Part shown: positions 1 through 64,000 of the stretch, in pieces | Layout of the letters: every line of letters starts with the position of its first letter | Position numbering within the stretch: position 1 is the first letter of the stretch | From: Anthoceros angustus | Lineage: Eukaryota; Plantae; Anthocerotophyta | Reading direction: 5' to 3' | Assembly: GCA_010909165.1 (NCBI GenBank) | Contig: MU008166.1 | Coordinates: forward strand, 62,001-126,000 | DNA: 64,000 nt | Translations under genes and position numbers: made by a program | The notes under the pieces: model-generated | The model's input: only the letters and a program-made list of their open reading frames with translations | What the model was told of the DNA's origin: nothing | Databases searched by the model: none

Positions 1-9
1 AAGCAGCAC

Positions 10-1518
10 CTTCACTTTGTCGGGACGCAGCATGGCACCAAATCCTTGAGGACAAGTGAAGTATCTTCTGCCTTTGACCCTGAAACCATGAAATTCATCC
101 ACGGTCTGTTACTGCTACCAAACCAGGACAGGACAATATCTTTGACACGAAAGAACCTTAAGATAGGCAACATTAACAGACAGAAAACCACAGCAAACGT
201 ACATTCCATCATGTTTGCCCACAGGTTCGTCGTAATGGACTCCAATCCAGTAACCAGGACCCAGACCCTCAGCCTTGCCCACGAACATTACAACACCGCG
301 CTTGGCTCCAGGATCTACCTCACACCTGTCCCCCACCTGCAGACTTATTGTTATCTCTCCAACTAGTTTATTCCCTATGAGAAGGTGAGGTGGTAAACAG
401 GGCAGAAAGGGACGAGGATAAAAGCACAGAGAGCTAACATATATGCTGGCCGCGAGATCTGCCATGTGCTCATCCGTCAGAGTCTGAAAATGAAGCCAAC
501 TGTTTAGCACATGAAAGAAGCGACAGCAGAAACATTACCTTAGACTCAAGGAGAATATTGGCTGCTTTCTCAAATACCTGTAAGTCTGGAAACTTTTCTC
601 CCCTGCGCATTGCCATTTCCTGTAGACAAAACACAGTCATGAGAAGTAGACCCAGACCAATTTGTACTGAGAGCACCGAAAAATCATGACAGTTGCACGC
701 TGGAGGATGCACCTTCTCCAGGGTCCAGGTAGGATCTGCAGCGAGTTTCTTGGCCTTGAACTTTCTGAACGAGTCTGCATAGTGCAAGTGCACAATCAGA
801 ACTTTTACGCTCACAAGCAAGGGACGGTGGGGAAGTGTTTGCTCTGGAGAAAGTACCCTCTCGCTTATCGTAATCTTCTTCAGAGATTTTGTACTTCTCA
901 ACAAGGGACACATCTTCCAACCAGCCATGAGAGGAGATGGACATGGGATCAATGTCCACCACATGAATTCGATACCTGAACCGAAAACCATCGAATCACC
1001 CTTATGAGCTGTTCTCACTGCCGCGGGGAAGCACTGCAGTGCCATGTCTCCACCACCCAGCTGTCCATTCTAGCTTCTGCTGAAAAAGTAGGCGAATTGT
1101 GACCTACCCATCTCTAGGCGAGTAGAACCCCAACTGCTTATCGCCTTCAGAGAGCTCACAAACCTTGGTGTCACAGCTATCATAGAGCTCCAATCTCTGT
1201 GCCTCCACGGGTGTTCCCGTATGGTTCCTCAGCTTCTCCTTGATGGCTTCCACAGTAATCTGCACACACACTCCAGGTTCAGACAGACATGACAGGAGCA
1301 AAGTTGGAGGCAAAACAGCACATGTGTAACCTTCCAAGCGCAGCAGCTGCTGGCCACATACAATACCAGCTTCCACTCACATGAAGATCAAACCGAAGTT
1401 CATTGAAATGGTGCTTCAAGTTGGAGTGCGTGACGTGCAATGTCACGGTGTCGTCCCCTTGTCTTTGCCCAGTGGCTTCCACCACAAAGCTCTTCAGAGC
1501 TCCTAGAGATATCGACAT
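10..1518 (-). CDS. TBCB: Tubulin-folding cofactor B (Ubl + CAP-Gly); multi-exon, last exon lies beyond the left edge
   Basis: Exons with GT-AG borders at about 1381-1518, 1108-1259, 857-975, 713-774, 578-619, 439-483, 203-336 and 10-79. They join to give [11 protein letters not shown]...[14 protein letters not shown]...[30 protein letters not shown]...[14 protein letters not shown]...[21 protein letters not shown], matching plant TFCB. Confidence 0.95.
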
Positions 1519-2050
1519 AGCGGCCTTCTCGAAGGGCACAGTGGTTTACGGCAGGGCAAGGAATTCGCAATGCGGCTCGCCAAGGTCCAAATGTGAAAAC
1601 AGCCAGGAAGGGCGGGAAGCGCTGATGTGCAGACACAAGCCGTTGTTAGTTTAACGGCTCCGTGCATGTTTGTGCCCCTTCCCCGGCGCGCTTCTGTAAC
1701 ATGGTTCTTTGCATCCCAAGCACCGGCCGAAACCATGGACAGCCTTCGTAACTTACATACTGATTTGAGGTCATGCGGGCCAGTGTTCGGATCATCCATT
1801 TTGTTGGGGCTAGAGCAAAGCAAGCCACCTGGAGGTCTGCAAGCGGTTCCTGCTGTCACAGGGTGAGAGTGCACTGCTTCTCTGATGCAAGCACCAGCTG
1901 CCGAGCTTCCAACGGGAGACATGTCAGGTGGGTTCACATGTAGAGTGGGAAATCCTGGGCGTTGTGCCCCTCAATCATGTTTTCAGATGCATTGGTGTTG
2001 GATCTGGAGACTCAGGGTGCTCTCTGTGGTGATTCAGGTCGGCAGCTGAT

Positions 2051-4816
2051 TTGGGCTCCCGTGGGTCCGTGGGGCATTGGAGCAGGCTGTATGACGATGC
2101 GCAGCTGGAGGAGGCGCTTGAGGCCATGGATTCGATGGAAAAACAAGGAATTCAGGTGACGCCCAACATGCTTAAGGGCCTTGTGCAGGGATGCCTGAAG
2201 AAGAAGGACCTGGCTGCGGGCAGACGGGTGCAGGCTGTGATTCTCAGGACAGGGCTTCACGAAGACGCTTACTTGGGGAGTGTCTTGATCCGTTTGTTTT
2301 CCGCTTGCGGAAGCCTGGTGGAAGCCGATAACGTATTTGAGAAAGTGAAGGGGCCCAATTTGCAGATGTGGCAAGCAATTATCTCTGCCCATGCTAGTCA
2401 TGGCCGGGTTGCGCAGGCTATCAAGCTGTATAAGTGGATGAAGCAGGCTGGGGTTAGGCCAAACCACCAGATTTTTGTGGCGCTCCTGAAGGCCTGCTCA
2501 AGCGCAGGGGCTGTGACAGAGGGCAGGAAGATACACGGTGATGTTGTTGAGAGCGGATTTGAGTGGCACCTGTATGTGGGGAGCACACTGATTGATATGT
2601 ATGGCAAAGCTGGGTGTATGCATGATGCTAGAGTGGTGTTTGACAGATTGCCCAAGGCAGACATTGTGGTATGGAATACTTTGATCCAAGGATATTCGCA
2701 GAATGAGTTGGGACAGGAGGCTATTGATCTCTTCAAGCAGATGCTACAGGAGGGTGTTGTTCCGAACAATGTTACCTTCCTCAGTGTGCTACGAGCATGC
2801 GGCAGCGTGGCAGCTCTAGATGAGGGCAGGGTTGTTCATGCCCTGCTTAGCCAGAGTGGGTTGGCGTCAGATCTAAGTGTAGCGAACACTCTGCTTGACA
2901 TGTATGCCAAATGCGACAGCTTGATTGACGCCTTGGCCTTGTTTGAGAGCTTGCCAGAGAGAGATGTTGTCTCCTGGAATGTCCTGATTCGAGGATATGC
3001 GCACAACATGCATGTCCCAGAAGCTCTTAAACTGTACATCCGGATGCAAGAGGAGGGCAAGGAGCCAGATCTTATCACGTTTGTGAGCATTCTTAGAGCA
3101 TGTGCCGCCGTGGCAGCCCTGGATCATGGCAAGCTTATTCATGTGAAGCTAATGAAAGAAGGTCGTGATGCCGGTCTGATTGTTGGGAACACTCTCATGC
3201 ACATGTATGTCAGATGCAGCAGTCTGGAAGCTGCTCAGGAAGTGTTCGGGAGAATGTCACAGCGAGATGTGCTGTCATGGAAGGCCATAATTGGGGGATG
3301 TGTGCAAAATGGGCAAGATGAAGAGGCGCTTGAGCTGTTTCAGGAAATGCTGAGGGACGGTGTGAAGCCAGACAAATCTATATTCGCAAGTGTGCTCAAA
3401 GCATGTGGTAGCTTGGCTGCTTTGGATCAGGGGAAGCAAATTCATTCGCAAGTTGTCAAGAGTAGGTTGGAACTGGATCCCATTGTAGGAAACACCCTGG
3501 TTGATATGTATGCCAAGTGCAACAGGCTGGACGATGCCCGAAATGTCTTTGACAAGTTGCCCGAGAAGACTGTGGTGTCATGGTCGGCGATGATTGGGGC
3601 ATACGCCTCACACGGACAAGGTCACACGGCCATTTCACTATTTCAGCAAATGCAGCAAGCGGGTGTGCAACCGAATGGAATAACCTTCATAAACATGTTG
3701 AAAGCTTGTGGCAGCATGGCAGAACTACATGAAGGCAAGCAGATCCACGCCCAGATTGAGAAGAGTGGATTGGAGGAGTTTGTAGGGAATTCTCTTCTTG
3801 ACATGTATTTGAGGTGCGGGAGTGTGGTTGAAGCAAGGAAAGTGTTTGACAGACTGACAAGGCGGGACATCGGCTCATGGACTGTCATGATCGGAGGTTA
3901 TGCTGACAGTGGGCATGGATCTGACGCCATTCAGCTGTACAGACAAATGCGGGCTGAGGGCATGGAGCCTTCCAAGGTCACGTTCTTGAGCATCCTCAGA
4001 GCCTGCGGCAGCATTCCTGCACTTCACCAGGGCACACTCGTACATGAGGAGCTGATTCAAAATGGGCTTGATGCAGATGTAGCCATTGCAAACACATTGA
4101 TTGACATGTATGCCAACTGTGGCAGCCTGGATCACGCACTGGACGTGTTTGAGAAGCTGCCAGAAAAGACTGCCGTCTCATGGACAGCGATGATTGGGGC
4201 TTATGCGCAGCATGGGCATGGCCAGCAAGCTCTCCAACTCTTCAACAGAATGCAGGAGGATGGCATGAAGCCAGATGATGTCACCTTGCTCTGTGTGCTT
4301 GCAGCATGCAGTCACGCAGGCCTGGTAAATGAGGGGTTTGCCCTCTTCCGCCGCATGCACAGCGACTTTGGAGTTTCTCCAGGCATGAAGCAATATGCTT
4401 CAATGGTTGACCTCCTTTGTCGTGCCGGCCATCTGTCAGAAGCAGAAGAACTGATCGATGAGATGCCAATGAAGCCCAAAGCAAACGTGTGGATGGCTCT
4501 GCTTGGAGGATGCCAAAACCATGACAACCTAGAGCTGGGTAAACGATGTTTCGATTCCATCGTAGAACTGGAACCAGACAACGCTGCCGCCTACATCCTC
4601 ATGGGAAACCTGTACGCTGCAGCTGGAAGGTGGGAGGACAAAGCCGACACTCTGGGCAAGATGGTATCTGCAGGTGTGTACAAGGATCCTGGCTGCACCT
4701 GGATCCAAGTCAACAACCAGGTGCACTCGTTCTTGGCAACAGACTCAGGGCACCCAGAGAGGAGGCTGATCTACGACACATTGGAGAGCTTGTCACATAA
4801 CATACTCTCGACGTGA
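2051..4816 (+). CDS. PLS-class pentatricopeptide repeat protein with E1/E2/E+ domains and no DYW domain (organellar RNA-editing factor type); true 5' end uncertain
   Basis: 921-aa ORF with about 23 P-L-S repeats (e.g. VVSWNVLIRGYAHN..., ITFVSILRAC..., GNTLVDMYAKC...), then P2-L2-S2, E1, E2 and the PG box (DPGCTWIQV...HSF...HP), then a stop. The ORF opens on TTG; a candidate splice acceptor lies at 2036-2037. Confidence 0.95.
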   Translation: MGSRGSVGHWSRLYDDAQLEEALEAMDSMEKQGIQVTPNMLKGLVQGCLKKKDLAAGRRVQAVILRTGLHEDAYLGSVLIRLFSACGSLVEADNVFEKVKGPNLQMWQAIISAHASHGRVAQAIKLYKWMKQAGVRPNHQIFVALLKACSSAGAVTEGRKIHGDVVESGFEWHLYVGSTLIDMYGKAGCMHDARVVFDRLPKADIVVWNTLIQGYSQNELGQEAIDLFKQMLQEGVVPNNVTFLSVLRACGSVAALDEGRVVHALLSQSGLASDLSVANTLLDMYAKCDSLIDALALFESLPERDVVSWNVLIRGYAHNMHVPEALKLYIRMQEEGKEPDLITFVSILRACAAVAALDHGKLIHVKLMKEGRDAGLIVGNTLMHMYVRCSSLEAAQEVFGRMSQRDVLSWKAIIGGCVQNGQDEEALELFQEMLRDGVKPDKSIFASVLKACGSLAALDQGKQIHSQVVKSRLELDPIVGNTLVDMYAKCNRLDDARNVFDKLPEKTVVSWSAMIGAYASHGQGHTAISLFQQMQQAGVQPNGITFINMLKACGSMAELHEGKQIHAQIEKSGLEEFVGNSLLDMYLRCGSVVEARKVFDRLTRRDIGSWTVMIGGYADSGHGSDAIQLYRQMRAEGMEPSKVTFLSILRACGSIPALHQGTLVHEELIQNGLDADVAIANTLIDMYANCGSLDHALDVFEKLPEKTAVSWTAMIGAYAQHGHGQQALQLFNRMQEDGMKPDDVTLLCVLAACSHAGLVNEGFALFRRMHSDFGVSPGMKQYASMVDLLCRAGHLSEAEELIDEMPMKPKANVWMALLGGCQNHDNLELGKRCFDSIVELEPDNAAAYILMGNLYAAAGRWEDKADTLGKMVSAGVYKDPGCTWIQVNNQVHSFLATDSGHPERRLIYDTLESLSHNILST

Positions 4817-6108
4817 ACCGGGGATGTAAACAGGAACTCCTCGTCAGCTAGCCTGAAGTTCAACAATCTATCCTGAATGCCACTCAACTACCACCCCTCG
4901 CATCTTGAGGTATCCCACTTCCCTGCCTCGTCTCCTGGTGTTCCATATTCTAATGCACGTTCGGCTGCCTCCAACATCCATCACATTCAGCCAACCAGCT
5001 CTGATCGGCAATTGCATGGCTACAGATGTTTTGCTGTGGACTGGACTAAGAACGGGGGCTGCTGCTTGAGACTCGGTGGTTTCTAAGGTGAGATGGCTGG
5101 TCCAATCCCTACTGTTCCGGTTGAAGGAAACGAGTTGACTGCTTCTGACTGCCGTCTCCACAGGTCTGCCCACTCGAATCTTGTGGAGCAACATGTGATA
5201 GTCGTACTCGAGGCATGCGCATATTCATGAACACCATGCATGGACATGACTAATACCACCTCTTTCCCTCTAGTATCATCTTGAATAGAAGGGCCTTTGC
5301 AAGATGGCATGGAAGCTGTGTCATAGAGCCACGCGAGATCTGTAGTCTGTAGACAGCAGCGCCATGTATGTATATCCATAGGAAAACTTGTGCATTCCAC
5401 ATCCGGCATGATGGGCAGTCAAAAGTTTGGCGTGTTGACCTAATCAGGTGATGAAAATTCTGTGTCGAGCAGTTCATGATTCAATTTCTCACCGATCGCA
5501 TGCGATCTCGCATGTTGGGGCTGTGCGCGCGTGTAATCACGTAAGGACGGGAGTGACATTTTTTACCCCGGCCCGTCCCAGCCCGAGCGCAGCCGATTTC
5601 CGAAGGCGACGGCTCGACTTTGAACTCCTGGAGGCATTCTCATCCATGGCACGTGAATGAGTTCTTTGACGTTGGAACGTGGATGCCGCCTAGATATGCG
5701 GTGTGTGCCGGCTGTGGCTGTTTTCCTTGAGAATATCACGATTAGCAGCGTCCATGCCTGACGAATTCATGTGGAGCAGCAGAGATGAAAGCACTGTCCA
5801 GAGGTTGTCGCTGCGGAGCTGAAAACGAGAGGCGATGTGTGTCCTGCAGGAGTGACGAGCGCGCTGGAACATGACAGCTCCAGGGTGGAGCAGGAGATTG
5901 CGTTGGGTGCAGGGAAGAGCAGGAATTTTGGCGGGAATGATAGTACAATTGGTGGGCAGTCTGGGACGTTGAGCAGGAGCGCCTTGAGTTGACGTTCTTG
6001 TTGGCATCAAGAGAGGCGCCCAAAATTGGCTTCCATGGGCTGGGGAGCTCATGGGTGGAGCACAGGGGGTGTACCATGCTGGTAGGTACGAATTTCAAAG
6101 AAGACGGG

Positions 6109-9100
6109 ATGGATCCTGGGGTGGTGAATCTGAAGACTCTGGAAATTTTGAATGCGGTGGAGGAAATGCACAAGCTTGGAGTGGAGGAGATCGGCAGCCT
6201 GCTCAGAGGCGGGTCACGGTCTTTGAAAGTACGGCTCACCTGCGGCGATGGCTCGCCACTTCGGGTCCGTCCGGTTCTACTGCCTTGCGGACTGATATAT
6301 TTTGTGGAATTTGTGGGCCTTGGGGGGTACTGAACTTTTACCTGGCGCTGGCAGGTTGATCTGGAGCGGGTGGCACGGGGCCTCCCAATGCACCTTATTG
6401 TGTTCTTGCTGTCCACTGAGCAAGAGAGGACGTTTGACAAGTCCATGAAGTATTTGCTGCGGGGAGTGCGATTACTCTTCACTCTGAGTGAGCTTGCATT
6501 TCGAAATGCGGTTCTTGGACAGGTTTTGTCCTGAAACCCTCGAAATGAATCCTCGCTGGTTGAATGAGCCCGTCAGTAGAATTATTGTGAGCTGTTTTTG
6601 GGGTCAGGAGCTCAGGTTGCTGGCACTTTGAGGGTTGTTTCATTGACGGCTTTCTCAGACCTTATTATTGGGGGCATAATGACGCTTCCTTCTCCTTGCA
6701 AACTATGTGTCTGAGCTCTGACAGCACCCGTATCTCCAGATTTTACATGAGGACGTAGAAGTCCGGGAGCAAGTTCTGGAGTTGGTTGTTTATTTGCTGA
6801 CGTGCCTGGCGTCTTATGACAAGGTGCTGCTTCGTTGTGTGAGACTTGGTGCTATTAGCACATGCCTGCTATGGGATACATAGAATTCATGTGTATCTAC
6901 TGGTGGGCCCTGCAGGAAACGGAACTTCTGGAACCCAAAGTGAACATTGGTTTAGTCCTCACACATGCAGCTCTGTCTGCTTGTACTTTACATCTTCTGC
7001 CGGTCTATGTCAGCCATGACTGGTCCAACATCGCCCTAATTATTGTACAGCACCCGCAGGTGGGTCATGAGCAAGTTTTCTCATTACGGCAAACCTTTGA
7101 GTTGTTGGTGGTGTATCTTATGCAGGCCTTTGTGATATGTACAAGGTTGTTCTCTGACTCATGTTCGAAGTGCAGGCAGCATTCTTTTTAAACGTGACCT
7201 TTGATGTTGTCACCAAAGCCGTCAGTCTTTTCCACATCAAGCTTTCCTCATTGAGCAGCCTGCTATGGGCGAAGAAGGCAACAACACTGGCTGCTGAGAG
7301 ATATGCCTATTCCATAGCACAGCACTGTGAAGCTGCTCTGCAAGCTGTCTACAACCTGTGCCTGAATTTTAAAGACAGCTTTCTCAGGGACGAGGTAAAA
7401 CATTGCTGTGCGAAGAATCATGCGTTATATTAATGCATATCTATCATCAATTCATTCTGACTGTGTTGTCTATCTTTCAGGAGCTGTGCAAGAAGGGTGG
7501 AGTGTTGCGATTTGTCTACTCAGTCCTCTCGCTGGAGCTTCCTCGATGTTTCCTGCACTCAAGGCGGTTGGTTGCATGCATTTCAAGACTTAAATCAAAG
7601 TCACTGAGCGTGGTATGTAGTGGCTGAAGCCTGATAAAACTGAAAGTTGTGGCTTCTGTACACTCATGGAACATGGTTGACAAAGGCAATGTCCATAGAT
7701 GACTGAGGTGCTTGTTTTTGTGGAACCAGCTGCTGAAGTTCTGTGAAAGTGAGAATTCTTTCCTGGATGAAGTGGTCAGTAGTCAAAGAAGCAAGGAGCT
7801 TGCCATGGCCGTTGCTCAAAAGGTTCAATTTGAAATGTCGTTGTTCCACTGTGTTTCTACCCAACTACTTGACCTTGAGGGTCGTGAAGGTTGATGTCTG
7901 ATGAGCTCCTTGTTTTTTCCTAACAGATTCTTGGCCTGTTGAGAGCTGCCCTGCTTGACAAGCCTACTGTGGACGTGGAGGGGCAACCGCCAATGGGATT
8001 GGTCTACATCACCTCAATGCGGCTCGCTGACATCCTGACAGATGATTCAAGCTTTCGGAATTTCATTATGGATGGCATTGTATGTCACAATGGAGGCGAA
8101 GTTACCAGTTTTATGTTTTCTGTAGGTGACTTGAAAGGCAGGATCCTCATTGATACTTTCATAAGTTACAATGGGAGCTCCCTAAGTTTGTAGTATGGAA
8201 ACTAAAAGTTTTACAGCTGACCCACTTTGTGTGCTGCTCTCCCCTGATATCAGACTCGACACTTGGCTACGGTTCTGGCAGCTGCTCCACTTGATTTTCA
8301 GGCTCGGTGGTGTGGGGGACCAGACGGTGCTCATGCAGCAGTTGCAGAAAGGGATGCAGTATTGAGATATAATACGTTTCATGCTGCTGGTGCTGCCATG
8401 CTGGTTCAGAAAGGTGGCCTAGGAGTCAAATCCGGGGTTCCCTTGCAAGACTACAATTCTGGCTGTGCAATATATTTGGAAAGTGCTGTACCAGACCACA
8501 ATACGCAACAGCGATCCTCACTGTTGGTTAAGCTTTTCGCTAACCTTTTCTGCTTCAACCCCGAAATGTGCAGTGGTAAGGGCTCGATTTTGCAGTTCAG
8601 GATATTGCCTCTGGTGGTGAGCCCCAGTTTGTGTGATTTTCATGGCTTGCCACTGATCCAACATCTTTGCTATGCAGCTGACCAGAAAGATCGGTTTCTG
8701 CACTTATTGTTGGAGCACTTAGTACTGGGCCCCTTATGTCCGGAAGATGCTCTCTTCTTTCTCACAGTTGAACAGACTGCTGTGCGAATTTGTGAAAACC
8801 TTCGTAAGCTCCTGCTTGACCTGCTCATTCCTTGTATGCATGATTGTGAACTCGTTACTTTTGCAGGAATGAGAGTCATTGGTACTAACACGTTACTGGT
8901 CGCAGATAAGCTTATTGACTATGTGGTGTCCTTGGCATCGGATGATGTAAATGATGAGGATCTCCTGCTTGTGAGGTATTTTTCTAGTAATTGTGTCTCT
9001 AGCAAACGGGTTGAGCACACTGTTATTATAACGGATTGCAAGCTTGACATGTTAATGTTCTGCAGCGAGTTTTCAGCTGCATTGCACTCAGCAATATGTC

Positions 9101-11110
9101 CTTCGCCACACGTGGACGAGGCTTTGGTACTACTGCTCATGCCTCTGAAGCTTGATTTTCTTTCTAAGCCTTCAGTGTTTTATAGCATACTCTCAATTAT
9201 CTTGGAAAATGACATCTGCTGAAGATGTTGATGCTCTTTGAACTGAAAAGGGCAAAATGTTTTTGCAAACTGAACAGGAACCACCAGTGATCAGCTACGT
9301 ACGAGAAGCGCATGAGCAAAAGTTGGGTGCACTGCTTGAACGTCGTCAAAAGCTTGAGAGATGGAAGCAGTTACAACTTGGTGCTGCTCAGCTCTGTCAA
9401 CTGGAGGGGAAGACGTCTGATACGGAAATGACGGAGGCACGAGCTTCAGTTGATGAAGACCAGGATACTAGAATGGATGGAGTAAGTAATGGGGTGCAAG
9501 CTATTAATGATGAACGGTCTCTGAAGGATGGACACGTCCCTAGGCCTGGACAAGATGCAGAGGCTCAAGCACAAGACACTCGACATGTTGATCATGAGGA
9601 CCTCGATGACACAGGACCTCATAAGCAGGACAGTGAACCCAGTAGACAGGGTGAAGTTCCTGGCATGGATGACGCAGTACGCCAGCTTATCAGCGAGGCC
9701 AGGAACATGCGTGTTGATGATGTTGGCAAGCCTAAGCCAGCACATGTTAACTCTTCCAAATTAGAGGTAAGGAAGCGGTTGCTGAACACTGGACACAACA
9801 TAGTCCGAGTAATTACTTTACTTCTCGATTGTTAAGTATTGCTTCTAGTGTTGAGCTAGTTCTCCGCTCCTCTGTACAGGGAAGCAGACCGGTTGAGGTG
9901 CCAAGCTCAAAGGCACTGAGGAAAATCAAGGTTGTGAACAATAGCAGTGATGAGGACGAGAGGAAGGCTGAAAACGAAGATGAACAGGCAGCACCAGACA
10001 GGACTTTCAGTAGCGGGTGGCAAAAAGCAGAGCCAGCCTTCAGTGACCAGCAGTACCCGTACAATCAAGCCGGTGACGGATTGGCAGGGAATAGATCAAG
10101 AGGAACAAAGGAAGGTCGATCAAAGGATAAGACGAAACGGAAACGGAATATCATGAATGAAAAGCAGATCGCTATGCTAGAAAGCCAGCTGACGACTGAG
10201 CCGGACATGCAGAGAAAACCAGTAATGATCCGAGAGTGGACAGTGTTGCTCAAGCAAAATGTAAGTGTGTAGGGTTCTAGACATGCTAGGCTGTGTACTT
10301 TCATGATGTTGTCACTCACTCTCTATGATTATGGTAAGCATGAGAAAACCTAAATCTTGTGTGTTGTGTGTTGTCCATCTCAGGGTCCAGAGATCACAGA
10401 GAACCAATTGAAGAACTGGTGAGCTGTGGTTGCAGAGTCCAGAACTGTTGTTCTTCGCTAGTCTAGAACCGTGTCATTGTTGTCATCTCGAGGCAATGGT
10501 CCAACATTTGGTTCCAGTGTACGTGGATCTGATTCTGCTCCTGTTCGGCTACAGGTTGAACAACAGAAAGCAGAGGCTTGCTCGACTAGCAAGGGGCGGC
10601 AATGTAGGATCTCCCACCACAAGACCTGCTCACCTCGGCGAGGCACCTTTTGTGACTGCCGACACAGAGATGCCAGGCCTCCTTCATGACAGCGGCAGCG
10701 GCAGCATAGGGCAAGCACCAGTCTCAAGCTCAACCACAGGCGGGCAATACAGCGGGATCCAAGAGCCTCTGGCGGCACTGCCAGTGGCTCAAGCACAGGA
10801 GGTCCCGGAACTCGCCGCCGCCCCCTTGGCCTTGCCTCACTACGTCAAAGGGCAGCAGGTTATCTTGCTGGACGATAGTGGGAGGGAGCTCGGGATCGGC
10901 ACCATCGACGAGCTCGACGGCCACTGGAGAAGCAGGAGGTTAGACGAGCAGAACCTGTGCCTCGTGGAAGTCACCAAGCTGAAAGTAGCCAAGGAGACTG
11001 CCATCCCCTACCCGTCGCAAAGGGGGGGTGGCACGTTCGGACAAGCGGAGGCCCTCCTTGGTATCATCATGGTTTTTTGGAGCATGACAAATATGCGACC
11101 AGTCGTTTGA
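6109..11110 (+). CDS. NDX: Nodulin homeobox (NDX) protein, multi-exon
   Basis: Exons encode VDLERVARGLPMHLI...YLLRGVRLLFTLSEL, ELCKKGGVLRFV, PMGLVYITSMRLADILTDDS(S)FR, RSSLLVKLFANLFCFNP, the atypical homeodomain RKRNIMNEKQIAMLE...EPDMQRK...QLKNW/LNNRKQRLAR and the NDX C-terminal domain (GQQVILLD...GIGTI...LCLVEVTKL). All parallel Arabidopsis NDX. Confidence 0.9.
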
Positions 11111-11263
11111 ACTGTTGCCAGCCTGCGGATTGTAATTACTTCACATATGTAGACTAATTCTTTGCTGGCAAGAAGAAGCCATTCAATAAACAGTACGCGT
11201 GTGGTGGAATGTGGCAGCCTTTTTAGAAGGAAAAAAAATAAAAAATTCCTGCACACATGTCAT

Positions 11264-11336
11264 GGGGGCGTAGCTCAATTGGTAGAGCGTGCGCTTTGCA
11301 TGCGCAAGGCACCGGGATCGAAACCCGGCGCCTCCA
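11264..11336 (+). tRNA. trnA-UGC: tRNA-Ala(UGC)
   Basis: GGGGGCGTAGCTCAATTGGTAGAGCGTGCGCTTTGCATGCGCAAGGCACCGGGATCGAAACCCGGCGCCTCCA. It folds as a cloverleaf with G3:U70, anticodon TGC, and A and B boxes. Confidence 0.97.
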
Positions 11337-11799
11337 CATCGTTTGTCCAACCTATCCGTAGACACTTTTCAACCGGCGAACGGTGTTCTCCTCGACAGAA
11401 GGGCAAGTCGGAAAACGACGAGCAGCGAGGAGGTGGGCGAGGACTCCGAGAACCTGGACCTCGCTAATCACGATGTCTGTGATATTCTCCCGATCCCCGA
11501 CGAAAGCGTCGTCTTCTTCCCGTTCTGGGCAACAAAGGTCACTGATCAATCGCAATCGCTGGCAGGATGGCATTTTTCTTTCAGCAACCCCACTCGTACC
11601 CGTGATTCTTATCTGTTCCACGTTCACGTCCAGGATCAGGCTCCGATCACGCCGCTACTACCATTTCCGCCCTGGAAAGGTCCACCCGGTGATCTCCCGC
11701 GGGCGCCAGAGCTAGACCCATGGCTCCAACAGCAAATGTTGAACTCTGCACGCGGAGATCGCACAGGGAATCTGTCGTTCTAGTTGTGCGGCAAACAAA

Positions 11800-12932
11800 T
11801 TTGTTAACGTTGTCGGGTTGAAACTTTCCAATTCGCGCGGGATTTAAAGTTGCCGCTGCCTGTGCCTGTGCCACTTCATTACGGGATGATCCCACTGTTT
11901 TGCTACAACTATGCCGTTTCCAAATCTCCCAGTTCCTTACAACAAGCTGACCCGGGAGATCGGGGCGGGAGCGTTGGGTAAAGTCTATCTGGCTACCCAC
12001 CAGCACACTCGCCTCGAGGTTGCTGTTAAGGCGTACAACTGCCAGGATTTGAAGAGGATCCCACGAAACCTGTCGAAAGGTTAGTGAAGTCGGATTTCAT
12101 TCGATTAGCAATGTACACGGGCTCATGAACCCCTGCACTAGCACTGACAGTAGTAGAAGCCACAGTGGTGGACTTACTAATAGGATTAATTGTACTTACA
12201 GCAGAAATTTGGTGGAGTGTGCCTTGCAGTGAGGCAGGAGGCCAGCATTATGAGGTCTTTGACTGGCCATCCTCACATTGTGCAATTCCACGAATGTGTG
12301 GAGACGCCTGAATGTGTCTACGCCAGCATGGAGTATGTGCACCTCTTGGTGATCTGCATGACTTCGGCATGGTTGTGAGTGCTGGGCCTACGGGGTATCC
12401 AGCAGGTATAACATATTTAAATACGCGTGTGTCTGCCTAGATACTGGCGTTGGTTCAGTAGAGAATGTCACTCGAATGTCAGCTCTGATATTACTTAGCA
12501 AGCCTGTCTCTTGAGTCCAACCTTATTCGGATGCAGGTCATATCGACGGTTGATTATTGCCACCAGCATGGAGTGGCGCACCAAGACATCAAACCAGAAC
12601 ACATTCTAATAGATGCACAGAACAACATCAAGCTTACTGGTTTTAGGCTGAGTTGCATCATGGAAAATGGGGTCCATTGCGTGAGCAGCTGTTGCGGGAC
12701 TTGAGAATATGCAGCTCCAGAGGTACGTGTGATAGCACTTCAGTTTTCAGGCTAAAACACTCCAGAAGCAGCTAGATCGGTCGGGATCACATGCATGTTT
12801 AACATGGGGTGGACTCCTTTTTCTGGACAGCTGTCGGCTCCAGGAAAGCCACACTCAGGGAAGGCAGCAGATGTGTGGAGTTGCGGCGTGTTACTCTTCG
12901 CACTTCTGTGCAGGAAGCTGCCCTTCGAAGAA
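11800..12932 (+). pseudogene. Truncated, disrupted copy of the divergent SnRK1alpha-like kinase
   Basis: Colinear with 14841-15958 ([40 protein letters not shown]...KLPFEE). It has a frameshift near 12340, an in-frame TGA just before EYAAPE (about 12701), and ends abruptly after KLPFEE. Confidence 0.85.
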
Positions 12933-13320
12933 ATAGATGGAGGCCACAGCAACCATCGACGAGCTGGACGGCATCTGAAGATGCAAGAGGCTGGACAAGC
13001 AGTTCACCTATTGTGACTTGTAACAGGCGACTTGTGGAAGTCACCAAGCTGAGACTGAACGTTCTCCGAGCTGAAAAGGCATGGAGACTGCCATCCCCTA
13101 CCCGCCGCAAAGGGACGGTGAAACGTTCGGGCAAGCGCGCGAAGACCTTCTAGGTACATATCATGATTTTTTGGAGCATGAAAAATCGTACACGACTTTC
13201 CTTTACTACCTAGTATAGTGGTCTCACGACAAGTCGTTTGAACTGGTGTCGCGGATTGTAATGACATGAATATATGTACATATGTAGACTTATGATTCTT
13301 TGACGAGGAGCCATTGAATA
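12933..13320 (+). pseudogene. Degenerate duplicate of the NDX last exon and 3' UTR
   Basis: Aligns by eye to 10875-11190 (CCATCGACGAGCT.GACGG, GTGGAAGTCACCAAGCTGA, GGAGACTGCCATCCCCTACCCG.CGCAAAGGG, TTTTTTGGAGCATGA, GTCGTTTGAACTG, CATATGTAGACT) with indels. Confidence 0.85.
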
Positions 13321-13591
13321 GGGGCATTTTGTTGCCTTCTTTCTTGAGGTTAAAACTTATTGAGTCAAATGTATGAGTGTATAATCATCACCACATATGA
13401 ATTTTTTTGCAAAGCTTCATGCGGGCTCATCTCTTGAGATGAAGAGATGGGAATGTTGGCAACCTAGGTCAACCTACTTTTTCTATAGTGGACCGTATAA
13501 GTAGATTCTGATTTTAGCAATAAAATATAAAAATTATTTTTTCATTTATTATTTTGTTACTTATAATAAATTTTGCTTTGGGAGCTTTTGT

Positions 13592-14008
13592 ACTAACAAC
13601 TGGGATTTTGATCTGGACTAAACCCCTATGGCACGAACACTAACAACTGGGATTTTTGATATGGAGTAACCTCATATGACACTAACAATTGGGATTTTGA
13701 TCAGGAGTAACCTTGTACGGTACTAACACTAACAACTGGGATTTTGATATGGAGTAACCCCATAACGTTATATGGTACTAACACTAACAACTGGGATTTT
13801 GATATGGACTAACCCCATAACCTTGTATGGTACTAACACTAACAACTGGGATTTTGATATGGACTAACCCCATAGCCTTGTATGGTACTAACACTAACAA
13901 ATGGGATTTTGATATAGACTAACCCCATAACCTTGTATGGTACTAACACTAACAACTAGAATTTTGATATGGACTAACCCCATAGAAACGGCATATGGCA
14001 CTAACAAC
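13592..14008. repeat. Minisatellite, about 8 copies of a ~55-bp unit
   Basis: Unit ACTAACACTAACAACTGGGATTTTGATATGGACTAACCCCATAACCTTGTATGGT repeated head-to-tail; the 5' copies are shorter and more degenerate. Confidence 0.95.
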
Positions 14009-14171
14009 TTGTTGGCGGAGGTGAAGGCATAAAACTAGGGATTGGTGGCACCCATCCAAACTTGCATAGTTCTAATTAACTCATGTCCAAATGTGACTCT
14101 TGAAGGGAGAAATGGCTGTCCCATAAAATATTCTTTTGACTTTGAATGGACACACATCACATTGCTATAAC

Positions 14172-14188
14172 TCGAAACCCGGCGCCTC
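14172..14188 (+). pseudogene. 3' remnant of the duplicated tRNA-Ala
   Basis: TCGAAACCCGGCGCCTC is identical to 11318-11334 and sits at the syntenic position in the duplicated block. Confidence 0.7.
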
Positions 14189-14840
14189 TTAAAATTAGGC
14201 GCGTTTGTGGAATTCTGATTACTTTTGCATGGGCCTTGATAAGTGTTGCGTCGGCTACTTAGCCCCGGTCGGACCGACGTCAAACCGTCAAACCGGGAGG
14301 GACGATGTTCTCAAACCCACAGACGGGCAACGACGGGAAACGACGAGGCCACGGAGTCGAGAGACTGTAGCGTTGAGTCAAATGGGGGCGGTAGCTCCGA
14401 TCTCCAAAGCACACCACTGCCTCAGAATGTCCCCGGTCTCCACGTCCCGAGCTATAAAGCTTCGTTTTGTCGCCGCTCACTGCCTGCTCTCGGTTTGGGC
14501 AACAAAGCCCAGTGATCGGCTGCAAAGTGATCGGCTGCATTATCGAGACGGAAGGATGGCATTCTTCTTTGTGCTTTTGCTGCCGCTCATACCCATGTTC
14601 CTCATCTGTTCCACCTTCGCGCCCAGGCTCAGATTCCGATTCTGCTCCCATTGCCGCCCCGGCAAGGTCCACCCGGTTACCGAACGAAGGCAACGGAGCT
14701 AGACTCATAGAGCAAATAGGGTTGTACTCTGCACGAGGAGAATATGCAGGGAAACCTGTCATTCTTCTTCTGCAGCTGTACCGTTGTGGGCGTCGGGGGA
14801 TCAGATATTAGAAGTTACATTCCGGCGGGCTCAGGCACGC

Positions 14841-17610
<2,770 letters not shown>

Positions 17611-18269
17611 TCAACCTACAGACTTTTCCAACAGCAACAGTTTGCAATTTTGTGTACGATAGATAGTCTGAAGACAAATAGTGTACATTCAACATCCAGC
17701 GGTATCATTTTTACAATTTTGGAGAACCTTGTCGAGCAGTCACGTCATCGTACCTTAGCTACCTATTAGCTTGGCGACGAGTTTCTCCACTACCCCTTTG
17801 TCCTCTCGCTGACTAATGAGACCAGAGGAAGCAGGGCAACAGCTTGGAGATGACACCCATTCAAGGATACTTTGCATGTGGAGCAGGTAGCCATAGCGAA
17901 AATCTAGCCCGGTCTTGGACATCCTGTGTACTTGAAGGTACCGCCTCTTCTACTTCTCGTCTACTGAGTAAAGTGGATGCAGTGGGTCTTTCAGTGAGGG
18001 AAGTAACAGGCTAGCTTCTAGCACTGGTAGCATGAGATGAGCATACCCAATGAATGGACTCATCCCTCTCCAGACTGGAAAAATAACAGCTAGTCCCACC
18101 TGCTGTGGCTATCACTACCTGGAGCAAACATTTGTCTTTTCTTCCGAGAATTGCAAAACGATACCGCTATAAACAAAGAAACTACCACTTTACATAAGAA
18201 GCTACAGACGATTCGGGTACAACCACCCCCCAATCGCATGAATAGGCTTTCTTCCACCCCACCCCATTA

Positions 18270-21464
<3,195 letters not shown>

Positions 21465-22980
21465 TGCTAACGGCTTGTAATATACAACACACGGGCCTGG
21501 AGATCCTACTACCTCCACTATCCGCGTGACCTAGAACTACAGACACGTAGTAACGACCGCGCGCGGCTTCAGAACCACTGGTGAGTGCGTCAAATTGCAG
21601 TAAGGTTGCTAGGGTAGTTGCACAAAGCTATGTACACAAGCGCGCGAAGACGAGCTGCGGAGCTACTCCTGCTGGTTCCACGCGCTGCAAGCGGATCTGC
21701 TGGCTGTTGCGACGTGATTCTTATCCCAGAATTCCTTCATTGCGGCAGGAGTGCACGACTAAAGCGGCGAACCGATCCAAGCTGACAGAAGGGCGCGCCT
21801 CCCGCCTGCAGATCACCAACCACTCACTCAGCCGGGAAGCAGCTAGCTGTCCTACCGGAGAACCCGGGGCAGCACCAAAGCGACCGACACCGTCCCCAGC
21901 AAGACAACAGTCAAGCGCCGCACAGGCAAGAGGCGGCGGCAAGAAGCAGGCGCTGCATCAATCACCACCACCCGTGCCCGCTTCCCGGGCGGATCTACAC
22001 CCCAAATTTCCCACTCCAGATAACCCGCTCCCTCCCACCGAAATTCTCTCCACACCCTCCCCACCCCGGCAGGCCCGCGCTGACGGCAGAACCAGCCTGA
22101 TCAGCCAGCCACCATCGGCAGCAAGCAGCAAGAGCCACTGCCTCGGCAGCTGACACCCGCCCTAGCTGGCCCGCGACTCACAGCAGCACAACATGGCAGC
22201 ACCAGCAGCAGCAACACAAAAGCGGCAGCAAAATATCGGCTCCGACCTTCCACCGCTGCCGCTGCCGCTGCGATGCAACCCGACCCGAGGCGCTCCAAAA
22301 TTTCCTACTCCTATCCAAGCTAATGCTGTACAGCGGCCCCCTTCCCCAGCAAGCTCTGTACACCCTGGGGTAGGGGAATCAGCCCCGCCACGGCCATGCT
22401 CCAAGAAGAAGAAGCCCAGCTCCTAGGCAGCTCAGAGCACTCGCTCCCAGCTCAGGCCAGGGCGAGATCCGGCCTCTGCGCAGCCATAGAGAATGCCGCA
22501 GCTCGAGCGCGGGCGGCGGGAGCTACACAGGCTCGATCCGGGGGTGCCGAATTGCGAAGCGCGGGGCGGAATTAAAGAGCCCGCAGACCTGCACCATCAC
22601 ATCAGAGGCGTCCCAGCGGCAGCAGAGCAGAGCAGCACGGCCCGGGCAATAACTCCGCACCGTCAGCGGGCATTTACAGAATGCGCAGAGGCGGGAATGG
22701 AGCGGCCATGGCGCAGGCAATTTGGCACGGCCTGGGCCTGGGCCTGGGCCTGGGCCGGGCGGAATGAAATGAGAGCCGCGCCAGAGGCGCAGGACAGGCA
22801 GGGAGGCAGCAGGACGGACGGCTCGTGGAACAGGCGCCTGAGGCAGGCGTGCAGGAGGATGCGGGAGTGGGCTGGGCTGGGCTGGGCTCGGCGGGGACTG
22901 GGCGGAGCAGCGCAGCGCAGAGCCGAGCCAGGCAGCGCTCGAGACGCGCTGAGACGCGCAGTAGGGAGAAAGGGAGAAAG

Positions 22981-23008
22981 GGAGGAGGAGGAGGAGGAGG
23001 AGGAGGAG
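22981..23008. repeat. (GAG)n microsatellite upstream of SnRK1alpha
   Basis: About 9 GAG units; nearby (GGGCCT)n at about 22730-22755 and (GGGCT)n at about 22869-22888. Confidence 0.9.
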
Positions 23009-23313
23009 AAGCGAGAGAAGAGAGTGAGGATGAAAAAAGGAGAAAGAAGTGCGCGCTCGGGCCACAAAAGGGACCCAAACAATTAGGGCTCAGGTCACGC
23101 TCATGGGCGCTCCTCCATTATGAGCCCAGATCCGGTCGTCTCCGGTAACGTAACTCCCTCTCTCTCTTAATCAGGGATCATGCGCCGAATCACCGAAGGC
23201 ATATGCGACCATACACGGCCTCCGGCTTGGCACGCTCGAGCTTTAGCTGCCTAACATCCCAGATTACGGTCTTCGAGTTAGTTGTGTTCAACATTGTAGT
23301 TCGTTAGAGTTCC

Positions 23314-23382
23314 TTGCTTTGCTTTGTATTGCATTGCTTTACTTTGTCTTGCTTTGCTTTGCTTTGTTTTGTGTTGTATTGC
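23314..23382. repeat. Degenerate (TTGCT)n microsatellite
   Basis: TTGCTTTGCTTTGTATTGCATTGCTTTACTTTGTCTTGCTTTGCTTTGC... Confidence 0.85.
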
Positions 23383-26300
23383 ACGTGCAGCAGGGCGAGG
23401 TGGTATGGTATGCGGCGCTTCGTCGTGTTGAAGCATACACAGATTGTGTGAATGGAGGTACAAGTGAAAGGTGCGTGATCGGAGAAGGACTTCACGATGC
23501 AAATGCAACGAACCCATGATGTGGGAGAGCGATCGGAGGGTGGTATCGACGTAAGCTTCCCATGCCCCTTTCCCTTGAAGTCGGTCAGCTTTAATGGAGG
23601 TATCAGAAGGTTCCTCGGACAAGGACATAAAAGAGCTGGAAAGGTTGCACGACCTCAAGTGCCACACCCGGCGTGTGCCCAGAGCAACAGAGCAGCAGCA
23701 CACACACGCCCATGGAAGCGCATTCACTCCTTCATATTCTTGCACGACGGTCAAGACAATTTCTAGATTCGCGCAGTCTAGCTGCATTCATTCTCCTTCC
23801 ATGCTTGTGTGACTCTTTCATGACAATGATCGTTCACATTTCGTGTGGAAGGCTAGACCAGTCTTCCGAAACTGGGCCACATTGTAGTACAATGTGCAGA
23901 TCTCCTGACTCCCCCTCGTGTGATGCACCTCTTACAAGGATTCTTGTACCATTCATTATCTATGGCAATCCTACAGCCTATGGATACTTTTATCACCTCT
24001 TTGGGTAAGCTATATTAGTTCCTTTTTCTTTTTTTTTTGAAGTATAGAGACTATATTAGTTCCCTCCTGCAAGACCCACACCAAACCTGTTTTTCAAATT
24101 TAAATACCTATCATCACGGCACGGATTATACTTGAAGGGAGGGTAGAATTAGGGTTTGGGAAATGGGAAGGGTGGAAGGGAGCGGGGACCGGCAGTGGGT
24201 GGGCCCGCAGCCGGTAGCCGCGGCCAAAAAGTGGGACGCTGCGGGACTGCAGGCAGCTCATTGGCCATCTTGGGCCGCATGCTGACTCGAACTGCTGCTC
24301 CTCTTTCCGTCACCATGAGATAGCGAGATGGCTATTTGCAGCAATATGACACGGGCAGGGCGATGTAAATAGGACCCAACCAGGCTGTGTGCTTTGTCGC
24401 TTTTAGGGTCGCGCCCATATCACACACACGCGCTATTTCGTGTCCGAAATTTCGACTGTCCAAATTCATGATTTGAGTGTGGGTAAATACCGTTCATGAA
24501 CGTGCAAGATGCACTGCTGCACAGGTACATCTCATCACCGTGTCTGAATACAATGTATATTCCATATCAAAAATTGCACTTGAGTCTTTTATGCTGAAAT
24601 TATAACTTCACAAAACCCCAAAAATAAGCCTTATATTCCGTGAAATGAAAAAACGTGTGACCGGCCTCTCCCCTCCCCTTCCCCATCACTCAACTTATGC
24701 TTACTCCTCTTTCAAAGCATTTCGAACTTGTGGGTACGTCATAGGCATATGTGATAGCCTCTAATGTGCTTGCTGACAGAGTTTTCCAGTTTTCCACCTA
24801 TCTACCTATCTGCAAAAGCTATCCTTTACTCAAAGATGTGGTTCTAGAAGCTCTTCCTCTTATCATGTGCACATATTAGCCTAACATGACGTCATTACCT
24901 CACTCATTAACTTAACTCAAACTTAATTGTTCCATTTCCACTCAACCTCAACCACATGAAATTGGATCCACCGAATCATGTCAACATTACAAATGTTGAT
25001 GAAGCCACACATCCCTACATCATGCCTCAACACAAACCTACATTCTTAGGAAATAATTAAAAACAGCTACACTCCACCCTAGGAGAAGGTGGGATCTTAA
25101 TTTCGTCGTCGAGTCTAAACATTTTACATGTCAACATGATTTGCCTGAGTGCAGCATCCCCATACAGTCAATGAGCCTTAAATCACTCCCAAGTTTTCCA
25201 CATGTGTACTACAAAAATGTACTGCAAAATAATATTGGAGTACAAACATAAGATGGGCACTTGTAAGTGTCACTCCTCCATTTCCATGCAATTTGTGTCC
25301 GAACGTATTTTGATAAAAAAGGACAAATAAATACCGATATACAGATGTAGGTATTTGTCGCCCTATTTGGGAAATAACGACAAATTGAGCATGTATGTAT
25401 GTGGGAAAAGGCACAGGGTCGCCGTACAGCCGGCATCTTTCTCCCGTCCGAGCGGCGCGGGCTGGGTACGATTGGCCCAGGCGGGGCCCACTGCACCCGC
25501 CGTCGTCCCAGCGGTTCACGAGCGGAGTGAAGTGGGCCGCATCCGTTCCGTCCCGTATTGGCGCCAATTCTCTCGCTTTTAATCGCTTTCATATGTGGTA
25601 TTTCGCCTAATTTCGTTTTGTAATTACCTACACACGGGTTAGGTTCTCTTAATTCTAAATTAATTAAAATTATTTTGTTTTATATGTTGTACTACTAAAA
25701 TGATCGACCAAATTGGTAAATAAACTCTAGTCTTTCCGAGTGAGTATGCATGCAATTTTGCTTATGTCTTCTCGCATGAACTGTGAATATATCGAAGTTA
25801 GTGTTTCTAAGACAAATGAGTTTTGCGTAATATTGATATTGAAGTAGAAGTGATCAATGATATCCCTTCTAGGACTACGAAACAATATTTTACATATGTT
25901 CTTTTCAAGTTTGTAGCAACATCCACATATCATACTCGGGGATATGTAAACAATATTATACTCAAATGACTACAATTATAATTATATTATAAAACTAATA
26001 AGCTATATAGACAGGTAGTTTCTAACATTATTGTTTGCTGATGCAAACAATGTATCCCTTGATATACGTATGATAGGTAGATAGTTTGTGATATAATTGT
26101 TTGCTAGAGCACAAAATATGTCGTTTGAAATGCACCTTATTAAAGTATCAAGAGATGTTTTACTAAAACTTTATAAATTAAAAATTACTATTTAAAAATT
26201 ATCTATAAGATCAACATGCTGCACTCCAAGCAATGAGTCTCAACTCTTTAGCAATGTCATGCACCGCCCTATTCCCCTATGCGAATGACCCCAATAAAAA

Positions 26301-29300
26301 AAGAAAAAAGTGGTGGGTAGTGAAGTGAACCACTCCACATAATCCGAAGGAAATGAATAAGTAGTGAGATCACTGGTTCCCTTGTAAAGGCTTGGCGGAT
26401 AGAGCCAGCGGAGGGAGCAGGAAACGAGGGAGGACAAGGAACCGGCAAAGAAGCCGGCTAATCTGCTGCTGAATGTCAGCTTCCTAATGCGAAATAAGAG
26501 GAAGCCAACAAGTACGGCGGCGAAAGGCGGAAGAAAGGGGTGAAATGTCGTGGAAGGCGCAAGTGGGCGGGGCGGGTGGTGGACTGGAAGCCGCCACACA
26601 CACGTGGAGCATTAGCCCATATTCTAAGCCGAGCGAGCAGTTCTTAACCCGCCACGTCCGCTAAGCGGGGCGCAGCGGAACCGTTAGCGGCGGCACGTCA
26701 GCCGCACTCCCGCCACGAAAGCCTCCGAGAATGTCTTAACAAGTTGGGCAAGTGCGAGAGGAGAGAGGGGGCGCCAGATATTTCCTCCCCGCCTCGGGAT
26801 TCGAACCCGCGACCTGGCCGATCCCAAGGCGCTTCTCACACGCATACACACTACGCATTACGCACCGGCCTGGGAGGAGCGGTCGCCCTCGAGTGCCTGT
26901 GTGGCGCGTGAGCCCGGCACCAACAGCCGGGACACGTGGTGGGTCCAAAATCCTCCTCGGGTACGCCCTCGTTGAGCGTTAACTTCCCTGACTCCCCTCT
27001 GCGCCTCTGAGCTCTGCGCTCTGCGCTCTGCGCTCTGAGCCCTGAGCCTCGCACCCAGGAGGACGGCGTGACTCCGGTTAACATCCCCTGACGGTTGTAT
27101 TTATTACCTTTCTCCCGCCCGCCTCCTGCGAACGGAAGTTACATAGTATGTATGTACGCAGGGGAAGATGCTCCGCGTTAATAGGGGCGGGGAGCGAGCC
27201 TCGTACGTGAGCCCTGGCTCGGGCTGTGGTCTGGCGCTCGAGAACTCTGAGATGGAGATATTATATGGGGTGGTCTTGGACGGGAGAGGAAGAACTCACG
27301 CTGGGGAGATGAGATTCTTGGAAGTTGCATCGCTCGAGCTCATGTGGTGTGGGAGTGGGGAAAGTGTATTATTGAGGGGGCCTTTCGTGGAGGGTAACAT
27401 ATGATTTTCGAGGGCGCTTTTGCAAGTGCATGGTACGAGGGGAAAGGGCGTTTGAGGGTGCGCGGGGCAATGTGATGGTCACATGGCAGACCAGGCAGAC
27501 AGTGATAGCTGGCTGGCCTGCTTATTGGAGCCTGGGAGTGGGCGGCAAGTGGGGGGGTGTCGTTCTCGCCTCACGGACGTGATTACGGTGGTGGGTTGGA
27601 GTTGGGTTAGCGGGAGGCGTGGGGTCGCCTCGCTTTCGGGCCATGGCGTTGCCATGGACGAGACAGGCTCGGCACCGGGTGGCCTGGGAGAAGACATAAG
27701 CAGCAGTGCAGCAAGAGGTGGAGGTGGAGCTGGTGTCTCTCTCCTTTCCGGCCTTGTGGCCCACACGGGGCCTCGGCAACGTAACGTGGATGGCTCCGGG
27801 CCTGTAGACTCACGGGAATATTCTTGCCCTCTCGCTCGCACTCGCACTCGCACTCGCACCTACTCCCACACTCGAAGAAGGCAATTTTGGTTGTGCTTGG
27901 GGGAGTGATGGAGGAAAGTGTTTTGTGGGTTTTTGTGGGTTCTATCTAGGTGATGTCCTCGTGGAGGAAGAAGATGGAGGTGGTGGTGGATGTTGTGACG
28001 GTTGGAGGCATGGGGATGGTTGAAGACAAGGAGGAGAGGGAAGGGGAAGTGGTAAGTGGAATGTGGAGGAGAAAAGGAGGAGGAGGGATGAAAGGTATGG
28101 GGGAGTGGGTTGGTGATAAAAATACTAGGCTGCGAATGTGACAAGGGAGGTTAGAATGCTGACCACGATAGCGGCCCGAAAGGGGCCGCGAGGGTGTGCA
28201 AAATGTGACTTCCAACTGGCACAAGCCACATGCGGGAAGGGGAGGGCCTTTAGGTGAGTGCATACCTTTCTCTCCCTTGTTTCGCGCCCACGTCTCTAAG
28301 AATCAGTGTCAATGTCAGCTAGGCAAAGCAAAGCAGGCTGCGTACTTGCCACGGTCAACTAGTACATGTGTACAGGACTACAGGAGCTGCTGCTTGTGAC
28401 GCCAGGAAGGCTCCCGAATAGCAACAAGAGTTAAGTTCCAACATACATATAAATGTAAATGCAGCATAGTATAGCAATGGCATGCACCCAAGTCCATGCC
28501 TGCTGGGCCATGGCGGCATCCGATTCCCACTGTGGCTGTCTGTCTTCTGGCATTGAAAAGGTTGCAACTGCAACTGCCAAACTGGCGGTAGGTACATGTC
28601 TCTCGGCTGCATCGTGTGGCATGGCATCTTTGTTGTAGCTGAAAAACATCGTCACTGGCCTGTGCTGGAAACAGGGAAACACAGGGACGGGTGGTCCAGG
28701 ACTCCAGGCCCCATGCCCCCAGGAGCATGATTGGTGAGCCGGGCAGGCCCTTGTGAGAACATTGCATGGGGCCAGCGCTGCACACACCATACTCCCCATG
28801 ACAGCTTGATTCCAGGGAGCCCCGGCCAGCCGAGGGGGCGGGGCGGGGGAGCGGGAAGTTTCCAGACACGCATGGGCCAGCCCCACTGACGTGAGCCAGA
28901 TACTTGTTTATGCAGGCCTATGGTTGTGGAGCTCCAAGGTCGTGATACTCCTGTAGCACACAGATTCTGGCTCCCCCTCTCCTTTCGGCCCTTTCTGCCT
29001 TGCGCAGATCCAGAGCGAGAAGTGAGAACCCCCCAGCCTCGGAGAAGCGAGCTCTGCTGCTCGAGCTCTCATCACCTCGCTGTGGCCAGTGGCCACCAAT
29101 CTCTAGGCAGTCGCTACCAGAAACAGACAAGCTGGCGACATGCATTTCCATTTCCTCGGGCTCACCTAGCTTTTTCCTGACCTGACCTGCCCTGACCTGA
29201 CCTGACCTGACCGGCCCTGCCCCGCGCTGCCCATCCCTGCCCCGCGCTGCCCGGCCCTGGCGCGGCGCTGGTGTGTTGTAGAGAGAAGAGAGAGACGGCA

Positions 29301-32054
29301 TTGCGGCAACGGCGCAGAGAGTGCAGGACGGAATCCGCATTCACCTCGCGCAAGTGCGCCACCAGCCAGAATCCGCATTTCTGCTGCCCTAGCCTTGTTG
29401 TTTGCGGAAACCCTCCTGCGCTCCACAGGGCAGATCTCCAGGTTGCACCGCCGAATGAAATACACAGACGCGCAGACAGGCGCTCTGCACACAGCCATCG
29501 CAGCTTCCCAAAACATGACAAATTCTCAGTTTAGTTTACACATTAGCGGAGGACGGGAATATGCCATCATTTCACAATCATGCGGCGGAAGCGCTGCCGC
29601 CGATGCGTGGGAGCGGCGGATTAGTGGCCTGTCGGCCCGCCCGCGCGGCCTGCGGGATGACACGATGCTCCTGCCTCCAAAAAGATTTGTTAACAAGTGC
29701 TTGCGATGAGCAGCAAAGGACATGCTGTAGGAATGCATGTCTGCTTCAGGAGAGGTGAAATTCAGGCTTGTCCTGCAAATGGTCTCAAATCCATGAGCAG
29801 GAGCATGTTCACATATGAGGTCCTCGTCAGTGAGGCGTGAAAACCCTGGCCTGCAGGATGTAATTTTACGCTGGCCTTGCAGATTATGTCGAATCCATGA
29901 GCAAGAGGTGGAGCACGTTCACTTCCCATTTCTCAGCAAAGGGATGAAAAATCGTCGCCTAAATGATGAATTTTCGGACTGGTCTGGCAGACGTTGTCAG
30001 ATCCAGGCTCCGAGGTCGAGGGGTCGGGTTGGAGTAAAAATGTGAGGTCCTTGCTTCTGTTACTGTGATCGTCAGAGTGATGTGGGAATCGTTCCATAGC
30101 CGCAGCATGTTGACCTTGTCCAGGAGCAATGGCTGTGACGGCAGGCAACTAGGTCTGGATCCTATGTTCACTGAATAAACCGCCGCCATCGCCAGCCTCT
30201 AGTTGCGGGGATGGAATCTAGGTTTACTCTAGCAGTCTTGCTGAGAAAGGTAACATGTTGCCATGAGTTTGGGTACCGGGTTTTGTTTGAACACAGCTGT
30301 GCAGCAACGTGGAAGTGGTTGCACGCGTCTGATGAAGCTGGTTTATGTGCGAGGAAACGAGCTTCACGAAGACACGGACGCATGTCAAGGGGCTGGAATC
30401 TATGGAAGCCAGTGTCTCGAAAGCACGTTTTATCGTTCGGCCTCCGATTTGAGGGGTGGATGTGAAGCCTCACTTTCCACGGGGTTCTGAGGCGGAGGTG
30501 GTTCATTTACTGCAAACCTAACACAGGCCTGATTTCACCCATTTTGATCGGCTCCCTGACAAAGAGGCTGCCCACCGTGTCAGACAGCATCTCAGGGAAT
30601 GTGACCAGCAGCGACCATGGAAGACAGTGAAACTTTGAACCCGATGGCAAGTGCTGCGACAGTCGCGCAGTGGTGTCAGCACTGCTAGTGAGCCTGCCCG
30701 GTTTCACGAGGTCGTGTAACACGACATCGTGTCTCCAACACGACTCGTGTTTGGAAACATGGAGCCAGAACTTGGAAGCTAGCAATCCGCCTGAGAATAT
30801 TGGCAAGACTGATCTAAAATGGTCACAAATCCTGATAATCAGTTTGGGCTATCCCTCACCAGATTAGAACTCAGGTGACAACCCACCTGGACCTTCTCTG
30901 CAGGCTTCAGATCAGCCTGAGAAGGTTTCACCTGTGATTGAAATTGAAAGGTTTCATCCATGTCCGACCCTCGGGGCCTGTCGGATAAGTCCTCTAAAAG
31001 TTCCATAGCCTGATTCTCTGTCGCTAAAAATACTCGCTCCCGCAGGACACAGGATTGAAGGACACGATGTGCAGCGTCTGGGCAGCCCAAAGACTAGGCG
31101 CAATGTTCCGGGAGCGGGCTCTATGGAACTTGCTCCTGGGCAGTGAGACAAAAAAGCTCAGTGGGTCCAAATTCAGAGCTCACCGTGCATGTGCCACTGC
31201 CTACCCCCTCGCGGATATCACTGGCAAACAATTTCCTCAGCCGGGAAGGGCCAAGGCCCTCTGGGTGACGATCTGGCTACTGTACGGAGTTTGCAGACGA
31301 TTGGTGATGTCTTGTACACTAGTGGTGTCAGTCAAAACTTTGGACATGTTCTTTGATTGACGGCATTGTCGGGCTCGCAATGACTACAGCAAGAGTGCAA
31401 TGCCTAGGGCTTCGCATCCGCCTAGGAGGTTCTTTATGACACTCCAAACAAGCTTAAAACTGGCTCTGAATACAAGGTTCGCAATGCGAGTTTCTCTCCG
31501 AGTTTGGAGTGGAGACTTCTATGTACAGTGCGGATGCCAGGGCACCTGGCATCCTGCCATGTCCAAACCTGGTTGCCAGACCAAGCCACAAAATTCCAGA
31601 GTACAGAAACAACCTTTCCGATATGAGAAGCTAGCCTAGTTGCATCGAGGGCGTCAACGACGAAGGACTATTTGCCTGAGGGCACCCACGACAAACTCTT
31701 ACATCACAGCAAACAACAGCAACACCTGGTCAAAAGATTGATCGGCTTACACTGAATACCATGACTCTGAAGCTCAATCTCCAACCCACATTCGTCCTGC
31801 GAGGTCACTTTGTGATCCAAAGCCGCTGACGTACACCCATCCAGCAGGTGCAGTAGCAGCGTTAGATGAAGATGCGGTTGCAGCTGTCTGAATCGTGGTG
31901 AGCCAGGCAGAAAATTGGCCACCCGGGGTGAAAAGCGAAGAAACATGTGCAGCTGCTACTGCTCACCATATCCCCTTCTCCATTTCCATAAAGGAAAACA
32001 AGAAAGCCTTTCCATCCAGATCTCCATGCCCGAAGATCTCTGTCAAGACAGCCT

Positions 32055-34037
32055 TCACTTCAGATTCCGGAAACTTATCTTACCTGCAGTAGGTAGTCTC
32101 ACTGGTTCCCAGGCCGAATAAGCCTGCATAACAGTGTTCTTCCAGCCAAGAAGCATCCACCCACGATCCTCACCAACTGTCCAATTCCTGTGGTAGTCAC
32201 GCAGTAGCTCACTGCTACTGTCAAACCAGCTCTGCTTCATCGGTACACATTGTAGACCAGCATTCGCCAGTCGCCTGTGCCACTGATAATACGCCTCACT
32301 CCGCTCCATTCTTGCCAACCCCTCACAGGCAATGACATTCAGAATAAAACGGCCCAACAGCTCTTGCTCCAAATGCAGTCGTTCTGCTGGAAGGTCGGAC
32401 ATGCAGCTCTCCACGATGTCGAAGTATGCCGCACCATGCGAAAGAACTTCAGGGATCCTGGCCATCAGTAAAGGCGTGTTCAACGCAGCATTCATGATAC
32501 CTGTCACGAAAACCTTAGGCTTCATCCTGGAAATCCTCTCCAGCACAGTCCTTCGGGGATTGGACGCCACAACACTCTCATCCAGCAGATTCCGCAGCCG
32601 ATACATGCAGCACACAGCAAGCACTTCATCCCCCCGGATACCTAGAGAAGAAATCTGCACACTCTCCCACTTGTCCGCAAATCCCTTGAACTGAAAATTG
32701 ATCCCGAGACTGGATGCAACCTGACAAAGCAGGCGTCCAGTCTCCTTGATCTTCTCATCAGGGTTCAAGCCAGGGTGAGGCAACTCTATGCCCGTGATCC
32801 GGACCTTAGGAGGCCCTCCAGGACGGTTGGCAAGAGCCTGCAGCAAGCCAGGCCACTGGCCCCCAGCCATGATCCCATAGTCAATGACATGCACACTGTC
32901 TGCTCCTTCAAACGCCTCCAGAATCACACTGTACGCAAACTGGTAACCCAGCCGAGACTTGGGGTTTCTGGTAGACATAAGCTCATAAACCTTCTGAGAG
33001 AGCAGCGGCATCAGCTGCCCGTTGCTCTGAGCAGTATACAAATCCGCTCCTGTGCCATACAGCTTAGCCAACAAAGCATCCATGACGTAATGCGTGAGTC
33101 TCTGCAGACTGGAGCCATAAGGAGATGCAAACTCCCGCATGTAGCTCGCCAGCCTGGTGGCATTGTGCACATCGTCCTCAAGCACAGCCTTGGCACACTC
33201 CATCACAACGAACTTCACATCATCAAACCCTAAAACCTGAGCAGCAGCATCAGGCATCGTCTTGGCATGCGCAGCATCGTCCTGGCCGTCTCCTGCACGG
33301 TGGCCGTACTCTGGCACCAATTGAATGGGGAACTCATCAGGCGGGAAGGCATCAGCTTGGAGAAGGAGAGGGGAGGAAGGAGACGGCAGGTCGGGCACGC
33401 AGTCATCCGGCGTCTGAGGCAGAGAAGCACTGAGCACGGACGATATCCAATCTTCCACAATCCCGTCCCCAGACGAGGCCCGCACAGAGGGAGAATCACT
33501 GTCAGAGAAATCCAGCCGGGTGGCCACATCCCCGATCATATCCGCGAGTTCATTGTGCATTACTTGGTACGCCAGCAGGCCTGTGACCTCCATTTCATCC
33601 GGGTCCTTCAGCCCCGCCCCGTCCGTAAGCATGTGCTCCAGGTACGCCAGATTCTGCCGCCGCTGCTCCTGCTCGTAGCTCCGATCCTCTTGCCACACAG
33701 GGTCCGTGCTCCCGGAGTTTGTAGGAGAAGGAGAACCCGCGTCCGAGGAGGACGCTCCCACACTCCCTGCCCCGTTCTCATGCAACCTGCTTTCCGAGCC
33801 ATGGCCACTGCCACCCCTACTGCTGCTGCCACTGCCATCGCCATTCCCATTCCCGTGCCCGTTTCCGTTGCCATGCCCGGATCCGGTACTGCTCAGAGCC
33901 CGCTGCAAGGCTAGCTGCAGCTGGGCTGTGAGCGACGCCCGCTCCGGCATCATGCTCAGCTGCCCAGACCTCCCAAGCTCAGACCTTCGACCGTGAACCT
34001 CAGGTTTGCTCGCATCTCCGCTTTTAGCTCCTGACAT
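32055..34037 (-). CDS. GRAS transcription factor, LISCL/SCL14-like clade, intronless
   Basis: 660-aa ORF from ATG at 34037 with ASPYGSSLQRLTHY, VHVIDYGI..G.QWPGLLQALANRPGGPPKVRITGIELP, LRNLLDESVVASNPR..VL..I....PKVFV, NVIACEG..R.ER...Y..W and GWK...AYSAW. Confidence 0.95.
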   Translation of the reverse strand: MSGAKSGDASKPEVHGRRSELGRSGQLSMMPERASLTAQLQLALQRALSSTGSGHGNGNGHGNGNGDGSGSSSRGGSGHGSESRLHENGAGSVGASSSDAGSPSPTNSGSTDPVWQEDRSYEQEQRRQNLAYLEHMLTDGAGLKDPDEMEVTGLLAYQVMHNELADMIGDVATRLDFSDSDSPSVRASSGDGIVEDWISSVLSASLPQTPDDCVPDLPSPSSPLLLQADAFPPDEFPIQLVPEYGHRAGDGQDDAAHAKTMPDAAAQVLGFDDVKFVVMECAKAVLEDDVHNATRLASYMREFASPYGSSLQRLTHYVMDALLAKLYGTGADLYTAQSNGQLMPLLSQKVYELMSTRNPKSRLGYQFAYSVILEAFEGADSVHVIDYGIMAGGQWPGLLQALANRPGGPPKVRITGIELPHPGLNPDEKIKETGRLLCQVASSLGINFQFKGFADKWESVQISSLGIRGDEVLAVCCMYRLRNLLDESVVASNPRRTVLERISRMKPKVFVTGIMNAALNTPLLMARIPEVLSHGAAYFDIVESCMSDLPAERLHLEQELLGRFILNVIACEGLARMERSEAYYQWHRRLANAGLQCVPMKQSWFDSSSELLRDYHRNWTVGEDRGWMLLGWKNTVMQAYSAWEPVRLPTAGKISFRNLK

Positions 34038-34419
34038 CAACCCACCATCAGCTGTCAGTGCTGAGAGCCTGTGGGTCTACAGTTCATGCGTCAACCGCCA
34101 CGACTGCTCATTGGACCATAGAAACGCAGATTCAACTTGCCATGCTCGAACTTGGAGATCTCCCGTGCTGCGCAAGGAACTTTAAACATTTTTGACCTGT
34201 ACGTGTAGATTATTCCACACGGTGTCACTGTACAGCGAGCATCAGATTACGGTGACTTTATAAGAGCGAGAATGAAAATGTATGTGGTTGTCGTTGCACA
34301 TAAGCTTTCCACCAAAAGCGACCATCACCATGTGACATTGAATAAAAGACTGGTCATAGACTACATATACATACATGATCGTGATTTGCGTTGCAGAATG
34401 ATATCAGCAGGACTTGCCG

Positions 34420-34471
34420 GCACATAGTGCCATGCTGCAGGGAAGGCACATAGTGCCATGCTGCAGGGAAG
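34420..34471. repeat. Exact 26-bp tandem duplication upstream of the GRAS gene
   Basis: GCACATAGTGCCATGCTGCAGGGAAG occurs twice in a row. Confidence 0.95.
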
Positions 34472-36218
34472 GGCCTCACTGGATGATGAAGAAAAGTGTG
34501 ATCCTGATTCCCCGACAGCACTTTGTCCGCCGACGCCTCGGCATATGCATTGTCCGTGTTGCCATGCAGAATTCTCTAAATAACAAGGAATGGACTGAAT
34601 TTTTGCAGCATCTGTGAAGAAGATTCAGAAGTAACTGATTTCGTTCCTGAGGACTCTGTCTTTCATATGCGAATACCTTCGCCATTCAATATAGACCACT
34701 TTTCGGAAATTGCGAACACAACATTGCGTCCTCACATCTTTCAAGAGGAAATTGAGCACATTACGGCTATTGGAGTACCTCAAGCAATCCTTCGAAATAT
34801 AGTTCTTGTTGCTCTCATGGCATTCCCAAGAAACGATATCTCAGGCTCTCTATATTCTTCTTCCCAATTTCAGCAAACATCTGTTGCCACAAAAATGTGA
34901 AGACCATGCAGTCTATATTTGCTCAATGCAGCACAACTTCCTAGTCCTCCTCATTTTCGGGCTCGGATGCTGCCTACGCTTCACCGGGCTTGGCTCAATC
35001 AAAGACTCTAATATAGGCTTGGACTGGAGGCTTGCCTCGTGGTCAGCTGCACTCGCATCCTCGTTCCTGCTTCCTTCAAATTGATCATCCCCTTCATGCA
35101 CAGCAGTCCCATCAAGAAACAATTGCCGCTGTCTGGTGGCATCTTCTTCCTCCTCGCCAATCCCAGGTGCTGAAGTGTATGATCAAGAGTAGTATCCATA
35201 ATTGTCACCTTCTCCATCTTGCACAACGGCTCATAATATGGGGGCGAGGATGCTGGCTGCAAATCATCCTTACGTGGTAGACTCACCAGTTCGTGTCTAT
35301 CGCTTTTGCCCTAGGCCTCGCACTCGCCCCTGCGACCTGCGAGAGCAAGAATAGGTTGGAGAAGCGCTCTGCATATAGGTAGACCTTGGCACCTCGCAGC
35401 ATCCGTCAAGGTCTTTGTAGGGTAAGCCAAAATTCAAACTCATTGGTCTTGTCCCTGATGGTTTGAACATTCAAACATTTAAACAAGATCAAGGTGGCAA
35501 ATTTGACCCTTTACAGCAGCCGTCGATTGTAACTGCCCAACGTTTGGGTCCAAATAAGCGGCTACAAATGGAACCTAAACCTAACCAAATTCACAGTTAG
35601 TTAACCCGACGTGAAGTATCCAAGTGTTTATCTTGTAGCGGTTCTGCTCCGTTCCGTCCGTCCAGTCGGGGGACTGCCATCCTGTCCTCCCACTTCTCAG
35701 CTGGCAACTTCTCGTTGCTGTCTTCCCGTCAGTAACCTCTTGGTAAGAAAAGAAACGAGGACGAGCTTAAGAGGTCTTATGTTGGTAGCCAGGGGTCAGT
35801 TGTGAGAGTCTGTAGCTCCGGAAGCGCGATCGCGATACTAGCTGAGCGCGGCTCACGATTGTCACTCTCTTCTATGCAATTCAATTCTATTGGAGCAATA
35901 TGTTGCATCATCAAGTGAGCATAGGCCTACATTCTGCACATTGCTGATGCGCGTTTTTGGTGGACTAGGGAACTCTCCACTCATTTGAGCGAATGCATAT
36001 GCATTTAGCTCGAACCTCAGATGAGGGCTGACAATCATGTTATGACTCTTGTTTTGTTTTGCGGCTATAAACCTTAGGCTGCGAGATGGGAGTGACCGGT
36101 GCGCTGACTTAGCTTGGTATGGATGTGCGTTACGATATGTCATTGGAATGCATGTTTGTAGCTTGGATGGCATTGTACAATGCACCACTGGCTGAAACTG
36201 ATGTCATTACGACAGCAG

Positions 36219-36393
36219 CTGTGAACTTTGTCTTCAAAAGGCACTAACTCTAACAATGTCATCATGTCTTTTTAGCAAAGGAGGATTTGTCATATTGAAG
36301 GATGGTTGTTTTATCAACTATTTGGATTATAACTTTCTAACTTTTGGGGCTCCTACATTCCTTCCATTTCCATTCCAACAATTTAGTTTTTAA
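36219..36393 (+). pseudogene. 3' half only of the DUF26/Gnk2 gene
   Basis: Encodes CELCLQKALTLTMSSCLFSKGGFVILKDGCFINYLDYNF; the 5' part seen at 43730 is absent. Confidence 0.7.
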
Positions 36394-37038
36394 CATGACT
36401 TTTGGTTGATGTTGATCCTAGCTATGACATCATGGGAACAATAGGTAATGGTCGCTCTAGTATCTATCTATAAAGCATATTTCTCCAACTCCAGTGCGCT
36501 TTGAGGATTTTCTTCCACACCACATTGGTGTAGATTGGAGCATATATCTCAGATAGTACATAGAGATTTTTGTGAAATGCATATGAAATAAGTTTTTCAT
36601 TTCTACAAATGATATTTCTAAAGTATCTTATTTTCTTATTATGCATCATATACGCATATATTTTCTTCATCTAAGTAAATGTAATAGAATTATGCAACTC
36701 CAACATGCGAGAATATTCTTTTATTATAAGAGAAACCCGAGACCTAAAACAAGTGATGTTAAATCAAGTGTAGAGGACGAAGCCATTCTTGTATTCCTTA
36801 ACTTCACCGCTTTCTACCTATGTATTAATGCAATTGGGGTCTCTTTGGCACATTTTTGTTCCTTTAAATTGGAAAAGGCTTTCTACCTATGTACCTAAGC
36901 ATATCGAGATCATCTAATCATTATGCTCTATATATGTGAGCATAGGAGACCTAATAGGACCAAAGTATCCTCGTCTCAAAGTATTTTGCGGCTATCCAAG
37001 GCATCGGGCTCCTCTCCGACCTATCTGACTAAGGCAAT

Positions 37039-38471
37039 ATGGCAAATACCATCGCTTTAGAGTCGGTAGCATCCGCCTTCTTATCTTGGCCATCCTATTA
37101 GTGGGGTTTGGAAGTCTAGGAATTCAACAGTATTCCCCGCCTCCCTCCCGGCCACCCTTGCAACACAAACACGCTTGAACTCTCCTCTGCGCCCGGTTTT
37201 CAACCCACAGCAGAGGGAGATCTGCCACCTTCGGAGAGGGATGCGTGCAGGATTGGCTTCACGCAGTAGTAGGAGAATCCTTGCAGGGGTGAGGTAGCAG
37301 TCGCAATCTCAACATGGTGACACCAAGTTGCATACGTAAGGTGGACCCACAAGACGTATTGGCCTCTCAACCCGTCTGAGCTCATCTCCGCACCTCTTCG
37401 GAACCGGGAGCTACCTTGTGGATTTCAGTCGGCACGCCACCAAAGACGTTGTCTTTGATTCTAGATACCGGAGCGACCTTGTGTGGACGCAGCCTGTACC
37501 GTGCCAAGCTGCATGGATCCCTTGTTTGAGCCCGCTGTCATCTTACGCCAATGTTTCTTGCAACGCGCAGCATGTAATCTAGTTCCAGCTCCCTCTGGAC
37601 CATTGGCGTGTGATGATGTGAATCAACGACCTTGCCGATTTGTACCCGGCGATGCTTCTTCCACGTCACGGGGCTCGCCTCGAGGCGGTGACTCTCAAGT
37701 CGCCACCGTCGAGGGAGGTGCGGACTCGGATGTGGAGATCCCTGTAGTCTTTGGGTGTGGGAATTCCAGCAGAAGCTTCGGGATGGCGGCGGTATCCCGG
37801 GTCTCGGGGCCTCTTTCCTTCCGCAGATTGCGGCTCCATACGGACCAAGTTCTCGTATTGCTTGATGGATTTCGAGCCCACCACGACCAAGTCTTTTATC
37901 ATGTTCGGGAAACGGTGTGATGGATCTTGGAGCATAAGGCGTTCGTGGACAAACATCATGTGGAGTACACAAGGTGGTGGAGAACAAGGGGCTCCCACCG
38001 AATATTATGTGCGGATTGTGAATGTTTCGGTGGCGGGGAAGGAGGTTCCCCGCCAGCCCTGCATTCGCCATCAAGACCAATGGGTCCGGTGGGGCGTTCT
38101 TTGACTCGTGTCACCATCACGTACTTTGTGACCGAGGCCTACAATGCCATAATCGGCTGGCGTTTGAGAAAGTCATCGACTATCCCGTTATAATCAGACG
38201 ATTGTGCCTCCTCTGCTCTATGCTTCGAGGCTCGTGGTGATGTGGGAAGCTTGAAATTGCCGCTCGAGCTTGGAATTGAGGGTGGAGCCGCTCGCACCGC
38301 CGAGACCAACTTGTATGTGGAGGTAAAGTATGGAATCAAGTGCTTAGCTATTCATGCGTGCAGTCGCCTGGCACCAACGCCCCTTGAACCTCATCCAAGA
38401 ATTTTCTTATGGTTCACGATAGTAGCGTAAAGAGGGTTGGTTTTGCAAAAGTCGATTGTGTGCCTTTGTAG
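37039..38471 (+). pseudogene. A1-family (nepenthesin/CDR1-like) secreted aspartic protease, copy 1; frameshifted in this sequence
   Basis: Signal-peptide-like start, then across frames YLVDFSVGTPPKTLSLILDTG(S)DLVWTQ, VVFGCG, GITGLG..PLSF, KFSYCLMD, YYVRIVNVSV.G, GG.FFDS.TITYF and HDS..KRVGFAK.DC. May be intact if the indels are sequencing errors. Confidence 0.85.
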
Positions 38472-39576
38472 GCTCTCTTTGCAAGAGCTGATTTTGCTGT
38501 GAGCTTTAGGATATCTCTAATTGCTAGAGTGATTAAGACTATGCAACTCTATAGGCTCTCTCTTTGCAAGAGAGACGTGTCGCTTAGCGTGTTCTTTCTA
38601 TAATTGCAATAGCTGATTGTTCGCTTGTGGGTTTCCTCTTTATAATTGTAAGAGCTGGTATGCGGCTTTGACGTGGCACTCTCTTCAATTGTAATGGTGA
38701 TGGTGCAGCCTTTGTAGGCTCTCTTTAATTGCAAGAGCTTTATTTTGCAGCTTATGATGTCTACAAGGCAAGCTTAAGGCTCTACTCGTTTACATTTCCT
38801 TGCAACACGAAATTTAAATCTCCAAGTTTGTGCATAGAAAGTTGAGTATGCCTTTCCTTGGTCCAATGAGCGAACGTGGCAGTGGACGCATCAACTATAG
38901 ACTCACAGGCTCTCATTGAATTGATAGTTGATGGTGGGTCGATGAATCGCTCCAAAGGGAGCAAAACCTTTTCGCTTGGCCAAGTAAAGCTGTTTGTGAC
39001 GAAAAGATCGACTTGAGGATGGTTTTGGATCAGGGATAGTTTTGGATGCAGTTCTATCAATCTCCGAAGGCCATTAAGGCCTATCACTCACCGTACCGCA
39101 CGGCCGTGGCAGGCCATGGCCTTTCCGAGATCATGCTATGCACATATGCTACCATGGTTTCAAGCTCGTTCCATCGTACCGTAGCGGTATAGAATGTGAT
39201 CATGGTTACCACCATTCAGGTAGGAAATCTGGGTTAAGGAAATCTTTACCTTCCACACACACATTTTCAAAAGACTTTGTTTCACCGCCTCAGAAGTTGC
39301 TTTGCAAAGCCATCGATCTTCACAATGACCACCGCAATAAGAGAATGTTCCAGCTCGTGTTGTAGCCTTCAATTTGTAACTGCGTTGTGATCTGTGCCAT
39401 CTTAACCCGTATAGATGTGAGCTGTACCTGAAGCTTGCACTTAGAGAATTAAACAGCACTTACATAAATCCTGCAGAGGAAGCCTAGTCGGTGTTTAGGG
39501 GGAAGCTTGTACTTAGAAGCCAATGTGCACTTAACAGCAACATTAGGGAGAATCTTAGACTTAGGATTAGTTTGAA

Positions 39577-42395
39577 ATGGATCTAAATCTGTGTACTAGT
39601 GTAGATGAACTACCTCCTGATGTGCCATTTGTTGTACAGTTGCCGAAGGGTGGCACTTTCAAAAGCAGCGACCTCCATTGGGTTCTATCAAGTGAGAAGC
39701 ACTCACGGTGGACACAAGGTCACGAGAAGACCATGCGAATTGCTCATATCCCGTTTAACAGAGTAGAAGACTTTGTGGTAGGAATGGCATCTGATGCAGA
39801 GCATGCTACCAACTTCTAAAAGAAGGACTCTAAAGGGCCCAATAGTTTACCTCGTCCCAATACTCCTACAGTCCACACAGCCCTTACATACACTAGGTCT
39901 GGTCTTCTTATTGTTGAATGTGGTAGTGTCTCTTCTTGTGCGTAAAATCCTTTTGCATCAAGATCTTGACTCATGGCTCTTCTCACAGATTCTGGTGTTC
40001 CTACGGCCCTGAGGACTTCGGGCAAACAGACCTGACTAGGCCATCCATGGCAGAGACATCCAAGTGCAAAGTTTTGAGAGGGGAAAGTGTGAAACATGGG
40101 TGCCAAGCGAACTTCCGAGTGAAGCAGTTACTATTATGGCCAAAAGTGGCAAAGATTGGGCTTTTCGAAGACAAACATCTCGACATGGCAGGTATCCTTT
40201 GTCATGGAGTTTCTTACCAGGGCATGGCTCGAGATGTTCGCCGTCGCCGATGAGAAAAAGATTGGGTTAGACACTGCCTTTACTGTAACATTTCCATAGA
40301 TGAGATCATGCGTCGGCATACAAAGGCTTTGTATGCCAAAGTTACAAACCAAGCAGGGCCTCATCAAAAGATTAGGGATGACTTCTTGCAACGGTACGAT
40401 GTAATCAACATTGCCAGAAATGTGGTCATAGGTGATAGGAAACTTCACCCTGATGATTCAACTTCAGTTTCTTTTTGGATTAGGCAGAATGCTTCCATGG
40501 TGTTCTATCAATCCACCGAGGAGCAACCCTTTGCCTTAGGTATCCAAACTTCTTTCATGCTGGAATCTATGATCAAGTATGGGAATTGCAGTGTTTTGGC
40601 TTTGGATGCAACCTTCGGCATGAACAAGTACAAATACCACTTGTTCACCATCATGGCCTTCGATCAGCACTTAAACGGTGTGCACATGGCATGGGCTATC
40701 ACGTAAGGCAACAATTGAAACATTGGTGGCATGGTTGTCGACTACGTCCGGGTTGAGCAGCATGATTCTACTTGGACACCGAGCAGCTTCCTTGTGGACG
40801 ACTGCCAAGCAGAAATCTCTACTATTCAACAAGTCTAGACTCGTAACATGCCCATCTTGCTGTGTTTGTGGCACGTGCGAAAGGCATGGAGGAAAAATCT
40901 ATTGAAGAAGGTAAGGTCGAGATAGATCTCGATTTGGGTGAACTTGGTGAGATCATGTATGTCAATGGGTTTTCCACTGCAGATATTTGGCTACGCAGGA
41001 TGTTGGACTTGTTCTATGCGTTGGGCGAAAAGGCAAATTGCGTTTGTTAAATACTTCAAGGAACAATGGGACCATAAGTATGTGCCATGGGACCTTTAAG
41101 TTCATGCACTTGCCTCGCGCCTCCTCTCGCTCTAATCGAATTGCTTGTTATTTTGGAATAGTGATGTGGCTCGCCATGCGAGGATGCCACATGTCGAGAA
41201 TACCACTCTAAGCCTTCCACGCTGAAGCCTTCCATGATACATGAAGGAGAGAGCATGTGTTTCCAAGTCCAACAGTCGTCGAATGGATTGGCTCCACCGT
41301 GAACGTTGTTGCACGACATTTTGGTATCAACATTTCACAAAGGAAGGTGGTTATACTGCAACAAGAAGCAAGAGATGTTAGAGGAGACAAGACTTGCAGT
41401 GCTGAAGGTATTCCGATTAGTTCACTCTCTGTTAAATCTCTAAGCTGCTTGTTATTTTGGAATAGTGATGTGGCTCGCCATGCGAGGATCTTTGCCACAT
41501 CTTTGGGCGGCTCCACTTCCACTGTTGAAGCCTTCCACAGATACATGAAGGAGAGAGCATGTGTTTCCAAGTCCAGTTTAACAGGCCGTCGAATGGATTG
41601 TTGCTCCACCACTTGTGAGCGTTGTTGCACGACATTTTGGTATCAACATTTCACAAAGGAAGGTGGTTATACTCGCAACAAGAAGCAAGAGATGTTAGAG
41701 GAGACAGCACTTGCAGGTGCTGAAGGTATTCGATTAGTTGATCATATTGCCACTCACGAACATGTGCACCTTGCTTGTCCACTAGCTCGCCTGGAAAATG
41801 GTACATCATAGACCATGCTTTTTCACCGTGGGCTACATGTACGTGCCCCATGGGTCTCAAGGCCTTCATCTGCAAGCATGTTATTCGTATGCAGCAACTT
41901 CTTGGTGTGCAGAAAGATGGCTCTGTTAGATCTCGGGAAAGTTCTCGGACAAATGGAGCATATGATACAACCTTGCTAGAGACAACAAACCTGGCTCTGT
42001 CCTTCTTGTTACAAGACCAAAACAACCCACATATTGTTCTTCCAGATAGCCCATTGGTTGACCCTGTGCCCAAATCAAGGTTTGAAGCTACAAGAGAAAT
42101 ACAGTTGAGCACAATTGTTGCAGGATGCAAGGAGATCTTAGATGCTGCTTATGAGCACAAAGAGTTGGCTTTTGATGTTGCTGCTATTGTGGAACAAGCC
42201 ATGCATCAAGTGAGGACGTTGGTAGCTCAACACCTTGAAAAAGGCCAGACAAGAAAGCCGTTGCAACCATTCTCAGAGAACGAAGGACCTAACACATTGA
42301 AGCGATTGAAGTCATTTGACGAGAGGCCGAGGAAAAGCAATAAAAAGACTGTATCTTGGAATCTTAAGTTACAGGGGAGTCAACAAGAGAATTGA
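39577..42395 (+). pseudogene. MULE transposase with SWIM zinc finger (At4g13970/At1g60560-like family); frameshifted in this sequence
   Basis: IAHIPFNRVEDFV, FWCSYGPEDF, GCQANFRVK, FALGIQTSFMLESMIKYGN.SVLALDATFGMNKYKY (D1), FLVDDCQAE (D2), LCLWHVRKAW (CxxH), STVEAFHRYMK (E) and WATCTCPMGLKAFICKHVI (SWIM). Confidence 0.85.
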
Positions 42396-42636
42396 GTACA
42401 CACGAAAGTAGTGAGAATTTTGTAAGGGCAATATGTGACAATTTTGTGTAAGCAGTCTAGATCTAAAATTCGCTCGGAGTACTAGTCTTGGTCTTCAAAC
42501 TTGTGACTTATGCAGCCCAGCATATAGGTAGTTGCTCTTCTTCGTTATGAGCCAAAGCCCTTTGTGTTTCTGAGCACACAGCTCTTCATGTTTCTGTTCA
42601 TATGTCTCGCACTTCCCCTCACTCACAACCTTCGCA

Positions 42637-42785
42637 CCTCAGACTTTGCTCATCTTGTAGTCTACCGCAGCGGGTCTAAGACTTTGCTCATCTTTTCTCA
42701 TCTTGTACTCTGCCGCAGCGGATCTCAGACTTTGCTCATCTTGTACTGCACGGATCTCGGACTTTGCTCATCTTGTACTCTGCCT
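42637..42785. repeat. Subterminal tandem repeat inside the MULE (about 4 copies of ~35 bp)
   Basis: Recurring CTCAGACTTTGCTCATCTTGTACTC.GCCGCAGCGGAT. Confidence 0.85.
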
Positions 42786-43729
42786 CACCGGGTTTCAGTC
42801 TTGTACAACTCGCACCTCACAAAACACGCTACACGGGACATCTCCCCGTAAACGGGTCCCTGTTTACGGGCGACGCAAAACCCTTCAAACACGGCATCAG
42901 CCGCTTGGGTGAACGGCAACATACCCGGTATTTCCTTAAGATCTCCTAACCCGGGATCTCTTACTCGACAGACTAACCGTGATTATGTAACCTGGAGTCG
43001 GATACCACCGTCCCGGGACTTCTTAGTCCCGCGGCGGTACATCTTAGGGCATGGTCACATGATGTACATTTGATGTGCATGGAAATAGGGAGGGCATGGG
43101 CACCTACGGCCCTGCGGTACGGCGAGTGGCAGGCCTTAATGGCCTTCGGGTATTGATAGGCATGCGTTTTGGATCAGGTGCACTACACATTATGTACTGT
43201 CTATGCTCACCATGCTCAAAAGCATGCCGGTAGAGAGTATAGTGTCCTTGGGGCAACCAGCTTGGAGCTACAAATTCGTCCTGTCTAATTTGTCGTGTCT
43301 AGGCATGCATTTCTTTGGGCATAATAACGGCTAGATACTTTGTGCTAATTATATAGCTGTGTTACCCGAGTGATACTTTGTGCTAATTATATAACTGTGT
43401 TACCCGAGTGTAAAACAACTTCCACGTACCATACGTATTTGGTATTTCGTGTATAAGGATGACGATTGACTTTTCGAAAAGATGTCCACGTATTCTTCCC
43501 TGATATGGTATAAAAATATAAAGAGTTCATCTAGAAATAAAACTGGTTTAGTAGACATAAAACGAAGAGAATATTGATTGTGCCACTGAATATACTTTAC
43601 AAAAGACATCCTTTATAAAGTCAAATGAAGGAATCTTATCTACCTCGTTATATGTATAAGCGTATAGGATGATATACATTATTATCGATAGTAAGTATAA
43701 AATTCAAAATATTAGTCTTTATATTTGGA

Positions 43730-44182
43730 ATGGCTAATATTTTTCAAAATGCATGTGGGTTTCTGGAATACCCTTTCTTGAATACACCTGATTGTGATGG
43801 TATTGATATTGATCCACTCTTCATTTTTACTCACCATAGCGAGGTGTTGACTGTAACTGAAGCATCAATTGCTAATGCTGGAGAGCTATTTCCACAAAAA
43901 AACGCTAAACTTACTACACTAGAGAAGGCAACTCTAGCCGAACCACTATTATGGTCTCTAGCTCATTGCATCCCAGATCCACCTTCTACAGTAAAAAATA
44001 TGGAAGACTGTGAACTTTGTCTTCAAAAAGCACTAACTCTAACAATGTCATCATGTCTTTTTAGCAAAGGAGGATTTGTCATATTGAAGGATGGTTGTTT
44101 TATCAACTATTTGGATTATAACTTTCTAACTTTTGGGGCTCCTACATTCCTTCCATTTCCATTCCAACAATTTAGTTTTTAA
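43730..44182 (+). CDS. Single-domain DUF26/Gnk2 (stress-antifungal) cysteine-rich secretory-type protein
   Basis: LWSLAHCIPD...EDCELCLQKA...SSCLFSKGGFVILKDGCFINYLDYNF mirrors the DUF26 consensus LYxLAQCxPDLxxxDCxxCLxxA...C....GGRVL..SCxLRYExYxF. An in-frame hydrophobic stretch (KILVFIFG) lies just upstream of the ATG. Confidence 0.7.
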   Translation: MANIFQNACGFLEYPFLNTPDCDGIDIDPLFIFTHHSEVLTVTEASIANAGELFPQKNAKLTTLEKATLAEPLLWSLAHCIPDPPSTVKNMEDCELCLQKALTLTMSSCLFSKGGFVILKDGCFINYLDYNFLTFGAPTFLPFPFQQFSF

Positions 44183-46702
44183 CAGACTTTTGGTTGATGT
44201 TGATCCCTAGCTATGACATCATGGGAACAATAGGTAATGGTCGCTCTAGTATCTATCTATAAAGCATATTTCTCCAACTCCCAAAGGCGCTTTGAGGATT
44301 TTCTTCCACACCACATTGGTGTAGATTGGAGCATATATCTCAGATAGTACATAGAGATTTTTGTGAAATGCATATGAAATAAGTTTTTCATTTCTACAAA
44401 TGATATTTCTAAAGTATCTTATTTTCTTATTATGCATCATATACATATATTTTCTTCATCTAAGTAAATGTAATAGAATTATGCAACTCCAACATGCAGA
44501 GAATATTCTTTTATTATAAGAGAAACACGAGACCTAAAACAAGTGATGTTAAATCAAAGTGTAGAGTGACGAAGCCATTCTTGTATTCCTTAACTTCACG
44601 CTTTCTACCTATGTATTAATGCAATTGGGGTCTCTTTGGCACATTTTTGTTCCTTTAAATTGGAAAAGGTCGCTTTCTACCTATGTACCTAAGCATATCG
44701 AGATCATCTAATCATTATGCTCTATATATGTGAGCATAGGAGACCTAATAGGACCAAAGTATCCTGTCTCAAAGTATTTTGCGGCTATCCAAGGCATCGG
44801 CTCCTCTCCGACCTATCTGGCTAAGGCAATATGGCGCCATCAGGCTTTAGAGTCGGTAGCATCCGCCTTCTTATCTTGGCCATCCTATTAGTGGGGTTTG
44901 GAAGTCTAGAATTCAACCAGAGTATTCCCCGCCTCCTCCGCTACCTTGCAACACAAACACGCTTGAACTCTCCTCCGCCCGGTTTTCAACTCCACAGCAG
45001 AGGAGATCTGGCCACCTTCCTCGGAGAGGGATGCATGATTGGCTTCACCGAGTAGGAGAATCCTTGCACGGGTGAGGTAGCCGGGTCCGCAATCTCAACA
45101 TGGTGACACTCGCGCGGCGTGTGGACCGCCAAAGACGTATTGGCCTCTCAACCCGCACCGAGCTCATCTCGCACCTCTTTCGGGCGGAGCTACCTTGTGG
45201 ATTTCAGTGTGACGCCACCAAAGACGTTGTCTTTGATTCTAGATACCGGAGCGACCTTGTGGACGCAGCGTACCGTCGTCGGTGCTGGCGATGGATCCCT
45301 TGTTTGAGCCGGGTTGTCGCCATCTTACGCCAATGTTTCTTACGCGCGATGTAATCTAGTTCCAGCTCCTCTTTGGACCATTGGCGTGTGATGATGTGAA
45401 TCAACAGCTTGCTGGCCCGATGCGGCGCTTCTTCCACGTCTGGCCTCGCCTCGAGCGGTGACTCTCAAGTCCGCCGTCGAGGAGGTGCGACTCGGATGTG
45501 GAGATCCTGTGGTAGTCTTTGGGTGTGGAATTCCAACGCAGGAAGCTTCGGGATGGCGGACGGTATCACGGGTCTCGGCGGGGCCTCTTTCCTTCCCGCA
45601 GATTGCGGCTCCATACGGGACCAAGTTCTCGTATTGCTTGATGGATTTCGTGGAGCCCACCACGACCAAGTCTTTTATCATGTCTGGGAGCACGGTGTGA
45701 TCTTGGAGCATAAGGCGTTCGTGGACAAACATCATGTGGAGTACACAAGGCTGGTGGAGAACAAGGGGCTCCACCGAATATTATGTGCGGATTGTGAATG
45801 TTTCATTGGCGGGAAGGAGGTTCCCATCACCTGCCATTCGCCATCAACAATGGGTCCGGTGGACGTTCTTTGACTCGTGTCACCATCACGTACTTTGTGA
45901 CCGAGGCCTACAATGCCATAATCAGCGTTTGAGAAAGTCATCGACTATCCCGGTTATAATCGACGATTGTGCCTCCTCTTGCTCTATGCTTGAGGCTCGT
46001 GGTGATGTGGGAAGCTTGAAATTGCCGCTCGAGCTTGGAATTGAGGGTGGAGCCGTCTTCGCACCGCCGAGACCAACTTGTATGTGGAGGTAAAGTATGG
46101 AATCAAGTGCTTAGCTATTGGCATGCGGTCGGCCTGCACCAACGTCCTGGAACCTCATCCAAATGTAATTTTCTTATGGTTCACGATAGTAGCGTAAAGA
46201 GGGTTGGTTTTGCAAAAGGCGATTGTGCCTTTGTAGGCTCTCTTTGCAAGAGCCGATTGTTTCTGAGGAGCTTTGTAGGATATCTCTCTAATTGCTAGAG
46301 CCGATTAAGACTATGCAACTCTATAGGCTCTCTCTTTGCAAGAGACCAGTCGCTTTTAGCGTGTTCTTTCTATAATTGCAATAGCTGATTGTTCAGCTTG
46401 TGGGGTTTCCTCTTTATAATTGTAAGAGTGGTACATGCAGCCTTGACGTGGCACTCTCTTCAATTGTAATGGGCGATGGTGCGCTTGTAGGCTCTCTTTA
46501 ATTGCAAGAGCTTTATTTTGCAGCTTATGATGTCTACAAGGCAAGCTTAAGGCTCTACTGCTTACATTTCCTTGCGCAACACGAGAAATTTAAATCTCCA
46601 AGTTTGTGCATAGAAAGTTGAGTATGCCTTTCCTTGGTCCAATGAGCGAACGTGGCAGTGGACGCATCAACTATAGACTCACAGGCTCTCATTGAATTGA
46701 TA
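44008..46702 (+). repeat. Copy 2 of the ~2.7-kb direct duplication
   Basis: See 36219-38926. Confidence 0.95.
44831..46236 (+). pseudogene. A1-family aspartic protease, copy 2; frameshifted in this sequence
   Basis: MAPSGFRVGSIRLLILAILLVGFG... followed by the same motifs as copy 1 (TLSLILDTG, VFGCG, KFSYCLMDFVEP, YYVRIVNVS, KRVGFAKGDC). Confidence 0.85.
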
Positions 46703-48296
46703 AGACATATCCCCTAAACCTTTCGCAAAAAGCTCTCTTCAAAGCCTCAAAGGTGATGGGGGGTGTGGAAGAGGCGAGATACTCCCGTTCGTACCACTTG
46801 GCCACCGTTCTCGCAAGACTCCATAGAACAGCTGGGCACGTTGCGCATCCCCTACCTCCTGGTTGGCAAGCGTCAACTACTCAAAACGCTCGGCAAACTC
46901 GTCAGGATCCTCGTGGCCTTTCTTTTCTCCATACAGTGGGTGTGGTTGCTTAGTGGTAATAACTACCGGAGTAGTAGTCATAACTACCGTGGTAGTACTC
47001 TCAGTGACTGCGGTAGTGGATACAACTACCACGTCTGGACTGACTTCCACACCCACAAAGTTTGACTGGACTGAAGCTGGTCGGGGCAATCGGGAACGGA
47101 GATCAAAAAACGAGTTCTGGTTGGGGTACCTGGGCCCTTGTACCTCCTCCGTAGCCGAGAGTTGGGAGTCTGGCTCGAATAGGATCCGACCCTCGATTCT
47201 AGGCTGACTCCTTGTTCCTCTTCCTCATCCAGCAGGTGTGGCCTCCCACTGCGCCCTTTTTGTGACTCTCTGCAACCTTTCTGCTGCTTGGCGTTGTCGC
47301 TTTGCCAGGGGCGTTTCCCCACAGTCAGACCCAGAGTCGCTTGTCTTCACCCGAGGCATCCATCTATCAACCTATTTATATCTAAACTCTGTACTTAGTA
47401 TTGTTAGTCCTACCTACGTCCTTGACAGCAGTTTCATACCCCGGCAACGGCGCAAAAATGTGGGGTGTAAACTTGTGTCTAGGGACACCGTGAGGTCCAC
47501 ATTCACCCTCAATGTCGTTGTAGGCCTAGGATTCTCTCCCAAGGGCATGGTTTGTGCCAAGGAACGCTAACTTCTATCGCTACTAACCTTCATCTAAGTT
47601 AGGACTTACCTGCTATCACTCCCCTTACCTATCTACTCAACTACCACTACCTTCCGACTGGTCTAACTGCCATAGGTCTTATTCCACAACCCCCGTCTCC
47701 GGGCAGCTATCGCGGTAGCTCTCACCACTACCGAGTAGTTGCTACGACTACAGGGGTGGGTCCCACACCAAACCCTAGCAACTTATTTCTGTCGCAGGGC
47801 ACCGTGGATCCCTGCCATGGATGGCTACCACTGCTCACAGATCAGACTTTATTTGCACTCCACACTCCATGCACACACTGATTCCAGGGACCAAAGTTCC
47901 TCGGATCCCTCACACCCGCTTCACACACACACCAAGGGCGCCACGCCCACACAATTCCACCAGGGAACACTGTTTCCTCTTGTGCACACTTCCACTGACA
48001 ACACCGGTTTGGATTCTCTTCGATCCACATAAATCTCCACTGTTAGTTTCTCAATTAGTTCTCCTTCTCTACTCCCCTTTCACGGTCTCACACCTCGCAT
48101 CGCGTACAGTGTTCAGTCACTCCTTCACCCAATCTTCTTCCTCTCCCTCGATTCGCTTCACCCAATCTTCTCTCTCTCTCTCTCTCTCTCGATTCGTCCC
48201 TTAGGCTTCCAACCACACTCACAAGCACTCTCTTAATTTTGGAACACAACCAATAGAAAAAAAGGGCAAGGGAAAGAAGAATTCTAGGGCATCACA
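46703..48296 (-). mobile_element. Truncated Ty3/gypsy (Athila/Tat-type) LTR retrotransposon: 5' LTR, PBS and gag 5' part
   Basis: On the minus strand the LTR runs TGTGATGCCC(48296)...CACA(47459), followed by TTTTTG(G)CGCCGTTGCCGGGG (tRNA-Asp-type PBS, 47439-47454). The gag from ATG 47359 contains KKGHEDPDEFAERFE.LTLAN...D.QRAQLF..VL and is cut off at 46703. Confidence 0.8.
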
Positions 48297-48801
48297 GCAA
48301 GCGTTACGAGCAAGCTCCAGACCCGCCCCGCGCCAATCCCTCGATTTCCTCCTCCGTTGTCAGCGGGGAGCGCTTAATCACCCTCCTTCCGCCGGTTGCG
48401 GAGCAAGCTCTCGACCACCAACACCATAAATTTTGAAGGGGGGGAATATACAAACCCCCTTCCAGGAAAAAATAACCCCTTTGACGGAAAAGGCACCATC
48501 CTCAAATTGCGGAAAATGGCTGGTTTGAGAATACAGACACCATCCGTATATACAAACCCATAGCAGAACACCAAACTGAACAGACATCCTCTACACGAAC
48601 CCCACATGACGCCGGCCGGCCGGCGCCATTGCGGATTGCAAACAAAGCAAAGCGTAACACCAAAATTTCAGAAAAGTCACATCGTGAAATTTAAAAGGTT
48701 CGGAAACATCCGGAACATGCAGGTGTTCTCATATTGGCAAAACTGGCAAAGCTAAACACCTACTCCCGCAAACTGCACAGGGAGATTTTGCTTATCAGCG
48801 T

Positions 48802-51800
48802 CTACAGTGTTCTATCGTGAGGGCTTACATGAGAGTCGACCATTTCATCCACCGCAACTGAATCTACAACAAGTGCCAAATTACGCAAGCGCTCCATCTC
48901 CTGTGCGTCAAAGCTATCATTCTCACCTAAAGCCTGCTGGTCTTCATTGATATCGTTTTGGGTGTCGCCGCTTAGGTCGCCGCCATACAAAGATCCAATG
49001 TCTGCTGTCCATCACCATAAGTTCGCCGGTTGTCGTCTTTAACCTCTTCGCACTCAATGCCACAACTTGGGCTTTCAAGCGCTCTTCACTAATACAAACC
49101 TCGCCCAGAATCGAGATGGTCCTCTCGGCGGCTCAAAAGTGAACTCGTCTCAGACGGCAAGACATCAACACTGTATGCGCTGCAATGTAACTCGCGATCT
49201 CAAGTCCGCCTATTGCAATATACGCCACACAACAACGCAGCCTAGTGTCGTAGTCCCACCGCTCGAGCATGCATCAATAACCCGCCTCCTTGGAGAATGT
49301 CCTCACGAGTTTCATCATAAGACCCAATGGTCTCTGGTATGGGCACACTACCAACTTGTCATGAGACAGGTAAACCTGTTTCTTGACGACAGTAGGGTGT
49401 CCAATAACGGATCTTCCATTGTTGAAGGTCCCGTGCATCACATTGGGCATCATGGCAGCCCTGTCCTTCGCACATCCATCTTTCACACCCCATCCAACTG
49501 TAACGTATTCCACAGTCTCAAATCCGCCTCTGTCGTTGTTCATGTTAGTCTTATCCCAGATGAATGATACTAAGCCGCCTTTGGCACACCACTTCCGCAT
49601 AGCCTCCCTTACCGTATGGGCTTCTTCAACACCATGCATGACGATAATGAAGTCGTCATTTTCCGCTTTCTCCGAAACTTTGAAACACAAAGACCCATCA
49701 TTGATAAATCCATTCGCTTGTCCATTGGCCCGATGTCAAATCCACGGGGACATCCATGACTAGAAGGGTGTATTTCCTTCCCCTCAAAAACCCACGCATG
49801 TCCGTAACGCTATGCTTTTCCACTAATCGACCTGCTTTCTCACCGACGGAACATTGAAAACATGGAGTCCTTCTTCCAAGTCCTTGTCCGCCAAAGCGCG
49901 CTGTTCATTCTCTAGGCCCTTCCAGTTATTGATCTCGAAAATAAAATGCCGGAAATCGTCGGGCAGCTTTGTCAAGACCTCCACATCCTTTAGTTGCTGC
50001 CACAACAACAACCTGTTAGAATGCATAGACTGGATCAAGCGCTACACAACTGCTATGCAGTGGATGAGGCGCCGGCCGGCCGGCGCCCCCCACGCCAGCC
50101 CACCGCGGTGGAGGGGAAGGGGGCGCCGCCGGCCGGCGCCCTCATCGCCAGCGGGAGCATGAAAGAGGAGTGGGCGCCACCGCCGGGCGCCCAAATTGAA
50201 CATGGAAAGAAGGTCCGGGAAAATGGCTTACCTTTCCAAATGCCGCTTTGAATCGCGCAAGCATTTGATCGATTGAGTCTTTGGGGATACTCGCCGAACC
50301 TCTTCAAAAGACGAGCAACCAAGGTGTTTTGCCATCGCCACTTGAATAATATGAGATTTCTTCCGAAGAGATATATCGTCATCCATTCCTTTCAGGTCAA
50401 TGAGACCTGCCAACACTTTCTCCGTAGCGGTGATAAGTATCTGCTGCCCACACTCCCCCACTGGAATCCCTTGAAATGATTTCCAAGGCTTTGCAAGCAT
50501 ATCTTTTGGCTTCACATAAACAGAGTCTATTTTGTTGGCCTCCTCGGCCACTTTCCGCTTCACCTTGCTCTTCTTGCTTGTACCTGCTATCACATGCTTC
50601 TTCTGTTCTGGCAACTCTCCTGCTTCCCACTTGGTAAAAATCTTGTCTACATTTTCCCATACCCTACCCTCTTGTTTCGCAATGCATAAAATATGGGTCC
50701 TGTTGTCAACCTTGTTCTGTTTATAAACATCATCCTCCCGTGCTTCATCATCCTCAATAAGACCCAACACCTTGTACAGGTTGAATTTCCATGTCATGGT
50801 CATCTGCACAGCATCCCGTTTCGCAATAATCAATTCATCCCTCAAATACCTCACCTGCTCTATAAAATTCATCTTCCGGCGCTTATCGGACATAGTATTA
50901 TGGTCCGTGGCGAGGACTCGCATCTCTTGTACGTTGAGACCACAGTACACATGAGCCTCCACATATTGAAACCGCTTCTTCAAGAGATATCCGCAAGATC
51001 CCGTTTCGCAATAATCAATTCATCCCTCAAATACCTCACCTGCTCTATAAAATTCATCTTCCGGCGCTTATCGGACATAGTATTATGGTCCGTGGCGAGG
51101 ACTCGCATCTCTGTACGTTGAGACCACAGTACACATGAGCCTCCACATATTGAAACCGCTTCTTGCCCGGAGAGATGTCTGCAAGATGCTTCATTGCCGC
51201 ATAAGTGTGGTTTCCTCCAAGTACTCCCATGACATATTTTTTGGCCCTGAATCTCTGCCAGTCTAGCTTTTCCATGTCATCACACTCCGCAGGATCAATC
51301 ATACATAATAAAGGCAAAACGCCTTCTTCAATCCTCCCTTTTGATATAACACGCGCCAATAATTAGCCCATGCTTCATCAACCCTGCGTATCTGTGCATC
51401 TGGTGTAAGGTATGATGCCGGTCGAAGGTTCTCTAATTTCACCAGGACTGTTTCCAATACCACTTTCTTCGCATATGCTGCTTCTCTGACCCGTGTCAGG
51501 GGGTCTTCAACCTGATAGCCTCCGCAATCCTCTCCTGATCTGTTGTAACATGAACAGTGGGAATCTCACCCACATTTTCCACCCTCTGCAGTTTGTCCCT
51601 TCCTCTTTGCTTTTGCCTTAGGAGGGTCCTCGCCGTCATTCCTTCTTCTCCCATCTCCTTCAAAAACGACACCTGCCTTCCTTTTCCCCTTCGTCCCTAC
51701 CGCCTCCCAGCCTTGGTTAGCATGAGAGGGCGCCGCCGGCGCCTCGCCTCCTCATGCGGAGCCGTGAGGGCGCCCGCCGGGCGCCCGCCGGCGCCAGTCC

Positions 51801-52150
51801 CTCTCCAACTTCCAAAACCGCGGGTCGGTCGGGCCTGACTGGCGTGGGGCGCCGGCCGGCTGGCCGGCGCCCCTCTACCTCGTCGAGCCCAGTCTGCAAC
51901 CCCCGGGGGGTTTCATAGGGCATGAAAACCCCCGCATCCATGTCCTCCTGCTGCGCATCTGAATGCTCTTCATCGAGTGTCCGAGGACATCAGGTATCGG
52001 GCCATAGTCTTCATCCTCCGGGCCAAACTCAGTACCCTCCTCGTTCTCACTGTCCTTCTCTTCCTCCTCATCCCGCACCTCGGCTCTGCGCGCTACGTGA
52101 CCTCCTGGCCGCATTTAATCGCTTGGGTGATTTCCGCACACAACGTCCTT
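48802..52150 (-). CDS. ParB/Srx-like domain fused to a beta-class N4/N6 DNA amino-methyltransferase; intron-containing, frameshifted in this sequence, 5' end uncertain
   Basis: ParB/Srx: VKLENLRP...QIRRVDEAWANYLARVISKG...LPLLCMIDP...VLGGNHTYAAMKHL...EAHVYCGL...LATDHN (GGNH at 51207-51218), followed by KMNFIEQVRYL. MTase in beta order: motif IV YTLLVMDVP-x-GF (49746-49754), SFIWDKTN, VEYVTVGW, CPYQRPLGLMMKLVRTFSK, and motif I IDACS-SG-GTTTLG (about 49245-49280). GT-AG intron 50013-50231 joins ORFs 50228-50983 and 49823-50038 exactly in phase; a second candidate intron is at 51712-51878. Confidence 0.75.
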
Positions 52151-52287
52151 ATGAATGCATTCCCCATCACAGATCCCTGCACAATGAACAACGCTCACTG
52201 TTAAAGGCCAGAGACAGGCGGAAAGCATAAAAAACGAAATAGGGTAAGGTTTGCGAATACCGATTGCTCCCACCTCAGCATTCTAAA

Positions 52288-52941
52288 TCAAAAGAAAGGT
52301 TCGCATTTCTTGATAACAAGGTTGTTGAACCTGATCTCGAAAGCTCTGTACAGCTCGGGACCGTGGGGCACCGCATCGAATTCTTGAGGCCTTGTAATGC
52401 ACAGTAACTGTGCTACTGGATCCCCATTTGACATGTCCAATGTTGCCCACACTAGCCATCCTGCCCTTGCTCGTTGATTTGGCAGTGCATCCTTGTAACC
52501 CATAATCCACAGCTTGTACAAAGGCGTCCAAAACATACTCTCGTCTTCTGGTTCAGGATCCTGAACAACCATCCAATCCTTGTCCAGGATCTTCACTGCA
52601 TCCATCTGTGCTCCAAGGCCGAATGTAAACTCTCCTCGGTCAGAGGGGATGGAATAGGAGCCACCTCTTCCCACCCTTTCCCTTTCTCCATGGCCTCCTC
52701 GATTTTGTTGTGCTTTGCCTCGCCAACCCAGCCTCGACTGAGTGCCCTCCTCATGGAAGCCCGCTCCCATGGCATGTCCTCCCAAGACAGAGGTCTTCCT
52801 CGCAAATCTCCAGATGCGCCTTCTCGCCAACGGCCTTTGCTTTCCGCCGCTGCTCCGTGACAGCTCGGGGATCCGCCCGGCCGCTCGATCCTTCTTGCTT
52901 CTTCTTCCCATCGCCATCACCTGCACTTCAATACTAGCCAC
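52288..52941 (-). CDS. Hypothetical protein upstream of the ParB-MTase gene (probable internal frameshift)
   Basis: 217-codon ORF whose C-terminal half is complex, globular-looking sequence (GEFTFGLGAQMDAVKILDKDWMVVQDPEP...WLVWATLDM...PELYRAFEIRF). No family recognised. Confidence 0.4.
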   Translation of the reverse strand: MASIEVQVMAMGRRSKKDRAAGRIPELSRSSGGKQRPLARRRIWRFARKTSVLGGHAMGAGFHEEGTQSRLGWRGKAQQNRGGHGERERVGRGGSYSIPSDRGEFTFGLGAQMDAVKILDKDWMVVQDPEPEDESMFWTPLYKLWIMGYKDALPNQRARAGWLVWATLDMSNGDPVAQLLCITRPQEFDAVPHGPELYRAFEIRFNNLVIKKCEPFF

Positions 52942-53062
52942 TTCAGAGGGCCCTTCCTTCTCTGCTAATTAGCGTCCGCAATTCTACCACAAAGACGTCA
53001 ATTCGTGCACAAAGCAGTGGAAACCTGGAAATGGAGAGAACCCTGAGAAGCTCTGAGAAGTT

Positions 53063-53317
53063 TGAAGGATCGTGTGGCAGCACATGATGGTGGAAAGAGG
53101 AGAGGAGAGGAGAGGAGGCAAGTGTAACTCTCTCTCATTGAGATGAGGCTTGGAGGGTATTTATACCCTCCAATATTCCCTAGAAGCTCCACAAGAAGCC
53201 CCTAGAAGGAGCACAAGAAGCTTCGTAATTAGCTTAAGCTAAACTAATGATACTTAACGACACCTAACTTAGACTAAGTGTATTAGTCTAAGTACATTGG
53301 GCTTTAATACCCTTACA
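53063..53317 (-). mobile_element. Solo LTR (255 bp) with perfect 5-bp target-site duplication
   Basis: TG...CA termini flanked by AAGTT (53058-53062) and AAGTT (53318-53322); TATAAATA on the minus strand at 53158-53165. Confidence 0.9.
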
Positions 53318-53892
53318 AAGTTCGTGCTCCCCTCGCCCAATTTGACCGCTCAGCCGCAATCTAGGGGTTCGTGATGGCGCTGCTCCAAGTCTCCTCCGAG
53401 GCGACTCACACCGCTCCCTCTTGCACAAAAAGCTCGCCAATTGCTCGCCGCTTGAGTGACCACTGGTTGCGCTCCACTCCGGTTTTGTTTGGCCCTGAAA
53501 CCTTGCTATCTCAAACGCCTCGTCGTACCCCGTTCAGATTTCCACTGCTTAAGCGCTTACATTTAGGGTTTACCGGTTACTCCTACTAACCAATGGGTTC
53601 GAACCCCGGTAGGAACATTATTAACACCGCCATCTTGTACATACAGCTTAACGTCTACCACTTTCTCCTATTGCGTTTGGGTTTATTTTAATCACCAAAC
53701 ATAATGACTTTCCCACTTGCCCTCGCACCGCAAAACATTAGGAACTTAACGACGTTTTCATGAAGAATGGTTTTATATGGTCGGTGACTGTAATGCCGGA
53801 AACGGCCTCCATGGAAGGCTAATACGTTCCAACCTATCTACTGTTGAAAGGAACCTTGCCTTCTTTCATTCCCTCCACCGCCGTCCAACCTC

Positions 53893-56800
53893 GGAAGACG
53901 CCCAACAAAATGCTTTGTGCCACTCACTGCATAGATGTGGGCTATGGACTTCCCTTGGGGGTTAGGAAATAAGTTGGGTTTTGTTTTTTTCGTAGGTCCG
54001 AAGTGTAAAATAAGGCGGAAAAGGAGGAATAAGCACGGACGGCACTCGGACCGGTTCGGAGTGCACTGACCGGAGTAGGTAACGGACCTTGCCACTACGA
54101 AGAACCTCGGACCGCCGCACGTATCGGATAAGTCCGGACCCCACTCCGGGTCAAAACAGGATAAGTACGCCAGGGAAAGTAACTTAGAAGTTGGTGCGTG
54201 AGTTAGACAGAGCGGCGCCACGTGGACGGCCCTGAATGGAAGACGGGCATGCAGCAGCAGACCGAGCTGCGCAAGAGGTGTATATTCACGCCCGCTGCAT
54301 CGCGATGCCAGAAGGCTGCAGGGTAGGCGGAAGCGTAAGGCGAGAGTAAGCCATGCAGGCTCCTGACAGTTACGGACAGCAAAGAGCCACCCCTCCGCGC
54401 GACGGTTACTTCCGACGGCGAGAGGCAAGGCGGAGGTCATTCTCCCAACTCCGATCTTCGCCGCTCGCCGACACCCTCTCGCTGTCTTTTGATCGCCTGC
54501 ACCTTCCGCACTCGCTGAGGAAGCAATTGACGCCGCGCCAAGGAGCGGACGATCATGGGAGCCTCACACTCCAACGGGATGTAAGGAGCGGAAGATGGGA
54601 CCCAAGAAAGCGGGCGGAGGTCCGGGCCATGGAACTTGGTGGAGCGCAACATTGTCACCCGCGCTATCCTGACTTCGGGCCGTGGGCCGGAGGAGGCGGG
54701 GAGTTGGTCGAGGAGTGGCACTGGACGCTTTCCAGTCAGTTCGACATTTGACAAGTGTCACCCTAGTCCGGAGTACGCTGAAGATGTTGGCCAGCCAACA
54801 AGGAGGTTCGTGGAGGTCCCGAGGCGTGTACAACCGCCCAATGGAAGAAATTGGGGCGAGTCCTAACCCCTCAAGGCCGAGGGAAGATAGAGGCGGCAAA
54901 GGCCGCCCATCGCCGAACGCAACGAACAACCAACGGCCGGTTGATGCCTGAGTTGCTGCAGTGAGGGGGCAAAGGCCGTGATAATTGTCCATCGAACATG
55001 CTCACCAAGGTAGATCACCTGGTGACAATCCGGTGTTCCCGCATGCGCCGCAGAGAGGAAGGCGGCGATCGGAAGGATCATCTTCGCCAGATCAATCGTG
55101 AAGCTCACAAGCCGAGGTGTGAGAAGCCTCCTCCGCCGCGCTATCGCTGCTCTAATTCATGTGGGGCACGCGAACCTCAAGGAGGGAGAAGAGGAGCGCC
55201 AGAGGAAGGGACCGCCGCCCACCGAGGCGTAAGGAAGAACCCAGAGGTGGAAGCCTGTCCCGAGTAAGAGAGCGCGGAGGAAGACGATCGGGAGGGAATC
55301 CTGCATTCCATACGCTTGAGCGGACTCCCTCGCCACCAAGGGAAGTGTGGAGGACATCCCCATCCCCAAGGAGGCGGAAGACGCCCAACAAAATGCTTTG
55401 TGCCACTCACGCATAGATGTGGGCTATGGACTTCCCTTGGGGGTTAGGAAATAAGTTGGGTTTTGTTTTTTCAGAGGTCCGTGTAAAATAAGGCGAAAAG
55501 GAGGAATAAGCACGGACGGCACTCGGACCGCCGCCCAAGGAGGCGGAAGACGCCCAACAAAATGCTTTGTGCCACTCACGCATAGATGTGGGCTATGGAC
55601 TTCCCTTGGGGGTTAGGAAATAAGTTGGGTTTTGTTTTTTCAGAGGTCAAGTGTAAAATAAGGCGAAGGAGGAATAAGCACGACGCACGGACGGTTCGGA
55701 GTGCACTCCGGACTCCGGAGTAGGTAACGGACCTTGAGCCCACTCGAGGACCTCCTGACCACGCACCGAGTCGGATAAGTCCGGACCCCACCCGGTCAAA
55801 ACAGGATAAGTACGCCAGGAAAGTAACTTAGAAGTTGGTCGTGAGTTAGACAGCGGCGCCACGTGGACGGCCCGAATGGAAGACGGCATGCAGCGACTGT
55901 AGCATTGCCGTGGGCCGCAGGCAGATATTCACGCCCGCATCGCGCATGAGGCGTGCAGTAGGCGGAAGCGTAAGGCGAGAGTAAGCCATGCAGCCCTCGA
56001 TAGTTACGGACAAAGAAGAGCCACCCCTCCGCGCGATTGCCACCGGCGAGGCAAGGCGAGGTCATTCTCCCAAGTAACTTCGCGATCTTCGCCGCTCGCC
56101 GACACCCGGCGTTGTCTTTTGATCGCCTGCACCTTCAGCACTCGACAGGAGGAAGCAATTGACGCCGCGCCAAGGAGCGGACGATCATGAGCCTCACACT
56201 CCAACAGGGATGTAAGGAGGAAGATGGGACCCAAGAAAGCGGGCGGAGGTCATTCTTCCAAACAACTTCGCCGATTCTCGCGCCTCGACACCCGGCCTCT
56301 GGCGTTGTCTTTTGATCGCCCCAGCATCCTTAGGCAGCCTCGACTTGGCGGAGGAAGCAATTGACGCCGCGCCAAGGAGCGGAAGATGGTGCCACCCGCC
56401 AACGGGATGTAAGGAGCGGAAGATGGGACCCAAGAAAGCGGAGGCGGGCGTAGCGGCGCTTGGTGGAGCGCAACATTGTCACCGCGCTATCCGGACTTCG
56501 GGCCGTGGGCCGGAGGAGGCGGGGAGTTGGTCGAGGAGTGGCACTGGACGCTTCCAGTCAGTTCGACATTTGATGGTCACCCTAGTCCGGAGTACGCTGA
56601 AGATGTTGGCAGCAGCCAACAAGGAGGTTCGTGGAGGTCCCGAGGCGTGTACAACCGCCCAATGGAGGAAATTGGGGCGAGTCCTAACCCCTCAAGGCCG
56701 AGGGAAGATAGAGGCGGCAAAGGCCGCCCATCGAAGCTGTGGACGCAACGAACAACCAACGCCGGTTGATGTCTGGAGTTGCCGACAGAGTGCGAGCAAA

Positions 56801-59800
56801 GGCCGTGATAATTGTCCATCGAACATGCTCACCAAGGTAGATCACCTTGGTGACACACTGGTGTTCCCGCATGCGCCGCAGAGGAAGGCGGCGATCGGGA
56901 AGGATCATCTTCGCCAGATCAATCGTGAAGCTCAAGCCGAGGTGTGAGAAGCCTCCGCCGACGCTATCGCTCTTAATTCATGTGGGCACGCGAACCTCCC
57001 AAGGAGGGAAGAGAGACCCCAAGGGACCGCCCCCACCGAGGCGTAAGGAAGAACCTAGAGGTGGAAGCCCGTCCCGAGCAAGAGAGCGGGAGGAAGACGA
57101 TCGGGAGGGAATCCTGCATTCCATACGCTTGAGCGGACTCCCTCGCCACCAAGGGAAGTGTGGAGGACATCCGCTTCCTCCTCCGTGCCCCACCGAGCAA
57201 AGGCAAGCAGGAGGCGGCCATGGGAGCCGGCCGCCCGACAGCACCGGCCACGACGGCACTGATGAGCCCCGACTGGACCCGAAGAGGCGGAAGATGGTGC
57301 CACCCGCCAACGCAGACTGACGGCGCCTGGTGCCTCGCCAACGGAGTGGCAAGAAGTCAAGAGGCGTGAGAAGGAAAGGGACGCCGCCCAAGGAGCGGGA
57401 GGCCACGCAGCCCCACCCGAGCCGGCCCTGCCTCCGACGGGAGAGGCAAGAGGGTCCCTCAACCCCTCACCCCTCCGAGCCCTGTGGAGAAAGAGGGCGA
57501 ACAAGGAATTGGCCAAGAGGGCCAAAGAAGGTGAGGCTCCTGACTGTGGACCTAAGGGTCTGATTAGGTCCGAGAGCCCACCGACTCGCCCGGATCATGG
57601 TATGGAGGTCCTCGGATCGAGATGCCCGCCCACAACGGACTTGGGGGCCTCACTGGCGCGTGGAAGAGACACGGGTCCTGCCACCATGGACGATGCCTGG
57701 GGTCTCGCGGCCGAGAAGACCTGTGGAGGTGGAAGCCAAGGAGGCGATGGTGCCCTCCAGAGCAGATGGAGGCGCCCAGAGGCGAGGAGGAAGGCAAGCC
57801 TCGGCCGCATCGAGGAGGGAAGCGCCGGAGGCGAAGGGAAGTCCGTCCATTCGACAGATCGACTAAGTTTCTTCAGGAGCAGGTCGGGTGTGGAGGCCCA
57901 AGCACGGGCCGAGGATCTCGCCAACTAAGGAGGAGGCGCAGCAGAGGCGAGAGGCTCGCGACCGGCCGCCCAACATGACGCCGAGGCTCACCAAGGCCAT
58001 GAAGCGGAAGCCACCAAGGTCGACCGGATCACTATCGACGATCGAACCGGTGGAGGGAGACGGTAGCCGCGCCAACCTCAAGGCCGAGCAAAGCGGCTGA
58101 GCAAGCACGGCCGAGCCGTGAGGAGGCGCTGGAGGTCAAGACCGGGAGATCGGGGACCTCAGCAGGAGGTAGAAGGGCGCGCAGGAGCCGGAGGACAAGA
58201 AGGATTTTGAGCCGCAACTCCAAGACGGAAAGCAGGGGTTCTCAACGAGAGAATCCAAGACTTCGAGGAGATAGAGCCTCACGCTTGAAGACGGAGGAGA
58301 ATAGGCGACTGCAAGGAGTTTGACGCGAGGCCGCAGCAGGAGGTGGAAGCCCGCCCGTCCGAGCAAGAGAGCGCGGAGGAAGACGATCGGGAGGGAATCC
58401 TGCATTCCATACGCTTGAGCGGACTCCCTCGCCACCAAGGGAAGTGTGGAGGACATCCCCGCTTCCTCCTCCTGGTGCCCCACCGAGCAAGCAGGAGGCG
58501 GCTCAGATGGAGCCGCCCGGCCCGACAGCCACCCACGACGGCACTGATGAGCCCCGACGACTGGGGTCAGAAGAGGCGGAAGATGGTGCCACCCGCCAAC
58601 GCAACACCTGACGGCGCCTGCGCCCTGCCCCCGCCAACGGAGTGGCAAGAAGTCAAGAGGCGTGAGAAGGCGGAAAGGGACGCCGCCCAAGGAGCGGAGG
58701 CCACCGGCACACCCGAGCCGGGTCCTGCCTCCGACGGGAGAGGCAAGAGGGTCAGCCTCAACCCCTCACCCCTCCGAGCCCTGTGGAGAAAGAGGCGAAC
58801 AAGGAATTGGCCAAGAGGGCCAAAGAAGGTGAGGCTCCTGACTCAGACTGTGGACCTAAGGGTCCCGATTAGGTCCGGAGAGCCAGCCCGGACTCGCCTC
58901 CCGATCAGGGTATGGAGGTCCTCGGATCGAGATGCCCGCCCACAACGGACTTCTGGGGCCTCACTGGCGCGTGGAAGAGACACGGCGGTCCACCCATGGA
59001 TCAGATGCTCGGGGTCTCGCGGCCGAGAAGACCTGTGGAGGTGGAAGCCACAAGGAGGCGATGGTGCTCCTCCAGAGCAGATGGAGGCGCCCAGAGGCGA
59101 GGAGGAAGGAAGCCTCGGCCGCATCGAGGAGGGAAGCGCCGGAGGCGAGGGAAGTCCGTCCATTCGACAGATCGACTAAGTTTCTTCACCGGGTGAGCAC
59201 AAGGCATGGAGGCCCAAGCACGGCCGAGGATCTCGCCAACGGCGAGGGAGGCGCAGCAGAGGCGAGAGGGCTCTGACCGGCTACCCAACGTATCGAGGCT
59301 CACCAAGGCGCGGGGAAGCGGAAGCCACAAAGGTCGACCGGATCACTATCGACGGAACCGGTGGAGGGAGACGGCTGGGCAGCTGCCAACCTCAAGGCCG
59401 AGCAGCAGAAGGAGCAAGCACGGCCGAGCCGTGAGGAGGCGCTGAGGTCGCACCCGGGAGATCGGGGACCCTGTGGTGCAGGAGGTAGAAGGGCGCAGGA
59501 GCCGGAGGACAAGAAGGATTTTGAGCCGCAACTCCAAGACGACGGAAAGCAGCAGGGGTTCTCAACGAGAATCCAAGACTTCGAGCGGAGATAGAGCGCC
59601 CAGCCCGCTTGAAGACGGAGGAGAATAGGCGACGGCAAGGAGTTTGACGCGAGGTCAGCAGGAGGTGGAGGAAGCCGTGAGCCTGACGGGATACCGCCCG
59701 CCCGGAGAAGGAAGAGCGACCTCCGGAAAGGATAAACGGAGGGAAGAAAGCACTGGAGGAGAAGCACGCCCGTCCCACATGTGAAGTGAGGGGAGCTCAC

Positions 59801-62397
59801 CCATGGCCCGCAACCGCAGAGCCGGAACAACGACGGAGGAGGAGAACGTCGAGCAGCAGCGAAGGCTGCAGGAGGTGACGGAGGCCGCCTTGACGGCATC
59901 AAGGGAGTCCGCCCGCCTACAGTTGGTAAGCTTGGCCACGGAGACGGGCCAGCAGGCCGGACAACATGCCCAGCTGCCGGAGCACCTCTGGAGGAGGGAG
60001 TACCGGGTGCTCCGGGCTCATGTGGAGGAGGCGATTCAACAAGTCGATTCCGACTTCGCCTATTACCACGCAGAGCTCCTCAAGGCTTTGAGGTCCCGCG
60101 CCACCCCAGTGGAGGGCGACTGCAAGGGCTCAAGGAGGAGCAAGGGAGGAAGGACCCGGGACAGCACACACGGGGACCCTAGGAGCGCTGCTTGATGAGA
60201 AGCAGCGAGGGAGAGCAAGGGAGGAGCCGGAGGAAGGGTCACTACACCGGAGGTAAGCACTGCACCCCGCACGGAAGGAAGGGAGGAGGACCCGGGAGGC
60301 TGGAAGGGCGCAACCGCATTCGAACCAAGGAGGGCTCTGGATGAGCCCGTGATCACCCGTGAGGAGGCGAATCCAGAGTTGCGGACTTTGTCCGGACTGA
60401 GGAAAGGCCGGCTCTCAAGTCCGCCTCAAGGAAGTCCGGACTTAGAGATCCAGATTTAGTGACGAGACGACCCCGAGGTCCGACTGTGGGAAGGGTTGGG
60501 TCCAAGACCGACCCTGAGGCAAGTCCGACCCCGAGGTCCGAACTCCGTAAAAGGAGGCCGGACAGGGGACCGGACCCCAGGGGAAGACCGACCTAGAGGT
60601 CCGGACCGAGTCGACGGGATACCGCCCGCCCGAGAAGGAAGTAGCGACCTCCGGAAAGGATAAACGGAGGGAAGAAAGCACGAGGAGAAGCAACCGCCGT
60701 CCCACATGTGAAGTGAGGGGAGCTCACCCATGGCTGAACCGCAAGAGCCGAACAACGGAGGAGGAGAACGCCGAGCAGCCAAGGCCGCAGGAGGTGACGG
60801 AGGCCGCCTTGGCATCAAGGGAGTCCGCCGCCCGCTGGTAAGCTTAGCCACGGAGCCACAGGGGACAACATGCCCACCGCCGAGCACCTCCGGAGGAGGG
60901 AGTACCGGTGCTCCGGCTCATGTGGAGGAGGCGATTCAACAAGTCGATTCCGACTTGCCTACTACCACGCAGAGCTCCTCAAGGCTCTGAGGTCCCGCGC
61001 CACCCCAGGCGTGGAGGGCGACTGCAAGGGCTCAAGGAGGAGCAAGGAGGAAGGACCCGGGACAGCAGCCCACGGGACCCTAGGAGCGCCTGCTTGACGA
61101 CAGAAGCAGGAGGTGGAGGAGAGCCGGAGGAGCCGGAGAAGGGTCACTACACCGAGGTAAGCACTGCACTCGCACGGAAGGAAGGGAGGAGGACCCGGGA
61201 GGCCGTGGAAGGGGCGCAACCGCATTCGGGAACCAAGGAGGGCTCTGGATGAGCCCGTGATCACCCGTGAGGAGGCGTACAGTGAGTGGTTCGACTTTGT
61301 CCGGACTGAGGAAAGGCCGGCTCAAGTCCGGCCTCAAGGAAGTCCGACTTAGAGATCCAGATTTAGTGACGGACCGACTCGAGGTCCTGACCTGTGGGAA
61401 GGGTTGGGTCCGTAAGACCGGACCCCAGAGGCAAGTCCGGACCCCGAGGTCCGAACTCCAGAAAGAAGGCCGGACTCAGGGGACCGGACCCCAGAGGGAA
61501 GACCGGACCTAGAGGTCCGGACCCCGGAGTCGAGACGGGGTCCTGAGGTCCCGACTCAGGGAGTGGGGAGAGCCACCAATCACCCAGAGATCACTTGAGG
61601 GCCCAGGGGCCCGCCAGAGATAAGAGAGGAGGGGAGGAGGACTTAGCAGATCGCCACCGCCGCCACGGCGCACCGGCTGCACTGGGAGAGGAAGGGGTCT
61701 CCGCGATCATCCGATTGCGCCGCAATGCCGTGTCGCGGGCAAAGAAGGAATAGGGCCATCCCACCACCGACGCCAAGATAGGAGGAATAGGAGAATAGTA
61801 GGCGCCGATTAAGGCACCGAGCTGGCCTCACCTAATAGAGGTGTAATAAAGGCGCCGACCGCATAGTATAAGAGGGCCGAGGTGCCCGAGTAAATCATCT
61901 TCTTGGTGTTGATGCTGCTCGCGCACTGCGCCTTCTTGCTAACGTGAGTCCCGAGTCATCGAAAGGTGCACGATGCCCGAGAGATCGATCAAGGTCCCGT
62001 GACGACCCCAACGGTAGTGGTGTGGTGGAAGAGCGATCGGGACCCTTGTTCGTCTGTGAGCGCCCGGGGCCGAATCCGACCGAACGTGAGCCGGAGGAAC
62101 TCCGGAGGCGGCAGAGTCTGACGGAGAGACCCAAGAGCGAGGAGGTCCGGATGCACCACTGCTTTTCCCAAGGTTGATGAGGGTAGTGAGAGTGGTGAGA
62201 GGAACGACTAGAGGAACGTGACGAGCGAAGATACGGACGCCGAACGGATCCTTAAACGCTTGGCCACACCGGCCCGTCGGACGCTACGGTAGTTAGCAAA
62301 ATGACGGATGTGTGTTGAGGCCGAACATAAAGTGAGGTGAGAATCGATTGAACGCTGCAAACGGAGCCTATCATTCTTTGGGAGCGGACTTTACTAC
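53893..62397. mobile_element. GC-rich, internally duplicated repeat block, probably retroelement-derived; family not established
   Basis: Sub-blocks recur in tandem (about 53893-55374 / 55375-55540 / 55541-57160; about 57080-58330 / 58340-59670; about 59690-60600 / 60615-61510), with GGACC/GGTCC-rich arrays and LTR-like ends (...CCCAACA, ...TACTACA at 62397). No RT, RNase H or integrase motif was seen. Confidence 0.5.
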
Positions 62398-62411
62398 AAC
62401 GACATTACGGA

Positions 62412-63760
62412 TTGTGCTACCGGCCGCCAAATAAAGTCGTTACAGAACGCCATGTCACCAAGAAAGTGCTTTGCAATCGAACCGTCGCCTTGGATGCGTT
62501 ATCAGGAGCAGCCATGTCCTCATTCCCCCGTTTGATTGTGCAGGCATACACTGGGGATGGTGAGGTTCAATCCCAATATCAAAGAGAACTTCCCGAGGTG
62601 CAATGGACGAGGAGAAGAGCGGACCTGAACGCCCCACCGAAGCGGCCGCATGTTCTGCCACAGGACATCCCCAGCTCCCCACGAGGCACTACGGGCCGCC
62701 AAGGTGTGCTTACTCACTTGCATTCTCATGGAGGTTGGATTTGTGAATTTAATCATCTCGTAGAAGTCTATGGCATACCAGTAGCGATTCACCCGACACG
62801 GCCGACATCACGGCCATCGGCCTCCCCTACCATTCCGAGGTGCCTGCCACGGACACCAAGAAATCTCAACCGGTATGCCGCGCTGGAGGGATCCCCATGC
62901 AAACAACGGTGTGAGCAAGCAGCTACCGCAAGAAACCAAGCCACTCGGGCTCCGAATCGTGGGGCGACTTGTTCATCCGGTGGAGTCCGACACTCACCAT
63001 CGCACGATCGAAGAATGCGGCAATAGACTGAATGAGGCGATTTCCGAGCACTCCAAGATCGGCGACCGCCATCTTATCACCCCAAACGGTGAGTGAGACT
63101 TTGGTGTCTGAGCTACGAGTGTCCGTGCCAAAAGAGGCGAGCTGGAGTCCCAATGAGGAAATGTGAAGTGGAAAGCATCAACATTGATTTGAAGGCATGT
63201 TGCAATCGGATGTGTCTCCACAGTTGACAAAAGAAAGGTTTCGTGAACAACGGTATCGCTATTTACGGATGGGGAGGCAGGAGCAGAAACATTTTGGAAT
63301 CCTCATACAAAGCAGCAAGAGCTGGGTAACGCAAAGTTATTACTCATCTTCCGGGCCGGATCCTTTCCGGCCGCTATGCTTCGAAGAGTGTATTGCCTCG
63401 CCACCAGATATGAAGAGTTGAAGAGTAGAGTCATCGAATGCACCGTGGGATGCCATGAGGTCAATAAAACAAATAGCCTCACCATGCCTTAAGTGCAATA
63501 GCCGGATGGACAATGCTTTCCAACATGGAGAGACTTCCAAATATCGAGGTCTTCAACCTACCCGACACATACACAAAACTAGAAATTTGGGGTGAATATA
63601 GGCGGCATTGTGAACAAAGAGGTCAGTATGTGACTTACGCGGTTCTTGAAGCTATGGAAAGGGCACTTCAAAGATTCCAAAGTCCAACAGATTCTCCACT
63701 TGCTCGCTCTACCGGATTGAAAACAACTATACAAATACAATCTCAAAGGTTGATCAAGGT
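62412..63760 (+). pseudogene. Degenerate Cys-rich DNA-transposase-like gene (5' part; continues toward the right edge)
   Basis: Across frames KACCNRMCL..VDKRKVREQRYRYLRMGRQEQKHF, AGW....MERLPNIEVFNLPDTYTKLEIWGEYRRHCE and LWKGHF.....P.DS.LAR....CKQL. This resembles the N-terminal architecture of eukaryotic DNA transposases of the DUF7869-associated type. Splice donor AAG/GTAAGT at about 63760. Confidence 0.5.
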
Positions 63761-64000
63761 AAGTAACATTCTTTTCCTTATCCCATGTTTTCCAAAGATA
63801 CCGAGGGTTGACCGCGAGGCCAAACCCTCAATGGCAGTGTTATGTCTACTATGTCAATATGCCCCGCTGGATGCCGAGGTGGACGCCTGACGCCGCCCAC
63901 CATACGCCCTGCACCATATGTCCTTAGGATTATGTGTGGATGGTTCCTGGTCATGAGGGCGCCGGCCGGGCGCCTCGGGTAACCCATGCATGTGCCTATC

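Follow-up and report, generated by a model that had tools for sequence, protein, structure and literature searches.

ParB-methyltransferase genes and mobile elements

Fusions of a ParB domain to a DNA methylase are typical of phages. In the brown alga Ectocarpus, the 21.5-kb element Sola1-1_Ec32, which has 282-bp inverted repeats, carries on the strand opposite its Sola1 transposase an accessory gene for a 1104-aa protein with ParB and methyltransferase parts, and the authors propose that this protein binds and marks its own element (Genome Biol 2025; PMC12477816). In the red alga Bostrychia, the accessory proteins PAG2 and PAG3 of Plavaka elements contain a ParB-type domain, and inverted repeats arrayed next to the gene have been read as a sign of self-binding (10.1101/2025.02.11.637652). 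Amino-methyltransferases of bacterial type are also found as host genes of eukaryotes; Marchantia DN4MT1, for which no ParB part is mentioned, has the catalytic motif TSPPY and, as a host gene, is strongly expressed in late spermiogenesis.

The window analysed here, a 64-kb stretch of Anthoceros angustus DNA, contains a gene that we regard with good confidence as one copy of the ParB-methyltransferase accessory ('cargo') gene of a DUF7869/Sola1-like family of cut-and-paste transposons. No description of this gene pair from a land plant, and no literature on DUF7869, was found. With this gene, a land plant joins the hosts of a little-studied class of transposon accessory genes, combining ParB with a DNA amino-methylase, whose products may bind and mark their own element.

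Structure of the gene

Three-frame translation of the minus strand combined with peptide mapping recovered all of the ParB and methyltransferase motifs listed in the earlier note, and placed them on a single minus-strand path at 49.1-51.9 kb that runs from a ParB-like domain through a linker to the motifs of a beta-class amino-methyltransferase. The reconstructed path is about 800 codons long. A putative exon 1 (51879..51941, minus strand; MDAGVF...GLDE) is an open frame up to a GT donor and is in phase with exon 2, with no support from RNA run X1. Exon 2 (50232..51672, minus strand) encodes the ParB-like N-domain, a duplicated segment of 62-63 codons and a linker in which a stretch at ~50381-50503 resembles the ParB HTH, and exon 3 (49134..50012, minus strand) encodes the beta-class methyltransferase and ends in a stop codon at 49134-49136. 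An acidic ORF upstream (51875-52114) may extend exon 1 if one more frame break is bridged. At the other end, an acidic ORF at 48802..48990 (minus strand) is an uncertain candidate for a C-terminal tail, such as the acidic tails of relatives, if further breaks are bridged; no alignment backs this role. The ORF at 52288-52941, upstream on the same strand, was considered as the extra N-terminal domain present in two related genes (L003 and L005) and was rejected by comparison.

Spliceosomal introns interrupt the gene at least once and probably twice. Intron 2 (50013..50231, minus strand; GTAAGC...TCTAACAG) lies exactly where it had been placed in the earlier note, with the donor G at 50231 (GAAAG/GTAAGC), the acceptor AG at 50014-50013 (TCTAACAG/G) and the exons joined in frame (...RHLER/LLLWQQLK). 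A second intron, the putative intron 1, is likely from the sequence at 51673..51878 (minus strand), a GC-rich segment with GT at 51878-51877 and AG at 51674-51673. An intron homologous to intron 2 separates the ParB and methyltransferase halves in the relatives L002 and L003 (GT-AG in L003) and is precisely absent from L005; the comparison points to a position conserved from metagenome and Logan contigs, themselves probably eukaryotic, to plants. The earlier note is silent on the second likely intron, as it is on the 185-nt duplication, the palindromes and the transposase start described below.

Relationships of the two halves

In the ParB-like half, QIRRVDEAW lies at ~51390 and the GGNH of VLGGNH at 51207-51218, and FIEQVRYL is present twice because of the tandem duplication. 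Two ORFs located upstream of the methyltransferase ORFs of relatives (L004:315-1676 and L003:1457-2437) match 50282-50980 in tblastn searches with E values of 4e-10 and 2e-10, and the GGNH block at 51099-51320 is matched by the ParB side of relatives at E 3.6e-5. For the family, an AlphaFold model of the protein P0032 (pLDDT 75.5) matches the ParB/Spo0J-CDP structure 6sdk (E 1.2e-5) and further Noc, Myxococcus xanthus ParB, ParB-CTPgS, PadC and sulfiredoxin; the family profile matches the HTH of Spo0J, and Pfam HTH_ParB was matched in 5 of 22 members. Matches of the window's own pieces are weaker (phrog_6392 at E 0.028, and a ParB_N lead in the Atlas), and Foldseek returned nothing from the PDB for the AlphaFold model of its helical 251-aa piece (pLDDT 70.8). 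On the predicted structures, the family has a ParB fold consisting of N-domain and HTH, and the pieces in the window are homologues of its members. No match to the 251-aa piece came from a word-indexed homology search, whose length filter leaves out full-length relatives, and artificial alphaRep proteins, the sole PDB-sequence matches of the ParB piece by phmmer, were judged spurious. In place of the CTP-binding arginine patch G-E-R-R-x-R-A, the window reads G-G-N-H-T-Y-A-A and the family G-G-N-H-G-A-R-A, a GGNH motif that, in the window, we take to be nearer to the G-G-C-H-R of sulfiredoxin than to the ParB patch.

The methyltransferase half, again on the minus strand, has LVMDVP at 49746-49766, IWDKTN at 49544-49561, PYQRP at 49328-49342 followed by LVRTFS, and VIDACSSGGTT at 49249-49281. 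The succession of D-V-P (49746-49754), PYQRP (49328-49342) and D-A-C-S-S-G-G-T-T (49249-49275) is the circular permutation of the beta class. Among 1.8 billion representative proteins searched with phmmer, only P0001 and P0002 were matched by the ORF at 49274-49690 (E 6e-5 and 1.3e-4), and these two score 56.4 and 30.5 bits against PF01555, for which the cut-off is 26.7. The P0002 family aligns by tblastn to the motif IV exon as well as to the ORF at 49274-49690, in different frames, and matches phage methyltransferase PHROGs with E values down to 2.6e-14. A joint profile that includes the window ORF matches beta-class enzymes of the PDB (2zie, RsrI, CcrM and an N4C methyltransferase), and PF01555 is present in 80 of the 100 nearest Atlas clusters of the methyltransferase part, whose neighbours are bacterial and viral. 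The ten separate gene pieces had no Pfam match at E up to 1, PF01555 included; it is through the matches of homologues that the fusion proposed at the outset, of ParB (N-domain and HTH) with a beta-class DNA amino-methyltransferase of PF01555 type, is supported. A Ginkgo protein, P0031, was rejected as a nearer relative, the metagenome family being at least as close to the window.

The SAM-binding motif I, PYQRP and IWDKTN are retained in the window gene. At motif IV, where the pattern (D/S/N)-P-P-(Y/F/W) is canonical, the window reads D-V-P-R-G-F (~49738-49754) once a one-base gap is bridged; the indel that the earlier note had suspected after DVP is real, the CCCC run at ~49746 being one base short of DVP-RGFDIG. 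Arginine replaces the Tyr/Phe of motif IV both here and in the closest relative, L002, in which D-L-P-R-G stands in an unbroken frame, and the sister family keeps the aromatic residue in D-I-P-Y-G-F. Since the replaced Tyr/Phe is the base-stacking residue, the land-plant protein may not methylate at all, and this Tyr-to-Arg change in the catalytic motif raises the question of whether plant members do so in general; the land-plant branch is perhaps a non-methylating one.

Probable association with a transposon, and genomic context

Transposase genes with DUF7869 (Sola1-like) adjoin the methyltransferase gene on three independent contigs (L001, L003 and L004). In the window, the start of a DUF7869/Sola1-like transposase gene lies at 63060..63710 on the plus strand, with a CCNRMC motif, ERLPNIEVFNLPDTYTKLEIW and KIPKSNRFSTC; its frame is broken, and it continues past the window end. 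The L003 transposase segment 6125-7924 matches it by tblastn at 63522-63602 (E 6e-6), with a second piece at 63671-63706, and the transposase of Ectocarpus Sola1-1 has the same N-terminal layout. The equation of DUF7869 with Sola1 is a presumptive one, based on motif layout and the Ectocarpus study (PMC12477816) rather than on a formal test. DUF7869 catalytic ORFs found nothing in the 64-kb window by tblastn, and there are no inverted repeats of at least 60 nt in 44-64 kb; since the element extends past position 64000, neither its catalytic domain nor its terminal inverted repeats nor a 4-bp target-site duplication comes into view. Between the methyltransferase gene and the transposase start lie some 10 kb of tandem repeats rich in GC. 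The two genes are divergent in the window, as against convergent on L003 and L004, and could thus be parts of separate elements.

The same contig carries PPR, GRAS and nodulin-like genes, of which the PPR and GRAS genes are intact. Contamination with bacterial or phage DNA, or a chimeric contig, would be in keeping with the phage-like domain pair and with the bacterial and viral Atlas neighbours, but the plant genes on the contig, the GT-AG introns at family-conserved positions and the identity of the closest relatives, which are eukaryotic transposon genes, reduce this explanation to a negligible one. The earlier placement of the gene on a plant nuclear contig stands.

Sequencing runs X1 (RNA) and X2 (DNA) were located via the neighbouring GRAS gene, the locus itself having listed no run. 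In X1, the species' one RNA run, no depth was found over the ParB-methyltransferase gene and the GRAS gene was fully covered, so that the transcript sought in the earlier note was not seen there. Contigs from X2 have a depth of 28-160 over the methyltransferase part versus 3-19 elsewhere on the gene and comprise several variants with differing indels, which suggests many genomic copies, contig depth being a poor measure of copy number. DNA of a related organism (organism C) gave short diverged patches only and no ortholog.

These observations bear on the proposal, made in the earlier note, of a lineage-level 6mA or 4mC writer comparable to DN4MT1 or N4CMT. In its favour, motif I, PYQRP and IWDKTN are kept and no segment contains a stop codon. 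Against this, the arginine of motif IV is unlike the TSPPY of DN4MT1, X1 has no depth over a gene whose GRAS neighbour is fully present, the X2 depth suggests many copies, and organism C lacks an ortholog; a transposase start is nearby, the ParB domain contains a tandem duplication, and the assembled copy is a broken one. The family, moreover, resides on DUF7869/Sola1-like transposons, and its gene pairing has already been published (PMC12477816). A domesticated, active host writer of the plant lineage is very unlikely on this evidence, and the proposal is not upheld. The case advises caution in plant genome annotation, in that such genes are not to be counted as host 6mA or 4mC writers.

State of the copy

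The roughly 2.3 kb of coding sequence contain nine frame breaks, four single-base breaks in exon 2 (51499, 51338, 51111 and 50983) and five in exon 3 (49826, 49746, 49708, 49280 and 49222). Exactly one added base is needed by eight of the nine, the breaks are mostly at short single-base runs (CCCC, CCCCC, TTT, AAAA/GGG), and peptide mapping found a stop codon in none of the 11 segments. A repeat search identified a tandem duplication of ~185 nt inside the ParB domain (50813..51185, minus strand; 96-100% identity, spacing 184-185 nt), whose units at 50998-51185 and 50813-50997 correspond to 63 and 62 codons with two one-base gaps filled.

Assembly errors and real decay are about equally likely as the source of the breaks. 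In favour of a truly dead relic, with nine frame breaks and a duplication that are real mutations, the assembly is accurate in the window's single-copy genes, as the intact ORFs for PPR (2766 nt) and GRAS (1986 nt) show, and the frequency of breaks in this gene is far higher; the silence of X1 also fits a relic, as does the duplication, which is diverged at its junction and so is no simple stutter. The recurrent single added base, mostly at single-base runs, together with the freedom from stop codons, makes poor polishing of a repeat approximately as likely as real decay, and neutral decay with that many indels would be expected to give several nonsense substitutions as well. The chance that the copy is a dead relic is, in our estimate, slightly short of even. 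Read contigs covered the 5901 nt examined only in patches.

Palindromes and a proposed model of self-recognition

A GGCGCC...GGCGCC palindrome occurs eight times in the window versus 0.06 expected. Both introns are filled by it, with four copies in the putative intron 1 and three in intron 2 (50068-50087, 50122-50140 and 50173-50191), and the eighth (63958..63974) is within the transposase region; a degenerate copy (CGCCGGCCGGCCGGCG) lies downstream of the gene at 48605..48627. Within the 64 kb, the palindromes are confined to the inside or the immediate surroundings of the two element genes. ParB proteins bind palindromic parS sites, and the 20-bp palindrome GGCGCCGGCCGGCCGGCGCC is a candidate binding site for the ParB part. 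In L003 a different 14-mer palindrome is present in 21 copies versus 0 expected, at equivalent non-coding places that include three copies in the homologous intron.

The GC-rich palindromes might be unrelated to the ParB part, as remnants of small hairpin repeats or a by-product of intron composition. In favour of such an origin, the L004 contig has no such palindromes at the threshold used, and in L002 the motif is a quasi-palindrome only and was found post hoc. It is improbable, however, given the restriction of the palindromes to the two element genes, the different L003 motif in equivalent places, the ParB HTH of the protein family, and the binding of palindromic parS sites by ParB proteins; the same idea of self-binding has also been published for the red-algal Plavaka elements (10.1101/2025.02.11.637652). 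Element-specific palindromes are consistent with that idea of ParB proteins that bind their own element. Under the preferred reading as a transposon accessory gene, the ParB part would bind the element's own short palindromes (GGCGCC-N-GGCGCC) in introns and beside genes, and this binding would direct the methyltransferase-like part to DNA of the element itself.

A more specific and rather unlikely variant is that the land-plant cargo is a non-methylating, self-targeting clamp, in which the ParB-HTH sits on the intron palindromes and the methylase fold, having Arg for the base-stacking Tyr but retaining the SAM-binding motif I, serves as a base-flipping reader or shield. The palindromes would be kept in the gene's own introns and thus be spliced out of the mRNA, and the element would be protected or regulated rather than written with 6mA or 4mC.

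Comparison with known systems

The accessory gene of Sola1-1_Ec32 belongs to a brown alga, whereas the window gene belongs to a land plant, has ~800 codons with D-V-P-R-G, and is damaged as assembled. The metagenome and Logan genes (L001, L003, L004 and L005) resemble the window gene in domain order and in the intron between the halves, and L003 has non-coding palindromes of its own. Their identity to the window is approximately 25-30%. They retain the aromatic residue in a motif IV of A-D-I/V-P-Y-G-F, carry at the N-terminus an additional domain of ~200 aa for which no counterpart was found in the window, and are convergent with the transposase gene, whereas the window genes are divergent. 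Plavaka PAG2 and PAG3 are, like the window protein, transposon accessory proteins with a ParB-type domain; there, however, the fusion partner of ParB is a 2OG oxygenase, a separate protein with a SET domain carries the methylase, and the transposon superfamily is another one.

Phage and plasmid fusions of ParB with an N6_N4 methyltransferase (PF02195 and PF01555) share with the window gene the pairing of domains and the motif order of the beta class, but are intronless, are associated with no eukaryotic transposon, and have the canonical DPPY and a GERR patch where the window has GGNH. MpDN4MT1a/b and the rotifer N4CMT are host 4mC writers of bacterial origin, and the window gene is likewise an amino-methyltransferase gene of bacterial type in the nuclear genome of a eukaryote; it differs from DN4MT1 in its D-V-P-R motif, in the transposase nearby and in the lack of RNA depth in X1, a run that leaves out sperm tissue.

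Gene layout and genomic context

The host DNA of the window is plant nuclear and holds an intact PPR-E gene of 921 amino acids (2051-4816), an intact GRAS gene of 661 amino acids (32055-34040) and nodulin-like exons. Two overlapping plus-strand ORFs at 41257-42395, of which the second weakly matches a SWIM zinc finger, are probably a frame-broken MULE-type transposase, and ORF 43730-44182 matches Stress-antifung (Gnk2/DUF26) below threshold, with 23.2 bits where the cut-off is 25.

The ParB-methyltransferase gene lies on the minus strand from ~51.9 to 49.1 kb, where three-frame translation and peptide mapping gave 11 abutting segments across three frames, none with an internal stop. A short first exon is followed by a GC-rich GT-AG segment, putative intron 1 (51878-51673), and by a ParB-like stretch containing, in order, VLVKLENLRP, PLLCMIDP, VLGGNHTYAAMKHL, VEAHVYCGL and HNTMSDKRRK. 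A linker leads to intron 2 (50231-50013, GTAAGC...TCTAACAG), which joins RHLER to LLLWQQLK, and 3′ of it stand methyltransferase motifs in beta order: LLVMDVP / RGFDIG, IWDKTN, PYQRP...LVRTFS and VIDACSSGGTT. Because this path reads the features in order, the coordinates, motifs and intron proposed in an earlier note from the sequence are correct.

Damage to the window copy

The path contains nine frame changes. In eight cases (51499, 51338, 51111, 50983, 49826, 49746, 49708 and 49222) the adjoining frames share exactly one base, so that adding a single base restores the frame, and most of these sit at short single-base runs (CCCCC, AAAA/GGG, CCCC, TTT). Within the ParB domain, 62-63 codons are repeated by a 184-185-nt tandem duplication (units 50998-51185 and 50813-50997, 96-100% identical) that is in frame once the missing bases are added; the A missing at 51111 is directly visible in its sister copy. 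The PPR and GRAS genes show no indels over 4.7 kb, against ~18 expected if the rate of 9 in ~2.3 kb of coding DNA were uniform, and the breaks are therefore specific to this repeat. Real decay of this copy is favoured by the diverged duplication junction, which argues for a true lesion, and poor polishing of multi-copy sequence by the one-sided '-1' pattern of the breaks and by the fact that about 800 codons contain no nonsense substitution; we regard the two explanations as about equally probable.

The methyltransferase half

Membership of the N6_N4_Mtase family (PF01555), which the earlier note proposed to check, is indicated through relatives and not by the gene itself, since a Pfam scan of its separate pieces matched none of them alone. 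A search of ORF 49274-49690 against 1.8 billion representative proteins returned two matches only (E 6e-5 and 1.3e-4), both of which exceed the PF01555 threshold. The 30-member family of one of these (P0002), nearly all PF01555, matches both the motif IV exon and ORF 49274-49690 of the window, each in a different frame. A profile of the window ORF and two relatives matches the solved beta-class enzymes TTHA0409, M.RsrI, CcrM, an N4-cytosine methyltransferase and MboIIA, and PF01555 accounts for 80 of the 100 Atlas clusters nearest the ORF.

Motif I is retained in the window gene. Motif IV, after bridging a one-base gap, reads as a non-canonical D-V-P-R-G-F; it is D-L-P-R-G in an unbroken frame in L002, a contig from Illumina data that is the nearest relative, and D-I-S-Q-G-Y in a Ginkgo model, whereas A-D-I/V-P-Y-G-F is retained in every member seen of the more distant family. 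The plant branch has thus lost the residue usually found stacked on the flipped base.

The ParB half

ORFs directly upstream of the methyltransferase ORF on two related metagenome/Logan contigs, L003 and L004, match window 50282-50980 (E 2e-10 and 4e-10) and 51099-51320 (E 0.008 and 3.6e-5, respectively). The alignment of 24 relatives of the ParB-side ORF was used for an AlphaFold model (pLDDT 75.5), whose best PDB match is B. subtilis ParB with CDP (E 1.2e-5), other matches being Noc, M. xanthus ParB with CTPgS, Caulobacter ParB, PadC, sulfiredoxin and KorB; the structural alignments cover the N-domain and HTH alike. The family sequence profile has the Spo0J HTH as its sole PDB match, and of 22 members five match Pfam HTH_ParB and one matches a phage ParB PHROG at 7.8e-5. 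The ParB fold proposed earlier thus holds for the family model, while a model of the window's own helical 251-aa piece found no structural match; direct signals from the window's ParB pieces are weak (phrog_6392, E 0.028; an Atlas ParB_N lead at 0.90). Across the whole family, GGNH stands in place of the CTP-binding GERR patch.

In the distant family (L005 1-3117 and L003 436-1092) the ParB part is preceded by an extra N-terminal domain of ~200 aa, seen in L005 to share its frame; the window yielded no counterpart.

Association with a transposase

Three independent contigs (L001, L003 and L004) carry a DUF7869 (Sola1-like transposase) gene (E 1e-50 to 2e-50) tail-to-tail with the methyltransferase gene. 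The L003 transposase N-terminal ORF matches window plus strand 63522-63602 (E 6e-6) and, in another frame, 63671-63706. With this match and the ParB-methyltransferase gene both present, the window appears to hold both genes of such an element; only the transposase N-terminus is inside, the catalytic domain and element ends falling outside. The two genes are divergent on opposite strands, ~10 kb apart, and likely belong to one single element.

The 54-62 kb interval between them consists of GC-rich tandem repeats. Its ~7 kb at 54200-61600 are GC-rich (58-64%) and strongly purine-skewed, with nested direct repeats spaced about 1.82, 1.3 and 0.93 kb and tandems of 169 nt (55365-55682) and 33 nt (61418-61525). 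This tract, in which neither a Pfam match nor any of the element palindromes was found, is possibly a nested insertion or satellite.

Introns and palindromes

A 238-nt GT-AG segment divides the ParB and methyltransferase coding parts in L003 and is precisely absent from the related contig L005, where a single frame runs through both. An intron of 618 nt occupies this position in L002, and window intron 2 aligns within one or two residues of it; the intron is thus old within the family.

GGCGCC-N(3-14)-GGCGCC occurs eight times in the window against 0.06 expected: three times in intron 2, four in putative intron 1 and once in the transposase region, with a ninth, degenerate copy directly downstream of the gene. 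In L003 (1-9404), a metagenome contig from a distant family member, another palindrome of 14 nt, CGATACCGGTATCG, recurs 21 times, with 0 expected. Nineteen of these copies lie between called ORFs, the exceptions (7361 and 7466) being inside the called transposase N-terminal ORF; the copies include an array at 33-382 with ~70-nt spacing and triplets in the 3′ intergenic space and in the ParB/methylase intron, which is homologous to window intron 2. The exact 14-mer was absent from all other loci compared. The same intron of L002 contains three copies of a distinct 12-mer, a pattern found post hoc. Palindromic parS sites are what ParB proteins bind, and on the simplest reading every element family therefore has candidate sites for its own ParB.

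Sequencing reads

Runs were found through the GRAS gene (one of RNA and one of DNA from this organism, and others from two relatives) and compared over 47400-53300 as assembler contigs, which show presence, not absence. In such contigs of the RNA run, depth is zero across the whole gene. The patchy DNA contigs have depth 28-160 over the methyltransferase part versus 3-19 over the ParB and linker part and include several indel variants; we read this uneven depth and variation as a set of many related copies. A very high-copy repeat at 53113-53300, which reaches a depth of about 4800 among the DNA contigs and is present in RNA contigs too, contains a 24-nt palindrome, TTGGAGGGTATTTATACCCTCCAA, at 53150-53173. 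Contigs from DNA of one relative, which show presence and not absence, gave short diverged patches only and no ortholog. A 3134-nt RNA contig of the other carries two diverged linker-region patches (window 50592-50791), and a family member is therefore transcribed in a relative. The window copy is damaged in its assembled form and showed no expression in the available data.

Comparison with known systems

No paper on a ParB-methyltransferase pair in land plants was found in the literature. The finding is real, and the kind of gene is already known from Sola1-type transposons. The window gene does not resemble the Marchantia host 4mC writer: DN4MT1 is a strongly expressed host gene with TSPPY, unlike the window gene with its D-V-P-R-G-F and zero RNA depth. 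Most probably the window gene belongs to the ParB-methyltransferase accessory genes carried by Sola1-type transposons and would work like them. Sola1-1_Ec32 of Ectocarpus encodes a 1104-aa protein with ParB-like and N4C/N6A methyltransferase domains (PMC12477816), and its transposase shares CC-x-x-N-C and the 'F-x-RIW-x-x-EFP ... C-x-x-C' layout with the transposase start of the window and L003. For the Plavaka elements found in a red alga, the same self-site idea has been put forward (10.1101/2025.02.11.637652).
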